Source: an uncultured Clostridia bacterium | GTDB taxonomy: Bacteria > Bacillota > Clostridia > TANB77 > CAG-508 | Reading direction: 5' to 3' | NCBI GenBank assembly: GCA_944386655.1 | Contig: CALXBX010000009.1 | Location: forward strand, 67,833 to 131,832 | DNA: 64,000 bases | Shown here: piece by piece, positions 1 to 64,000 of the stretch | Layout: each line of letters starts with the position of its first letter | Numbering within the stretch: the first letter of the stretch is position 1 | Notes under the pieces: model-generated | Databases searched by the model: none | Seen by the model: the letters and a program-made list of their open reading frames with translations, nothing else | Told to the model about the DNA's origin: nothing | Program-made: the position numbers and the translations under genes

Positions 1-85
1 AATAAATAAAAAAGATTCTCTAGGAATTCCAAATTATGGAGAATGGTATATAGAAACTAAACCAAACCAAAATGCGAGAGAAGAA

Positions 86-853
86 ATGATTAAAATTCAT
101 GAATTTATAAAAGATGTATTAGCAAGCAATAAAGTAACAGAATTTCAAGGTGAAAATAAAAGGTTACAATTTATAAATTATGGAAGAACACAACTTGTAT
201 ATGTGCTTACAATTAATGAGAATAGACAATATACTTTACTTGTAACTCAACCGGCTGCTAATAAAGGAATAGGAAAAAAAGAATTTAGCAATTTAAATAC
301 TTTAAGCCAAAAAAGTAATTTAGTAATTAAACCATTATATTATTTTCAAGATGAAAAAAGAGAATTATATGTAACTCCATATTTTTACCAATCAAGGTGC
401 ATAGGGATAGAAACAAGAGATTGGGGAATGTGGGTTCCAGAACCAACATATCATTTTAGAAAATATTCTACTCAAGAAAGAAATACAATTAATTCTGCAA
501 TGGTTTCAGCTCTAGTAAGTTTATATGATTCTGAAAGAAAAGTAGGACTTTCAGAATGTAGATTAGATGGTGGAGATTTTATGTTAGAAAAAGGTTTTGA
601 AAGTGAAAATTTAGATATAGAAAATATATTAAAAAATATGAAACTAATTGCAGCAAGAAATTTGGTTGAAATGCCTTTAGAGAATTATATTTCACAAATG
701 AGAAGAGAACTTTTAGGAAAAGAAAAAGAAAATATAATTTTAGGAAAAATATTAAAATGCGCAATGACAGAAAAAGAAGTTGACGAAGGAATACAATATG
801 GTTTAGAATTAAGAAACAAAAGCAAAGAAAATAAAAAGCAGATGACATTATAA
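86..853 (+). CDS. hypothetical protein (255 aa)
   Basis: Long ORF directly upstream of the RhuM-family gene; no motif I can assign confidently. Confidence 0.4.
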   Translation: MIKIHEFIKDVLASNKVTEFQGENKRLQFINYGRTQLVYVLTINENRQYTLLVTQPAANKGIGKKEFSNLNTLSQKSNLVIKPLYYFQDEKRELYVTPYFYQSRCIGIETRDWGMWVPEPTYHFRKYSTQERNTINSAMVSALVSLYDSERKVGLSECRLDGGDFMLEKGFESENLDIENILKNMKLIAARNLVEMPLENYISQMRRELLGKEKENIILGKILKCAMTEKEVDEGIQYGLELRNKSKENKKQMTL

Positions 854-870
854 GAAAAAGGAGGTAAAGA

Positions 871-1908
871 ATGGCAAAGGATTTGATAATTAGAAGCAGT
901 AGTGCTGAATTTTTAATTTTTGAAAGACAAACTCATGATAAGGGAATACAAGTTAGATTTGAAAATGGTGATTTATGGTTGACTCAAAAAGCAATGTCAG
1001 AACTATATAACTGTTCACCTGATAATATAGGATTACATTTAAAAAATATTTATAACGATTTAGAACTTGACCAAAATTCAACTACCGAGGATTTCTCGGT
1101 AGTTCAAAAAGAAGGTATAAGAGAAGTTACTAGAAAATTAAAGTACTACAATTTAGATGCGGTTATCTCCGTTGGCTATCGAGTTAATTCAGACAGAGCA
1201 ATTCAATTTAGAAGATGGGCTACAAATATATTAAAAGAATTTTCTAAAAGGGGATATATTATAGATAAAAAGAGAATGGCAAATGGTGCGTTTTTTGATG
1301 AGGATTATTACGATTCATTACTTGCAGAAATTAGAGAAATAAGATTATCAGAAAGAAGATTTTATCAAAAAATCACAGATATTTACGCAACAAGTGTTGA
1401 CTATGATAGAAAATCACCAACTACAATTAAATTTTTTAAGAAAGTACAAAACAAAATGCATTATGCAGTATCTCATCAAACAGCAGCAGAAATAGTTTAT
1501 AATAGAGCTGATTCAGAAAAAGAGCATATGGGGCTTACATTATGGAAGAATTTCCCAGATGGCAAAATACTTGAAACAGATGTTACAATTGCTAAAAACT
1601 ATTTATCTAAAGAAGAGTTAGAACAATTGGAATTGATAGTGACTGCTTTTTTAGATTTGGCAGAAGCAAGAGCAAGAAGACATATACCAATGACTATGGA
1701 AGATTGGGCAAGCAGAATTGATAAATTTTTATTAGCGGATGATAGAGATATATTAAAAGATGCAGGAAAAATATCACATGAAATAGCTTGTGATAAAGCA
1801 CTAACAGAGTTTGAAAAATATAGAGTAAAACAAGATAAATTATATAAATCAGATTTTGATTTATTGTTAGAAGAAGTGGAAAAGCAGGAGAGTGAAAACA
1901 ATGAATGA
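871..1908 (+). CDS. RhuM-family (virulence-protein RhuM-like) protein
   Basis: RBS aaaggagg 8 nt upstream; sequence pattern (…LDAVISVGYRVNSDRAIQFRRWAT…) typical of the RhuM family. Confidence 0.55.
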   Translation: MAKDLIIRSSSAEFLIFERQTHDKGIQVRFENGDLWLTQKAMSELYNCSPDNIGLHLKNIYNDLELDQNSTTEDFSVVQKEGIREVTRKLKYYNLDAVISVGYRVNSDRAIQFRRWATNILKEFSKRGYIIDKKRMANGAFFDEDYYDSLLAEIREIRLSERRFYQKITDIYATSVDYDRKSPTTIKFFKKVQNKMHYAVSHQTAAEIVYNRADSEKEHMGLTLWKNFPDGKILETDVTIAKNYLSKEELEQLELIVTAFLDLAEARARRHIPMTMEDWASRIDKFLLADDRDILKDAGKISHEIACDKALTEFEKYRVKQDKLYKSDFDLLLEEVEKQESENNE

Positions 1909-2800
1909 TAATTTGAACATTAACTGGTACCCAGGTCATATGGCAAAAACCAAAAAACAAATTATGCAGGATATAGCACTAGTAGATGTGGTATTAGAAC
2001 TATTGGATGCAAGAATTCCCATTGCTAGCAGTAATCCAGAATGGGAAGAAATGCTAAAAAATAAGAAAAGAATAATTGTTTTGAATAAAGCAGATTTGGC
2101 AGAGGAAAAGGAAAACCAAAAGTGGGTATCGTACTTTGCTGCAAAAGGAATAGAGGCTGTTTGTACAGATGCTAGCAGTGGACGTGGAATACCAGAATTA
2201 ATGAAAAAAATAGAAGAAGTAGCTAGCGAAAAACAGAAGCAATTAGGAGAAAAAGGCAGAGTTGGAAAATCCATTCGAGTCATGATTTTAGGAATTCCAA
2301 ATGTGGGTAAATCTTCTATGATAAACCGTATGACCAAAAAAGCATCTGCCATAGTAGGAAATAAGCCAGGAGTAACAAGGCAAAAACAATGGGTTCGATT
2401 ATCCAATAGTAATATTGAATTGTTAGATACACCGGGCATGTTATGGCCAAAATTACAAACACAAGAAATAGCTATGCATTTAGCTTATACAGGAACGATA
2501 AAAGATGATATCATGCCAATGATAGAAATAGCTTATGATTTAACAAAATTTTTACTACAAAATAAAAAGAAAGCTTTTATGGAGAGATATCATTTAGAAG
2601 AAAAAGAAATAGATACTATTTTAGCAAATGACCAACAAGAGGAAAATGAAAATATATTAGAAATTATGTACTTAGTAGGAAAAAAGAGAGGAGCAGTACT
2701 TTCTGGAGGAAGAATAGATGAAGAAAAAACAGCTAGGATTTTACTAGATGATTTTAGAAGCGGAAAAATAGGAAGAATTACAGTAGAAACTGTAAAATAA
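1892..2800 (+). CDS. rbgA: ribosome biogenesis GTPase A (circularly permuted GTPase)
   Basis: NWYPGHM start motif, NKADL (G4) preceding GIPNVGKSS (G1) and DTPGML (G3) = permuted YlqF/RbgA order. Confidence 0.85.
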   Translation: MKTMNDNLNINWYPGHMAKTKKQIMQDIALVDVVLELLDARIPIASSNPEWEEMLKNKKRIIVLNKADLAEEKENQKWVSYFAAKGIEAVCTDASSGRGIPELMKKIEEVASEKQKQLGEKGRVGKSIRVMILGIPNVGKSSMINRMTKKASAIVGNKPGVTRQKQWVRLSNSNIELLDTPGMLWPKLQTQEIAMHLAYTGTIKDDIMPMIEIAYDLTKFLLQNKKKAFMERYHLEEKEIDTILANDQQEENENILEIMYLVGKKRGAVLSGGRIDEEKTARILLDDFRSGKIGRITVETVK

Positions 2801-2858
2801 AGAATGAGGTTTATAGGTAAATCCTTTTTGTAAAAACCTAAATATTAGTATATAAGGA

Positions 2859-3290
2859 ATGCGGAGAAGATTGGAAGAAAAAGAAGAATTGATACAGAGA
2901 AAAAAAGAGATAGAAGAAGTAAGACAAATGTCACCATTAGTATGGGCATATATTGGAGATAGTATTTATGAGTTGTATATAAGAATGTATTTAGTACAAA
3001 GTACAAAATTAAAACCACATTATTTACATATTAAAGCTATACAATATGTAAAAGCAGGAGCTCAGGCAGAAATATTAAGAAACATAGAAGAACATTTAAC
3101 AGAAGAAGAAAAAGAAATTATGCGAAGAGGTAGAAATGCAGAAAACCACCATTTACCTAAAAATGCAAGTAGTACAGAGTATAGATATTCCACAGCATTA
3201 GAAGCGTTAATTGGATATTTATATTTGACTAAGCAGGATGAACGATTAAAAGAAATACTAAAATTATGCATAGAAAATGGAAAAATGTGA
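2859..3290 (+). CDS. mrnC: mini-ribonuclease III
   Basis: AYIGDSIYELY catalytic motif and RGRNA motif; size about 140 aa; exact start uncertain. Confidence 0.75.
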   Translation: MRRRLEEKEELIQRKKEIEEVRQMSPLVWAYIGDSIYELYIRMYLVQSTKLKPHYLHIKAIQYVKAGAQAEILRNIEEHLTEEEKEIMRRGRNAENHHLPKNASSTEYRYSTALEALIGYLYLTKQDERLKEILKLCIENGKM

Positions 3291-3344
3291 AAATGGTTGA
3301 CATGGGGGCAAAAAAATGGTATTATATTAAAGTATCTAAGAAAA

Positions 3345-3419
3345 GGCCCCTTGGTCAAGCGGTTAAGACGCAGCCCTCTCAAGGCTGAATCATGGGTTCG
3401 ATTCCCGTAGGGGTCACCA
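3345..3419 (+). tRNA. tRNA-Glu (anticodon CUC)
   Basis: Manual cloverleaf: acceptor GGCCCCT/AGGGGTC, anticodon stem CAGCC/GGCTG with loop CTCTCAA, T-loop TTCGATT, discriminator A + CCA. Confidence 0.75.
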
Positions 3420-3431
3420 ATTTTATAAAAA

Positions 3432-3480
3432 AAATAGAGTATCGACGATTACAAAAAATAATCTTGATACTCTATTTTTT
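3432..3480 (+). terminator. rho-independent terminator after tRNA
   Basis: Hairpin atagagtatc…gatactctat followed by TTTTTT. Confidence 0.7.
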
Positions 3481-3622
3481 GTTTTCCCACTTTTTTCCCA
3501 CTTTGGCTATAGTATATTGTTCAATTTGATGCAACCTGATTTAAGTTAAGAGAATAATACTCACAAGATAACATAAAAAGAATTGAAGGAGAAGGAGAAG
3601 AGAGAGAAAATAAAAATAATAC

Positions 3623-3651
3623 TTGACGTTAACCAAAAGGTAATATAAAAT
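3623..3651 (+). promoter_or_regulatory. sigma-A type promoter for pilin-like gene
   Basis: TTGACG-17 nt-TAAAAT about 55 nt upstream of the 3707 start. Confidence 0.4.
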
Positions 3652-3706
3652 AAAAGTATAAAATATAAGAAATTGGGAAACATAGGAAAAAAGGAGAAAA
3701 AGTGGA

Positions 3707-4463
3707 ATGGAAAGAAATAAAGGAATAACGATGATATCTTTGGCTGTGACGATAATTGTTCTTATTATCTTAGCGGGAGTAACCATAAATACATTAGTAG
3801 GAGATAATGGAATTATTACTATGGCACAGAAAGCAAAAGAAAATACAGAGTTAGCTAAGTTAGAAGAAGAGCAACAACTAAATAATCTATATGAAGAATT
3901 ACAAAATAACGGAGGAGTCATAGAGGATGGTTCTGGCGCAGAAGCAATAGAAAAGTTAAAAAATTTTAAAAAAGTAATAGCAACAGCAATAACCAATGAG
4001 GGAGTACCAACGCTAGAAACAGATACAGAAGAGACAATGGCAGAAAATATAGGAAAAATATTACAAGAAAGAACGAAAGATGCCACTGCTACAGCAGAAG
4101 ACATAGCAGAAGGAAAAACTGCTTGGGTAAATGGAGAAAAAATAACAGGTACACGGTGCTACAACTACTTCATCAACACGTATTTTGTTAGGGACTATTT
4201 CTGGAAGTGGAACAATAGATGTAAAGAATTTTTATGACAAGTATGAAACCTTAACAAATGAAAATTTTGCCTATGCTATAACAAGTAGAACAATAAGTTT
4301 CGGAAATATTTCTAGTTATAGTGGAGGTGTGGCTGTTCCTTCTTTAAGCTACAATGCTTCAACTGGAATATTATCTATTACAAATTTATCAGCTTCAACA
4401 TATGTTGCAGGAAGGGATTCTTATTCGATTAGTGCTAGTGCCAATATTTATCTTTATATTTAA
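3707..4463 (+). CDS. type IV pilin-like protein (class III signal peptide); +1 frameshift at 4154
   Basis: N-terminus MERNKG/ITMISLAVTIIVLIILAGV…NGIITMAQKAKENT shared with four paralogs. ORF 3707..4237 ends in an aberrant Cys/aromatic tail, while the +1 frame (to 4463) continues as a Ser/Thr-rich beta-type sequence. Removing c4154 (CGG codon) joins them. Confidence 0.6.
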
Positions 4464-4621
4464 TTTAAATGAACCTAATTATTAAGCAGCTTTAAGCTTA
4501 GATAATTGGGTTTATTTTTTTGTAAGAATGTCCCACTCATCCATGATATTTTTGGGACACATCTTGAAAAAAGAATACGAATATGGTATAAATAAAATGT
4601 ACACAATATGTCATAAAAGGA

Positions 4622-4744
4622 GGTTTTTTTCATGGCAAAGAAGAAAAAAATGGATGCAGGAAAAGTATTTACAAGAGTAATGGCAGGAATTTTAGCAGCA
4701 TTAATGGTGCTTAGTGTGGCCGGAACACTTGTATATTATATCAT
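4622..4744 (+). CDS. small membrane protein (40 aa)
   Basis: Strong RBS aaaggagg 9 nt upstream; MAKKKKMDAGKVFTRVMAGILAALMVLSVAGTLVYYIIML = single TM micro-protein directly upstream of cdaA. Confidence 0.4.
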
Positions 4745-4767
4745 TATGTTATAAAGAGGAAAAATAA

Positions 4768-5703
4768 ATGGAAAATGATTTTTTAGCAGTATTTCAAAAT
4801 TTTTGGAAAATAAATGTAGTAAATTATTTAAATGAATTACAACAGAATCCTTTTAGAGTAGTAATGCTTGCATTAGATATTACAATTGTTGTTTTTTTAG
4901 TATATAAGTTTGTAAAGACGGCAAGAAATTCTAGAGTTTGGCAATTAATAAAAGGAATTGTACTTTTAATTATCTTAACTGCAGTGAGTGGATGGCTTCA
5001 CTTAGATATTTTAAATTATCTTTTAACATCTGTTATGACCTATGGTGTTATTGCGATGATTGTAATCTTTCAGCCAGAACTTAGAAGAGCATTGGAACAA
5101 TTAGGAACCAATAAATTAACAAAATTTTTTGGAATTGATAAAGATATTATTACAAAAACAAAAGAAGATGTATACAAAATTGTTATTGCAGCAGAAGAAC
5201 TTTCTAAAAATAAGACAGGTGGGCTAATTGTTATTGAAAGAGAAATTAAATTAAAAGATATTGCAGAAACTGGGGTAGAAATAGGAGCAGAAGTTTCTCC
5301 ACAATTATTAGTAAACTTATTTGTGCCTAATACACCACTTCATGATGGTGCCGTTGTCATTGCAAACAATAAAATAGAGGCAGCAGCTTGTATTTTGCCA
5401 TTAACGGATGATAAAGAATTAGCGAAAGAATTAGGTACAAGGCATAGAGCGGGCATTGGAATTTCTAAAGAAACAGATGCCATTGCGGTGATTGTATCAG
5501 AAGAAACAGGAAAGATATCCATTGCTAAAGAAGGAACGCTTATTGCAGATTTAAAAGAAGAAGCATTAAAGAAAATTTTAATTAAAGCAGTAGTTACCTC
5601 TCGCTTTGGAGAAGAAACCGGTGTAAAGGCACAAAGAATAAAGAAATTAAAATCAAGATTTCAAAAAGAAAAAGAAGAAAATAAAAAGGAAGAAGATAAG
5701 TGA
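4768..5703 (+). CDS. cdaA: diadenylate cyclase (c-di-AMP synthase), membrane-anchored
   Basis: 3 N-terminal TM helices + DAC domain motifs (…TPLHDGAVVI…, …TRHRAGIG…). Confidence 0.85.
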   Translation: MENDFLAVFQNFWKINVVNYLNELQQNPFRVVMLALDITIVVFLVYKFVKTARNSRVWQLIKGIVLLIILTAVSGWLHLDILNYLLTSVMTYGVIAMIVIFQPELRRALEQLGTNKLTKFFGIDKDIITKTKEDVYKIVIAAEELSKNKTGGLIVIEREIKLKDIAETGVEIGAEVSPQLLVNLFVPNTPLHDGAVVIANNKIEAAACILPLTDDKELAKELGTRHRAGIGISKETDAIAVIVSEETGKISIAKEGTLIADLKEEALKKILIKAVVTSRFGEETGVKAQRIKKLKSRFQKEKEENKKEEDK

Positions 5704-6447
5704 GAAATATAAAATTAACTATAGAATATGATGGAAAAGACTTTAATGGATGGCAAAAACAGCCCCAAAAGCTAAATATTCAAGGAGAAATAGAAAGAGC
5801 AATAGAATTAGTAACAGGGGAAAAAGTAGATTTAATAGGAGCTGGCAGAACAGATGCAGGAGTACATGCATTAGGACAAGTGGCAAATTTTAAAATAGAA
5901 AATACATCTATTCCTATAGAAAAAATGGCAGTGGCATTAAACTCTAAATTAAAAAGAAGCATTCGCATACAAAAAGCAGAAGAAGTGGACCTGCAATTTC
6001 ATGCCAGATACCATTGCAAACAAAAAACATACTATTATGTTATAGACAATACAGAGCAAGGAAGCGCTATTTATCGAAACTTAGAATATCACATGCCAAT
6101 TCCTTTAGATGTAGAGAAAATGAAGCAGGCAATTTCTTATTTTGAAGGAGAGCATGATTTTAAAGGATTTAAAGCAAGTGGAACAAGTAGTAAAAGTAGT
6201 GTAAGAACGATTTATAAAGCAGATGTAGCAACAGAAAATGGAAAAGTTTTTATACAACTAACAGGAAATGGCTTTTTATATAACATGGTAAGAATTATAG
6301 CAGGAACTATGGTGGATGTAGGACTTCGGAAAAATAAAACCAGAAGAGATTCCAGACATTATTGCCTCTAAAGATAGAACGAGAGCAGGAAAAACTTTGC
6401 CAGCACAAGGGCTATTTTTGATGAAAGTGGATTATGAAGAAAAATAA
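5700..6447 (+). CDS. truA: tRNA pseudouridine(38-40) synthase TruA; +1 frameshift at 6327
   Basis: TruA N-terminus ([24 protein letters not shown]). ORF stops at 6371, but the +1 frame encodes the canonical C-terminus [36 protein letters not shown]. The inserted c in cttCgga creates a CGG codon. Confidence 0.8.
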
Positions 6448-6508
6448 AGTCACCAAAAAAAGACAAAAAGCATAAGATATAGCAAAAGAGGATAAGGAGA
6501 GAAATGAT

Positions 6509-6964
6509 ATGAATATTTTATTAATCCTTTTTGCTTTACCTATTGCAACTATTTTATTAGCAATTGTTTTACAAAAAATATTAAAATGCCCAGTACTTGT
6601 CGCGATTACTTTTTTTGCCATATACTTAATTGTAGCTTTTGCATTTTTTGGTGTAAGTTTCTTAATTTTGGTTATTATTTACACAGCTTTGGCCTATATA
6701 ACAGCAGTAATCGTAAAATGCTTGATAAAAAGAGGATGTGAAATTTGTGGAGAAAGAAGAAATTGTACTTCGCAAACGGATACCATTTCTCTTAGCGATG
6801 CAGATGTGGCAAGAATAGCGGGGCAAATATTAGTGCAGGCAAATAATAATGGATGTACTTGCCAAAATAATAATAGTAATCAAAACACTGCTCCAACAGT
6901 GGCGAGAGTGAATATACGAGACAATAATTGTAATCAATCTAGTTGGTGTTGTTTTAGAAGATAA
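6509..6964 (+). CDS. membrane protein with Cys/Asn-rich C-terminal tail
   Basis: 3-4 predicted TM helices then CEICGERRNC…CTCQNNNSNQN…NNCNQSSWCCFRR. Confidence 0.5.
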   Translation: MNILLILFALPIATILLAIVLQKILKCPVLVAITFFAIYLIVAFAFFGVSFLILVIIYTALAYITAVIVKCLIKRGCEICGERRNCTSQTDTISLSDADVARIAGQILVQANNNGCTCQNNNSNQNTAPTVARVNIRDNNCNQSSWCCFRR

Positions 6965-7109
6965 AAATGCGAACAATGGAAAAAAATACCATTGTTCTTT
7001 TTTTGCGTTTTTTTGCGAATTGGAAAAAAAAGAAAGAATTTTATTTCATAATTCCAGAAAATATAACACATACTACAATTATAAAATAAAAAAAGGAGGA
7101 AAAATTTTT

Positions 7110-8180
7110 ATGAAGAAAAAAATTTGCACAATGTTAGTGGTTGGAATTTTAGCAATTATTAGTTTACTAACAGGAAATACTTATGCAGATACAATAGATA
7201 CCATTCAAATAGATACCAATAAAACGATTGTAAGGCCTGGAGAACAAGTAACTGTAACCGTTTCTTTTGGACAAGAATTAGGGACTTATACTATGGATAT
7301 AGCTTATGATAATGCTCTATTTGAGTATGTATCCGCAGAAGGTGGAACACCAAATGATTTATCTAATAAAGTAAGAGTAGTATTTCATGATTCATCAGGA
7401 GGTACTAACCCTAGAACCAATATGAGTGTTACCTTTAAAGCAAAAGAAGGCATTACTACATCTAACCCTACAGAATTTACTGTAACAGCAGAGGGAATGG
7501 CAAATGCGGATGCTTCTGTTACTTATGACGATATTTTAGTACCAATAGTAAAAAATGTAACCGTAGAGCCAGAATATGTAGATTATACTTTTGATTTACA
7601 ATACACAAATCCTGTAATCAAAGAGAAAGAAACAGAAATGGTACTTTCCTATTCTTCTCCAATGGGACGCTATTATGAACATGCAAGATTAATTGCAGAA
7701 GCAGCTACACCATCTGGAGCAAGCATCACATTAGTAGGAATAGATGAGGCACAACTAAAACACGACCTAATACAAAGTGGATGGGGAGACGCACAAGGCT
7801 ATAAAATAGGAGGAGAAGATGTTCTACAAGAATTACAATTAACAGGGACTTTTTCAGAAGTGGGAAGTTATACTCTAACCTTCAAATTGATTGATAGAGA
7901 TAATTCTGATACTGTAATTGCACAAAAAGCATTTCAAATTACAGTAACAGAAGAACAAACTGTGCCAAGTTTGCCAGAAACAAATAGGCCAGAAGAAAAT
8001 GCACCAGAAACAAACAAGCCACAAACAAATACCACAGTAAACGAAACAACACAAAATACTGTAAATAACGAAGAAATGCCAAGTAAATTACCTAAAACAG
8101 GTGATAATATTTATATTCCAATGGCTATTCTATTAATCTTAGTAGTTGCTATAGGTGTAAAAATCAATCATAAAAAATAG
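7110..8180 (+). CDS. LPXTG cell-wall-anchored surface protein with N-terminal cohesin-like domain
   Basis: RBS aaaggagg; signal peptide; cohesin-like segment (…VTVTVSFGQELGTYTMDIAYDNALFEYVSAEGG…); Pro/Thr/Asn-rich linker; LPKTG + TM + KINHKK tail. Confidence 0.7.
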   Translation: MKKKICTMLVVGILAIISLLTGNTYADTIDTIQIDTNKTIVRPGEQVTVTVSFGQELGTYTMDIAYDNALFEYVSAEGGTPNDLSNKVRVVFHDSSGGTNPRTNMSVTFKAKEGITTSNPTEFTVTAEGMANADASVTYDDILVPIVKNVTVEPEYVDYTFDLQYTNPVIKEKETEMVLSYSSPMGRYYEHARLIAEAATPSGASITLVGIDEAQLKHDLIQSGWGDAQGYKIGGEDVLQELQLTGTFSEVGSYTLTFKLIDRDNSDTVIAQKAFQITVTEEQTVPSLPETNRPEENAPETNKPQTNTTVNETTQNTVNNEEMPSKLPKTGDNIYIPMAILLILVVAIGVKINHKK

Positions 8181-8251
8181 AAAAGAAAAGTGTTTCCTTG
8201 AAAAAGCAAGGTAAACACTTACATAGCTGTGTAATACAAGGAGAAAAAATA

Positions 8252-8866
8252 ATGAAACTCAAGAAAATCATCATCAATTTATTTCTCATAGTAACCATAG
8301 TAGGCATTCTTATGTGGATGATAAGCAAAAAAGGAGAAGACGAAGAAATAGAAGAAAAGAATAATATTCTATTATGGAATGAAACACAAATGGCAGTGCA
8401 AAATTTAATGCGAAATAATGTAGAAAAAGTAGAAAAACAATATCCAAAAGAAAATGTGGCACAAGAATATAAAGGATATATCGTAGAGGCAAAATTAGAA
8501 ATACCAGATATTGCATTAGAAACCTATATTTTGCAAGAAAATACAGAGAAAGCTCTAAATACAGCTGTAGTAAAAATATATGGTGCTACACCAAATCGTG
8601 TAGGAAACTTATGTGTGGCAGGGCATAATGCACCATATAATACTAACATGTTTCGAGATTTAAAAGATTTAGAAGTGGGAGAAAATTTATACGTAATAGA
8701 TAATGAAGTAGGACGAGTAGAATATATCATTTACGATATTTATAAAGTATATCCAGAAGACGTAAGTTGCCTATCACAGGAGACAAACGGAGAAAAAGAA
8801 GTAACCTTAATTACTTGCACGAATGACTCTACACAAAGGCGCATTATAAAAGCAAGAGAAGTGTAA
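8252..8866 (+). CDS. sortase family transpeptidase
   Basis: N-terminal TM, catalytic His (CVAGHN) and TLITCT cysteine motif, Arg downstream; adjacent to its LPKTG substrate. Confidence 0.75.
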   Translation: MKLKKIIINLFLIVTIVGILMWMISKKGEDEEIEEKNNILLWNETQMAVQNLMRNNVEKVEKQYPKENVAQEYKGYIVEAKLEIPDIALETYILQENTEKALNTAVVKIYGATPNRVGNLCVAGHNAPYNTNMFRDLKDLEVGENLYVIDNEVGRVEYIIYDIYKVYPEDVSCLSQETNGEKEVTLITCTNDSTQRRIIKAREV

Positions 8867-8879
8867 TTGTGCAATTTAG

Positions 8880-8908
8880 GGACGTTCCTTAAATTGCATT
8901 CCTAAAGT
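8880..8908. repeat. palindromic repeat, GGGACGTTCC-core family (copy a)
   Basis: tgcaatttaGGGACGTTCCttaaattgca; same family at 29422, 29532, 47996, 48044, 50165, 55564. Confidence 0.8.
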
Positions 8909-8929
8909 TCATGAAAGGAAAGAATAAAA

Positions 8930-18422: not shown

Positions 18423-19121
18423 GTGAAACAAATTGGATTTATTGGAGCTTACGATAAAACAGACTTTATTCTATATATTGCAAAGATATTAGTAGAGATG
18501 GGAAAGAAAGTAATATTGGTGGATGGAACCATTACACAAAAGGCAAAGTATGTGGTTCCTACCATCAAGCCTTCTACTACCTATATGACAGAATTTGAAG
18601 GTGTTGATGTGGCAGTAGGCTTTGAAAATTTTGAAAATATAAGAGAATATTTAGCAATGCCAGATACAGATTCCCTAGAATATGATTATGCCCTACTAGA
18701 TGTAGATACTGCAAAAGCAGTAGAAGCATGGAATATTGAACAAGCAGATAAAAATTATTTTGTTACATCTTTTGATATGTACTCTTTAAAAAAAGGGATA
18801 GAAGCACTTAGTGGATTAAAAGAACCAATTCATGCTACTAAAATTCTTTTTTCTAGGAATGCATTAAAAGAAGAAGATGATTACTTAAACTTTTTGTCAT
18901 TAGGAACCAAGGTGATTTGGGATTCCGAGGTAATTTATTTGCCTTTTGAAGTTGGAGATCAAACCGTTATTTATAATAACCAAAGAGTACATAAAATAAA
19001 ATTCAAAAAATTAAGCAATCAGTACAAAGTAGGTCTGCAGTATGTGGCACAAAAAATATTAGAAGAACAAGAGTATCGTCTACTAACAAAAGCATTTAAG
19101 AAGATAGAAAGAGGCGTATAG
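18423..19121 (+). CDS. TadZ/CpaE-like deviant ParA/MinD-fold protein (no Walker A lysine)
   Basis: MinD-like architecture (IGFIGAYDKTDF in place of GGVGKTT; VILVDG; YDYALLDVDT). Confidence 0.5.
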   Translation: MKQIGFIGAYDKTDFILYIAKILVEMGKKVILVDGTITQKAKYVVPTIKPSTTYMTEFEGVDVAVGFENFENIREYLAMPDTDSLEYDYALLDVDTAKAVEAWNIEQADKNYFVTSFDMYSLKKGIEALSGLKEPIHATKILFSRNALKEEDDYLNFLSLGTKVIWDSEVIYLPFEVGDQTVIYNNQRVHKIKFKKLSNQYKVGLQYVAQKILEEQEYRLLTKAFKKIERGV

Positions 19122-19159
19122 AAGCTAAATGAATCTTAGGAAAGGAACGTGTAAGAAAA

Positions 19160-20005
19160 ATGGCAGTTGTCGCTTTTTGGAGTAATGAAGAAAAAGAAAC
19201 GGGACAATCTTTATCTATGGTTGCACTAACTACTTATATGGCAATAGAACATAATTACCGTATATTAGAAATTAGTACCGGTTTTCAAGACACAACAGTG
19301 GAGGATTCTTATTGGGATTTAGAAAAAACAGAAAATTTAGTAAAAAACTTAACAAATAAGAAAAAAGAAGAAGTTGTTTTTGAATCTGGCATAGAAGGAT
19401 TAGTAAAAATTATTACAAGTGGAAAAACTTCTACTGCAATTATATCTAATTATACCAAAATTGTATTTAAAGATAGATTAGATGTGCTATTAGCGCCAAA
19501 GACAAAAAACTATGAAGAATATAAAGAAATAGCTCAATATTATGCAGATATTCTACAAGTAGCTAATCGAAATTATGATTTGGTATTTATAGATATTTCT
19601 AAAAAGATGCCACAAGAGCAAATTGATAAAATATTAGAAATGGCAGATGTAATAGTTGTAAATATTACTCAAAAATTGAAAATGATTAATCGCTATACAG
19701 AGCTTAGAGAACAAAATCCATTTTTTAAGAAAAATAATATTTTAATTAATATTGGACGTTATGATAAATTCTCTAAATATAATGTAAAAAATATTTCTAG
19801 GTATATGCGTGAAAAGAAAAGTGTACTTGCAGTTCCTTATAATACTTTATTTTTTGAAAGCTGCAGTGAAGGAAAAGTAGCAGATTTTTTTGTAAGATTA
19901 AGAACAGCAGATGCAGAAGATAGAAACGGAGTTTTTATGCAGGAAATAGACAGATTTGCAAAAGCTTTAATCTATAAATTACAGGAGTTACAAATGAAAT
20001 TATAA
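19160..20005 (+). CDS. second TadZ/CpaE-like deviant ParA/MinD-fold protein
   Basis: VAFWSNEEKETGQSLSMVAL in Walker A position, YDLVFIDIS, ADVIVVNIT typical MinD/ParA spacing. Confidence 0.5.
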   Translation: MAVVAFWSNEEKETGQSLSMVALTTYMAIEHNYRILEISTGFQDTTVEDSYWDLEKTENLVKNLTNKKKEEVVFESGIEGLVKIITSGKTSTAIISNYTKIVFKDRLDVLLAPKTKNYEEYKEIAQYYADILQVANRNYDLVFIDISKKMPQEQIDKILEMADVIVVNITQKLKMINRYTELREQNPFFKKNNILINIGRYDKFSKYNVKNISRYMREKKSVLAVPYNTLFFESCSEGKVADFFVRLRTADAEDRNGVFMQEIDRFAKALIYKLQELQMKL

Positions 20006-20036
20006 TAGCCCTAAAGAAAGGAGCTTAGAAAAGATT

Positions 20037-22008
20037 ATGATAATAAATCTACTATTGATTATTGTGGTGCTATTAGGTGCAGGTTTCCTAATTGCACGTA
20101 ACTTAATGAAAAAGCAAAATCAAAAGGCAGAAGAACAAGTTCATGTGGATGATAAAACTTATACATTAGAGGTAATGACTGCCTTTGTAAAGAAAAGACT
20201 AGATGAAATTACAAAAATCAACCTTTATGATATTGGTCTTTCAGAAGAAGAGTTAAAAAGAAGAAAGAACAAAAAGTATGAATTAAAAAAGGCTTTAAAA
20301 GGTTGTACTTATGGAGATGTAAACGATAAAAAGTATGTAAAAGAATTGATTTATGATATGCTTGCAAAAGAATATGGTGTTACAGAAGTCAATGTATCAC
20401 AAGCTATTCCTTTTGATGTACCATCTCTACTTACAGCACAAGATAAATTTGATATTATTTTATATATGTATAAAAATGAATTTGGCTATGAAGCACTTAC
20501 AGAAATTATGAAAAAGTACGATTTGGCCAGATTAAAATATGTCTCTGGAGAAACAAAGCCTTGCTATGTTATTACAGAAGAAGAAATTAATGACATATTT
20601 GAAAAAGAAAATTTTGTACTTTCTTTCCAAGATAAATTAAATGTAGTAGTACAAAGAATTTATCAACATTATAAAGGTTATAGCAGTATAGATGAAATTA
20701 GAGATATGAACATTGATGGTATTTCTGGTGGTGTATCAGGACTTCCAGAAAGCTTCTTGAGTCAGGTAGCACAAACAGATAGTGATTATTTAGGACAAAT
20801 TGTAGAACATAAAGTACCGCGTGCTTGTGATAGTATTTGGATTATGTTCCAAGGTAAATCGATTAGACTTGCTTTCCTTTCTTTTGGAACAGAGGCAGAA
20901 TTAAAAAGAGTGTGCCAGAATATTTATAAATACAATAACCCAGGACAGTTATCCGATACCAATGGTTATAAGATTAACGAAATGAAAGATGGTTCTCGTG
21001 TTGTAGTAGTAAGACCAAGTATGTCTGAAACATGGGCATTCTTTGTTAGAAAATTCGACGTAAAACGTGCTACATTGGAACAAATTGTTCGTTTCCCAGG
21101 AAAAGAAGAAACCATAGACTTACTAAAATACTTAGTAAAAGGAGCAAGAATTATTTCTCTTACAGGAGAGCAAGGTTGCCGGAAAAACAACTATGCTGAT
21201 GGCTATGATAGAAAATATATACGAAACTATGAACCTTCGTATTACAGAAACGGCGTTCGAGCTTCACTTAAGAAAAATATACCCAACCAGAAACATTTTG
21301 TCTATGCGTGAGACAGAAACTATCTCTGGACAAGAGTGTTTGGACGTTCAGAAGAAAACTGACGGTTCCGTTAATATCATTGGTGAGGTTGCAACAGACC
21401 CTGTAGCATCTTGGATGATTCAATCTGCACAGGTTGCATCTAAATTTACCTTATTTACCCACCATGCTAAAACATTCCCAGACTTAGTAACTGCACTTCG
21501 TAACTCTATGCTTCGTGCTGGAGTGTTCAAAGACGAAAGAACAGCAGAAGAGCAAGTTGTGCAAGTATTAAACTTTGATATTCACTTAGTAAAAGACTTT
21601 AGAGGAAGAAGATACATAGAAAGAGTAACAGAATGTATACCAGTAGAAGACAAAAATGAGTATACCTTTGACCATAGAAAAGAAACTACATTAGAAGGTA
21701 AATTCGACAAATTCATGGATAATGCAACTTATTACTTCTCTAAAACAACAAATAGAGAGTTATATCATTATAGAAATATTCTAGAATATCATGATGGAGA
21801 ATATGTACTTACAAACCCAATTTCTGATAAAAACATTAGAGAAATGTTAGTAAATATGGATGACACAGATGCAGAAGAGTTTGAAAAATTTGTAGAAAGA
21901 AACTGGGGCAAGAAGATAAGCAAATATGATGATGAGAAAAAAACAGAAGAAGTAACGAAGAAACGTACTAGAAGAACAAAGCAAAACATGAATCCAGCAG
22001 AAGCTTAA
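20037..22008 (+). CDS. tadA: TadA/CpaF (VirB11-family) secretion ATPase; +1 frameshift inside Walker A at 21180
   Basis: ORF 20037..21311 reads TGEQGCRKNN…, ORF 21193..22008 reads MLMAMIEN…RITETAFELHL…IIGEVATDP…FTHHAKTF (CpaF-like). Removing c21180 restores the Walker A GEQGCGKTTMLMAM. Confidence 0.7.
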
Positions 22009-22052
22009 AGAAAGATACAAAACAAAATAGTAGAGGGAGGTAGCTAAAAAAC

Positions 22053-24134
22053 ATGAATACACAAATGCTAATGTATTTAATGATTGGCTGTGGAGTAATA
22101 TTATTTGCTATTATTGCTGCATTTATTGTAATGCAGAAAAATAACAAAGAAAGAAAATACATAGAGCAATTACGTGAAGGTACTAAAACCTCTACTTTTT
22201 CTACAGAAATTCTTTATCAAAAATTATATGTATTTTATTTAAAAACGCCATTTTTAAAACGATATTTATTAAAGTTAAGAAGAAGATTAGAGATTATTAA
22301 TATTGATGATGAGTACCTAACAAGAATGCAGTCTGCTAAAATTTTAACGAGGTCACTTGTTTTAGTTATTCCTATTACAATTGCCATTATCGTATTAACT
22401 AGTCAAAATTTATTATTAATGAGTATATTACTTATTTTTGAAATTTTCTTATTAGATACTTTTATTGATGGTAGAGTAGATAAAATTGATAATAATTTGT
22501 TAAAACAACAAATTAATTTCTTCTCAGAAATTAGACATGCTTATCATGAATTTAATATGGTAGAAGAGGCTATTTATCAAACAGCACAAGATGATGATAA
22601 CCCAGAAATGGCAAGACAAGCAGAGAAGATATATGAAGTATTAATTTCAGACGACCCAGAATCGGAACTAGAAAAATATTATGATGTGGCACCAAATAGT
22701 TACTTAAAAGAATTTGCAGGTGTTTCGTACTTAACAAAAGAATTTGGTGATAGAAAAGTAGATGGGGCATCTCTTTATTTAAAAAACTTAAATAATATTA
22801 CACAAGAGATGCAGCTAGAAATTTTAAAAAGAGATAAATTAGACTATGTTTTTCAAAGTTTATCTGTCATTGCTATTGTTCCTATGTTATGCTTAGAGCC
22901 AATTAAGAACTGGGCAATTTCGCAGTTTAGCTTTGTAGAAAGTTTCTACAATGGTAAAGGCGGTATGTTAGTTCAAATCCTTATTTTGGTAGCTACTTTC
23001 GTTTGTTATATATTAACTAGAAAATTGAAAGATAACGGTTCTACTGCAAAAAATACCAAGAATACAGAAAATCCATGGCAAGAAAAATTATATAAAATTG
23101 GCATTGTGAAGAAAATAGTGGATTTATTTATTCCTAAAGAGGGAACAAAAGAAGATAGAAAAATTAAAACACTTATGAAAAATGCAGCAAGTAAAGATAA
23201 AATTCAATGGATTTATATTAACCGTTTATTACTGTGCATTGTATCTTTCTTTGTAGCGTTATTCCTATTTGGACAAATGCATCAATTGGCAATTAATAAT
23301 GTTTATACAGAACCAACGCAAACCTATGATATTATTGGGCAAATGTCGGAAAAAGATAGACTAGCGGCAATGGAAGTTACAGAATCGGATAATAAATATA
23401 TAGAAAGATTTAAAAATCAAAATCCACTAGAGCAATCTGATATAGAAAGAGCAATGGAAAGAGGAATTGTGGATGATGTTTATTTAGAAAGTACAGCAGA
23501 TGAAATAGAAACAGCAGCAGAAAGAATTATGGAAAAAATTGCACTTGTTAATAGCGAATATTTAAGTTGGCTAGAAGTATTAGGTTCTATGCTAATTGCG
23601 CTAATTGCTTACATGATGCCAATTTGGATGCTAATTTTCCAAACAAAAATGAGGCAATTAGAAATGGAAGATGAAATTATGCAATTCCAAACCATTATTC
23701 TAATGCTAATGAGAATAGAAAGGGTAAATGTAGAAATTATATTAGAGTGGCTAGAAAGATATTCTAATATTTTCAAAGATCCTATCAGCAAGTGTGTAAA
23801 TAACTATGAAAGTGGAGCATGGGAAGCTTTAGAGGCGATGAAAGAAGACGTTACCTATCCACAATTTATCCGAATTATAGAAAGTTTGCAAGCAGCTGTA
23901 GAAAAAATACCAATTACAGACGCTTTTGATGAATTGGATACAGAAAGAGATTATTATCAAGAAAAAAGAAAAGAATCTAACGAAAGATTAATATCTAGAA
24001 AAGGCATGATCGGAAAGGCAATAGGATTTGCACCAATGATACTACTATTTGTAGGATATTTAATTATACCATTAGTATTTATTGGACTAACCAGTATGAC
24101 ATCTTCCTTTAGTTCTATGTCAGCTACTTTATAG
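22053..24134 (+). CDS. TadB-TadC fusion (tandem GspF-like platform membrane protein, 693 aa)
   Basis: Two repeats of helical cytoplasmic domain + TM hairpins; immediately follows tadA. Confidence 0.6.
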   Translation: MNTQMLMYLMIGCGVILFAIIAAFIVMQKNNKERKYIEQLREGTKTSTFSTEILYQKLYVFYLKTPFLKRYLLKLRRRLEIINIDDEYLTRMQSAKILTRSLVLVIPITIAIIVLTSQNLLLMSILLIFEIFLLDTFIDGRVDKIDNNLLKQQINFFSEIRHAYHEFNMVEEAIYQTAQDDDNPEMARQAEKIYEVLISDDPESELEKYYDVAPNSYLKEFAGVSYLTKEFGDRKVDGASLYLKNLNNITQEMQLEILKRDKLDYVFQSLSVIAIVPMLCLEPIKNWAISQFSFVESFYNGKGGMLVQILILVATFVCYILTRKLKDNGSTAKNTKNTENPWQEKLYKIGIVKKIVDLFIPKEGTKEDRKIKTLMKNAASKDKIQWIYINRLLLCIVSFFVALFLFGQMHQLAINNVYTEPTQTYDIIGQMSEKDRLAAMEVTESDNKYIERFKNQNPLEQSDIERAMERGIVDDVYLESTADEIETAAERIMEKIALVNSEYLSWLEVLGSMLIALIAYMMPIWMLIFQTKMRQLEMEDEIMQFQTIILMLMRIERVNVEIILEWLERYSNIFKDPISKCVNNYESGAWEALEAMKEDVTYPQFIRIIESLQAAVEKIPITDAFDELDTERDYYQEKRKESNERLISRKGMIGKAIGFAPMILLFVGYLIIPLVFIGLTSMTSSFSSMSATL

Positions 24135-24152
24135 GAAAATGGGTGATGAAAA

Positions 24153-24782
24153 ATGGAAAATGCGTCAAAAGCACTGATTATGGCAGGTGGAATATTTATT
24201 GCCATATTAGTAATAACTCTTTTAGTATTTTTTTATAACAATATAGTAACTGTTCAAAATGCAGATGAGCAGGCAGAAATCATAGAACAATCGGCAGAAT
24301 TTAATAAGCAATATGATGTATATAATAGAAATAATTTATATGGAAGCGAAGTTTTATCATTAGCAAATAAAATGGAGGATTACAATAGAAAAGAAGCAGC
24401 AGAAAAAGGTTATCCAGAAATGGAAATGGAAGTAACCATTAATGACAATGTAGGAACCTATTTTACACGTGGAACTTATTCTGCTCAGCAATTGCAAAAT
24501 ACGCTAGCAAATTTACAAGCAAAAGAAGAGGAATATGCAAATGTTTCTTATTGTGGTAGAAGAATTAGTGATTTATCTACTATGAGAACAAATGAGTTAC
24601 AACAATTATTTAAAGATAACAACAATACAGGAAAACTTGCAGAAGCACAAGCAGTCATTACAAAATATGTTACGCTAAAAGCAGAAGAGACAGAAATGAG
24701 AACAAAAGGATTTCGATGTACACAAGTAGTATATGATGACCAGACAGGTAGAATTGTTTTAATGAAATTTGCATCTACCTAG
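24153..24782 (+). CDS. minor pilin-like protein (MENASKAL family)
   Basis: N-terminus MENASKALIMAGGIFIAILVITLLVF; C-terminal FRCTQVVYDDQTGRIVLMKF shared with paralogs. Confidence 0.5.
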   Translation: MENASKALIMAGGIFIAILVITLLVFFYNNIVTVQNADEQAEIIEQSAEFNKQYDVYNRNNLYGSEVLSLANKMEDYNRKEAAEKGYPEMEMEVTINDNVGTYFTRGTYSAQQLQNTLANLQAKEEEYANVSYCGRRISDLSTMRTNELQQLFKDNNNTGKLAEAQAVITKYVTLKAEETEMRTKGFRCTQVVYDDQTGRIVLMKFAST

Positions 24783-24845
24783 AGAAAAGCGAAGAAAACT
24801 GTAATTTTGTTTTAAAGGTACAACGTAGGAAAGGAAGGGTGAAAA

Positions 24846-25355
24846 ATGGAAAATGCATCAAAGGCATTGCTAATGGCTGCTGCCATTTTGTTAGGAATTA
24901 TGATTATTTCTGTTGGCGTTGCTATTTTTAACACCCTTTCTGGTTTTAGTCAATCTACCATAGCACGAATGCAAGAAAAACAAGTAGCAGAGTTTAATAG
25001 TAATTTTACAAAATATTATGGACAAATAGATGGAAAAGCTATTCAACTAACAATTCATGATATTATAACTGTGGCTAACTTTGCAAAACAGAGTAATATA
25101 GAGAATGAATTGCAAGAAGAAACCGGGTATAACGAATATACCAATTATGTACAAGTAGATGTTAAAATTGGAGGAACAACTATTACAAAACTAGAAAAAC
25201 AGGATGTTAGTACGTATCAAACTTTAATTCAGAATAACAGTTTAGTAGCAGATGAAAATGGAAAATTAACGCAGACAAAGTATTTTATTTGTACCAATTT
25301 GCTTTATAGTGAACAAACAGGTCGAGTTATGTATATCTCTTTTTCAGATAATTAA
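24846..25355 (+). CDS. minor pilin-like protein (MENASKAL family)
   Basis: MENASKALLMAAAILLGIMIISVGVAIF…; C-terminal YFICTNLLYSEQTGRVMYISF. Confidence 0.5.
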   Translation: MENASKALLMAAAILLGIMIISVGVAIFNTLSGFSQSTIARMQEKQVAEFNSNFTKYYGQIDGKAIQLTIHDIITVANFAKQSNIENELQEETGYNEYTNYVQVDVKIGGTTITKLEKQDVSTYQTLIQNNSLVADENGKLTQTKYFICTNLLYSEQTGRVMYISFSDN

Positions 25356-25441
25356 ATTTGTAAAATTTGGTACTAAAATGTAAAAAAAAGTCATTGCAAA
25401 ATGGAAATAATGATGTTATAATAAAAAAAGGAAGAGACAAT

Positions 25442-25870
25442 ATGAAAAAAACATTTTTAATTTTATGTTGTAGTATTATTCTTCTAGTAATTGTTTTTTC
25501 ATTTCTATATTATAATTATCAAGCTGGTATAGCACAGGCACAAAAAAATAATCAGGAATACGAAAGCTATACTACCAACCAAATATTAGGTTCTAGCTTA
25601 ATGACATTAATGAATAAGGCTAGTAATGATAATGAAAAAAATAATGTAGAAAAAGATGCAGAAGGAATGTATATAGAAAATGATACGAATTCTATAAAGA
25701 TAGAAGTAAAGTTTTTAGAAGCAGATATCATAGTAAGTATGGAAAAAATACAAAGCTTAGGAGAAGAACAATTCTTAAAAAATTATCGTAGCATGTCATT
25801 TTCATGTACAAAAAAAGAGTATCATGAAAAAACAAAACAAATCAAATATTTATTATTTGAACAAGTGTAG
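25442..25870 (+). CDS. small membrane protein
   Basis: MKKTFLILCCSIILLVIVFSF… single N-terminal TM; the listed ORF extends upstream without an RBS. Confidence 0.4.
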   Translation: MKKTFLILCCSIILLVIVFSFLYYNYQAGIAQAQKNNQEYESYTTNQILGSSLMTLMNKASNDNEKNNVEKDAEGMYIENDTNSIKIEVKFLEADIIVSMEKIQSLGEEQFLKNYRSMSFSCTKKEYHEKTKQIKYLLFEQV

Positions 25871-25949
25871 TTATTAATTTTCATAAGGAGAAACCTTATG
25901 AAGTAAATATATAAATATATTATTATATAATCAAAGGAGGAAATTTATT

Positions 25950-26387
25950 ATGGAGAATGCATCAAAAGCATTAATTATTGCAGGAGCTATTATATTAGCA
26001 ATTTTAATTATAGCGCTAGGAATGGCGGTATTTAATATGGCATCTAACCCAGCACAAGATGCTGCAGCAAGTATTGAATCACAGGCGGCACAAGCTTTTA
26101 ATTCAACATTTGAGCCATATATTAAAACAAATATTACAGGATCTAGTGTACGTTCTTTATATGATGCTGTAAGACAAAATAATGTTAGAAACGCATCAGA
26201 CGAATCTATGATAATTACAATAGATGGAGCAACAACAGCAGCAGATATTAACACAAAAAGAGCAGCCATCCAAACAGGAAAGAGATATGATGTAACAGCA
26301 GATTATAGTACATCAACAGGATATATTACCACTATTACTGTTACAGAAGCTGGAAGCTCTAGCGGTGGTTCAGGTAGCGGTTCATAA
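25950..26387 (+). CDS. minor pilin-like protein (MENASKAL family)
   Basis: RBS aaaggagg; MENASKALIIAGAIILAILIIALGMAVF…; Gly/Ser-rich C-terminus. Confidence 0.5.
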   Translation: MENASKALIIAGAIILAILIIALGMAVFNMASNPAQDAAASIESQAAQAFNSTFEPYIKTNITGSSVRSLYDAVRQNNVRNASDESMIITIDGATTAADINTKRAAIQTGKRYDVTADYSTSTGYITTITVTEAGSSSGGSGSGS

Positions 26388-26412
26388 ACAAAAAAAGTAA
26401 AGGATATAAGTT

Positions 26413-27153
26413 ATGGAAAATGCGGTAGAAGCTATTAAAATGGCATTTGCTGTTATCGTCTTTGTTATAGCTTTGTCTGTCAGTATGTTTACACTTACTC
26501 AGGTAAAAGCAACATCAGATATAGTTTTATATACAGAGGATGAATTAAATTATTACGATTTTCAAGAAGCTACAAATGCTGGTGAAGAAAATAGAATTGT
26601 AGGATTAGAAACTATTATTCCTACTTTGTATAAGTATTATAAAGAAAATTATACGGTGATTTTCCGTGAGGGAAATTACGATTATACAACAGGTCAGTTC
26701 TCTAATGTAAGTTATATGAAATTGTATGAAACTCCATCTAATGTAAATTTATGGACAAGTTCCTATGCTACGTTAGTAAATAACAAATATGGAGAAGGAA
26801 CCATTACTACCATTAGAGGAAATAGACAAATATTTTCTTTTGACTTAGATGAGGAAACTTTAAGGCATGAAGCATGGACAGGAAGCAACGACAAAATCAA
26901 GAATAATTTAGATTGTTTTTTGACAGGGGAAAGTTATTATAATCCTAATAATAATGAAGAATATATTGATTATGGAGCAAGCAAAAACGTTGGAGTAGGT
27001 GGATTTATAGCTCAATATGGTAATAGTAGATTTGTAGAAACCATAGGAGAATACACTTATAATAGTACACAAACAGAAGATAGCACAGTAGAGGCATCTG
27101 TAAACGCAAGAAAAAAAAGAATTATCATTTTTACTCGCATCAAAAATTCTTAG
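26413..27153 (+). CDS. minor pilin-like protein (MENAVEAIKM variant)
   Basis: MENAVEAIKMAFAVIVFVIALSVSMF… then about 215-aa extracellular domain. Confidence 0.45.
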   Translation: MENAVEAIKMAFAVIVFVIALSVSMFTLTQVKATSDIVLYTEDELNYYDFQEATNAGEENRIVGLETIIPTLYKYYKENYTVIFREGNYDYTTGQFSNVSYMKLYETPSNVNLWTSSYATLVNNKYGEGTITTIRGNRQIFSFDLDEETLRHEAWTGSNDKIKNNLDCFLTGESYYNPNNNEEYIDYGASKNVGVGGFIAQYGNSRFVETIGEYTYNSTQTEDSTVEASVNARKKRIIIFTRIKNS

Positions 27154-27176
27154 AATCGAAGTAAGGAGGAAGAAAT

Positions 27177-27701
27177 ATGGGAGATAGTTTAATTACCATT
27201 ATTGCAATATTTTTAGCAGCCATCTTAATGTTCGTGTTTCCACTAATGTCTATGTCAGAAAGAACAGATGATGTATCCCAACTTGCAGTACAAACAGCTA
27301 CTACAGAGTTTGTAGATACTATTAGAACAACAGGAAAATTAACATTAGACGATTATGATAAATATATTCAAACAATTTCATCAACAGGAAATTCCTTTCA
27401 AGTGGATATGTTAGTACAAGTATTGGATGAGAATCCTGGAGTAAAAACAACACAAGCAGAGATGACAAAAATAGGAGAAAACTTATATTATAATTTATAT
27501 ACTAGCCAAATAGAAGATACTTTGCAAAGTAATGGAAGAATTACTTTAAAAGAAGGAGATTTGGTATCTGTATCTGTAAAAAATACAAATCAAACAATCT
27601 CACAATTATTGAAAAATTTCTTCTATCAAATAGCAGGAAATGATACATATCAAATAGCTGCACAGCATGCTGGTATGGTAACCGTAAATGGTACAAAATA
27701 G
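27177..27701 (+). CDS. TadE-like pseudopilin (N-terminal TM)
   Basis: RBS aaggagg; MGDSLITIIAIFLAAILMFVFPLMSM…. Confidence 0.4.
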   Translation: MGDSLITIIAIFLAAILMFVFPLMSMSERTDDVSQLAVQTATTEFVDTIRTTGKLTLDDYDKYIQTISSTGNSFQVDMLVQVLDENPGVKTTQAEMTKIGENLYYNLYTSQIEDTLQSNGRITLKEGDLVSVSVKNTNQTISQLLKNFFYQIAGNDTYQIAAQHAGMVTVNGTK

Positions 27702-27780
27702 AGACAATAAAGATTAGAGTGAATGGTTAGAAAAAAGATCTAACTACTACCATTCTAATCTTTTTTAGAAAGGAAAACAA

Positions 27781-29424
27781 ATGAAATTACAACATTTAGC
27801 TATTATATTTGTTATTATCATATTACCTATTTCTATGGTAGTAACAGCATATATTCAAACGCAAATAGATACAATAAACTTGCAAACAACTTATACATCT
27901 AAATTGCAGAATGCAACTTATGATGCTATTAAAGCTTTTCAGCTAAATACGATTAATAATAAATATTCTAGTGTCAGTGACTCTAAAATTAGAGATATAG
28001 AAGCATCTATTTCTACTTTTTTTAATTCACTTGGTACGAAAATGGGAGAAAATGGAATAGATCAAGAGTCTTTAAATGATTTTGTGCCGGCAATTTTATA
28101 TGTCATGTATGATGGTTATTATATTTATGGAAAATATAGAAATGAAAGTACAGCTAGTTATCAATATGGCTTAAAACCATATATTTATTATTCTTGTCGT
28201 TATGTAAGAGGAACAGATGACTTTGTAGTAAATTATAGTTTAGATAATGCCATTACTGTTTTTGGAAATATAGATGGAACCTATGTAACACGTTCAGGAT
28301 ACCTAATTAATCCTAGTTTAGTTAGCAACATTAATGAGGCAAATAAAACTTTAGTATATGATGGAGAAACAATAGAAAAAGAAATTTTAACAGAGCAAAT
28401 TGTATTATTAAATGAGGCAGGAGAAGTAATTAATAATTCTTCACCAGTTACTTATCAATATACGGTATATCAAAACGCTAAGATTTATTATGATCCTGGT
28501 GCAACAGATGGTATGACTTATTTTTGGTATACAGATAATAAAAAACAAAGAATCTACGATCAAGACATTTTAAATTATGTAACAAGTATGACGATAGGGG
28601 GAAATTTATATAGCGAGAGTGCTTTTCAATATTATAAAGACGCTTATGAATTTAGTACTTGGGTAAATGAACACATGGGAGATGTTACACAAAGTAATGC
28701 AAGAGATATGGATGGAAATAGCATTTCAGATTTTGCAGTAAATACAGGGGAAGAGAAGATATTCCGTTTGAATAGCATTAATAATCCTTTGTTAGATGGC
28801 TCTACCTTTAATGAAAACAGAATAAGTGTTATTAGAAAAAGCATTCAAACAAATTTAGCATCAGCAATTGCAAATTATAATCAAGGAGCAAATAATAGTT
28901 ATCAATTTGTATTGCCAATTTTTTCAGAAGAAGATTGGGACAAATTAGTAAATAACATTTCCGTTGCAACTTTTATGCAAGGTGTACCAATAGGAACAAA
29001 ATATTTTAATAACTATTGTATTATTACCAATGATAAAAATGAAGAAGTAGTAACAGAAGATTCACTTTATGTCATTACAGAAGATGGAGAAGTACATTTG
29101 CCAACTTGTCAAGATATTATAGGAGAAAATGTTATAGGAGTTTATAGTAATGTTTCTTTTGAAAGACAGTCTATTCATATATCAGATACCTATGAAGTGC
29201 ATTATTATCCACATGCGAATAGTAAATGTTATCATTGTATGGTAAATGTGGCTGCCACCTACGATATAGATGGTTTAATTGGGGGAACAATAGAAATTTT
29301 TGATTCTAGTGGAACAAATCAAACTAGAAATATAAAAGGTACAAGTTTAAGAAAACAATATTTAACAGCTTTAGGAAGAGAACGCTACGATTTATATCGT
29401 ACCAATGACTATTTTGGTGTGTGA
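27781..29424 (+). CDS. TadG-like large membrane-anchored pilus-associated protein (547 aa)
   Basis: N-terminal TM MKLQHLAIIFVIIILPISMVV then large extracellular domain; last gene of the cluster; stop overlaps repeat copy b. Confidence 0.4.
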   Translation: MKLQHLAIIFVIIILPISMVVTAYIQTQIDTINLQTTYTSKLQNATYDAIKAFQLNTINNKYSSVSDSKIRDIEASISTFFNSLGTKMGENGIDQESLNDFVPAILYVMYDGYYIYGKYRNESTASYQYGLKPYIYYSCRYVRGTDDFVVNYSLDNAITVFGNIDGTYVTRSGYLINPSLVSNINEANKTLVYDGETIEKEILTEQIVLLNEAGEVINNSSPVTYQYTVYQNAKIYYDPGATDGMTYFWYTDNKKQRIYDQDILNYVTSMTIGGNLYSESAFQYYKDAYEFSTWVNEHMGDVTQSNARDMDGNSISDFAVNTGEEKIFRLNSINNPLLDGSTFNENRISVIRKSIQTNLASAIANYNQGANNSYQFVLPIFSEEDWDKLVNNISVATFMQGVPIGTKYFNNYCIITNDKNEEVVTEDSLYVITEDGEVHLPTCQDIIGENVIGVYSNVSFERQSIHISDTYEVHYYPHANSKCYHCMVNVAATYDIDGLIGGTIEIFDSSGTNQTRNIKGTSLRKQYLTALGRERYDLYRTNDYFGV

Positions 29425-29450
29425 ACTTTAGGGACGTTCCTTAAAGTTCA
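29422..29450. repeat. palindromic repeat, GGGACGTTCC-core family (copy b)
   Basis: tgaactttaGGGACGTTCCttaaagttca. Confidence 0.8.
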
Positions 29451-29531
29451 TAAAAGTGTAATGTAGGAATGTTCTTTAAATAATAAATAAAATAGAAGAA
29501 GTGATAATTTTGAAATTATGACTTCTTTTTT

Positions 29532-29560
29532 TGAACTTTAAGGAACGTCCCTAAAGTTCA
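29532..29560. repeat. palindromic repeat, GGGACGTTCC-core family (copy c, inverted relative to b)
   Basis: tgaactttaaGGAACGTCCCtaaagttca = exact reverse complement of copy b, 80 bp away. Confidence 0.8.
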
Positions 29561-29626
29561 GAGAAAGAAATGAGAATGAAACTGAAGAAAAATGGGAATA
29601 ATAAAAACAGAAATGGAAAAGAAGGA

Positions 29627-30899
29627 ATGAAAATGAAGTACTTAAAAAGAATAGGGATTCTTATTATTTTATTAATTATTTATATTTATGTTGCATTTAT
29701 TACTTTGTTTCCAGATAGCATTGTTCTAATGCAAGGTGAAAAAATTTCTGTTTTTTCTTTATGGGGAATTCATTTAAAAGAGGCTAGTAACATTAATACA
29801 AGCCTAGAAGGATATGATTTAGGAATTACCCAGACAAAGGTAGTGGGAAATACACCAGAAGAAGAAAAAGATAATGAAAAGGTAGCTAACAATGCAGGAA
29901 AAATGCAATTAACATTTTCTTTATTTGATACAATACCAATAAAAGAAGTTTCTGTGAGTGTAATTCCTAAAACAAAAGTAATCCCTCTTCGGAAATGCTA
30001 TAGGATTAAAACTATACACTAGTGGAGTATTAGTAGTGGGAATGACAGAAATAGAGGGGAATAAACCTTATGAAAATACTGGAATACAAGAAGGAGATAG
30101 AATTATATCAATTAATGAACAAAAAATTAGTAACACAGAAGAATTAATAGAAACAGTGGATGCATCGCGAGGAAAAGAAATTACAGTAAAATATGTTCAA
30201 GAAGATAATACAGAACAAGTAGTAACTATGACACCTACAAAAACAAAAGATAATGAATATAAATTAGGACTTTGGGTAAGAGATGCAGCTGCAGGAGTGG
30301 GAACTGCAACCTTTTATGAACCGGAAAGTGGAATGTTTGCTTCATTAGGCCATGGAATTGCTGACATTGATACAGGTGATTTAGTTACTATTTCTAATGG
30401 GGAATTAGTTACTATGAAATTAGTCTCCATCACAAAAGGTGAAAAAGGAAAACCAGGAGAAATACGAGGTAGTATAGAAAATTCTTCTACTATAGGACAG
30501 GTATATCAAAATACATCATTTGGTATATTTGGAAAAGTAAATAATAAAAATTATTTAAACATAAGTACTCAAGCAATGGAGGTAGCCTCCAGAGAGGAAA
30601 TTACAAAGGGAAAAGCAGAAATAATATGTGAAATAGAGCAAGGAAATCCAAAACGATACGAAATAGAAATTGAAAAAATATATACGGGGAATAATCAAGA
30701 TAATAAAAGTATGCAAATAAAAGTAACAGATGAAGAATTATTAGAAAAGACAGGTGGTATCATACAAGGAATGAGCGGAGCACCTATCCTACAAAATGGA
30801 AAATTTGTTGGAGCAGTTACTCATGTACTAGTTAATGACCCTACAACAGGATATGCTGTTTTTGCAGATTTAATGTTAAAACAAATGAGTCAAACGTAG
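29627..30899 (+). CDS. spoIVB: stage IV sporulation protein B (S55 serine peptidase); +1 frameshift at 29990
   Basis: ORF 29570..30022 (TM N-terminus) and GTG ORF 30036..30899 (PDZ + peptidase: GMSGAPILQNGKFVGAVTHVLVNDP). The +1 frame across the junction reads LGNAIGLKLYTSGVLVVG. The inserted c in cttCgga creates a CGG codon. Confidence 0.75.
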
Positions 30900-30946
30900 A
30901 TGTTTTACAAGCAGGCATTAAGAAACTAGAGAAAATGAGAAAAACA

Positions 30947-30973
30947 AAAAGCAGTAAATTTCATACTGCTTTT
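30947..30973. terminator. bidirectional terminator hairpin between spoIVB and murC
   Basis: aaaagcagta-aatttca-tactgctttt. Confidence 0.6.
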
Positions 30974-30996
30974 CTTCTTTTATAATTTTGCTTTTT

Positions 30997-32379
30997 CTAA
31001 TTAGCATTTGATTCTTCTGCTAATTTTGTTTTAGATTTTTCGGAGTCCAATAACATTGGTCCAATATTAGTAACTGTTCCAGCTCCTAGAGTAAGAATAA
31101 TATCATCTTTTTCCACATGTTTTTTTAAGAAAGTAACAATCTTTTTAAAATCTGGAAGATAATAAGCTTTTCTACCGGACTCTGTAATTTTATCTACAAT
31201 ATCCTTTGCTGAGACACCATAGGTATCAGACTCTCTGGCAGCATAAATATCTGTTACAATAATATTATCGAAATTCATTAATACCATAGCAAATTCGTCT
31301 AGATGAGCTTTGGTTCTACTATAAGTATGTGGTTGAAAAACAACCCAAGAATGATGATATTGTTTTTTCTTTAATGCCATAGCAGTTGCTTTAATTTCTG
31401 TAGGGTGGTGACCATAATCATCATAAATACTAGCTCCGTTATATTGTCCAACAAATTCAAATCTTCTATGAGCACCTGTATATTTACGAAGTGCTTCTTT
31501 AATATCTGTTTTATCTAAGCCGTAGTTATCACATAAAGCAATGCAAGCAAGCGCATTAGAAACATTATGCTCACCAGGAACAGATAGCACAATAGAAGCA
31601 TAAAAATAATTATTATGATATACATCAAAGTGAGCAAATCCATTTTTATCAAAGGTGATATTACGAGCAACGTAATTTGCTTTTTCGTTTTCTATACCGT
31701 AAGTAATTACCTTAGCAGTAGTATATTTATGAAGTTGGGAACAATAGGAATTATCAGAATTTACTACTAATAGTCCATTTTTTGGTAGCAATTTTACATA
31801 TTTTATAAAGGCGTTAAATATATTCTCCATATTCTTAAAATAGTCTAAATGGTCATCATCTATATTTAAAATAATTTCAGACTTAGGATAAAATTTTAAG
31901 AAACTTTCTACATATTCACAGGCTTCTATAATAAAATAATCACTATTGCCAATTCTATAATTGCCATCAATAGCTTTTAATGTAGCACCTACTTGAATAG
32001 AAGGGTCCAAACCTGCTTCTAAAAAACACATAGAAACCATAGATGTGGTGGTTGTTTTTCCATGTGTACCAGAAACACAAATAGTATCGTCAAAAGCCTT
32101 GGTTAGCAAACCTAAAAAATCAGCTCTTTCAATAGTAGGAATTCCTAACTCTTTTGCTTTTACTAATTCTTCGTCTGTTTTTTGAATGGCTGCTGTATAT
32201 ACTACAACATCTGCTTGAGAAACAAGGGAAACATCATGACCAATGACGATTGGAATACCGTCTTTCTTTAACTTTTCTGTAATTTCTGATTCTGCACAAT
32301 CAGAACCAGTAATAGAAAATCCCCAATGTTTTAGAATTTCTGCGATGCCGCTCATACTTACACCGCCAATACCTATCAT
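30997..32379 (-). CDS. murC: UDP-N-acetylmuramate--L-alanine ligase
   Basis: MIGIGGVSMSGIAEIL…GSD N-terminus and Mur ligase motifs (GTHGKTTTTSM); start taken at the internal Met preceded by an RBS. Confidence 0.85.
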   Translation of the reverse strand: MIGIGGVSMSGIAEILKHWGFSITGSDCAESEITEKLKKDGIPIVIGHDVSLVSQADVVVYTAAIQKTDEELVKAKELGIPTIERADFLGLLTKAFDDTICVSGTHGKTTTTSMVSMCFLEAGLDPSIQVGATLKAIDGNYRIGNSDYFIIEACEYVESFLKFYPKSEIILNIDDDHLDYFKNMENIFNAFIKYVKLLPKNGLLVVNSDNSYCSQLHKYTTAKVITYGIENEKANYVARNITFDKNGFAHFDVYHNNYFYASIVLSVPGEHNVSNALACIALCDNYGLDKTDIKEALRKYTGAHRRFEFVGQYNGASIYDDYGHHPTEIKATAMALKKKQYHHSWVVFQPHTYSRTKAHLDEFAMVLMNFDNIIVTDIYAARESDTYGVSAKDIVDKITESGRKAYYLPDFKKIVTFLKKHVEKDDIILTLGAGTVTNIGPMLLDSEKSKTKLAEESNAN

Positions 32380-32711
32380 ATGTACACGTTTATATCTTCT
32401 TAACTCCTCTATATGTGCCACAGTAAAACACACTCCTTTTAAATTCTTAAAGCATATTGTTAATTCATTATGGAATTATATAATTTTTTAGCTGAAAATT
32501 CAATACATTTTACAAAAGTTATACCTCATTATATGTATTTTTTAAGAAAAAGTGTATATCTTATAAGAGAAAAAAGGAATAGAAAAAGAGACGAAAAAAA
32601 TTATTTATAAAAATTGTAAAAACAAGAAGGAAAAAAATTTTTTTTGACGAATAATATTATTGTACATAAGAAAATGTACAAATTTTAAAACAATTGGAAA
32701 GAGGTGCTCAA

Positions 32712-32993
32712 ATGCAAATAACAGATGTACGTTTAAGAAAAGTAAATTCAGAAAACAGAATGAAAGCTGTTGCTTCTGTAACATTCGATAATGAATTCGT
32801 AGTACACGATATCAAAGTTATCGAAAGCCAAAATGGATTATTTATTGCTATGCCAAGCAGAAAAACTCCAAACGGAGAATTCAAGGATATAGCTCATCCA
32901 ATCAACGCTGAGACAAGAGAGAAAATTCAAAAAGCTATATTAGAAGCTTATGAAGCTCCAGAAACTGAGGAAACTTCAGAATCAGCAGAATAA
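32712..32993 (+). CDS. spoVG: septation protein SpoVG
   Basis: [11 protein letters not shown]…[22 protein letters not shown]…[24 protein letters not shown]. Confidence 0.85.
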
Positions 32994-33016
32994 TATAAAT
33001 AAGAAAAGAAAATAAA

Positions 33017-33058
33017 AGACTTCACTTTAGGTTTTATAAAAGTGAAGTCTTTTTTGGC
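33017..33058 (+). terminator. rho-independent terminator after spoVG
   Basis: agacttcacttt…aaagtgaagtct + tttttgg. Confidence 0.7.
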
Positions 33059-33082
33059 TATATTTCAATGAAATATAGCCTA

Positions 33083-33469
33083 CTATCCTAAAATGGGATA
33101 GCGCTTTCTTTTGGCTTGGATTTCCTCAGCCAGCTTGTTGTAATCTAAGTTATTAGTGGAATCATTTAAGTCAAAGGTTATAGACAAACGGATATCTTTG
33201 GAATTCACAAGAGTATAAGTGGAATTTTCCTCCAAAAAACATTCATATAGATAAAAAGTTTTTATTTTATAGCCAAAACTATCTTCTTGGCAAAAATAAA
33301 TTTCTATTTGAAAGCAATTTTCCTGTGGATGGAAAAACATAATATCATTGGTAAACAAACCAGATATCTTCTTTCCCCTTTTTCCAGATTCTAAAATATC
33401 CTCTATGAGTATAAATCCTGTGTTTACCCAATCCTCTGTCCGTAACTCGGCCCTAATAACTTTTTTCAT
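33083..33469 (-). CDS. hypothetical protein (128 aa)
   Basis: ORF with AAGGAGG 8 nt upstream of the MKKVIRAEL start. Confidence 0.4.
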   Translation of the reverse strand: MKKVIRAELRTEDWVNTGFILIEDILESGKRGKKISGLFTNDIMFFHPQENCFQIEIYFCQEDSFGYKIKTFYLYECFLEENSTYTLVNSKDIRLSITFDLNDSTNNLDYNKLAEEIQAKRKRYPILG

Positions 33470-33564
33470 AAGAAATTCCTCCTTATGCACAAGATATATC
33501 TAGTTTACCATAATTATGAAAAAAGTACAAGAGGAAAATGCAAAATTTTCCTAAATGAAGTATC

Positions 33565-35022
33565 TTATTCGCCTACAGACAATTCATAAATCGCTTTTGC
33601 ATAAATATTTGTAGATAACAGTAATTTATCAATGTCCACAAATTCATCCACTTGATGGCACATGTCTTTATCGCCTGGAAAATTCATACCAAAAGAAATC
33701 ATGTTAGGAAAAGATCTGCTATAAGTAGCTCCACCAATAGCTAATGGAGAAAAAGAAGCCCCACAAGTTTCGTTAAAAATATGGCATAATTTACTAACTA
33801 GCGGATTTTTTTTGTCTATAAACAAGGGTGCCATATCTTGCATAACAGAAATTTCTATTCCTTTTTCAGCAAAGGTTTGCGTAAAAGTTTGTAATACCGT
33901 CTTAGAGGAATAGGTAACAGGAATTCTAAAATTGATACCAATGCAAAGGAAGTTGTTCTGGATATAACATTGAGCAGTATTTAAAGTAAGAGACCCAGAT
34001 TCATCTTTTAAGTCCAATTTTAAGCCTTTTCCTGTGTAATCATCCCCAATAAAAGTACAAAAGGTGGAAAGTAGCGGGATAGAGACATGGTGCATCAGTA
34101 ATACATCATTCACCACACAAAGTAACTTACTAATAGCATTTTGCCCTAACTCCGGATGTGCACTATGTGCAGAAATACCATAGGAAGTAATTTTTATATG
34201 GGTATCATCTACCTTATATAAATCCATATCATAATCGTAGTGGTCAATTTGCTTTTTTAAAGCAGTAATCACAGAAGAAGCATTTAGATTTTTTTGCAAT
34301 TTCAAAATACAACTAGCTATTTTAGGAACTACATTGATAGCATTATTTTGACATTCCAAAGCTTCTATTTCTATAGGTAAAGAAGTAGAGATTCCAAAAG
34401 AAAATTTTTTAGAAAAAGTAAGCTTACTTAAATCTTGTTTTAAGAGAATAGAAAGCACTCCTTTTTCTGCATAAATACAAGGAAAGTCAGCATCAGGACT
34501 AAATCCAATAGTAGGAAGTTCTTCATGTTCTTTATAATAAGAAATGCACTTCCAATCCTTTTCTTCGTTAAGACCTGTAATAAGACGAATACGTTTCTTT
34601 AAAGGAACATGAGAGGTTTGCAAATATTCCATAACAGCTTTCATAGCATATAAACTAGCCACCATAGGTCCTTTGTCGTCTATAGCCCCTCTACCATAAA
34701 TACGATTTTTGTAAACAGTAGGAGTAAAGGGAGAATAAGTCCAATCTTCTTCTTTAGCAGGGACAACATCTAAATGCCCAACAATACCAACAATTTCCTC
34801 TCCTTCTCCAAATTCCACATAGCCACAATAGCCATCTACATTTTTGGTACGAAAACCAAGAGAAGAGGCCAAATTTAGAAAATATTTTAAACAATCACTA
34901 CAATCCTTTCCAAAAGGAAAATGCGTATTTTCACTTTCCTCTGAAATACTAGGATAAGTAATTAAATCACAAACGTTACTAATAATATTTTGTTTTTGAG
35001 AATAAATGTAATTTTGAAACAT
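33565..35022 (-). CDS. pepV: M20-family dipeptidase (PepV/Sapep-like)
   Basis: GHLDVVP and RGAIDDKG metal-binding motifs; GGAGG RBS before MFQNYIY start. Confidence 0.7.
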   Translation of the reverse strand: MFQNYIYSQKQNIISNVCDLITYPSISEESENTHFPFGKDCSDCLKYFLNLASSLGFRTKNVDGYCGYVEFGEGEEIVGIVGHLDVVPAKEEDWTYSPFTPTVYKNRIYGRGAIDDKGPMVASLYAMKAVMEYLQTSHVPLKKRIRLITGLNEEKDWKCISYYKEHEELPTIGFSPDADFPCIYAEKGVLSILLKQDLSKLTFSKKFSFGISTSLPIEIEALECQNNAINVVPKIASCILKLQKNLNASSVITALKKQIDHYDYDMDLYKVDDTHIKITSYGISAHSAHPELGQNAISKLLCVVNDVLLMHHVSIPLLSTFCTFIGDDYTGKGLKLDLKDESGSLTLNTAQCYIQNNFLCIGINFRIPVTYSSKTVLQTFTQTFAEKGIEISVMQDMAPLFIDKKNPLVSKLCHIFNETCGASFSPLAIGGATYSRSFPNMISFGMNFPGDKDMCHQVDEFVDIDKLLLSTNIYAKAIYELSVGE

Positions 35023-35162
35023 ATGAATACCTCCTATATTATAAGATATGCTTGTTTTTTTGATTTTATGTTTTAAAAGGAAGATTGTCAATAAATTAGA
35101 AGAATATATTGACAAATGAAAAATATTTCAGTAGGATTATGTAAAAGAAAGTAGGAGAAAAA

Positions 35163-36827
35163 ATGGAGAGTATAGAAGAATTATTAAGTAAATATAAAAG
35201 ATATGAAATGCCAGAATTAATTCAGGATTTAAAACAACAGAAAAGAGAAAGGGAAGTATATCAAAGTATGCAGGAAATTATGAAAAAGGCAAATGGCTAC
35301 GATATACTAGGAATTATTAGAGTATTAACAAACACGCAAAAAGGAAAAGAATATTTTGAACAAAATATAGAACAATTTACACAGGAAATAGCAAAGGAAT
35401 CTGTGATAAGTTATATTCAGTTTTTAAAGGAAAATTTCTCAGGAAAGGGGATAGAAAAAATCCGCTATACTTTGTTTGAAAAATGTTTAGCAAAAGACTT
35501 ACCAGAGTATATAAAACAAATGGGAATAGTAGAAGACGAAAAAGGAAAAATCATAGAAAAATGTGCAGAGGATAAAATTTCTAGCTTAGTAGAAGAATTA
35601 TATCATCTGCAAGAAAAAGAATATGTAAGAGAGCATGCAGATGAATTCATTCATAAATGTAACGCTTCTTCTATAGTGGAACTTAGTGAAATTTGGCAAA
35701 AAGTAGATTTACAATTACTTGAAGAAATTTATCCAGAATTGATAGATAAGTGTTCGAGAAGAAAATTGCCAGATTTGGTAATGTATACAGAAGATGTAAA
35801 ACTAATACAGAAATATAAAGAAGCATTATTAGAGCATATGCCAGAACAATATATTCCAGTTTATTATAAAATACTTGTGCAAAAAAATATTCCTGTTACA
35901 CAAGAAGAAATGAAAGAGATGGTAGATAAAACACAAGAAGATGCCATACCAGCTATAGTAGCAGAAATACAAAAAAATCAAGAAGGTTGGATAGAAAAAA
36001 ATATTACTAATATTATACAAAAATGTGGAAGAGATAGTATTTCTCAACTAATAGAAGTGTTAGAACAAAAACAAGATGGTAATTCAATAGTAATGAAAAA
36101 TTTTGATGGATTATTGCAAAGAGCTAGTGCAGATACAGTATTAGATTGTTTAGATAGGGTAAAAGAAGATGCAGAAATGAAAAAGATATTTCAGGACAGA
36201 GATTATGACTTCTTGCTTTATTTAATAAAAATTATTCCTAAAATGGATGTAGATAAACAGTTTTTTGGAAGATTAATTCAAAATGATAAATCAACTGTAA
36301 TAAAAGATTGTTTTCAGCAATTTGCAGATAAACCAATAGTTGAACAGGATTATGCCAATTTAATTCATTTTATAGATAACGGAAAAAATAGTTATGTTTT
36401 TCGATTAAAAGATTATGCTGTTAAAATAGGAAAACAAAGGAAAACTTATGAAATTCCTTACGATGAAAATATTAGACAGCCATTATTTAGAATGCAAGAT
36501 AGAGATAAAGAAAATAAAAATGTTATTTTAACTGTAGAGGTACAAAGATTTACCGTTAATCGAAAGACACCAACAAAAGAAGAAAGAGAAGCTTTAGTAA
36601 GGAAGTTAAAATCAAGACATATCATAGCAAAAGATTTAGCAAATCATCCAGAGAATGCTTTTTACTTAGATGAAGGTGACGAAAATAAAATGGTTATTCC
36701 AAAAGAAGATACTTCTGCAGGAATTATGCATTATCCAGATGAAAAAGAAGATGAAGGAATGAAAGGCGGAGATGTAGTGTTAAATGATACTGATTATCTT
36801 TGGAGAGATGATGAAGAAGAAAGGTAA
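35163..36827 (+). CDS. hypothetical acidic alpha-helical protein (554 aa)
   Basis: RBS aggagaaaaaatg; no recognisable catalytic motif. Confidence 0.45.
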   Translation: MESIEELLSKYKRYEMPELIQDLKQQKREREVYQSMQEIMKKANGYDILGIIRVLTNTQKGKEYFEQNIEQFTQEIAKESVISYIQFLKENFSGKGIEKIRYTLFEKCLAKDLPEYIKQMGIVEDEKGKIIEKCAEDKISSLVEELYHLQEKEYVREHADEFIHKCNASSIVELSEIWQKVDLQLLEEIYPELIDKCSRRKLPDLVMYTEDVKLIQKYKEALLEHMPEQYIPVYYKILVQKNIPVTQEEMKEMVDKTQEDAIPAIVAEIQKNQEGWIEKNITNIIQKCGRDSISQLIEVLEQKQDGNSIVMKNFDGLLQRASADTVLDCLDRVKEDAEMKKIFQDRDYDFLLYLIKIIPKMDVDKQFFGRLIQNDKSTVIKDCFQQFADKPIVEQDYANLIHFIDNGKNSYVFRLKDYAVKIGKQRKTYEIPYDENIRQPLFRMQDRDKENKNVILTVEVQRFTVNRKTPTKEEREALVRKLKSRHIIAKDLANHPENAFYLDEGDENKMVIPKEDTSAGIMHYPDEKEDEGMKGGDVVLNDTDYLWRDDEEER

Positions 36828-36845
36828 AAAAAATACAAAAAAGCG

Positions 36846-36874
36846 TTGACTTTTCAGTAAATCCGTTATATAAT
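36846..36874 (+). promoter_or_regulatory. sigma-A promoter of S10 operon
   Basis: TTGACT-17 nt-TATAAT; about 235-nt leader before rpsJ. Confidence 0.6.
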
Positions 36875-37111
36875 ATATCCGCATGTTAAAAAGCGATGAA
36901 GTAGAATGTGGCTACAACCTTGCAAAAGCAAGGGATGGAGGGAACTTCTATGGAGTATGTCATGGCTTAGACCAGGCGGTAAGTTTTATAAAATACATAA
37001 GCACTTATCCCAAGATTATCATGCAAACTTGGGGTTTTCTATTAGCAATAAAAGAAACACAAGGGTGCGTTTAAAACTTCCGACCAACAAAAAAGAGGAG
37101 GGAAAACAAAA

Positions 37112-37438
37112 ATGGCAACATCAAACAAAGTAGGAAGTGAAAAGGTAAGAATAAGATTAAAAGCTTACGACTCACAACTTTTAGAACAGTCTGCTCAAAA
37201 AATAGTAGATACTGCTAAAAGAACAGGAGCAAAAGTATCAGGTCCTATTCCATTACCAACAGAAAAAGAAATCATTACTATTTTACGTTCTCCACACAAA
37301 CATAAAGATTCTAGAGAACAGTTCGAAATGAGAACACATAAAAGAGTAATTGACATTCTTTATCCAACACAAAAAACAGTAGATAGCTTAATGAAAATTG
37401 ATTTACCAGCAGGTGTTGATATCGAAGTTAAGTTATAA
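37112..37438 (+). CDS. rpsJ: 30S ribosomal protein S10
   Basis: Conserved uS10 sequence; RBS gaggaggg. Confidence 0.9.
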
Positions 37439-37557
37439 AATGAAAAAATTTTTATTTAAAAGTAACCACGCTGACATAAATGAAAGTGCCAGCCAATAGT
37501 TAAGTTAGATCTTTGAGAGATAACTTATGCGGTGAAACGTATAGGAGGAAAGTAAAC

Positions 37558-38187
37558 ATGAAAAAAGCAATTATCGGAAAGAAATTAGGAATGACACAAA
37601 TCTTTGATGAAAAAGGAAGAGTTATTCCAGTAACTATTATTGAAGCTATACCAAATGTGGTAGCTCAAGTTAAAACAATAGAAACAGACGGCTATAATGC
37701 AATTCAATTAGCTTATGGCGAAGTAAAAGAAAGTAAAGTAAACAAACCTGTAAAAGGACATTTTGCAAAAGCAGGAATCACACCTAAAAAACATTTAAGA
37801 GAATTTAGAGTAGATTCTGTAGAAGAATATAAAGTAGGAGACGAAATTAAAGCAGATACTTTTACAGCAGGAGATAAAATTGATGTACAAGGTACATCAA
37901 AAGGAAAAGGTTTCCAAGGTGTTATTAAACGTCATGGACAATCTAGAGGACCAATGGGACATGGTTCTATGTATCATAGAAGACCAGGATCTATGGGACC
38001 TACATCTACACCAGGTAGAGTATTTAAAGGTAAAAAATTACCAGGACATATGGGAGTAGATACCATTACAATTCAAAACTTAGATGTAGTAAAAGTAGAT
38101 ATGGACAAAAATGTTATTTTAGTAAAAGGTAGTGTGCCAGGAGTAAAAGGAGCTATCTTAAAAATAAGAACAAGTGTAAAAGCATAA
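37558..38187 (+). CDS. rplC: 50S ribosomal protein L3
   Basis: [16 protein letters not shown]… uL3. Confidence 0.9.
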
Positions 38188-38203
38188 GGAAGGAGGAAGA
38201 AAA

Positions 38204-38827
38204 ATGCCTAAAATAGACGTATATAGTGTAGAAGGTAAAAAAGTAAAAGAAATAGAGCTTAAAGAAGAAATTTTTGGTATTGAACCAAATGAAGCAGTAG
38301 TACATAGTGTACTTGTTAACTTTTTAGCAAATCAAAGACAAGGTACACAAAGTACAAAAACAAGAGCAGAAGTTCGTGGTGGAGGAAGAAAACCATGGAG
38401 ACAAAAAGGAACAGGTAGAGCAAGACAAGGTTCTATTAGAGCACCACAATGGGTAAAAGGTGGAATTGCATTAGGACCAAAACCTCGTTCTTACAAATAT
38501 ACAGTAAATAGAAAAGAAAGACGTTTAGCTATCAAATCTATGCTAAGTTCAAAAGTATTAGAAAAAGAATTAGTAGTAGTAGATGCTTTAGACTTAAAAG
38601 AAATTAAGACAAAAGAAATGGCAAAAATTCTTAATAACTTAAAAGTAGAAGGAAAAACATTAATACTATTACCAGAAAAGAATGAAAATGTACAAAAATC
38701 TGCAAGAAACATTGAAAATGTAAAAACAACTTTAGTTAATACCATCAATGTATATGATTTATTAAAATACAAAAACTTAGTAATTACGCTAGACACCGTT
38801 AAAAAATTAGAGGAGGTGTATGCATAA
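38204..38827 (+). CDS. rplD: 50S ribosomal protein L4
   Basis: uL4 sequence, operon position. Confidence 0.9.
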
Positions 38828-39174
38828 TGAGACCAGAAGAGATTATCATTGCACCAGTAATCACTGAAAAAAGTAATGATGAATTACAAGCAGGAAAATA
38901 TACATTTGAAGTAAATAAAAATGCTACAAAAGTAGATATTGCAAGAGCAGTTGAAAAATTATTTGAAGTAAAAGTACTAAAAGTAAATACCATTCATGTA
39001 AGAGGAAAAAAGAAAAGAATGGGAAGATATGAAGGAACAACTGCAAGCTGGAAAAAAGCAATTGTAACAATTGATACAAATCCAGAAGAAAAGAATTATC
39101 TTGCAAAAGGTGGAAAAACCACAAAAATGACTAAGAAATATAAGGATTCTATTGATGAATTTATGGGAGCATAG
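38827..39174 (+). CDS. rplW: 50S ribosomal protein L23 (with about 20-aa C-terminal extension)
   Basis: uL23 sequence, operon position. Confidence 0.85.
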
Positions 39175-39180
39175 TAAAAC

Positions 39181-39470
39181 GAATTAAAATCAGCATCTTG
39201 CGTTGTTAAATTTTATCATTAAATCCTCGATGTGCAACAAGCACACCTCCGGTACTAATGATAAAAGCAAGCCTAGCAATCTACTAATTTTAATCCGTTT
39301 ATAATAACAGAAGAAGTTATCGAGAAAAAACTCGGAAAATAAAGAATATCTGCTATACGGAGCAGGAAAAAATCCGTAAATAAAAAAAGAAAGAGAGGAA
39401 GAAACTTTCAAAAACGAGTATTACATATTTATTGTAAGACGAAGTTTTTCAAAGTTTCAAAAAGAAGGAA
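39181..39470 (+). other. about 290-bp non-coding insert between rplW and rplB with long hairpin (39197-39271)
   Basis: cttgc…ttttatcatta-[34 nt loop]-taatgataaaa-gcaag plus a second stem ctgct…agcag; no credible ORF. Confidence 0.4.
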
Positions 39471-39477
39471 AATGGGA

Positions 39478-40299
39478 ATGAAACATTTTAGACCAACAAC
39501 TCCATCTCGCAGAAATATGACAGTTTCTACTTTCGAAGAGATTACAAAGAAAACACCTGAAAAATCTTTACTTGCAAAAAAGAAAGAAAAAGCAGGAAGA
39601 AACTCTTATGGTAGAATTACAGTTCGTCATCAAGGTGGAGGAAACAGACAAAAATATAGAATTATTGATTTTAAAAGAATGAAAGATGATATGCCAGCAA
39701 CAGTAATTGGTATAGAATATGATCCAAATAGAAGTGCAAATATTGCATTAATCCAATACGAAGATGGAACAAAGAGCTATATTTTAGCACCAGTAGGACT
39801 AAAAGATGGAGACAAAGTAGTATCTGGACAAAAAGTAGATATTAAACCAGGAAATGCAATGCCAATTGAAAGCATTCCAGTTGGTACAATGATTCATAAT
39901 ATTGAGTTACATCCAGGACAAGGTGGAAAAATGGTAAGAGCAGCAGGACAAGAAGCACAATTAATGGCTAAAGAAGGAAAATATGCTCACGTAAGACTTC
40001 CATCTGGAGAAATGAGATTAGTTATGACAAGATGTAGAGCAACCATTGGTACAGTAGGAAATACAGATCATGAAAATGTAAACATTGGTAAAGCTGGTAG
40101 AACAAGACATATGGGAATTCGTCCAACAGTAAGAGGTTCTGTTATGAACCCAGTAGATCACCCACATGGTGGTGGTGAAGGTAGAGCACCAGTAGGACAC
40201 GCAGGACCATTAACACCTTGGGGTAAACCAGCATTAGGATATAAGACAAGAAAGAAAAATAAACAATCTGATAAATTTATTGTAAAGAGAAGAAAATAA
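39478..40299 (+). CDS. rplB: 50S ribosomal protein L2
   Basis: [16 protein letters not shown]… uL2. Confidence 0.9.
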
Positions 40300-40319
40300 A
40301 AAAGGAGGCAAGTTAAAAC

Positions 40320-40601
40320 ATGTCAAGATCAAGCAAAAAGAAACCATTTGTTGCACCAGAGCTTATAAAAAGAATTGATGCAATGAATGAAACTGGAAAA
40401 AAAGAAGTATTAAAAACATGGTCAAGAGCATCTACAATCTATCCTCAAATGGTAGGACATACAATAGCTGTTCATGATGGTAGAAAACATGTACCAGTTT
40501 ATATTACTGAGGAAATGATAGGTCATAAATTAGGAGAATTTGCTCCAACAAGAACATTTAAAGGTCATGCAGGAGAGAAAACAACAACAACTAAGAAATA
40601 G
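40320..40601 (+). CDS. rpsS: 30S ribosomal protein S19
   Basis: uS19 sequence. Confidence 0.9.
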
Positions 40602-40615
40602 AGGAGGGAAATAAC

Positions 40616-40984
40616 GTGGAAAAACAAGACGTTCAAGAAGTGATTATTCCAGAAGCAAGCGCAACACTTAAATATGCTAGAATTTCTAGTAGAAAAGTAA
40701 AAATCGTCATTGATTTAATCAGAGGAAAAAGTGTAGATGAAGCTTTAGCTATCGTAAAATATACACCAAAAGCTGCATCTGAAATCATTGAAAAATTATT
40801 AAAATCAGCAATCGCTAATGCTGAAAATAACCATCATATGGCACACGAAAAACTATATATTGCTGAAGTTTATGCAAATCAAGGTCCAACTCTAAAAAGA
40901 ATTAGACCAGCAGCAAAAGGTTCAGCTGTTAGAATTCGTAAAAGAACAAGCCATATTACAATCGTATTGAGAGAAAGAGATTAA
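40616..40984 (+). CDS. rplV: 50S ribosomal protein L22
   Basis: uL22 sequence; GTG start. Confidence 0.85.
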
Positions 40985-41007
40985 AATAGAGGAGGGAAAA
41001 TAAAGCA

Positions 41008-41667
41008 ATGGGACAAAAAATGGATCCTCATGGATTAAGAATTGGAGTAATCAAAGACTGGGATTCTAAATGGTATGCAAATAAAAAAGATTTTGCAAAT
41101 TACCTAGTAGAAGACCATAAAATCCGTGAATATGTTAAGAAAAAATTATATGTTAGCGGAATTTCAAAAATTGAAATTGAAAGAACTGCTAAATTCGTAA
41201 AAGTAAATGTTTTCACTGCAAAACCAGGTTTAGTAATTGGTAAAGGTGGAAACCTAGCTGAAAACTTAAAAAATGAATTACAAAAAATGATTGGAAAAGA
41301 AGTTAATTTAAACATTGTAGAAGTAAAAGATGTAGATACAAATGCACAATTAGTTGCAGAAAATATCGCAGGACAATTAGAAAGAAGAATTTCTTTTAGA
41401 AGAGCTATGAAACAATGTATGCAAAAAGCTATGAAAGCAGGAGCATTAGGAATTAAGACTTCCGTATCTGGAAGACTTGGTGGTGCTGACATGGCAAGAA
41501 CAGAGTTTTATAAAGAAGGAACAATACCACTTCAAACATTAAGAGCAGACATAGATTATGGATTTGCAGAAGCAAATACAACTTATGGAAAAACAGGTGT
41601 AAAAGTTTGGATTTATAAAGGAGAAGTTCTTCCTGCGAAAAAGAAAGCAGAAGGAGGGGAAGAGTAA
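41008..41667 (+). CDS. rpsC: 30S ribosomal protein S3
   Basis: uS3 KH-domain sequence. Confidence 0.9.
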
Positions 41668-42107
41668 TGCCATTAATGCCAAAAAGAACAAAATATAGAA
41701 AACAACAAAAAGGTAGAAATAGAGGAAAAGCAACAAGAGGAAATAGAGTAACAGATGGTGAGTACGGTTTAGTTGCATTAGATGCAGGTTTAATTACTAC
41801 TAACCAAATAGAAGCTGCCCGTGTAGCCATGACTCGTTATATTAAAAGAGGTGGAAAGGTTTGGATCAAAATCTTCCCAGATAAACCAATAACAAAGAAA
41901 CCAGCAGAAACTCGTATGGGTAAAGGTAAAGGTGCTGTAGAATATTGGGTAGCACCAGTAAAACCAGGAAGAGTTATGTTTGAAATAGCAGGAGTACCTG
42001 AAGAAACTGCAAGAGAAGCATTAAGACTTGCAGCTATGAAACTATCTGTTAAGTGTAAATTTGTTAAAAAAGAAACTGAAATAGGTGGTGAAAGTGATGA
42101 AGATTAG
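41667..42107 (+). CDS. rplP: 50S ribosomal protein L16
   Basis: uL16 sequence. Confidence 0.9.
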
Positions 42108-42297
42108 TAAAATAAAAGAAATGTCTTCACCAGAACTAGAGAAAGAATTAGGAGAATTAAAATCCGAGCTATTCAAATTAAGATTTAGTTTAGCAACAAA
42201 TGGACTAGATAATCCTATGAAAATCAAAGAGGTAAAGAAAGACATTGCAAGAATTAATACTGTATTAACACAAAGAAAGTTAGCAGAAAATAAATAA
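42097..42297 (+). CDS. rpmC: 50S ribosomal protein L29
   Basis: [18 protein letters not shown]… uL29. Confidence 0.85.
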
Positions 42298-42316
42298 AGA
42301 AAGGAGATAACAATCC

Positions 42317-42580
42317 ATGGAAGAAAGAAATCTTCGCAAAGTAATGATTGGTACAGTTACATCCAATAAAATGGATAAAACAGTAGTTGTAGCAGTTGAA
42401 ACAAGTGAGAAACACAAAACTTATGGAAAAGTTCAAAAAAGAACATATACTTTAAAAGCTCACGATGAAAACAACGAATGCGGTATCGGAGATAAAGTAA
42501 AAGTTATGGAAACAAGACCTTTATCTAAAGATAAAAGATTTAGAGTTGTAGAAATCGTAGAAAAGGCAGTTATTAAATAG
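42317..42580 (+). CDS. rpsQ: 30S ribosomal protein S17
   Basis: uS17 sequence. Confidence 0.9.
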
Positions 42581-42606
42581 AATAAAAAAGGAGGTACTAG
42601 AAAGTT

Positions 42607-42975
42607 ATGGTACAGCAACAATCTATATTAAAAGTAGCAGACAACACTGGTGCAAAAGAAATTATGTGCATTAGATGTTTAGGTGGTTCTTATAGAAAAT
42701 ATGCTGGTGTAGGAGACGTTATTGTTGCTTCTGTTAAAACAGCAACACCTGGCGGTATTGTAAAAAAAGGTGATGTTGTAAAAGCAGTTGTAGTTAGAAC
42801 AAAAAAGCCAATTAGAAGAGCTGACGGATCTTATGTAAGATTTGATGAAAATGCAGCAGTTATTATAAAAGAAGATAAAAACCCTAGAGGAACACGTATC
42901 TTTGGACCAGTAGCTAGAGAATTAAGAGATGGAGATTATATGAAAATTCTTTCACTTGCTCCAGAAGTTCTTTAG
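42607..42975 (+). CDS. rplN: 50S ribosomal protein L14
   Basis: uL14 sequence. Confidence 0.9.
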
Positions 42976-43063
42976 GAATAAGGAAGAAAATATCGATTTT
43001 ACTATAAGAAAGAGACACCCTTTCTGAAAAGGAAAAAATAAAAAAAGAAGAGGTGAAAAAAGA

Positions 43064-43372
43064 ATGAAAATCAAAAAAGGTGATACTGTACAAGTTTTAT
43101 CAGGAAATGATAAAGGAAAAACAGGAGAAGTTTTAGATGTTATACCAAAAACACAAAAAATAGTAGTAAAAGGTGTTAATATTAGAAAAAAACACGTAAA
43201 ACCAAGAAAACAAGGTGAAGAAGGCGGAATTATACCAGTAGAATGCGCTATTCACAGTAGTAAAGTAAATGTGGTTTGTCCAAAATGTGGAAAGGCTACT
43301 AGAATTGGTTATCAAATAGAAAAAGATGAAAAAGTACGTATTTGTAAAAAATGCGGTGCAAAAATAAAATAG
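43064..43372 (+). CDS. rplX: 50S ribosomal protein L24 (Cys4 zinc-ribbon variant)
   Basis: KOW domain N-terminus; C-terminal CPKCG…(20 aa)…CKKCG. Confidence 0.85.
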
Positions 43373-43397
43373 TAACGGAAAGGAGGAATACATAATC

Positions 43398-43937
43398 ATG
43401 GAAATTTTAAGAGAGCAATATGAAAAAGAAGTTGTTCCAGCAATGATGAGAAAATTTAACTATAAATCCATTATGCAAGTTCCAAAATTAGAAAAAGTAG
43501 TGATTAATATAGGATTAGGAGATATCAAAGATAATCCAAAATCATTAGAGAACGCACAAAATGATATTAAAATTATTACTGGGCAAGCGCCAGTAGTAAC
43601 AAAGGCAAAGAAAGCAATCGCTGCCTTCAAAATTAGAGAAGGGGTTAATATGGGATGCAAAGTAACCTTAAGAAAAGGAAAAATGTATGACTTTGTATAC
43701 AAATTATTTAATGTAGCACTTCCAAGAGTAAGAGATTTTAGAGGAGTATCTAAAGATTCTTTTGATGGTAGAGGAAATTACTCAATGGGTGTAAAAGAAC
43801 AATTAATATTCCCAGAAATCGAATATGATAAAGTAGACAAAATAAGAGGTATGGATATTATCTTTGTTACAACTGCAAAAACAGACGAGGAAGCAAGAGA
43901 ATTATTAACACTTCTAGGTATGCCTTTTAAAAACTAA
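43398..43937 (+). CDS. rplE: 50S ribosomal protein L5
   Basis: uL5 sequence. Confidence 0.9.
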
Positions 43938-43970
43938 GCAAAGTAAATGATAAAAGAAAGGAGAAAGCCC

Positions 43971-44156
43971 ATGGCTAAGAAGTCTTTAAAAGTAAAGCAA
44001 GCAAGAGAGCAAAAATATAAAACAAGAGAATATAACAGATGTAAAATTTGCGGAAGACCACATGCTTATATTAGAAAATATGGAATTTGCCGTGTATGCT
44101 TTAGAGAATTAGCACACAAAGGCGAAATACCTGGAGTAAAGAAAGCAAGTTGGTAA
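43971..44156 (+). CDS. rpsN: 30S ribosomal protein S14 type Z (zinc-binding, 61 aa)
   Basis: [22 protein letters not shown]. Confidence 0.9.
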
Positions 44157-44196
44157 TGCATAAAAGAAAAAGAAAGAAAAGGAGGGAAATTCGTTC

Positions 44197-44595
44197 ATGA
44201 ATACAACTGACCCAATAGCAGATATGCTAACAAGAATCAGAAATGCTAATAGTGCAAAACATAAAACAGTAGATATTCCAGCATCTAATATGAAAAAAGC
44301 AATTGCTAATATTTTATTAGAAGAAGGATATGTAAAAGAAGTAGAAGAAATTAAAAATGATACACAAGGAATGCTAAGAATTACATTAAAATATGATGAA
44401 AAAGGTGCAAGAGTAATTGATGGTTTAAGAAGAATTAGCAAACCAGGATTAAGAGTATATGCATCTAAGGATGAATTACCAAAAGTATTAAATGGACTAG
44501 GAATCGCTTTAATTTCTACATCAAAAGGAATTAAAACTGATAAAGAAGCAAGAGCAGAAGGTCTTGGAGGAGAAGTTCTAGCTTATGTATGGTAA
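44197..44595 (+). CDS. rpsH: 30S ribosomal protein S8
   Basis: uS8 sequence. Confidence 0.9.
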
Positions 44596-44633
44596 GTAAA
44601 ACTGACAATAAAAAGAAGGAGGGAACAGAAACA

Positions 44634-45173
44634 ATGTCAAGAATAGGAAATAAGCCTATTACAATACCAAATGGTGTACAAGTAAAAGTAGAAGATCATC
44701 ATGTTACTGTAACAGGACCAAAAGGAACACTAGAAAGAGATATTCATAAAAATATGACAGTTTCTATAGATGGAGATGTTCTTACTGTAACAAGAGTAAA
44801 CGATGAACCAGAAAATAAAAGTTTACATGGATTAACAAGAACATTAATTCAAAATATGATAGAAGGTGTAGAAAAAGAATTCTCAAGAGAACTTCAAATT
44901 AATGGTGTTGGTTATAGAGCACAAAAACAAGGAACAAAATTAGTAATGAACTTAGGCTATTCTCATCCAGTAGAGATGGAAGCTCCTCAAGGAATTACTT
45001 TTGATGTACCAAATGCAAATACCATTATTGTAAGAGGAATTGATAAAGAATTAGTTGGTCAAACAGCAGCAGTAGTAAGAACAAAGAGACCACCAGAAGT
45101 ATATAGAGGAAAAGGAATTAAATATGCAGAAGAGCATATTAGACGTAAAGAAGGTAAAGCAGGTAAAAAATAA
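44634..45173 (+). CDS. rplF: 50S ribosomal protein L6
   Basis: MSRIGNKPITIP… uL6; RBS aaggaggg. Confidence 0.9.
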   Translation: MSRIGNKPITIPNGVQVKVEDHHVTVTGPKGTLERDIHKNMTVSIDGDVLTVTRVNDEPENKSLHGLTRTLIQNMIEGVEKEFSRELQINGVGYRAQKQGTKLVMNLGYSHPVEMEAPQGITFDVPNANTIIVRGIDKELVGQTAAVVRTKRPPEVYRGKGIKYAEEHIRRKEGKAGKK

Positions 45174-45273
45174 AAAATAAATTAGAAAGCTATTTTATAA
45201 CATTAGATTATTTAAGAGACAATAGTTATAAATTAAAAATAATAGTTACTAATTAGAAAGGAGATTTGCCAGA

Positions 45274-45633
45274 ATGATTACGAAAACAAATAGAAAAGCA
45301 GAAAGAGAAAGAAGACATATTAGAGTTCGTAGAAAAATTAGTGGAACAGCAGAATGCCCAAGATTATGTGTGTATAGAAGCAACAAAAATTTATTTGTGC
45401 AAGTCATTGATGATGTAGCAGCCAATACGATAGTAAGTGCATCTACATTAGATAAAGAAATTAAAACAAAACATGCTAATAAGGAAGCTGCAAAAGAAGT
45501 AGGTGCCCTAATTGCTAAAAGAGCATTAGAAAAAAATATAGATACAGTAGTATTTGATAGAGGCGGATACATTTATCATGGAGTAGTAAAAGAATTAGCA
45601 GAAGCTGCAAGAGAAGCAGGATTAAAATTCTAA
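45274..45633 (+). CDS. rplR: 50S ribosomal protein L18
   Basis: uL18 sequence. Confidence 0.9.
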
Positions 45634-45688
45634 AAATAAAAAGAAAATAAAAATCTTTAAAACTAAAATTTAAAGGAGGGAAAACAAA

Positions 45689-46183
45689 GTGCAAGAAGAA
45701 AATACAGCAAATGAATTAAAAGAAAAAGTAGTTGCTATCAATAGAGTTGCAAAAGTTGTAAAAGGTGGTAGAACTTTTAGATTTAGTGCAGTTGTTGTTG
45801 TTGGAGATGGAGCAGGACATATTGGTGTTGGAAATGGAAAAGCAGCAGAAGTGCCAGATGCCATCAAAAAAGCAATTGAAGAAGCTAAGAAAAACTTAAT
45901 AGAAGTACCTATCGTAGGAACAACTATACCACATGAATATATTGGAGAATTTGGTAGTGCAAAAGTTATGTTAAAACCAGCTGCAGAAGGTACAGGATTA
46001 ATTGCTGGTGGTAGCGTAAGACCAGTTTTAGAGCTTGCAGGTTACAGAGACATTCGTACAAAAGTATTAGGAACAAACAATCCTAGAAACGTAGTATATG
46101 CTACAATTGAAGGATTAAAGAAAATGCAAACCATTGAGCAAGTAGCTGCTAAAAGAGGTAAAAAAGTAGAAGATATATTATAA
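45689..46183 (+). CDS. rpsE: 30S ribosomal protein S5
   Basis: uS5 sequence. Confidence 0.9.
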
Positions 46184-46231
46184 AGTGGAAAACACAAACT
46201 GGATAATAAAAAGAGGAGGTGTCATCGCACA

Positions 46232-46666
46232 ATGAAGTTAGGCGAATTAAAACCAGCACAGGAAACAGAAAAAAGAAAAAGAGTTGGACGTGGAATTGGT
46301 TCAGGTCTAGGTAAAACATCTGGTAGAGGTCATAAAGGACAAAAAGCAAGATCAGGTGGAGGAGTAAGACGTGGATTTGAAGGTGGTCAAACACCATTAT
46401 ATAGAAGATTACCAAAAAGAGGATTTACAAATATTCATGCTAAGAAATATACAGAAGTTACTCTAACAATGCTTAACAAATCAAGCAAAGAAGAAGTTAC
46501 TGCAGAAACATTAGTAGCTGACGGTATTATTTCAAAAGTAAATGATGGAATTGTTATCCTAGCAACAGGAAATCTAGAGAAGAAATTAACTGTTAAAGCT
46601 GTAAAATTCACAAAAGCTGCCAAAGAAAAGATAGAAGCTTTAGGTGGAAAGGCAGAGGTGATATAA
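46232..46666 (+). CDS. rplO: 50S ribosomal protein L15
   Basis: uL15 sequence; follows rpsE directly, with no L30 gene. Confidence 0.9.
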
Positions 46667-47983
46667 TTGTTTAAAACCATTAAAAATGCCTTAAAAACAC
46701 CAGACGTACGTAAAAAATTAATGTATACATTATTACTAATCGTTATTTTTAGATTAGGATGTTACATTACCGTACCAGGAGTAGATTCTTTTCAATTAGC
46801 AGAAGCTTTTTCAGGACAAGGAATCTCATCATTAATAGATATGATATCTGGAGGTGCATTCTCTAGATTATCTATTTTTGCAATGTCTATTAGCCCATAT
46901 ATTACGGCATCTATTGTGATACAATTGTTAGGAATGGTAATACCTTCTTTAGAAAGATTAATGAAAGAAGGAGGAGAAGATGGTAGAAACAAAATCAATC
47001 GTTATACCAAAATTCTTACCATTGTGTTAGCATTAATTGAAGGCGTAGGTGTCTACCTTGCTTATCGTTCTTCTGGAATCTTTATTGATACAGGATTCGT
47101 AACAGGAGCAACAGTAGTTATTTCCTTAATGGCTGGAACAGCATTACTTATGTGGCTAGGAGACCAAATTACCAATAAAGGAATAGGTAATGGAATTTCT
47201 ATTATCATCTTTGTAGGTATTATTGCAGGCTTGCCAAGTGGAGTAGTTAGTATTTGGAATTTAATCTTTGCAGGAGGAGTATTCTCCACAACAGGATTAT
47301 TAACAGCACTTGGAATTATAGTGGGAGCAATTATTTTAGTAGCAGGAGTTGTATTTGTACAACAAGCAGAAAGAAAAGTACCAGTACAATATTCTAAAAG
47401 AGTAGTAGGAAGAAAAATGGTAGGAGCACAAAATACACATATACCATTAAAGTTAGCAATGGCAGGAGTTATGCCAATTATCTTTGCCTCTTCCTTTATG
47501 ACATTCCCTGCTATGATTATTCAAATGTTTGTACCAGATATAGCAAGTCAAACAGGATTTTGGAATGTAATCTATAATTTCTCTATGGCAACATCTTCAT
47601 CTAGCGTAGGAATTGGTTATACCATTGCAAACGCAATTGTATATTTGTTGTTAATTATAGGATTTACTTATTTCTATACTTATGCAACATTCAATCCAGC
47701 AGAAGTATCTAATAATATCAAGAAAAACGGAGGATTTATACCAGGAATTCGTGCAGGAAAACCAACTACAGACTATTTAGCCTCTATTATCTCAAAACTA
47801 ACATTATTTGGAGGATTTTTCTTAGCAGTGATTGCTATCCTACCAATGCTTATGAGATTTACAAGTCTAAACTTAGCCTTTGGTGGAACATCTATCTTGA
47901 TTGTAGTAGGAGTTGCATTAGAGACAGTACAACAATTAGAATCACAACTTGTCATGAGACATTATAAAGGATTCTTAGAATAA
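46667..47983 (+). CDS. secY: preprotein translocase subunit SecY
   Basis: 10-TM SecY sequence; TTG start. Confidence 0.9.
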   Translation: MFKTIKNALKTPDVRKKLMYTLLLIVIFRLGCYITVPGVDSFQLAEAFSGQGISSLIDMISGGAFSRLSIFAMSISPYITASIVIQLLGMVIPSLERLMKEGGEDGRNKINRYTKILTIVLALIEGVGVYLAYRSSGIFIDTGFVTGATVVISLMAGTALLMWLGDQITNKGIGNGISIIIFVGIIAGLPSGVVSIWNLIFAGGVFSTTGLLTALGIIVGAIILVAGVVFVQQAERKVPVQYSKRVVGRKMVGAQNTHIPLKLAMAGVMPIIFASSFMTFPAMIIQMFVPDIASQTGFWNVIYNFSMATSSSSVGIGYTIANAIVYLLLIIGFTYFYTYATFNPAEVSNNIKKNGGFIPGIRAGKPTTDYLASIISKLTLFGGFFLAVIAILPMLMRFTSLNLAFGGTSILIVVGVALETVQQLESQLVMRHYKGFLE

Positions 47984-47995
47984 AGAAATAAACTT

Positions 47996-48029
47996 GAACT
48001 TTGGGGACGTTCCTTAAAGTTCTTTTTTT
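47996..48029 (+). terminator. palindromic repeat copy d (GGGGACGTTCC core) acting as secY terminator
   Basis: gaactttgGGGACGTTCCttaaagttc + ttttttt. Confidence 0.7.
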
Positions 48030-48043
48030 GAAATTTGCAATTT

Positions 48044-48070
48044 GCAATTTAGGGACGTTCCTTAAATTGC
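48044..48070. repeat. palindromic repeat copy e
   Basis: gcaatttaGGGACGTTCCttaaattgc, preceded by duplicated tgcaattt. Confidence 0.8.
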
Positions 48071-48073
48071 AAA

Positions 48074-48176
48074 ACATTATGGAAATAAATGACCAATTAA
48101 AAAGGAAAATATAAGAAAAAAGGAACAAGATAAAGGTATAATAAGCCTTATAAAAAAGAACAAGGGGGATAAAAGA
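48074..48176 (+). promoter_or_regulatory. conserved type-B leader of pilin paralogs
   Basis: Similar to 16359-16478 and 55644-55762, including a gataaaggTATAATaagcc -10-like element. Confidence 0.5.
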
Positions 48177-49382
48177 ATGCAAAAGAATAAACAAAGAGGA
48201 ATTACGTTAATTGCTTTAGTAGTAACAATTATTATACTAATCATTTTAGCAGGTGTCAGTATTCAAATGATAGTAGGGGAAGATGGTTTAATTACTATGG
48301 CGAAGAACGCCAAAGAAAATACCGGATTAGCAGAGGTACAAGAAGAAAAAGGACTGAATGAATTAACGAAGGATATGAATAATTATGTACCGATGAAAGT
48401 AGCAGAAGCAAGACAAAAAGGTGAGTTTTTTTATGAGAATACATTATTAGAAGATGATTTAGGAAATAGGTTGAAAGTACCTAATGGATTTAAAGTGGCA
48501 TCTGATTCAGCAACGAAAGTAGAAGACGGAGTGGTAATAGAAGATAGTGACGGAAATCAGTATGTATGGATACCTGCAAAAACAGGAGAAGGAATAATTA
48601 TTCATACAACTGTTGGAGATAGAAGAATGGTTTATACAAGAGTTGCCTATAGTAAGAATATACCAACAGACGAGATAGATGAAGAAACCAATAGTAAAAA
48701 GATAATTCATTCCGATACTATTAACCATTATTATACACAAGCAATGTCAACTGATGAAGAAAAAAGTGTAGATGCAAATGGAGGATACTATATAGGAAGA
48801 TATGAGGCAGGAGATAAAGAGTCAACAGAGGCAAACAAAATGAGAACGGCTACTTCAAATCAAGAAAACACAATAACGATAAAAAAAGGACAAGCGCCAT
48901 ATAATTATGTTACATATACAAATGCCAAAAAATTAGCAGAGAATATGGGTACTGTACAAGAATATACTACTACAGAAACAAAATTACCAAGTAGTTATGC
49001 ATGGGATACAGCAATAAGTTTAATACAAATAAAAAATAATGATTATGGACAAGTTTCAGAAGAAGGAAATTATAAAGATACTACTTTTTCTTATATAGAC
49101 GTAGCAGGAACAGAGCAAATTAAAGAAATTAAAGAACCTGGTGTTGTGGTTACGACAGGTCAAACGATAGCAGTAAGTAATATTTATGATTTAGGCGGAA
49201 ATATGAGAGAATATACTACAGAAGAGTATTCTGATGAGACTCTTCCAGTTACAGATAGAGGCGGATACTTTAATTGTAATTCTTTTGATTTTGCTGCGGG
49301 CTATCGAGATTATAATGATGGTACAGGAGCAGATAAGTATGGGATGAGAGTGGCTTTGTATTTTAAGGTAGAAAATGAATAA
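48177..49382 (+). CDS. type IV pilin-like protein with FGE-sulfatase-like C-terminal domain, inserted between secY and adk
   Basis: MQKNKQRG/ITLIALVVTIIILIILAGVSIQMIVGEDGLITMAKNAKENT; C-terminus …TDRGGYFNCNSFDFAAGYRDYNDGTGADKYGMRVALYF. Confidence 0.7.
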   Translation: MQKNKQRGITLIALVVTIIILIILAGVSIQMIVGEDGLITMAKNAKENTGLAEVQEEKGLNELTKDMNNYVPMKVAEARQKGEFFYENTLLEDDLGNRLKVPNGFKVASDSATKVEDGVVIEDSDGNQYVWIPAKTGEGIIIHTTVGDRRMVYTRVAYSKNIPTDEIDEETNSKKIIHSDTINHYYTQAMSTDEEKSVDANGGYYIGRYEAGDKESTEANKMRTATSNQENTITIKKGQAPYNYVTYTNAKKLAENMGTVQEYTTTETKLPSSYAWDTAISLIQIKNNDYGQVSEEGNYKDTTFSYIDVAGTEQIKEIKEPGVVVTTGQTIAVSNIYDLGGNMREYTTEEYSDETLPVTDRGGYFNCNSFDFAAGYRDYNDGTGADKYGMRVALYFKVENE

Positions 49383-49518
49383 AAGAGAAAATGCTTATCA
49401 TGCAAAGAAAATAAAACCACATTTTACATATTATGTAAAATGTGGTATAATAATATGTAGGAACTTTATTTTGGAAGAATTTCCGAGAAAATTAAACGGA
49501 AAGAAAAGGAGAAAAAAC

Positions 49519-50109
49519 ATGTCAGCACAGGTAAGAAAAGTAGCAAAGAAAAAAGAATACTACAGAGGAGCAGATCGGTTTAGCATAGGAGACAATGTTG
49601 TTTCCTTTGCAATAGGTGCTATCATTATGTTTAGTATCTTTGTTCTGTTCATGATGGACAAATCCGCACTCCAAGAAACAATGAAAAATGTTACCTTGAA
49701 AAAGGAAGAAATTCCCATTGCTCAGGAGAAGATTACTGTTCAAGAGGAAAAGAAAGAAGAAACTGCAGAGGAGATTATGATAGAAGACAAAGAGGAGCCA
49801 GAAGCAGTAACTTTCTATACAGAAGAAAATGTAGACTTACTGGCAAGACTTATGCATGCAGAAGAAGGTGTTCTGCTGCAAAGGCAGAGCATCGAAGATG
49901 CAGAACTTGCACATAAGTTATGTGGATCAGTAATCTTGCATCGGACAGAAATTGGCTACTCAGGAAGCTCCGGAAATAGTGAAGCAATGGGCAGAAGAAC
50001 TACTGCGTGACGGTCCGATTGGACCGGAAAATATGATTTATCAATCTGAGTTCCCTCAAGGGCAGGTCTATACACAGATTGATAATCAGTTCTTTGGTTG
50101 CTTGAAGTA
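49519..50109 (+). CDS. membrane protein with GC-rich C-terminal region (possible cell-wall-hydrolase-like LARLMHAEEG motif); +1 frameshift at 49942
   Basis: MSAQVRK… single TM. Listed ORF stops at 50010; removing c49942 (CGG) opens the frame to 50109. GC content and codon usage deviate in 49850-50100. Confidence 0.4.
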
Positions 50110-50164
50110 GAAGCAAGGAGAAAGCAATGCAATCTCTTTGCTTTTCTCCTTTTAGAGGAACCTC

Positions 50165-50193
50165 TGCAATTTAAGGAACGTCCCTAAATTGCA
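50165..50193. repeat. palindromic repeat copy f (inverted orientation)
   Basis: tgcaatttaaGGAACGTCCCtaaattgca. Confidence 0.8.
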
Positions 50194-50294
50194 AGTTCAT
50201 TTAAAAAATTCAAAAAATCTCTATACTTTTGGGACAAAAAATGCTATAATAAACATAGTTGTGAATTGTAAAACATAGGAAGAGGAGGAAAAAA

Positions 50295-50966
50295 ATGTAT
50301 ATTGTTATGCTAGGAAAACCTGGTTCAGGAAAAGGAACCGTTGGAAAAATGTTGTCAGAGGCTTTGCATATGATACACATTTCTAGTGGAGAGTTATTTA
50401 GAAGTTATATTAGTAAGGCTGGAGAGATTGGAAAACAAATAGAAGAGTATGTGGCAAAGGGAGAATTAGTGCCAGATGAACTTGCTATTCAATTAGTAGA
50501 AAAGAGATTATTAGAGGCAGATTGTAAAAATGGAGTTATACTAGATGGTTTTCCAAGAACAGTAAAGCAAGCAGAAGCTTTAGATAGTTTTCTAAAAAGA
50601 CATCATCAAAAAATTAATATTGCAGTGGAATTGGATTTATCTGATAAAGATATTATAGATAGAATTGTAAAAAGAAGAGTATGTTCTAATAAAGATTGTA
50701 GAGAAGTATATAATTTAGAATTTAAAAAGCCAAAAGTAAAAGGAATTTGTGATGTTTGTGGCAGTCCTTTAGAGCAAAGACCAGATGATAGTATAGAAAC
50801 AGTAAAACAAAGATTACAAGTACATTATGCAACAGCAGGAAAATTAGTAGAATATTATAAAGCCCAAGATTTATTATACACAGTTAAATTAAATATTCAT
50901 TCTGGAAAAACTTCAGAAGATGTAGCAAAAGAGGTAGAAAAATATTTAGAAACAAATCCATCATAA
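50295..50966 (+). CDS. adk: adenylate kinase (zinc-lid type)
   Basis: GKPGSGKGT P-loop; Cys4 lid CSNKDC…CDVCG. Confidence 0.9.
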   Translation: MYIVMLGKPGSGKGTVGKMLSEALHMIHISSGELFRSYISKAGEIGKQIEEYVAKGELVPDELAIQLVEKRLLEADCKNGVILDGFPRTVKQAEALDSFLKRHHQKINIAVELDLSDKDIIDRIVKRRVCSNKDCREVYNLEFKKPKVKGICDVCGSPLEQRPDDSIETVKQRLQVHYATAGKLVEYYKAQDLLYTVKLNIHSGKTSEDVAKEVEKYLETNPS

Positions 50967-50994
50967 AAGGCAAAAGAAGGGAAGTAAAAAAGCA

Positions 50995-51765
50995 ATGGTA
51001 ACTATTAAATCAAAACAAGAAATTGTAAAAATGAGAGAAGCATGTAGAGTAGCTTATTTAGCACAAAAGGCAGTAGAAGAGGCAATAAAGCCAGGCATTT
51101 CTACATGGGAATTAGATAAAATTGCAGAAAGGGAAATGAGAAAAAATGGAGCAATTCCAGCAGAAAAAGGATATCCTAGTGGAGAAAAGGGAATTCCACC
51201 ATTTCCGGGAGCAATTTGTGCATCTGTAAATGATGAAGTGATTCATGGAATACCTTCCAAAAAAGTAATTTTAAAAGAGGGAGATATTATTAGTGTAGAT
51301 TTAGTTGCTTATAAAGATGGATTTCATGGAGATTGTGCTAGAACTTATACAGTAGGAAAAATTGATAAAGAAACACAAAGATTAATAGATGTAACAAAGG
51401 AAGCCTTCTTTGTAGGCATTCAGTATGCGAGAAAAGGAAATCGTCTAGGAGATATTTGTCATAGTATAGGCGAATATGTAGAAAAAAACGGATTTAGCGT
51501 AGTAAAAGAATTTCAAGGACATGGTATAGGAAGAAAAATGCATGAAGATCCTGGTATTCCAAACTATGGAAAGGCAGGAAGAGGAATTACATTAGAGCCA
51601 GGTATGACACTTGCCATAGAACCTATGGTAATCTACGGCTCAGACGGTATTTTGCAATTAGATGATGGTTGGACAATCATTACAGAAGATGGAAGTATGG
51701 CAGCACATTATGAAAATACAATTTTAATTACAGAAAATGAACCAGAAATATTGACATTACCATAA
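50995..51765 (+). CDS. map: methionine aminopeptidase type I
   Basis: MetAP-I metal ligand pattern, operon position. Confidence 0.9.
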   Translation: MVTIKSKQEIVKMREACRVAYLAQKAVEEAIKPGISTWELDKIAEREMRKNGAIPAEKGYPSGEKGIPPFPGAICASVNDEVIHGIPSKKVILKEGDIISVDLVAYKDGFHGDCARTYTVGKIDKETQRLIDVTKEAFFVGIQYARKGNRLGDICHSIGEYVEKNGFSVVKEFQGHGIGRKMHEDPGIPNYGKAGRGITLEPGMTLAIEPMVIYGSDGILQLDDGWTIITEDGSMAAHYENTILITENEPEILTLP

Positions 51766-51860
51766 AAATGGTGTATACTAAATAAGCTAATTAGTGTATC
51801 ATTGGTAAAAAAAGGTACACATTATGTCGTTTGAAATTGCAAATATGTTGGAGGGGAAAC

Positions 51861-52079
51861 ATGGCAAAGGAAGATGTAATTGAAGTGGAAGGAACGGTAG
51901 TGGAAGCATTACCTAATACGAATTTTAAAGTGGAATTAGAAAATGGGCATCAAATATTAGCTCATATTTCAGGAAAATTGAGGATGAATTATATTAAAAT
52001 ATTGCCAGGAGATAAAGTAAAAGTAGAGCTTTCACCATATGACCTAACAAGAGGTAGAATTACATGGAGAGCTAAATAA
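51861..52079 (+). CDS. infA: translation initiation factor IF-1
   Basis: [30 protein letters not shown]…. Confidence 0.9.
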
Positions 52080-52135
52080 ACTTTGATTAACCCAAAATAA
52101 TATAAATATAACATCTAAACAGGAGGTGTATAAGG

Positions 52136-52249
52136 ATGAAAGTAAGAGCATCAGTAAAGAAAATATGTGACAAATGCAAAATTATTAAAAGAAAAGGTGT
52201 GATTAGGGTAATATGCGAAAACCCAAAACACAAACAAAGACAAGGGTAA
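52136..52249 (+). CDS. rpmJ: 50S ribosomal protein L36 (zinc form, 37 aa)
   Basis: [37 protein letters not shown]; RBS aggagg; below the ORF-track size cutoff. Confidence 0.9.
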
Positions 52250-52458
52250 CCAAATAAAAAATTTGATATTAACACAAGTCTAGAAGCGGCTGTAAGTTTT
52301 CTTGAGGAAAACTTATATGATAGATTTGTGTTTATATACATGTCTAAGAAAACTCTAAAGATTGGCAATCCTTAGCCAATGCATTTCACCTTTAGATGTT
52401 GAAATAGGCAAACAAAATAATAAAATGATGAAGAAAATTTGATGGAGGTGCTAAAAAC

Positions 52459-52824
52459 ATGGCTCGTATAGCAGGAGTGGATTTACCTAGAGAAAAAAGA
52501 GTAGAAATAGGTCTAACATACATTTATGGAATTGGATTAAGTAGTGCACAAAAAATTCTAAAAGAAGCAGGAGTTAATCCAGACACAAGAGTAAAAGACC
52601 TAACAGGAGATCAAGAGCAAGCAATCAGAAAAGCTATGGAAGGATACGTTGTAGAAGGAGACTTAAGAAGAGAAGTAGCTTTAAACATTAAAAGATTAAC
52701 AGAAATTGGTTGCTATAGAGGAATAAGACATAGAAGAGGTCTTCCAGTAAGAGGACAAAGAACAAAAACAAATGCTCGTACAAGAAAAGGTCCTAGAAAA
52801 TTAGTAAGTAAAAGCAAGAAATAA
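52459..52824 (+). CDS. rpsM: 30S ribosomal protein S13
   Basis: [26 protein letters not shown]…. Confidence 0.9.
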
Positions 52825-52858
52825 AGTTAAAGTGTAAATGAAGGAGGTAAGCTTTAAA

Positions 52859-53257
52859 ATGGCAAAAGCTGTAACAAAAAGAACAACACCTAGAAGAAGA
52901 GATAGAAAAAACATCGAAAAGGGTATGGCACATATACATTCTAGTTTCAATAATACAATTGTAACCATCACAGATGTACAAGGAAATGCAATTTCTTGGG
53001 CAAGTGCTGGTGAACTTGGATTTAAAGGTTCAAGAAAAAGTACACCATTTGCAGCAGGAGAAGCTGCAGAAACAGCTGCTAAAGCAGCAATGGAACATGG
53101 TCTAAAAACAGTAGAAGTATTTGTAAAAGGACCAGGTTCAGGAAGAGAAGCAGCAATTCGTTCTCTACAATCAGCAGGATTAGAAATTAGTAGCATTAAA
53201 GATGTTACACCAATCCCACATAATGGTTGTAGACCACCAAAAAGAAGAAGAGTATAG
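52859..53257 (+). CDS. rpsK: 30S ribosomal protein S11
   Basis: uS11 sequence; RBS aaggagg. Confidence 0.9.
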
Positions 53258-53307
53258 AAGAATCCTTTAGTGAAAAGGATAAAATTTTGAAGGAGGGAAA
53301 TTAAAAA

Positions 53308-53934
53308 ATGGCAAGATACAAAGATGAACAATGCCGTATTTGCCGTAGAGAAGGACAAAAGTTATTCTTAAAAGGTTCCAGATGTTATACAGACAAATGC
53401 AGTATTTCTAGAAGAAATTATGCACCAGGACAAAATGGACAAAAAAAGAAGAAACTTTCTGAATATGGTACACAGTTAAGAGAAAAACAAAAAACAAAAT
53501 CATACTATGGAGTTGGAGAAAGACAATTTAGAAAATATTTCGAAATGGCTTCTACTGGTAAAGGAATTACTGGTGAAAGATTATTACAAATCCTAGAAAG
53601 TAGATTAGATAATGTAGTATACAGATTAGGATATGGAAGTTCCAGAGCACAAGCTAGAATGTTAATTACACATGGAGCTTTCGAAGTAAATGGTCATAAA
53701 GTAGATATTCCATCTTACTTAGTAAAAGCAGGAGATGTGGTAAAAGTAAGAGACATTAGAAAAGATAATGGAGCAATAAAATTAAATGTAGAAGAAAATG
53801 CAGCAAGACCAGTTCCAACTTGGTTAGAAAAAGATGCAGAAACTTTAAGTGGTAAAGTAGTAAGACTTGCATCAAGAGAAGATATTGATCTTCCAATCGA
53901 AGAACATTTAATTGTAGAGCTTTACTCTAAATAA
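53308..53934 (+). CDS. rpsD: 30S ribosomal protein S4
   Basis: uS4 with N-terminal CRICRREG zinc motif. Confidence 0.9.
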
Positions 53935-54061
53935 TAAGATAGAAATATCTTTAAAAAATGTATATGATATTTTGAGAAGTATAGTAATAGGGGAAAAGAA
54001 AAAAAGAAAATGGGCATGAAACTAACCTTACGTATACGACTTCTAAAAATAGGAGGTAAAA

Positions 54062-55009
54062 ATGATAGAATTTGAAAGACCAAATATTAAATGCTTAGAG
54101 ATAGATAACGAAAATAATTATGCGAAATTTGTTTGTGAGCCATTAGAACGTGGTTACGGAGTAACAATAGGAAATTCTTTAAGAAGAATTTTACTTTCTT
54201 CCTTACCAGGTGCTGCTATCACAAGCGTAAAAATAGAAGGCGTAGTTCATGAGTTTTCTACTATACCTAATGTAGTAGAAGATGTACCAGAGATAATTGT
54301 GAATTTAAAACAAGTTAGATTAAAATTACATGACAATGAAGAAAAGAGCATCAGAATAGACTATAAAGGAGAAGGAGAGGTAAAAGCAGGAGACATTATT
54401 ACAGATAGTACTGTAGAAGTTTTAAATCCAGATTTACATATTGCAACTTTATCAGAAGGCGCACACCTTCAAATAGAAATGACAGCTAATATGGGAAGAG
54501 GATATAATTCTGCTGAAAAGAATAAAAAAGATAATCAACCTTTAGGAGTTTTACCAATTGACTCTATCTATACACCAGTAAAGAAAGTAAACTATGCTGT
54601 AGAAAATACAAGAGTTGGACAAAACATCGATTATGATAAATTAACGATTGAATTATGGACAGATGGAAGTTTAGCTCCTTATGAAGCATTAAGCTTGGCA
54701 GCAAAAGTAATGACTGGACATCTAGAATTATTTATCGATTTATCAGAAACTGCTAAAAATACGCAAGTAATGATAGAAAAAGAAGAAAATAAGAAAGAAA
54801 AAGTATTAGAAATGTCTATTGAGGATTTAGAATTATCTGTAAGATCCTTCAACTGCTTAAAGAGAGCAGGAATCTCTACAGTAGAAGATATTACAAATAA
54901 GACAGAAGCCGAAATGATGAAAGTGAGAAATTTAGGAAAGAAATCCTTAGATGAGGTAACTTATAAATTACATTCCTTAGGATTAGACTTTGCTAAAGAA
55001 GAAGAGTAA
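54062..55009 (+). CDS. rpoA: DNA-directed RNA polymerase subunit alpha
   Basis: RpoA NTD/CTD sequence. Confidence 0.9.
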
Positions 55010-55033
55010 AATTAGAAAAAGGAGGAAACAAAG

Positions 55034-55558
55034 TTGGCAACGAATAGAAAATTAGGTAGAACAACAGACATTCGTTTAGCTATGCTAAGAAGTCAATTAA
55101 CAGATTTAATTTTGCATGAAAAAATAGAAACAACAGAAGCTAGAGCTAAAGAAGTAAAAGCAATGGCAGATAGTATAATTGCTTTAGCAGTTAAAGAAAA
55201 AGATAACTTTGAAAAAGTAAAAGTAAAAGTTGTAAAAGCAAAATTAGATAGCAAGGGAAATAAAGAAACAGAACTTGTAAAAAGCAAAAATGGTAAAGAA
55301 TATTTAAGAGTTGTAAAAGAAGAAACAACAGAAGAAAGACAAAAAGATATGCCATCTAGATTAAATGCAAGAAGAAAAATGATGAAAATGCTTAATAAAG
55401 TAAAAGACGAAAAAGGAAATAACATTGATTTACCTGCTAAATTATTTAATGAAATAGCACCAAAATACGAGGGAAGAGTTGGAGGATACACACGTATTAT
55501 CAAAACAGGACCACGTAGAGGAGATGCAGCAGAAGTAGTTATTTTACAATTAGTATAA
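55034..55558 (+). CDS. rplQ: 50S ribosomal protein L17 with about 55-aa Lys/Glu-rich internal insertion
   Basis: N-terminus [16 protein letters not shown] and C-terminus [25 protein letters not shown] canonical; 174 aa against about 120 aa typical. Confidence 0.85.
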
Positions 55559-55563
55559 AGAAA

Positions 55564-55600
55564 ATGAACTTTGGGGACGTTCCTTAAAGTTCATTTTTTG
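55564..55600 (+). terminator. palindromic repeat copy g acting as rplQ terminator
   Basis: atgaactttgGGGACGTTCCttaaagttcat + tttttt. Confidence 0.75.
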
Positions 55601-55643
55601 GGAGAAAAGCCCCAGAAATATCAGAGATGATTGTGAAACTTTA

Positions 55644-55762
55644 AGAATAATGTCAAAATTATGGAAATAAGTAACCAGCAAAAAGCGAAAATAAAAAATA
55701 AGAAAAAGAAAGATAGAGGTATAATCCTTCTCGTAAGAAAGAAAAGCGAGGAGGATTTTGTC
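55644..55762 (+). promoter_or_regulatory. conserved type-B leader of pilin paralogs
   Basis: Near-identical blocks to 16359-16478; TATAAT at 55720-55725; RBS gaggagg. Confidence 0.55.
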
Positions 55763-56953
55763 ATGTCAAAACAAAAGAAAAATCAAAGAGGGATTACTTT
55801 AATTGCATTGGTGGTAACTATCATTGTGTTAATGATTTTAGCTGGTGTAAGTATTAACATGATAGTAGGAGACAATGGATTGTTAACAAAGGCACAAGAT
55901 GCAGCAGATATATATGAACAGGCAAGTAGTAATGAACAAAGTGCACTAGATAGTTTAGAAGAGATAATGAATGGATATTTAAATGATGATAATCAAGGAG
56001 AAAAAACATTAGTAGAAATGTATGACTCAGGAGAATTAAATATAGGCGATTATGTAGATTATAAAAATCCAACAAGTGGAAGTTATACAGCATATGCAAC
56101 AGACACAGGAGTGGATGATGAAGGTTTTGAATTTAACGCTTATATAACAGATCAAGTATATGATGTTTCAAATAACCAATTAAATTGGAGAGTACTAGGT
56201 AAAGATGAAACTACCGGAGGAATCAAATTAATAGCAGGAAGTCCAATGAAAAGTAATACTGTGATACAAGGAGTAGATGTGCCATATTTATTTATGTATG
56301 GAGCAAAGGCATATGTAAATGGACTAGGCATATTAAATGATATAGGAGCGCTATATAAAAATGAATATGCAATAGATGCTAGAAGTGTAAATATTGAAGA
56401 TATTAATGCTATAACTGGCGTGGAAACAGAAGAGAATATAAAAAATGTAAATTTAAGTGTATATATAAACGGACTACAGTATGGAACACCATATAATTAT
56501 ACAAATCAATATACACCAGAAAGCTGGATAAATGGCAAAAATACAACAGAAATATCAGGAACGGTTGATGGATATGCCTACTTAGTGAATACACAAATAG
56601 ATTCATATCCATATGTGACAGTATCCAATACAAGAGCTTATGAGATGTTGTTTGATAATATAGAATATCAAACAGGAAAAAATTATTGGCTGGCATCATT
56701 TGGAACATATGCTTATCAAAATTTTGTTGGATTTAGTTTAAGTATGGTTGCTGAAAATTTAAAAATTTCTAATATGAGTACCAGTGGTTGTTTTGCTGGA
56801 ATGATGTCTTTTTTTGACTCAGATGATGGTGCTAGTTATGGATATTATGCAGGCGTACGTCCAGTAGTTATTTTAAATCCTAATGTTACACAGGAGCAGA
56901 TACCAGTAATAGAAGATCAAACAGAAGAAACATGGAATGTTTCAGGAAATTGA
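55763..56953 (+). CDS. type IV pilin-like protein (paralog) inserted after rplQ
   Basis: MSKQKKNQRG/ITLIALVVTIIVLMILAGVSINMIVGDNGLLTKAQDA; about 350-aa C-terminal domain ending GVRPVVILN. Confidence 0.65.
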   Translation: MSKQKKNQRGITLIALVVTIIVLMILAGVSINMIVGDNGLLTKAQDAADIYEQASSNEQSALDSLEEIMNGYLNDDNQGEKTLVEMYDSGELNIGDYVDYKNPTSGSYTAYATDTGVDDEGFEFNAYITDQVYDVSNNQLNWRVLGKDETTGGIKLIAGSPMKSNTVIQGVDVPYLFMYGAKAYVNGLGILNDIGALYKNEYAIDARSVNIEDINAITGVETEENIKNVNLSVYINGLQYGTPYNYTNQYTPESWINGKNTTEISGTVDGYAYLVNTQIDSYPYVTVSNTRAYEMLFDNIEYQTGKNYWLASFGTYAYQNFVGFSLSMVAENLKISNMSTSGCFAGMMSFFDSDDGASYGYYAGVRPVVILNPNVTQEQIPVIEDQTEETWNVSGN

Positions 56954-57171
56954 GACTCAAACATCCATAAAAACGGATTGTGAAGCTGTAACTTTGAGAG
57001 AAAAGCTGTATAGATGTTTTAAGTTATATCCCACTTAATCCCCTCGCATTTTTAGATATGTTTCAGAAATGTAGAGGCTTTAAGTGGGATATAACTTTTA
57101 TTTTCAAAAACTTGCTATTTTCTATCAAATATAGTAAAATAGCAATAGAAAAAAGAAGAGGAAAAGAGAAA

Positions 57172-57945
57172 ATGCAAAAGTTTTTTGTAGAAGAAAATCA
57201 AATAGACAGAAATCAAGTAGTTATTCAAGGTACCGATGTGAACCATATAAAAAATGTGCTTAGAATGAAAACAGGAGATATTCTCTTAGTAGGAAATAAG
57301 CAAACAAAAGAAACTTATTTGGTAGAAATAACAAGTGTGCAGGCAGAAAATATTGGGTGTAAAATCAAAGAAAAACAGCAGGAAAAGAAAGAGCAAGTAG
57401 CAATAACTTTATATCAAGGATTGCCAAAAGCAGATAAATTGGAATGGATTATACAGAAAACTACAGAAATAGGAATACATAGTATTGTACCTGTTATCAC
57501 AGAAAGAACTATTGTAAAATTAGACCCAAAAGATAAAACAAAAAAGCAAGATAGATGGCAGAAAATAGCAGAAGTGGCTGCGAAACAATGCAAAAGAAGT
57601 GATATACCAGAAATAAAAGGTATACGAACATTAGAAGAAATAGGACAAGATATAAAAGAATACGATATATTTTTGATTGCTTATGAAGAAGAAAAAGCAA
57701 ATACGTTAAAATATTGTTTAAGAAGAAGCATAGAATTAGAGAAAGAAATAAAAAATGTAGGGATATTTATTGGACCTGAAGGAGGAGTTTCCATAAGAGA
57801 GATAGAAAAGTTAAAGTCTTATGGAGAAAACGTAAAATGTGTTACCTTAGGGGATAATATTTTAAGAACAGAAACTGCTCCTATGGTAATGCTAGCAAAT
57901 ATCTTATATGAATTTATGGATGGAAAAGGCGAAAAAGGTTACTAG
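57172..57945 (+). CDS. rsmE: 16S rRNA (uracil1498-N3)-methyltransferase
   Basis: RsmE PUA + SPOUT sequence (…IFIGPEGGVSIREIE…). Confidence 0.8.
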   Translation: MQKFFVEENQIDRNQVVIQGTDVNHIKNVLRMKTGDILLVGNKQTKETYLVEITSVQAENIGCKIKEKQQEKKEQVAITLYQGLPKADKLEWIIQKTTEIGIHSIVPVITERTIVKLDPKDKTKKQDRWQKIAEVAAKQCKRSDIPEIKGIRTLEEIGQDIKEYDIFLIAYEEEKANTLKYCLRRSIELEKEIKNVGIFIGPEGGVSIREIEKLKSYGENVKCVTLGDNILRTETAPMVMLANILYEFMDGKGEKGY

Positions 57946-58041
57946 GTTACCTTTTTCGAATTATCAGAAAAAACAATAATTTTATATAAAAAATACTTTT
58001 GGAGAAAAACCTAAATTTCAGAAGAAAGGAAATTAAGTTTA

Positions 58042-58743
58042 GTGAAAAAGAAACAAGAAAGCAAAAGAGAAGAAGAGAAAAAAATAACAGAGAAAGAGCA
58101 AAAAGAAAAAAAAGTAGAAGAAACAAATAAGCAAGCAAATGATATAGAAGAGAATGCAAAAAAGAAAGAAATAGAGCCAGATACAATAGAAGAAACAGAA
58201 GAAATTATTATTCAAGAAGCAGAACAAAATAGTTTAATTGACCAAAAAGCATTAGAACAAAAACAGCTAGAGGCAATAGAAAATGAAAGAAAAAAACAAA
58301 AAACAATTTCCAAAGTAAGAAAAGAAAAGATCGATAAAAATATTTTAGAAAATCTTTGTTTTGGTATAGCTTTTCTTTTCTATTTTATCTTTTTAAATTT
58401 AGGGGCAATGCATATTAGACCAGAAGTATATTTAGTAGATTTAAAAGTATTTAGTTTAGTTTCTATTGCTATTACCATAGGCACTTACGAAAGAGCTTAT
58501 CATAAAGATAGTGGAAGAATTGCTATTCACGGAATAGAACTAATGGTGCTTTCTATTATTACGCTAATAGCCTTATACATTCAACAAACCTATCCAGCTA
58601 TATTAACAGACATTTTAAATGCAGTAGCTGTATTATATGCCGTATATTTTGTTATGAAAAGTATTATTGTACATTTGGAAATGAAAAAAGTAGCTTTAAA
58701 AAGAGCAAGTGATATTAGAAAAATTACACATATAGAGGAATAG
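58042..58743 (+). CDS. membrane protein with Lys/Glu-rich N-terminal region
   Basis: Charged low-complexity N-terminus then 4 TM segments. Confidence 0.45.
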   Translation: MKKKQESKREEEKKITEKEQKEKKVEETNKQANDIEENAKKKEIEPDTIEETEEIIIQEAEQNSLIDQKALEQKQLEAIENERKKQKTISKVRKEKIDKNILENLCFGIAFLFYFIFLNLGAMHIRPEVYLVDLKVFSLVSIAITIGTYERAYHKDSGRIAIHGIELMVLSIITLIALYIQQTYPAILTDILNAVAVLYAVYFVMKSIIVHLEMKKVALKRASDIRKITHIEE

Positions 58744-58760
58744 AAAAGAGGTTAAACAAA

Positions 58761-59636
58761 ATGAAAAGTATGACAGGTTATGGAAGAGCAAGCCTAGAAA
58801 AAGAAAATAGAAATTATCAGATAGAAATGAAGTCCGTAAATCATAAATATAGTGATATTACCATAAAATTACCTAAAACCCTAACCTACTTAGAAGATAA
58901 AATGAAAAAGCAAATAGGAGCAAGTATTTCTAGAGGAAAAGTAGATGTATTTGTTACTTTTGAAAATAATAGTGGAGAAGGAAAAGACATTATTGTTAAC
59001 CATGAAATGGTAAAAAAATATATGAATGCTTTTTATACATTAGCAGAAGAAAATCAATTGGCACTATCTATTCCTGTTACAGAAGTTATTAAATTGCCAG
59101 AGGTTTTAAGCGTGCAGACAAAAGAAACAAAAGAGGATGTAATTGAGCAAGAAGTGATGGCATGTTTGCAAGAAGCTATCCAGCATTTTATAGAAATGAG
59201 AGAAGTAGAAGGCAGTAAAATAAAAGAGGATTTGCTAGGTAGAGTAGAGCAAGTAGAGAAAGAAATTCTAAAATTTTCTGAATATTCTGCTGGACTTGTA
59301 GAAGAATATGTAGTAAAATTAAGACAGAGAGTAAAAGATATGTTGCAATCGGATGAAATAGAAGAATCTAGAATTGCACAAGAGGCAGTTATTTTTGCAG
59401 ATAGAACATCTATTGAAGAAGAAGTAACAAGACTAAAGAGTCATGTCATGCAAATGAAGAATTTATTAGAAGAGAAAAAGCCAGTTGGTAAAAAGATGGA
59501 TTTTTTAATACAAGAAATGAATAGAGAAGTAAACACAATTGGTTCCAAATCGGCTAATTTGGAGATTACAAATTTAGTAATAGACCTAAAGACCATGTTA
59601 GAAGATATAAGAGAACAAATACAAAACATAGAATAG
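58761..59636 (+). CDS. yicC: YicC-family stress-induced protein
   Basis: MKSMTGYGRA… YicC N-terminus and DUF1732 C-terminus. Confidence 0.8.
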   Translation: MKSMTGYGRASLEKENRNYQIEMKSVNHKYSDITIKLPKTLTYLEDKMKKQIGASISRGKVDVFVTFENNSGEGKDIIVNHEMVKKYMNAFYTLAEENQLALSIPVTEVIKLPEVLSVQTKETKEDVIEQEVMACLQEAIQHFIEMREVEGSKIKEDLLGRVEQVEKEILKFSEYSAGLVEEYVVKLRQRVKDMLQSDEIEESRIAQEAVIFADRTSIEEEVTRLKSHVMQMKNLLEEKKPVGKKMDFLIQEMNREVNTIGSKSANLEITNLVIDLKTMLEDIREQIQNIE

Positions 59637-59709
59637 AAATATATCAAATGGCAAATTATTTATTCTTAAGTTTAGGAAAAATGTTTCCTAAGAAAAGGAG
59701 GTAAATTCT

Positions 59710-59979
59710 ATGCAATTAGTGAATATTGGTTTTGGAAATATTGTATCAGGTAACAGAATTATTGCTATTGTTAGTCCAGAATCTGCACCTATCAAAAGAA
59801 TTATGCAAGATGCCAGAGAAAATGGAACAGCAATTGATGCTACATATGGAAGAAAAACAAGAGCTATCCTTATTATGGATTCAGGGCATATTATATTTTC
59901 AGCTGTACAGCCAGAGACAGTAGCTGCCAGGTTTGCAAAAGAAGGAAAAGAAAGCTTAGCGTTAGATGAAAAAATTTAA
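59710..59979 (+). CDS. remA: DUF370 protein (RemA/YlzA-like)
   Basis: [31 protein letters not shown]…. Confidence 0.75.
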
Positions 59980-59997
59980 AAGAAAGAGGGAGTTAAA

Positions 59998-60189
59998 ATG
60001 ATAGTAAAACCAACAACAGCAGAACTTATGACAAAAACAGATAGTAAATTTAGATTAGTAATTGCAACGGCAAGACGTGCAAGACAAATAGCAGCAGGAA
60101 GTGAAATACTAACAGATGTAAATGAGCAAGCACCAGTTACCATTGCTGCAAACGAAATTGCAGAGGGTAAGGTGAAAATTTTATGTTAG
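59998..60189 (+). CDS. rpoZ: RNA polymerase subunit omega
   Basis: …DSKFRLVIATARRARQIAAG…. Confidence 0.7.
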   Translation: MIVKPTTAELMTKTDSKFRLVIATARRARQIAAGSEILTDVNEQAPVTIAANEIAEGKVKILC

Positions 60190-60758
60190 TATTACTTTCG
60201 GGGGTATCAGGAGCAGGAAAAGATACCATAAAAAAAGAATTAATTAAAAGAATGGAAAATGTGGTATCTCTTCCTTCTTTTACGGATAGACCACCAAGAC
60301 CGGGAGATGTACCAGGACAAACTTACCATTTTGTATCTACTGAGGAATTTGAAACAATGATAGAAAATCAGGAACTATATGAATATAATGTACACCATGA
60401 ACATTACTATGGCACGTCTAGAAAATTGATGAACGAAAAAATACAAAGTGGAAAAATTATTGTAAAAGATATTGATGTCAATGGAGTAGAAAATTTAATT
60501 CAACTACTAAAACAAGATACCAAAGTGGTTACTATTTTTTTAAGAGTACCAAAGGATATTTTAATGAAACGTTTGCAAAGGCGTATTGATAAGCCAAGTA
60601 TTAAAGAAATACAACTTCGTTTAAATCGTTTTGATTATGAAGAGTCACGTATTGATATGTATGATTATGTGATTAAAAATAACAATTTAGAAAAGAGTGT
60701 ACAAATTATTCAAACGATTATAGAAAATGAATATGCTTTGAAAGAAGCAGAATTTTAG
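60183..60758 (+). CDS. gmk: guanylate kinase
   Basis: P-loop SGVSGAGKDT, …SFTDRPPRPGDVPGQTYHFVS…. Confidence 0.75.
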   Translation: MLVLLSGVSGAGKDTIKKELIKRMENVVSLPSFTDRPPRPGDVPGQTYHFVSTEEFETMIENQELYEYNVHHEHYYGTSRKLMNEKIQSGKIIVKDIDVNGVENLIQLLKQDTKVVTIFLRVPKDILMKRLQRRIDKPSIKEIQLRLNRFDYEESRIDMYDYVIKNNNLEKSVQIIQTIIENEYALKEAEF

Positions 60759-60883
60759 AGAAAAGCTGCAAGTGTGAGATGTACCTTGCAGTTTTATAAT
60801 ACTTGCAAAAATTATGTTTACGTGATATAATTAATTTATTCCACAATAGTGTGGAGAAAATATATATAAAGGAGGAACTAAAG

Positions 60884-61066
60884 ATGTTTGAGAAGAGGTG
60901 CATTTGCCCTAATCAGAAGTGTTTGGGAGAAGGTTATCGGGATGAGAACGGAGTACTGAGTTATCAGTGCGCTGGGAATTGCTCCTTATATAAGCAGAAA
61001 CATTCCGAAAACACAGAGACGATGCATGTTAAGCCGAGGGCCAATCGTCCGAAGGCAAAACTTTGA
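60884..61066 (+). CDS. small Cys-rich protein (60 aa) in GC-rich islet
   Basis: RBS aaggagg; CICPNQKC…CAGNC; followed by hairpin terminator ggagggaga…tctccctc at 61081-61113. Confidence 0.45.
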   Translation: MFEKRCICPNQKCLGEGYRDENGVLSYQCAGNCSLYKQKHSENTETMHVKPRANRPKAKL

Positions 61067-61218
61067 AAACTGAATAAGGTTCCGCAAGGAGGGAGAGCGT
61101 TGGTTTCTCCCTCTTTTGTATAACATTTATAAAATTGGCAAAAATAATTGACATAATATGTAAAAAATAGTATAATTACATTGTCGCAAAAAGTAAAAGC
61201 TCTAGAGAGGAGAAAATT

Positions 61219-61662
61219 ATGAAAAAACTGAATGAGGAAAATGCTCGTCGGTTGTGGTCTGAGGGTAATATTATTTGCGCTTGGACAAAGCAGAAATCCT
61301 TTGAGGTAGGCAGCTGGGAAGAGGTCTACCAGCTAAAGGATGAAGCAACAAAGAGAGGAGAAGAAGTGAACTTTTATCTACTCTCCTCACAAACAATTCC
61401 AAAGAAGGCACAAGAAATTTCTTTGGAAGAGGCTCTTGCCTTCTTTTCCAAAAAAGAAGGAGAAGAAATGCCAAAAGAAGGGAAAACGCTCCTTTGCAAA
61501 ATGGATGGCTGGGCAGGTGCTTTGAACATCATTCAAACATCCCAGCAGTGGCAGGAGCAAGAAATCAGCCAGCAAGTAGGACAGATGAAAAGGATAGTAA
61601 CCTTATACAGACAAGCTGCTATCAAAAAGAAAGGCATAAAGTTCTACAGGCTGAATGATTAG
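61219..61662 (+). CDS. hypothetical protein (147 aa), GC-rich codon usage
   Basis: RBS agaggag; higher GC than surroundings. Confidence 0.45.
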   Translation: MKKLNEENARRLWSEGNIICAWTKQKSFEVGSWEEVYQLKDEATKRGEEVNFYLLSSQTIPKKAQEISLEEALAFFSKKEGEEMPKEGKTLLCKMDGWAGALNIIQTSQQWQEQEISQQVGQMKRIVTLYRQAAIKKKGIKFYRLND

Positions 61663-61744
61663 CACTAAGGGTACCTAGAAAATCAAGATTAACGATTTTT
61701 TAGGTACCTTTTTCTTGTTTCTTCTTACAAAATTTGATATACTA

Positions 61745-64000: not shown

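Follow-up and report, generated by a model that had tools for sequence, protein, structure and literature searches.

Gene content and REP-like palindromes at the secY-adk junction of an uncultured gut Clostridia bacterium

The junction between secY and adk is among the most conserved gene junctions of bacteria, yet in small-genome gut Clostridia it can be a fast-evolving docking site for accessory genes. In the uncultured gut Clostridia bacterium studied here the two genes are 2311 nt apart. What does this DNA consist of, and how is it gained, lost or exchanged? A preliminary description of the 64,000-nt stretch of DNA that was analysed (the window) had read the insert as a mobile or recombining cassette that targets conserved operon junctions and is marked by palindromes. 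We consider it fairly probable that the 2.3 kb form a strain-variable accessory islet, remodelled where palindromes or short repeats recombine and where strains exchange DNA, rather than a self-mobile cassette.

Modules between secY and adk

The islet is flanked on the left by secY (46667-47983, + strand; Pfam SecY, E 7e-108) and on the right by adk (50295-50966, + strand; Pfam ADK, E 8e-46, plus ADK_lid). In 57 of 68 related species fewer than 300 nt separate the two genes, in agreement with the proposed insertion. The parts named in the preliminary description (palindromes, a leader with TATAAT, a pilin-FGE gene, a second gene and a hairpin) were all recovered at or near the positions assigned to them. 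Related species, too, have their own secY terminator and their own extended -10 promoter at adk; within the clade two transcription units meet at the junction, with a terminator on one side and a promoter on the other.

The first palindrome of the gap, P1 (TGAACTTTGGGGACGTTCCTTAAAGTTCT; 47995-48029 on the + strand, of which 47995-48023 is the palindrome), has a GAAC/GTTC stem, the core GGGACGTTCC and a subsequent T7 run. From the terminator call and its folding energy of -14 kcal/mol (z -3.8) it is the predicted secY terminator, and it is kept in all close relatives, the empty site included. P2 (48043-48071, + strand) has a GCAA/TTGC stem in sense orientation and folds with -17.3 kcal/mol (z -8). 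P3 (50165-50193, - strand) is the palindrome of P2 inverted, with the core reading GGAACGTCCC on the + strand. Both were detected by repeat search and covariance model. They form an inverted repeat of 33 nt with 97% complementarity and bracket the islet as left and right members of a convergent pair of 29-nt palindromes; neither has a T-run. The ends of the inserted DNA are perfect 15-nt terminal inverted repeats (GTTCCTTAAATTGCA...TGCAATTTAAGGAAC).

The insert is not one cassette but a mosaic of at least two independently bounded modules, and no palindrome stands between them. Compared with L223 and L224, the window has the boundaries of the pilin module 1328 nt apart, with a 5-nt overlap, GCAAA, that is seen as a direct repeat on the + strand (left copy 48069-48073, right copy 49402-49406). 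The leader of this module (48074-48176, + strand) contains TATAAT at 48137-48142 and a GGGGGA ribosome-binding site at about 48164-48169. Conservation of the leader across species was absent, leaders being clade-specific.

The second module holds a hydrolase gene (ORF2; 49519-50110, + strand), located between P2 and P3, with its own promoter and terminator. The promoter (TTTACA-17-TGgTATAAT, 11 of 12 promoter matches) is overlapped by a perfect 14-bp hairpin (49411-49451, + strand; -17 kcal/mol, z -6.2) that was picked up by inverted-repeat, promoter and fold analysis and that in L223 lies directly 3' of P2. Downstream of the gene a terminator-like hairpin (about 50116-50153, + strand; fold -14.5 kcal/mol), followed by TTTT, is conserved in L009 and L223. 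ORF2 had been described as a membrane-protein gene with a GC-rich 3' part. The transmembrane anchor and the GC-rich part (GC of 0.41-0.45 over about 49750-50200 vs 0.315 for the window) stood up, but the gene is not intact: it has a 24-aa internal deletion as well as a frameshift near 49960, and it is disrupted in every strain of the clade. Pfam gave no match for ORF2, the frame-corrected translation included; its assignment as SleB-type is made because of intact homologues of 222-223 aa (P0121-P0124) and of the PF07486 matches of their distant relatives. Judged by this homology, ORF2 is a pseudogene of a membrane-anchored cell-wall hydrolase of the SleB/CwlJ family (Hydrolase_2, PF07486). Strains that otherwise share about 99% identity differ in the GC-rich 3' patch.

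The remainder of the gap (50194-50294, + strand), delimited by strain comparison, comprises a 37-nt spacer and the adk promoter and leader with TGcTATAAT at 50242-50250. From about 50226 onward the leader is kept in L115, L223, L009 and L010, while in L009 and L010 the 37-nt spacer is exchanged for a further module, cassette B.

The product of the pilin module (48177-49382, + strand; 401 aa) was characterized by Pfam, homologues, alignment, AF2 and Foldseek. Its N-terminus (MQKNKQRG|ITLIALVVTIIILIILAGVSI) has a short basic leader that ends in Gly and resembles a class III signal (RG|ITLIALVV), and G-ITL[IV]ALVVT is conserved in the family alignment. The AF2 model (pLDDT 75) predicts a helix at residues 6-33. 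The Pfam N_methyl model (PF07963) scores 19.8 bits, below the cutoff of 21.2, and the +5 residue is Ala instead of Glu, as in all 33 aligned family members. FGE-sulfatase (PF03781) reaches 23.7 bits against a cutoff of 23.3 over residues 211-392 and is present in many of the homologues, which number more than 6496. The best Foldseek matches were CarF, PorK, TvpA, Mtd, EgtB and PvdO, with E of 2e-3 or weaker.

The protein thus looks like a modular pilin, with a type-IV-pilin-like N-terminal helix and an FGE/C-type-lectin-like domain. Modular type IV pilins such as PilB and PilC of Streptococcus sanguinis (PMC6497953) likewise begin with a short charged leader whose last residue is Gly, continue with a hydrophobic N-terminal helix and carry a lectin- or adhesin-type module at the C-terminus, and short stand-alone pilins with the same N-terminus occur alongside. 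Here, however, the +5 residue and the N_methyl score just under the cutoff depart from this type, the grafted domain is FGE/C-type-lectin-like, and the gene is an orphan behind housekeeping genes outside a pil locus. The pilin-FGE protein is probably a binding protein that is exposed at the cell surface or carried by a type IV filament; its binding role is suggested by the extracytoplasmic display and by the similarity to the non-enzymatic PorK and TvpA. More broadly, it belongs to an uncharted, unannotated pilin-like family of over 6,000 members with lectin-type heads, which stand singly behind housekeeping genes and are candidate adhesins of uncultured gut commensals. Searches of NCBIfam and PDB sequences returned no matches for the pilin-like proteins or the pilus-like cluster of the window, and phage and plasmid collections held no relative of the pilin-FGE protein.

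A second leader-bearing pilin-like gene follows directly after rplQ (leader 55655-55762 and gene 55763-56953, together 55655-56953, + strand; 396 aa), and its N_methyl score of 21.3 bits passes the cutoff. The first 56 nt of the islet leader (48073-48128) are 73% identical to 55655-55710, and the homology of the latter runs on into 16371-16620. Targeting of conserved operon junctions, as proposed earlier, draws support from this paralog with the same leader, which is missing in the relative L223; against it stands that secY-adk is a terminator/promoter boundary which in other species is occupied by unrelated accessory genes. A 63-aa short pilin ORF starts at 16479 and has hundreds of homologues of 52-93 aa with the same N-terminus. 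It adjoins, together with two pilin-like paralogs, a Tad-like cluster (17438-29424). The proteins of this cluster gave no match to the Pfam T2SE or peptidase models, and no prepilin peptidase was seen. No shared 3' end was found among the pilin-like paralogs.

A dispersed family of 3'-end hairpins

The core 10-mer of the palindromes occurs seven times in the window, compared to 0.16 expected copies, and none of 100 shuffles reached seven. A covariance model recovered exactly these seven copies with 47-55 bits and nothing else above 15 bits. All of them lie at the ends of transcription units. Apart from P1 to P3, the core and covariance searches yielded a palindrome with T-run (55565-55593, + strand), which is the predicted rplQ terminator upstream of the second leader-bearing pilin-like gene and is replaced by a different terminator in L223; a convergent doublet with an 81-nt spacer in the same architecture as P2 and P3 (29422-29450, + strand, and 29532-29560, - strand); and a single copy with GCAA stem after a sortase gene (8870-8898, + strand). 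P1 and the copy at 55565 are followed by T6-T7. As cassette markers, the role first ascribed to them, the palindromes do not serve: they are generic dispersed hairpins that also follow the sortase gene and the last gene of the pilus-like cluster, and three of the five pilin-like paralogs have none nearby.

The unit measures 29 nt, with a 13-bp stem and a 3-nt loop, and folds with -14 to -17 kcal/mol (z -3.8 to -8). Its pattern was present on more than 120 metagenome contigs. The core motif has a density of about 1 per 9 kb and almost never occurred outside a hairpin. In metagenome loci 166 of 176 unique sites were intergenic. A co-directional gene lay 5' of 110 of 158 palindromes, with a median of 24 nt between its stop codon and the core. 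Further downstream, T makes up about 55-75% of columns 37-40, and folding is more favourable by 4.5-5.5 kcal/mol for the sense than for the antisense strand. Many family hairpins look like intrinsic terminators in the stem orientation that has G-U pairs. The outer stem covaries: in 74 distinct copies 94.6% of cells were paired, and 95 cells were altered on both sides vs 25 in shuffles, and the observed value was not attained in any of 500 shuffles. The basal stem takes the forms GGGA/TCCC, GAAC/GTTC or GCAA/TTGC, whereas the 19 nt of the apex and one G-T pair of the stem are conserved across contigs with a GC of 0.23-0.38, a pattern that suggests recognition of the hairpin by a specific factor acting in trans.

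Palindromes less than 500 nt apart formed 15 convergent, 0 divergent and 9 same-orientation pairs. For pairs at least 500 nt apart an orientation bias was absent and ordinary housekeeping genes were flanked, such that long-range convergent pairs were rejected as cassettes in other taxa. Tandem copy number differs there between strains, and the sites are indel hot spots. Among 2.9 million viral contigs a single one carries the palindrome. Rfam held no family for the palindromes or the leader, either in an E-value search of the region or in a gathering-score search of the whole window; the lone Rfam match in the window is a tRNA at 3345-3416. Matching the literature by sequence strings gave nothing relevant.

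The palindromes are a dispersed REP/REPIN-like family of 3'-end hairpins. They share with the RAYT-associated REP/REPIN elements of Proteobacteria the short imperfect extragenic palindromes, the dense dispersal, the preference for gene 3' ends, the convergent inverted doublets, the strain-variable tandem copy number and the nature of the sites as hot spots of rearrangement and insertion. In contrast to these elements, the host is a low-GC Clostridia lineage, a conserved GTAG-type head is absent, the apex with its G-T pair is conserved across taxa with a switching basal stem, many copies carry a T-run and resemble true intrinsic terminators, and one doublet (P2/P3) encloses genes. A low-sensitivity tblastn search for Y1/RAYT transposases in 2.09 Mb of loci, with two IS200/IS608 TnpA sequences as queries, gave no matches. 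A hairpin family of this kind in Firmicutes-type gut bacteria, with an apex conserved across taxa and no Rfam entry, is uncharted. Inverted pairs of uptake sequences that double as terminators are known from Neisseria (DUS) and Haemophilus (USS). Here as well a conserved motif of about 10 nt forms an inverted pair in 3' hairpins and the host has type-IV-filament genes; the confinement of the motif to hairpins and its roughly ten times lower density are, however, different.

Site states among close relatives

The close relatives fall into two clades. Their secY and adk flanks diverge by 4.2% from one clade to the other and by 0.4-1.9% inside clade 2. Five site states were found among them: an empty site in L115 (gap of 177 nt), the hydrolase alone in L223, the pilin gene together with the hydrolase pseudogene in the window and on over 10 further contigs, the pilin gene followed by a short ORF, P3 and cassette B in L009, and cassette B alone in L010. 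The empty site in L115 has a single palindrome, as the preliminary description had anticipated for relatives. The five occupancies at 0.4-4.2% flank divergence exclude the outcome by which that description would have failed, an ancient fixed arrangement. Its mobile or recombining cassette thus finds support in the strain variation and the empty site, but as a single cassette it does not hold, given that the hydrolase stands alone in L223 and the pilin module is bounded by GCAAA.

The single perfect palindrome of L115, TGCAATTTAGGGAC|GTCCCTAAATTGCA, consists of the left half of P2 and the right half of P3 and is followed by the right flank of P3. Its hybrid core GGGACGTCCC occurs in no other allele. 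Since the right half of P2 in the clade of L115 is GTTCTTT, point mutation of P2 cannot yield this palindrome. In L010 the junction agrees with a crossover within TAAATTGCAAAA, the right arm and flank that the palindromes have in common. Pilin module, hydrolase module and cassette B all begin within a few nt of a palindrome right arm (...TTGCAAA|), which hints at targeted insertion.

We infer from these states that modules would be lost, replaced or exchanged in near-identical strains along three routes. The first would be recombination between the P2 and P3 palindromes, where one deletion joins the exact palindrome centres and another looks like a right-arm crossover. The second would be recombination between very short repeats, and in the third strains would exchange DNA by homologous recombination, using the conserved flanks in secY and adk. 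Sequence reads could serve to test the recombination mechanism, given the footprints at the site: a palindrome hybrid joined centre to centre, deletions from arm to arm and a 5-nt repeat. Whether a given change was a gain or a loss is our inference as well. A crossover limited to the 4-nt ACGT at the two palindrome centres is more precise than usual for generic illegitimate recombination; this counts against our account, as do the start of all three modules beside a palindrome arm and the conserved hairpin apex with its G-T pair.

Competing readings of the locus

Exchange at the palindromes could be the work of a dedicated system, in which they are att-like sites served by a hairpin-specific recombinase or nuclease from another part of the genome; we regard this as unlikely. 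Strands would be exchanged at the centre, giving an empty site S|S', a circle L|L' and the integrated ends S|L' and L|S'. The exact P2/P3 hybrid in L115, the perfect terminal inverted repeats, the start of three modules directly after a palindrome arm, the convergent short doublets and the apical sequence and G-T pair conserved across taxa agree with such a system. The forms counted in 942 kb do not: S|L' was found 166 times, S|S' once and L|L' four times. As S|L' is normal for singletons everywhere, it cannot in general be a recombination product, and its interpretation as a recombinant att site was rejected as a general rule. Also at odds with att-like sites are the pilin and hydrolase modules without a palindrome between them and the distant pairs, which surround ordinary housekeeping genes without orientation bias. 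No recombinase or transposase was present among the window ORFs scanned, contrary to a mobile cassette, and near the homologues examined there was none except one small tyrosine recombinase in L089; the low-sensitivity Y1 search was negative, too.

Integron attC cassettes have imperfect hairpin-forming palindromes at their borders with an ...AAC|GTT... centre and show filled and empty states with hybrid junction sequences. Here, however, the window ORFs scanned included no IntI and no attI was seen, the modules have their own promoter and terminator instead of being promoterless ORF-attC units, and one palindrome pair serves two genes while the palindrome is also a genome-wide singleton. Insertion sequences that target REP elements are IS1397/ISKpn1 and IS110-family elements such as IS621. 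These also place DNA within or beside REP palindromes; the islet has no transposase in or near the insert, and its modules are ordinary cellular genes. A more far-reaching version of the dedicated system, which we hold to be a long shot, extends it to several low-GC gut lineages: the hairpins TTTRGGGACGTTCCTTAAA with their covarying basal stem would be sites of a trans-acting hairpin-specific recombinase or nuclease, and cassettes with their own promoters would enter and leave the ends of transcription units through exchange at the hairpin centre, with the secY-adk islet as docking site and modular pilins as frequent cargo. If true, this would be an integron-like, dispersed cassette system without an integrase.

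At the opposite extreme the palindromes would be incidental. Strains would take up DNA and shuffle alleles through nothing but homologous recombination in the flanking secY and adk, and the modules would stem from unrelated illegitimate events. Alleles with and without cassette B are mutually exclusive (about 560 nt vs the 37-nt spacer) and their distribution departs from the flank tree; lineages with 4.2% flank divergence share an identical stretch of 546 nt at the 3' end of the pilin gene; and the unrelated junction genes of other species lack these palindromes. All this would be expected from flank exchange. Incidental palindromes leave, however, the breakpoints of L115 and L010 inside palindromes and the hybrid core unexplained, and other taxa, too, have indel hot spots at the palindromes, such that we find this account improbable. 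The favoured account, an islet shaped by both palindrome or short-repeat recombination and inter-strain exchange, includes flank exchange as one of its routes.

A surface-protein gene between inverted repeats may also be part of an invertible, phase-variable element, or the pilin-FGE gene may be the target of a diversity-generating retroelement (DGR). The fold of the protein matches the DGR variable proteins TvpA (2y3c) and Mtd (1yu0), and family members are hypervariable in the C-terminal part that RGG and GFR enclose. The islet has, however, the same orientation on all contigs (>15), and differences between strains are confined to nt 66-660 of the pilin-FGE gene, with the would-be variable region invariant. 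An invertase was missing both from the window and from the surroundings (about 8 kb) of the homologues examined, and the window contained neither a template repeat nor a YxDD reverse-transcriptase motif; a template repeat was likewise missing within about 8 kb of pilin-FGE homologues in 5 loci, and no reverse-transcriptase motif was seen around the homologues examined. The DGR target was rejected on these grounds, and both variants appear highly improbable.

That the arrangement is ancient and fixed, or an assembly chimera, has next to no probability in view of the five site states, the empty one included, among close relatives and the identical secY-islet-adk arrangement on more than 15 independent metagenome contigs from several studies. 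An assembly artefact was rejected for the latter reason and for the hybrid core of L115, the k-mer of which is absent from the filled alleles, so that mis-joined reads of filled alleles cannot produce the L115 palindrome. With its five allelic states in strains that share over 99% flank identity, the locus is useful as a strain marker.

The insertion between secY and adk

In the window (GC content 31.5%), which stems from an uncultured Clostridia bacterium of the gut, the Pfam-confirmed genes secY (46667-47983) and adk (50295-50966) are separated by 2311-2312 nt. The corresponding distance was measured in secY loci fetched from the 80 closest species genomes. In 57 of the 68 species with both genes on the locus, the window's own group being left out, the gap was shorter than 300 nt. 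The preliminary description had taken the DNA at this place, here called the islet, for an insertion, which is borne out by these short gaps. Every part that it listed was found in the window, and more than 15 independent contigs carry the arrangement. Among public genomes the closest are MAGs labelled uncultured Clostridiaceae or Clostridia; Candidatus Merdicola and Clostridium sp. CAG:575 belong to the more distant relatives.

The short gaps of the relatives contain a terminator of ordinary type and, for adk, an extended -10 promoter. In this clade the junction is thus where one transcription unit ends and the next begins, and this accounts for the tolerance of added DNA. In other species the same junction holds HicAB, an AAA_21 (AbiEii-like) ATPase, a PDDEXK_2 protein, a glycosyltransferase cluster, an FtsX/ABC pair or prophage-like genes. 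Example gaps among the fetched loci L011-L088 are L062 5824-6714, L011 7314-8891, L025 5655-6928, L059 7317-12282, L081 4166-7542 and L087 7317-13317. No copy of the islet palindrome was found in 978 kb from the 78 nearest species (L011-L096), including those with docked genes. The junction is a recurrent docking place and a clade-wide accessory-gene hot spot, independent of the palindromes. Of the preliminary view the observation was upheld and the interpretation only in part: a cassette aiming at operon junctions was not shown, and the islet is a strain-variable mosaic at a terminator/promoter boundary.

Three REP-like palindromes lie between secY and adk. Of the terminators predicted on the + strand in this region, P1 (47995-48023), TGAACTTTGGGGACGTTCCTTAAAGTTCT followed by T7, is the only strong one. 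P2 (48043-48071) and P3 (50165-50193) are one 29-nt palindrome in opposite orientations (33 nt, 97% complementary). Between them lie the gene for pilin-FGE, a 401-aa pilin-like protein, and ORF2. The latter derives from a gene for a membrane-anchored SleB-type hydrolase of 222-223 aa and is a pseudogene, having lost 24 aa and acquired a frameshift; its 3' part is GC-rich (0.41-0.45). Putative promoters of the hydrolase gene and of adk lie at 49446 and 50245.

A flank tree based on 2.3 kb of secY plus adk sequence contained two clades, 4.2% apart: the window with locus L217, and L009, L223 and L115 (0.4-0.65% apart) with L010 (1.5-1.9%). These close relatives presented five site states. In L115 a gap of 177 nt holds P1 and a single perfect 28-nt palindrome. 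L223 (1060 nt) has P1, P2, an intact hydrolase gene, a terminator and P3. The window, L217 and others (2311-2312 nt) carry P1, P2, pilin-FGE, the hydrolase pseudogene, a terminator and P3. In L009 (2456 nt) P1, P2 and pilin-FGE are followed by a short unrelated ORF, a terminator, P3 and cassette B, a 122-aa ORF of unassigned family that has a promoter and a terminator of its own. L010 (738 nt) contains P1, P2 and cassette B. The predicted empty site with a single palindrome exists in L115, and an ancient fixed arrangement, named beforehand as the refuting outcome, is excluded by the five states.

Breakpoints and mosaic tracts

The palindrome core was divided into a short half-site S (AGGGAC) and a long half-site L (AAGGAAC), a prime denoting the reverse complement. 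The asymmetric form S|L' is the norm (166 copies vs 1 of S|S' and 4 of L|L'); P2 is S|L' and P3 is L|S'. The L115 palindrome is S|S', TGCAATTTAGGGAC|GTCCCTAAATTGCA; it joins the left half of P2 to the right half of P3, after which the sequence to the right of P3 continues. This gives the empty-site junction TTGCAATTTAGGGACGTCCCTAAATTGCAAAG and places the crossover within the central ACGT. The right half of P2 is GTTCTTT in the clade of L115, such that the hybrid is not a mutated P2.

Action of a dedicated hairpin-recombination system at the palindromes appears rather improbable to us, even though L115 is an exact centre-to-centre hybrid, all three modules begin directly beside a palindrome arm, and the apex is conserved across taxa. 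Upon excision by such a system the reciprocal circle junction would be CTGCAATTTAAGGAACGTTCCTTAAATTGCAAAAC. Pfam scans of the large window ORFs, apart from ribosomal-protein genes, FGE and pilus-cluster proteins, revealed no recombinase or transposase. The scanned ORFs encode housekeeping and surface proteins only, among them RhuM, a GTPase, RNase III, CdaA, TruA, a sortase, cohesin/dockerin proteins, Mur ligase, SpoIVB, RsmE, YicC, Gmk and PriA. A weak search for a RAYT-type transposase gave no hit, and the phage and plasmid collections held no pilin-FGE relative. An assembly mis-join of filled alleles as origin of the L115 state is ruled out, since its core GGGACGTCCC occurs nowhere else within 2 Mb of fetched loci.

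L010 retains the core of P2 and the start of its right flank and then passes into the sequence found after P3 in L009, as would fit a putative crossover in the right arm and flank that P2 and P3 share, TAAATTGCAAAA. Between the window and L223 the difference amounts to 1328 nt, the ends of which are marked by the 5-nt repeat GCAAA (48069-48073 and 49402-49406); the pilin module is a separate unit. Alleles with and without cassette B carry mutually exclusive sequences, and their occurrence among the strains does not follow the flank tree. The pilin gene shows no difference in its 3' 546 nt (48837-49382 in the window, 8160-8705 in L009) between the clades, whose flanks differ by 4.2%, and this stretch looks like a recent recombination tract. 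Over the 5' 660 nt window and L009 show 18 differences. A 3' patch of the hydrolase pseudogene varies among strains that are otherwise ~99% identical. Breakpoints and mosaic tracts together show deletion at palindromes and short repeats as well as homologous exchange between strains; the direction of every islet event we only infer. In our reading REP-like palindromes and short repeats are the places where the islet is reshaped, and strains exchange it among themselves. Its parts relate to known kinds, namely REP/REPIN-like repeats and modular pilins.

The palindrome family

The core GGGACGTTCC occurs seven times in the window, where 0.16 copies are expected. A covariance model made from 74 distinct palindrome copies returned exactly the same seven (47-55 bits), with no other site scoring over 15 bits. 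Scanning metagenomes with the apical 19 nt yielded more than 120 contigs, mainly from human gut (GC 0.23-0.38). The pattern was present in only 1 of 2.9 million viral contigs, and the palindromes had no match in Rfam. The apex was constant among the scanned copies, in part through the search design, and the basal stem alternates between GGGA/TCCC, GAAC/GTTC, GCAA/TTGC and longer variants. Pairing was kept in 94.6% of the stem cells, with both-side changes in 95 cells vs 25 after shuffling (0 of 500 shuffles reached the observed value, and slid controls collapsed); these changes are grouped in few stem classes and represent few independent events, and a symmetric protein-binding site would mimic the pattern.

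The palindromes are intergenic at 166 of 176 unique sites. In the orientation reading GGGACGTTCC the gene on the 5' side ran in the same direction in 110 of 158 cases, its stop codon lying a median of 24 nt from the core, and the bases after the palindrome are T-rich. This strand folds 4.5-5.5 kcal/mol better than the opposite one because one position is G-U and not A-C. Pairs less than 500 nt apart were convergent in 15 cases and divergent in none; at 500 nt or more the orientation bias was absent and housekeeping genes were flanked. Tandem copy number differs among strains. The palindromes fit REP/REPIN-like 3'-end hairpins, many serving as terminators; P1 and the copy at 55565 are candidate transcript 3' ends. 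Their distribution is patchy, comprising the window's species group (L001-L010) and more distant low-GC gut contigs (L097-L216) but not the 78 nearest species (L011-L096). This pattern points to a horizontally spread repeat or propagating agent.

Two more recurrent hairpin types share a GGGGAC motif: a palindrome with the second core type GGGACAGTCC, which can nest inside GGGACGTTCC doublets, and the hairpin GTTTTTGGGGACGGAGGAAAAAAAC, also found in the secY-adk gap of species L018. These further types lie at L097 7029-7142, L168 3622-3990, L171 3699-3784 and L018 7314-7512.

Pilin-like proteins and neighbouring loci

The pilin-FGE ORF (48177-49382) scored just over the Pfam cutoff for FGE-sulfatase and just under that for N_methyl. 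Its leader (48073-48176, TATAAT at 48137-48142) is common to the pilin-like genes at 55763 and 16479. The family comprises at least 6496 unnamed homologues that share 45-57% identity along their whole length, with the N-terminus [KR]G|ITL[IV]ALVVT...LILAGV, and the canonical Glu5 is replaced by Ala in all aligned members. An AF2 model (pLDDT 75) begins with a long helix at the N-terminus; residues 70-210 form a beta-rich domain modelled with confidence, and there is an FGE-like domain. The best Foldseek matches of the model, CarF, PorK, TvpA, Mtd and EgtB, had weak E values throughout. Sequence, family members and predicted structure together support a putative "modular pilin" displaying a lectin-like head. 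In other species homologues are solitary genes located after rpmB, after ftsZ or before the spoIIA operon. Directly downstream of one that follows rpmB lies a gene for a 248-aa tyrosine recombinase (L089 9659-10405).

Five window genes have a pilin-like N-terminus. A 63-aa stand-alone short pilin (16479-16670) was found with exact sequence on 11 contigs, and metagenomes contain hundreds of stand-alone 52-93 aa homologues of the N-terminal module. A GLUG-repeat ORF follows the short pilin, the two together spanning 16479-17314. Behind a tRNA (3345-3416), a pilin-like gene (3707-4237) continues in another frame (4185-4463) and is probably a frameshifted paralog; its leader is of a different type, common to the gene at 14375.

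Two pilin-like paralogs lie immediately upstream of a large, essentially unannotated cluster (17438-29424) resembling a Tad/type-IV-filament system. It encodes a SAF/CpaB-like protein, two ParA/CpaE-like proteins, a 693-aa polytopic membrane protein, a 547-aa protein and at least four small paralogs with a MENASKAL../MENAVEAI.. start and a hydrophobic helix (24153, 24846, 25950, 26413). Sequence searches of Pfam, NCBIfam and PDB gave no match except SAF. A putative assembly ATPase (20037-22008) is split between the overlapping ORFs 20037-21311 and 21193-22008; its reading frame changes at an apparent Walker-A region, which may reflect a frameshift, pseudogene status or an error in sequencing.

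A surface-protein block (7020-12731) with cohesin-domain proteins, a sortase (8198-8866), SH3_3, Big_2 plus dockerin and cadherin-like proteins suggests cellulosome-like cohesin-dockerin display in a small-genome gut member of the Clostridia. Four tandem 23-nt units (..AAAAATCACGGAATG..; 12745-12835) closely precede a gene for an AAA_14/DUF4143 ATPase (12889-14169) and may form an array of the iteron or operator kind. Near the window start, a RhuM-family gene (871-1908; Pfam E 8e-107) adjoins a GTPase gene.

Follow-up and report, generated by a model that had tools for sequence, protein, structure and literature searches.

Downstream of secY in the 64-kb stretch of DNA analyzed here (hereafter the window), which belongs to an uncultured gut Clostridia bacterium, a short palindromic sequence occupies positions 48043 to 48071, and the locus raises the question of what kind of element this is and whether, as the initial annotation proposed, it belongs to a repeat family marking the boundaries of accessory genes. 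The core of the repeat, GGGACGTTCC, occurs seven times exactly in the window (at 8879, 29431, 48004, 48052 and 55574 on the + strand and at 29542 and 50175 on the - strand) against 0.16 occurrences expected (100 shuffles, maximum of one), and searching the window with a 19-mer allowing up to three mismatches yielded no further copies. The seven copies described previously are hence real, and their coordinates were right to within 1-2 nt for six of them, whereas the first, placed at 8880-8908, was 10 nt off its actual position (8870-8898). The repeat unit is a sharply bounded sequence of 29 nt that reads T-GAACTTT-R-GGGACGTTCC-TTAAAGTTC-A or carries GCAATTT arms instead, and information content falls to background beyond these edges in the position-wise profile of 183 copies.

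Examination of the individual copies showed a variety of genomic surroundings. The unit at 8870-8898 (+ strand, GCAATTT arms, TGCAATTTAGGGACGTTCCTTAAATTGCA) begins 4 nt past the stop of a sortase gene, with a gene encoding an SH3-domain protein on its other side, and reading of the sequence showed it to abut an orphan 3' half unit of the GAAC-arm type (TTCCTAAAGTTCA, 8899-8911, + strand). Two units with GAACTTT arms form the opposite-orientation pair that had been noted earlier, one at 29422-29450 (+ strand), overlapping the stop of the open reading frame 27781-29424, and its inverted partner at 29532-29560 (- strand), 10 nt upstream of the frame starting at 29570; 81 nt separate the two, and their neighbors are an unknown 547-aa gene on one side and a spoIVB-like gene on the other. 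Reading of the sequence gave a weak indication of a decayed core in their spacer (TAGGAATGTTCTTTAAA, 29464-29480, + strand, 14 of 17 positions identical to TAGGGACGTTCCTTAAA). Between secY and a pilin-like gene are found the unit at 47995-48023 (+ strand, GAACTTT arms, G at the R position), 12 nt past the secY stop and followed by seven T, and the copy in question at 48043-48071 (+ strand, GCAATTT arms), which is the left bracket of a two-gene insert (48177-50010). The right bracket, at 50165-50193, is an inverted unit of the same arm type (- strand) located between an unknown 211-aa gene and adk, and directly past it come an orphan AGTTCA (50194-50199) and the replacement of an open reading frame that the related loci L026 and L105 carry there. 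The last unit (55565-55593, + strand, GAACTTT arms) lies 7 nt past the rplQ stop, is followed by six T and has a pilin-like gene on its other side. A REP doublet occupies the orthologous position in the related locus L057. The statement that all seven copies adjoin pilin or surface-protein genes thus holds only in part, a pilin-like neighbor being present at 47995/48043 and 55565, and pilin-like genes were not significantly enriched beside the repeat (5/10 against 228/772; P = 0.17).

The unit folds into a 13-bp stem with a 3-nt loop and a single wobble, G.T when the top strand folds and A.C when the bottom strand does, and the fold is more stable than expected in both DNA and RNA folding (z-scores of -3.8 to -6.9). 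The asymmetric core attributed to the repeat in the initial annotation amounts to just this one wobble in an otherwise perfect stem. The arms covary, with 95.5% of pair cells being paired, changes on both sides at four pairs and an observed score that none of 500 shuffles reached; the two arm types named earlier, GAACTTT and GCAATTT, are both present and differ by compensatory changes, and the full set of compensatory variants also includes GGGATTTT, GAAATTT, GGACTTT and TAACTTT. The G.T wobble is invariant among the copies, and the apex of the hairpin holds a recognition-like box, (G/A)GGGACG(T/G/C). Because the pattern used to search genome contigs fixed many positions, core invariance among the copies selected with it is partly built in, a bias offset in part by extra copies in the same loci and by a hairpin scan for perfect-palindrome cores, which found none. 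In the profile of 183 copies there was no GTAG or CGTC end tag and there were no conserved bases outside the 29-nt hairpin. At Rfam gathering thresholds only a tRNA-Glu matched in the whole window, the repeat being covered by no known RNA family.

Beyond the window, the unit is present in at least 27 species-level gut Clostridia metagenome-assembled genomes (MAGs), with at least 30 copies in each of two MAGs as counted on partial genome data. Copies are intergenic in 178 of 183 cases (97%) and their orientation is mixed (96 + and 87 -), but close pairs always have the top-strand copy first (32 pairs '+-' and none '-+'), with a modal spacing of about 70 nt; at distances of 300-3000 nt the corresponding numbers were 13 and 7. 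The repeat is extragenic, dispersed, hairpin-forming and arranged in inverted doublets, and the REP/BIME-like nature suggested for it earlier is supported. Alignment of the spacers of 16 doublets showed them to be mostly unrelated, the exception being a group in L024 and L095, and we accordingly rejected the idea that the doublets are copies of one master REPIN. The genes flanking the repeat in 106 related loci are diverse (ruvB, pgi, tspO, a ZIP transporter and a transglycosylase among them), and clustering of 857 flanking open reading frames yielded no dominant neighbor family. A phage origin of the repeat was also dropped, since scanning of viral contigs gave no match.

The initial annotation had recommended searching for a REP-associated tyrosine transposase (RAYT). 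Searching the 64-kb window with tblastn detected no such gene, whereas in related genomes a RAYT-like Y1 gene is bracketed by exactly the same repeat; it surfaced only on scanning the open reading frames enclosed by '+ ... -' pairs. The gene (reference example at L019:1764-2534) encodes 256 aa comprising a Y1 HUH domain and a C-terminal helix-turn-helix (HTH), with one copy of the repeat upstream and an inverted copy overlapping the stop codon. The L019 protein and its relatives match Pfam Y1_Tnp (E = 1.4e-10; 41.8 bits, with a cut-off of 23), and their best NCBIfam match is REP_Tyr_transpos, with 65-68 bits that lie below the 80-bit equivalog cut-off, whereas the IS200 model gave only 19-21 bits against a cut-off of 55. 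The HUH motif (H60-A-H62) and the YIHNNP motif starting at Y120 are invariant in 23 homologues, and both align with E. coli RayT in hhalign (E = 0.0027). The AlphaFold model (pLDDT 86.9) has PDB entry 4ER8 (4er8_A) as its top Foldseek PDB match (E = 8e-6); sequence searches against the PDB (phmmer, profile) did not give a significant match to 4ER8 (E = 0.39), and the relationship was settled by hhalign and the fold search. As to the C-terminal HTH, 15 of 23 members gave weak matches to Sigma70_r4, HTH_Crp_2 and HTH_23 that fall at residues 227-256 (the protein being about 255 aa long), and the AlphaFold model places helices within residues 190-254.

Bracketing of this gene by the repeat was observed in L019, L024, L067, L116, L120, L200 and L203, with the 3' copy providing the stop codon; L019, L116 and L203 have the + unit upstream and the - unit at the stop codon, and L024, L067 and L120 are variants of this layout. 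Both arm types of the window are present in L203, and the sample from which L203 derives also contains the SecY of the window; L203-L205 are candidate RAYT contigs for the species of the window, to which MAG CAMMAC01 is the nearest relative among the genomes covered. Relatives with 37-61% identity keep the same layout with different arms and an unchanged GGGACG box, which upstream of their genes was found in direct orientation in 29 of 53 cases and never inverted (0 of 53), and downstream was inverted in 31 of 51 cases and direct in two of 51, the expectation being 0.06 per 250 nt. The genes have one genomic context each in P0006, P0005 and P0009, the neighbors of P0083 are identical in all 23 contigs read, and a position upstream of polA is common to two species (P0006 and L019). 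A second, diverged homologue (L066) is present in CAKNNA01. Upstream of the RAYT-like gene there is also a conserved TGGGGGCAAAA motif.

Taking all these results together, we consider it very probable that the repeats constitute a REP family, that is, non-autonomous 29-nt hairpins, often in REPIN-like '+-' doublets, that a domesticated RAYT-like HUH/Y1 transposase recognizes and spreads, its gene, presumably single-copy and inherited vertically, being located elsewhere in the genome and bracketed by the same repeat. For the genome of the window itself, we infer the link to such an enzyme from the relatives. The existence of the family, the hairpin structure, where the copies lie, the polarity of the doublets and the tie to the RAYT-like gene are demonstrated by the present data, whereas catalysis, the choice of strand at the fork, activity as terminators and a part in indels are inferred. 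Reasoning from E. coli TnpA-REP and IS608 TnpA as analogues, we propose that the top strand folds into the 13-bp hairpin when DNA becomes single-stranded at the replication fork; because this purine-rich strand is presumably the leading-strand sequence, it is the lagging-strand template on which the hairpin would arise. The strand and structure to be bound may be signaled to the enzyme by the conserved apical GGGACG box and the G.T wobble, with A.C on the opposite strand, and the catalytic tyrosine Y120 and the HUH residues H60 and H62 would nick and then rejoin the strand. REPs could in this manner be copied into new intergenic sites, occasionally leaving half-unit duplications and rearrangement junctions behind. 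As secondary consequences, copies with a T-run past a gene end may terminate transcription intrinsically or form hairpins at the 3' end of mRNAs, and accessory segments may be gained and lost at REPs that act as break or recombination points. A transcription-factor operator and a DDE-type MITE were both rejected, since the arms covary, the wobble is specific to one strand and a Y1 enzyme goes with the repeat.

The system is a REP/REPIN-RAYT one of the TIRtron-like kind: the Firmicutes family is new and, as the initial annotation sensed in calling its sequence unfamiliar, undescribed, but the kind of element is already known. With the reference systems, E. coli REP/BIME with RayT (TnpA-REP; PDB 4ER8) and the Pseudomonas REPINs (PMC3116915; PMC5581495), it shares short extragenic imperfect palindromes in many copies, the predominance of inverted doublets with a preferred spacing near 70 nt, an apparently single-copy HUH/Y1 transposase gene bracketed by inverted copies of the repeat, one context of this gene per species in the contigs read and the likely service of some copies as terminators. 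It differs from them in that its host is an AT-rich Firmicute rather than a Proteobacterium, its enzyme is about 90 aa longer and has a C-terminal HTH, and the 3' flanking REP supplies the stop codon of the gene. The GTAG-tagged REP superfamily carries an unpaired GTAG tetranucleotide at one palindrome end (Di Nocera 2013, PMC3733652), whereas in the present family the hairpin foot lacks such a tag on its 5' side and the determinant would be the apical GGGACG box together with the G.T wobble. In classical REPINs, moreover, the whole doublet is the replicated unit, while here the doublet spacers are not conserved.

Another close description is that of the TIRtrons and their TIRYTs (Di Nocera et al. 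2013, PMC3733652), which correspond to TnpA-REP subclass 2.1 with a C-terminal HTH (Quentin 2018, PMC6006769). The likeness includes a longer RAYT-like protein with this HTH, inverted repeats that flank the gene at roughly fixed distances and in some cases overlap its 3' end, and a G-rich motif in the flanking repeats, published as GGGGWSAS and here GGGGACGT or AGGGACGT, with GGGGACAC in a second family (L090, L093); some published TIR families are also self-complementary, moderately repeated and dimeric. The comparison was made by published consensus, and our box, (G/A)GGGACG(T/G/C), agrees with GGGGWSAS at only six of eight positions; the protein is likened to TIRYT/subclass 2.1, as TIRtron-like, by the description of layout, HTH and motif. 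Quentin et al. (PMC6006769) found no REP-like sequences beside subclass 2.1 genes, whereas the repeat flanking the gene here is a genuine hairpin REP, present dozens of times in a genome, and neither of these papers (PMC3733652; PMC6006769) describes a Firmicutes family. The IS200/IS605 elements (IS608, ISDra2) have the same catalytic fold (Foldseek matches 2VJV, 2XM3 and others) and recognize imperfect single-strand hairpins through strand-specific determinants; they nevertheless exist in multiple copies, unlike the single context per species seen here, the LE and RE of IS608 lie on the same strand while our flanking hairpins are inverted, and our gene scores low with the IS200 model and has no tnpB partner. 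A further resemblance, to the CGTC-tagged REPs (Rickettsia RPE and Neisseria dRS3; Di Nocera 2013, PMC3733652), arises from the reverse complement of our box (CGTCCC) containing CGTC and from the predominance of head-to-head dimers, head-to-tail ones being rare. In those REPs an 8-9-bp stem carries the tag, unpaired, at one of its ends and no transposase goes with them; here the motif is apical or internal and a transposase accompanies the repeat, and the resemblance is probably coincidental.

Between secY and adk, repeats are located at the edges of indels. Two presence/absence differences among the window, L026 and L105 end 0-7 nt from a repeat, and an insert of 1.7-2.1 kb between the two genes, which L105 lacks, is bracketed in the '+ ... 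-' arrangement and joins its surroundings no more than 7 nt from a repeat. The proposal that the repeats mark accessory-gene boundaries finds support locally in these differences, but not in the diverse neighbors of the 106 related loci. Around 47995-48071, six independent metagenome contigs from this species were identical, giving no sign of recent movement downstream of secY, and no event of transposition was observed. Taken further, the '+ ... -' REP bracket could be a general cargo unit of the HTH-bearing RAYT clade, in which the polarity seen around the transposase gene and in the empty doublets would also enclose and move accessory genes, the pilin-like gene having been brought between secY and adk in the ribosomal-protein operon by REP-guided single-strand transposition. 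We regard this extension as unlikely; were it true, RAYT/REP systems would actively carry gene cassettes in gut Clostridia and would not be inert domesticated repeats.

A reading that dispenses with mobility and transposase altogether is that the repeats are merely intrinsic terminators or mRNA-stabilizing 3' hairpins, kept alike by convergent or conserved selection. It draws on the units at 47995 and 55565, which directly follow the secY and rplQ stops and have T-runs behind them, the former being also flagged by a terminator scan of the window, on the enrichment of T at +20 to +24 of the top strand in the 183-copy profile, and on the G.U wobbles, which favor the transcribed top strand. The same two units are, however, the only ones among the seven window copies with a U-run behind the hairpin on the transcribed strand, the T-run at 29532 preceding the unit instead of following it, and the earlier count of three copies doubling as terminators was thus overstated. 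Among single copies in the related loci, 61 of 95 point the same way as the upstream gene, at a median of 21 nt from its end, but 34 of 95 are antisense to it and a T-run stands behind only about 30% of the co-oriented ones, the second member of each doublet having no terminator tail. Independent terminators would not be expected to share one identical 29-nt sequence dozens of times per genome across at least 27 species, nor would they account for a RAYT-like gene specifically bracketed by the repeat, and we find it quite unlikely that termination is all there is to the family.

We judge it highly improbable that the repeats are site-specific recombination sites, after the integron attC, Xer/dif-like or invertible-promoter models, whose '+ ... 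-' pairs define inserted, excised or inverted units. The unit can indeed be read as two inverted arms of 11-13 nt around a short asymmetric center, the geometry of a tyrosine-recombinase core site, and the bracketed secY-adk insert missing in L105 and the excess of '+-' over '-+' pairs at 300-3000 nt would fit such sites. However, attC and Xer/dif sites have uniform orientation and a dedicated recombinase, while our copies are of mixed orientation and no integrase, Xer-type or serine recombinase gene recurs beside them (among the 857 clustered open reading frames, part of which were scanned with Pfam). The compensatory arm changes indicate a folded single strand rather than duplex protein-binding arms, inverted sites would yield inversion and not insertion or excision, the enclosed genes are mostly housekeeping ones (ruvB, pgi, transglycosylase), and the gene consistently bracketed encodes a Y1 HUH transposase.

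A role of the repeats as DNA-uptake signal sequences in natural competence, as the invariant 10-nt core, the several pilin-like paralogues of the window and the frequent occurrence of Neisseria DUS as inverted pairs in terminators might suggest, can practically be dismissed, given that what is conserved is a hairpin whose arms covary and not a bare 10-mer, that nearly all copies are intergenic whereas uptake sequences (USS/DUS) are common inside genes, that their density, about one per 9 kb, is far below that of DUS/USS, and that a cognate RAYT-like gene exists.

The reading as a REP family with its RAYT-like transposase leaves the understanding of how REP-RAYT systems work unchanged, and its significance is of another kind. 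REP/REPIN-RAYT systems have been studied almost wholly in Proteobacteria and a few other Gram-negative phyla, and here a clear REP population is tied to an HTH-bearing RAYT-like clade in uncultured Clostridia of animal and human guts. The repeat can also aid the annotation of gut Clostridia MAGs, in which it points to hairpins between genes, terminators, sites where assemblies break and hot spots of rearrangement. Conservation of the apical GGGACG box across RAYTs with as little as about 37% identity provides, in addition, a sequence-structure pair with which hairpin and strand choice by such enzymes may be tested.

The core GGGACGTTCC occurs in seven exact copies in the 64-kb window (8879+, 29431+, 29542-, 48004+, 48052+, 50175- and 55574+, where + is the top strand and - the inverted orientation) against a chance expectation of 0.16 copies on average and one at most in dinucleotide-preserving shuffles of the window, so that the seven-copy repeat family reported in the initial annotation is real and far beyond chance. 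A 19-mer search allowing up to three mismatches found no extra degenerate copies in the window. When the flanks were aligned, a common 29-nt unit appeared around every core, T-GAACTTT-R-GGGACGTTCC-TTAAAGTTC-A (GAAC type) or its equivalent armed with GCAATTT/AAATTGC (GCAA type), and exact units lie at 8870-8898 (+), 29422-29450 (+) and 29532-29560 (-), the two members of a +- doublet, 47995-48023 (+; 12 nt past the secY stop and followed by T7), 48043-48071 (+), 50165-50193 (-) and 55565-55593 (+; 7 nt past the rplQ stop and followed by T6). The coordinates first assigned were right for all copies but the first, which was 10 nt off.

The window has a G+C content of 31.5% and purines are in strong and even excess on its + strand (GC skew +0.21, AT skew +0.21); nearly all long ORFs lie on that strand, and both features are consistent with a single replichore whose genes are co-oriented with replication. 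It holds the S10/spc/alpha ribosomal-protein operons (secY 46667-47983, adk 50295-50966, rplQ 55034-55558), a sortase gene, a spoIVB-like gene and several pilin-like genes. Two side features are an array of four tandem 23-bp units with AAAAATCACGGAATG (12745-12835), possible iterons or operator-like elements that closely precede an AAA_14/DUF4143 ATPase gene (12889-14169), and four adjoining paralogous genes at 24153-27153 (starts at 24153, 24846, 25950 and 26413) whose proteins begin MENASKAL; the three scanned against Pfam (24153, 24846 and 26413) gave no significant match.

In DNA and RNA folding alike, the top strand of the unit becomes a hairpin of 13 continuous base pairs closed by a 3-nt loop (CGT). 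Its stem contains one G.T(U) wobble, in which the first G of the core pairs with the T after CC, and this position becomes an A.C mismatch on the opposite strand; the variable R (A or G) pairs with T, so that the G variant adds a second wobble on the top strand only. The core had been described as asymmetric, and the asymmetry exists, but it amounts to one strand-marking wobble in an otherwise perfect palindrome. Each arm variant in related loci (GAACTTT, GCAATTT, GGGATTTT, GAAATTT, GGACTTT and TAACTTT) is accompanied by a complementary 3' arm. Pairing is kept in 95.5% of pair cells across 24 distinct full-length variants, two-sided changes occur at four stem pairs, slid structures pair at no more than 70%, and the observed covariation was reached by none of 500 shuffles, although many positions, including those behind the invariance of the core, were fixed by the scan pattern used to collect the copies. 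A pattern-free hairpin scan of the same geometry in the same loci returned hardly anything but the exact core, and never a palindrome "repaired" to perfection. The position-wise profile of 183 copies among the matches listed falls to background information content immediately beyond the 29 nt, with a modest T enrichment on the 3' side of the top strand as the sole outside signal and no GTAG or other end tag.

An exact-pattern scan with GNANTTTRGGGACGTTCCTTAAANTNC, taking one genome per species, yielded at least 106 loci, and all those listed belong to uncultured gut Clostridia MAGs, including some from chicken, rabbit and water deer samples. At least 27 different species-level assemblies among the matches listed carry the repeat, at least 30 cores are present in the partial genome data of each of two MAGs, and 2.9 million viral contigs gave no match to the pattern. 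Copies are intergenic in 178 of 183 cases among the matches listed, the remaining five touching ORF ends. Among the matches listed, neighbouring copies less than 400 nt apart form 32 +- pairs, 6 ++ pairs and 3 -- pairs but no -+ pair, and the +- spacing, of which the window pair at 29422/29532 provides one instance, clusters at about 65-80 nt. Because the spacers of 16 doublets are mostly unrelated (the exception being a group in loci L024 and L095), the doublets, alike as they are in polarity and spacing, are not copies of a single master element. The window doublet lies directly upstream of a 150-aa ORF (29570-30022) that precedes the spoIVB-like gene (30036-30899; PDZ and Peptidase_S55 domains), of which it may be the N-terminal part in a split or mis-started gene. 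Two other REP doublets (L090:3619-3729 and L093:5675-5778) enclose a different inverted pair with GGGGACAC / GGGACACTC, which may point to another family of repeats there; GGGGACAC matches the published TIRYT motif GGGGWSAS fully.

Clustering of 857 ORFs from the repeat loci gave no dominant neighbour family, and it was a scan of ORFs enclosed by + ... - pairs that led to the enzyme. The locus L019, from a related genome, encodes at 1764-2534(-) a 256-aa protein matching Pfam Y1_Tnp (E 1.4e-10; 41.8 bits, cut-off 23), with a weak C-terminal HTH match. Its top NCBIfam model is NF047646, "REP-associated tyrosine transposase" (RAYT), at 65-68 bits, under the 80-bit equivalog cut-off, and the IS200 model reaches just 19-21 bits. 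Over 2,200 relatives can be found in public data, and the few with a name are called just "transposase". An alignment of 23 relatives is invariant for the HUH motif N59-H60-A-H62, for Y120-I-H-N-N-P-V and for a YxxSS motif, and hhalign aligned the same motifs with E. coli RayT (E 0.0027). The AlphaFold model (pLDDT 86.9) found its best Foldseek match in PDB 4ER8, the E. coli RAYT with its REP hairpin (E 8e-6; TM 0.68 on the target), followed by the IS608, ISDra2 and IS200 transposases. The initial view of the repeat as REP-like, with a RAYT as the gene to look for, is borne out by this RAYT-like gene bracketed by the same repeat in related genomes; the 64-kb window itself contains no RAYT-like ORF.

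At L019 a + unit precedes the RAYT-like start by about 60 nt and a - unit overlaps the stop codon, so that the C-terminus ...HEL* is encoded by the REP arm, CAT GAA CTT TAA; variants of this layout occur in L024 and L067. The layout recurs in loci fetched by protein, which are free of repeat bias: L116-L119 (protein P0006) have + upstream and - at the stop, L200 (P0005) has - at the stop, and L203-L205 (P0009) have upstream + units of GCAA and GAAC type and a GCAA-type - unit that supplies ...NAI*. Since L203 carries both arm types of the window and its sample (ERZ28616147) also contains the window's exact SecY, it is a plausible candidate for the RAYT locus of the organism that the window comes from. 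When metagenomes were scanned with the protein alignment, 80 loci at 37-61% identity were added, many with an upstream hairpin of very different arms and the same apical box, GGGACG (for example TGAACAAAGGGACGGACTTTTTGTTCA, TGTCAATGGGGACGCCCCTTTTTGACA and GTGATCCTTTTTGGGACGCGCCAAAAAAGGATCAC, the last with an inverted hairpin copy at the stop codon); around P0083 (53% identical) the hairpins are of GTGAAATTTAGGGACGCTTGAAAAATTTCAC type. GGGACG was found on the gene strand within 250 nt upstream at 40 of 63 distinct loci, where background predicts 0.06 per locus. After the genes had been called anew from their HUH and Tyr motifs, direct GGGACG occurs in 29 of 53 upstream flanks and 2 of 51 downstream flanks, and inverted CGTCCC in 0 of 53 and 31 of 51, respectively; direct upstream and inverted downstream, the box thus has the + ... 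- polarity of the doublets. Judged from these flanks, the arms appear to co-diverge with the protein and the box to be retained. Between the upstream REP and the start codon, about 30-40 nt before the latter, L019, L024, L116, L200, L203 and L113 share a conserved TGGGGGCAAAA (or TGGGGGACAAAA), which could be a promoter or operator element or the target of the protein's HTH domain.

RAYTs have been described as fixed, vertically inherited genes (PMC5581495), and the context of the RAYT-like gene appears to be of this kind and not that of a multi-copy insertion sequence: P0083 has the same neighbours in 23 of 23 contigs examined, P0006 and the L019 protein (64% identical) are both encoded directly upstream of polA, P0009 (L203) and L024 upstream of queH, and P0005 (L200) between ruvB and addA; L066 is a second, diverged homologue in one MAG. 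The gene repeatedly adjoins the replication/repair genes polA, ruvB and addA, which may reflect chance or a functional link to replication.

Several copies had been read as terminators, and those at 47995 and 55565, with their T-runs after the secY and rplQ stops, are terminator-like; in another species (L057; 80-86% DNA identity) a REP doublet follows rplQ. The role is not general, since among the loci listed no more than about 30% of the co-oriented singles are followed by a T-run and 34 of 95 singles run antisense to the gene before them, so that termination is at most a secondary use. Presence/absence differences beside the repeat were seen at the secY-adk junction, compared in three genomes (window, L026 and L105). 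L105 has secY, REP(+), a degenerate GCAA REP(+), a small ORF and adk, without a pilin-like gene; L026 has an additional 1.69-kb segment, 7 nt past the GCAA REP(+), with a pilin-like gene and then a GCAA REP(-). The window shares this insert and adds a different second ORF (49375-50010; 211 aa, no known function), the whole (48177-50010) lying between secY and adk in an otherwise conserved ribosomal-protein operon, and directly after its REP(-) the small ORF is missing and a 32-nt filler begins with an orphan arm fragment, AGTTCA (50194-50199). An orphan or duplicated half unit also abuts a full unit at 8899-8911, and two different MAGs contain exact 20-nt tandem duplications of 5' arm plus core (L043:2129-2168 and L038:6120-6159), which suggests that breakage and rejoining at the hairpin, with a fixed point beside the core, would have produced both. 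The stretch 47975-48180 is identical in six independent metagenome contigs of the window's species, so the REP locus downstream of secY is stable at present.

The association with pilin and surface-protein genes proposed initially does not hold generally: 5 of 10 pilin-like genes have a REP within 300 nt against 228 of 772 other genes (P = 0.17), and the genes enclosed by REP pairs are varied (ruvB, pgi, a transglycosylase, tspO and a ZIP transporter among them). The pilin-like gene of the secY-adk insert has an N-terminal methylation motif and an FGE-sulfatase-like domain. It belongs to a paralogue family in the window (14339-16105, 48177-49382 and 55661-56953, with kindred N-terminal stretches at 3706-3841 and 16490-16625) with a common N-terminus ...KGITLIALVVTIIVLIILAGVSI and a conserved leader ATTATGGAAATAA..., whose frame is interrupted by a stop codon in the 48177 copy and retained as an N-terminal extension in the 55661 copy. 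That + cargo - brackets are mobilised as gene cassettes is improbable.

The system resembles REP/REPIN-RAYT systems (PMC3116915, PMC3337134, PMC5581495): its hairpins are extragenic and often form inverted doublets, and the gene of its HUH/Y1 enzyme, which appears to be single-copy, lies between repeats of the family. In contrast to classical GTAG REPs, the Clostridia repeat has no end tag, its conserved determinant lies at the hairpin apex, the spacers of its doublets vary and its enzyme carries an HTH at the C-terminus. Of the published classes the nearest is TIRtron/TIRYT (Di Nocera et al., PMC3733652), in which RAYT-like genes lie between inverted repeats that have GGGGWSAS in common and some of the repeats are dimeric, self-complementary and present in moderate copy number; the Clostridia box (G/A)GGGACG fits this motif at 6 of 8 positions. 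That class largely corresponds to TnpA-REP subclass 2.1, with a C-terminal HTH, beside whose genes no REP-like sequences were found (Quentin et al., PMC6006769). Judged by these descriptions, the RAYT-like protein is no more than a candidate member of subclass 2.1 or Group 1. The papers found by topic in the open full-text literature contain no description of this repeat or of any Firmicutes REP family.

We consider it highly probable that the repeats form a REP family and owe their maintenance to a cognate RAYT-like transposase with an HTH, and termination and indel hot-spot behaviour are best explained as side effects of such a family. The noteworthy aspects of the system are that one identical 29-mer is found across at least 27 species whose enzymes are just 55-64% identical, that the +- polarity is strict despite unrelated spacers, that the repeat donates the stop codon of the enzyme gene, and that the apical GGGACG box is kept down to about 37% protein identity.
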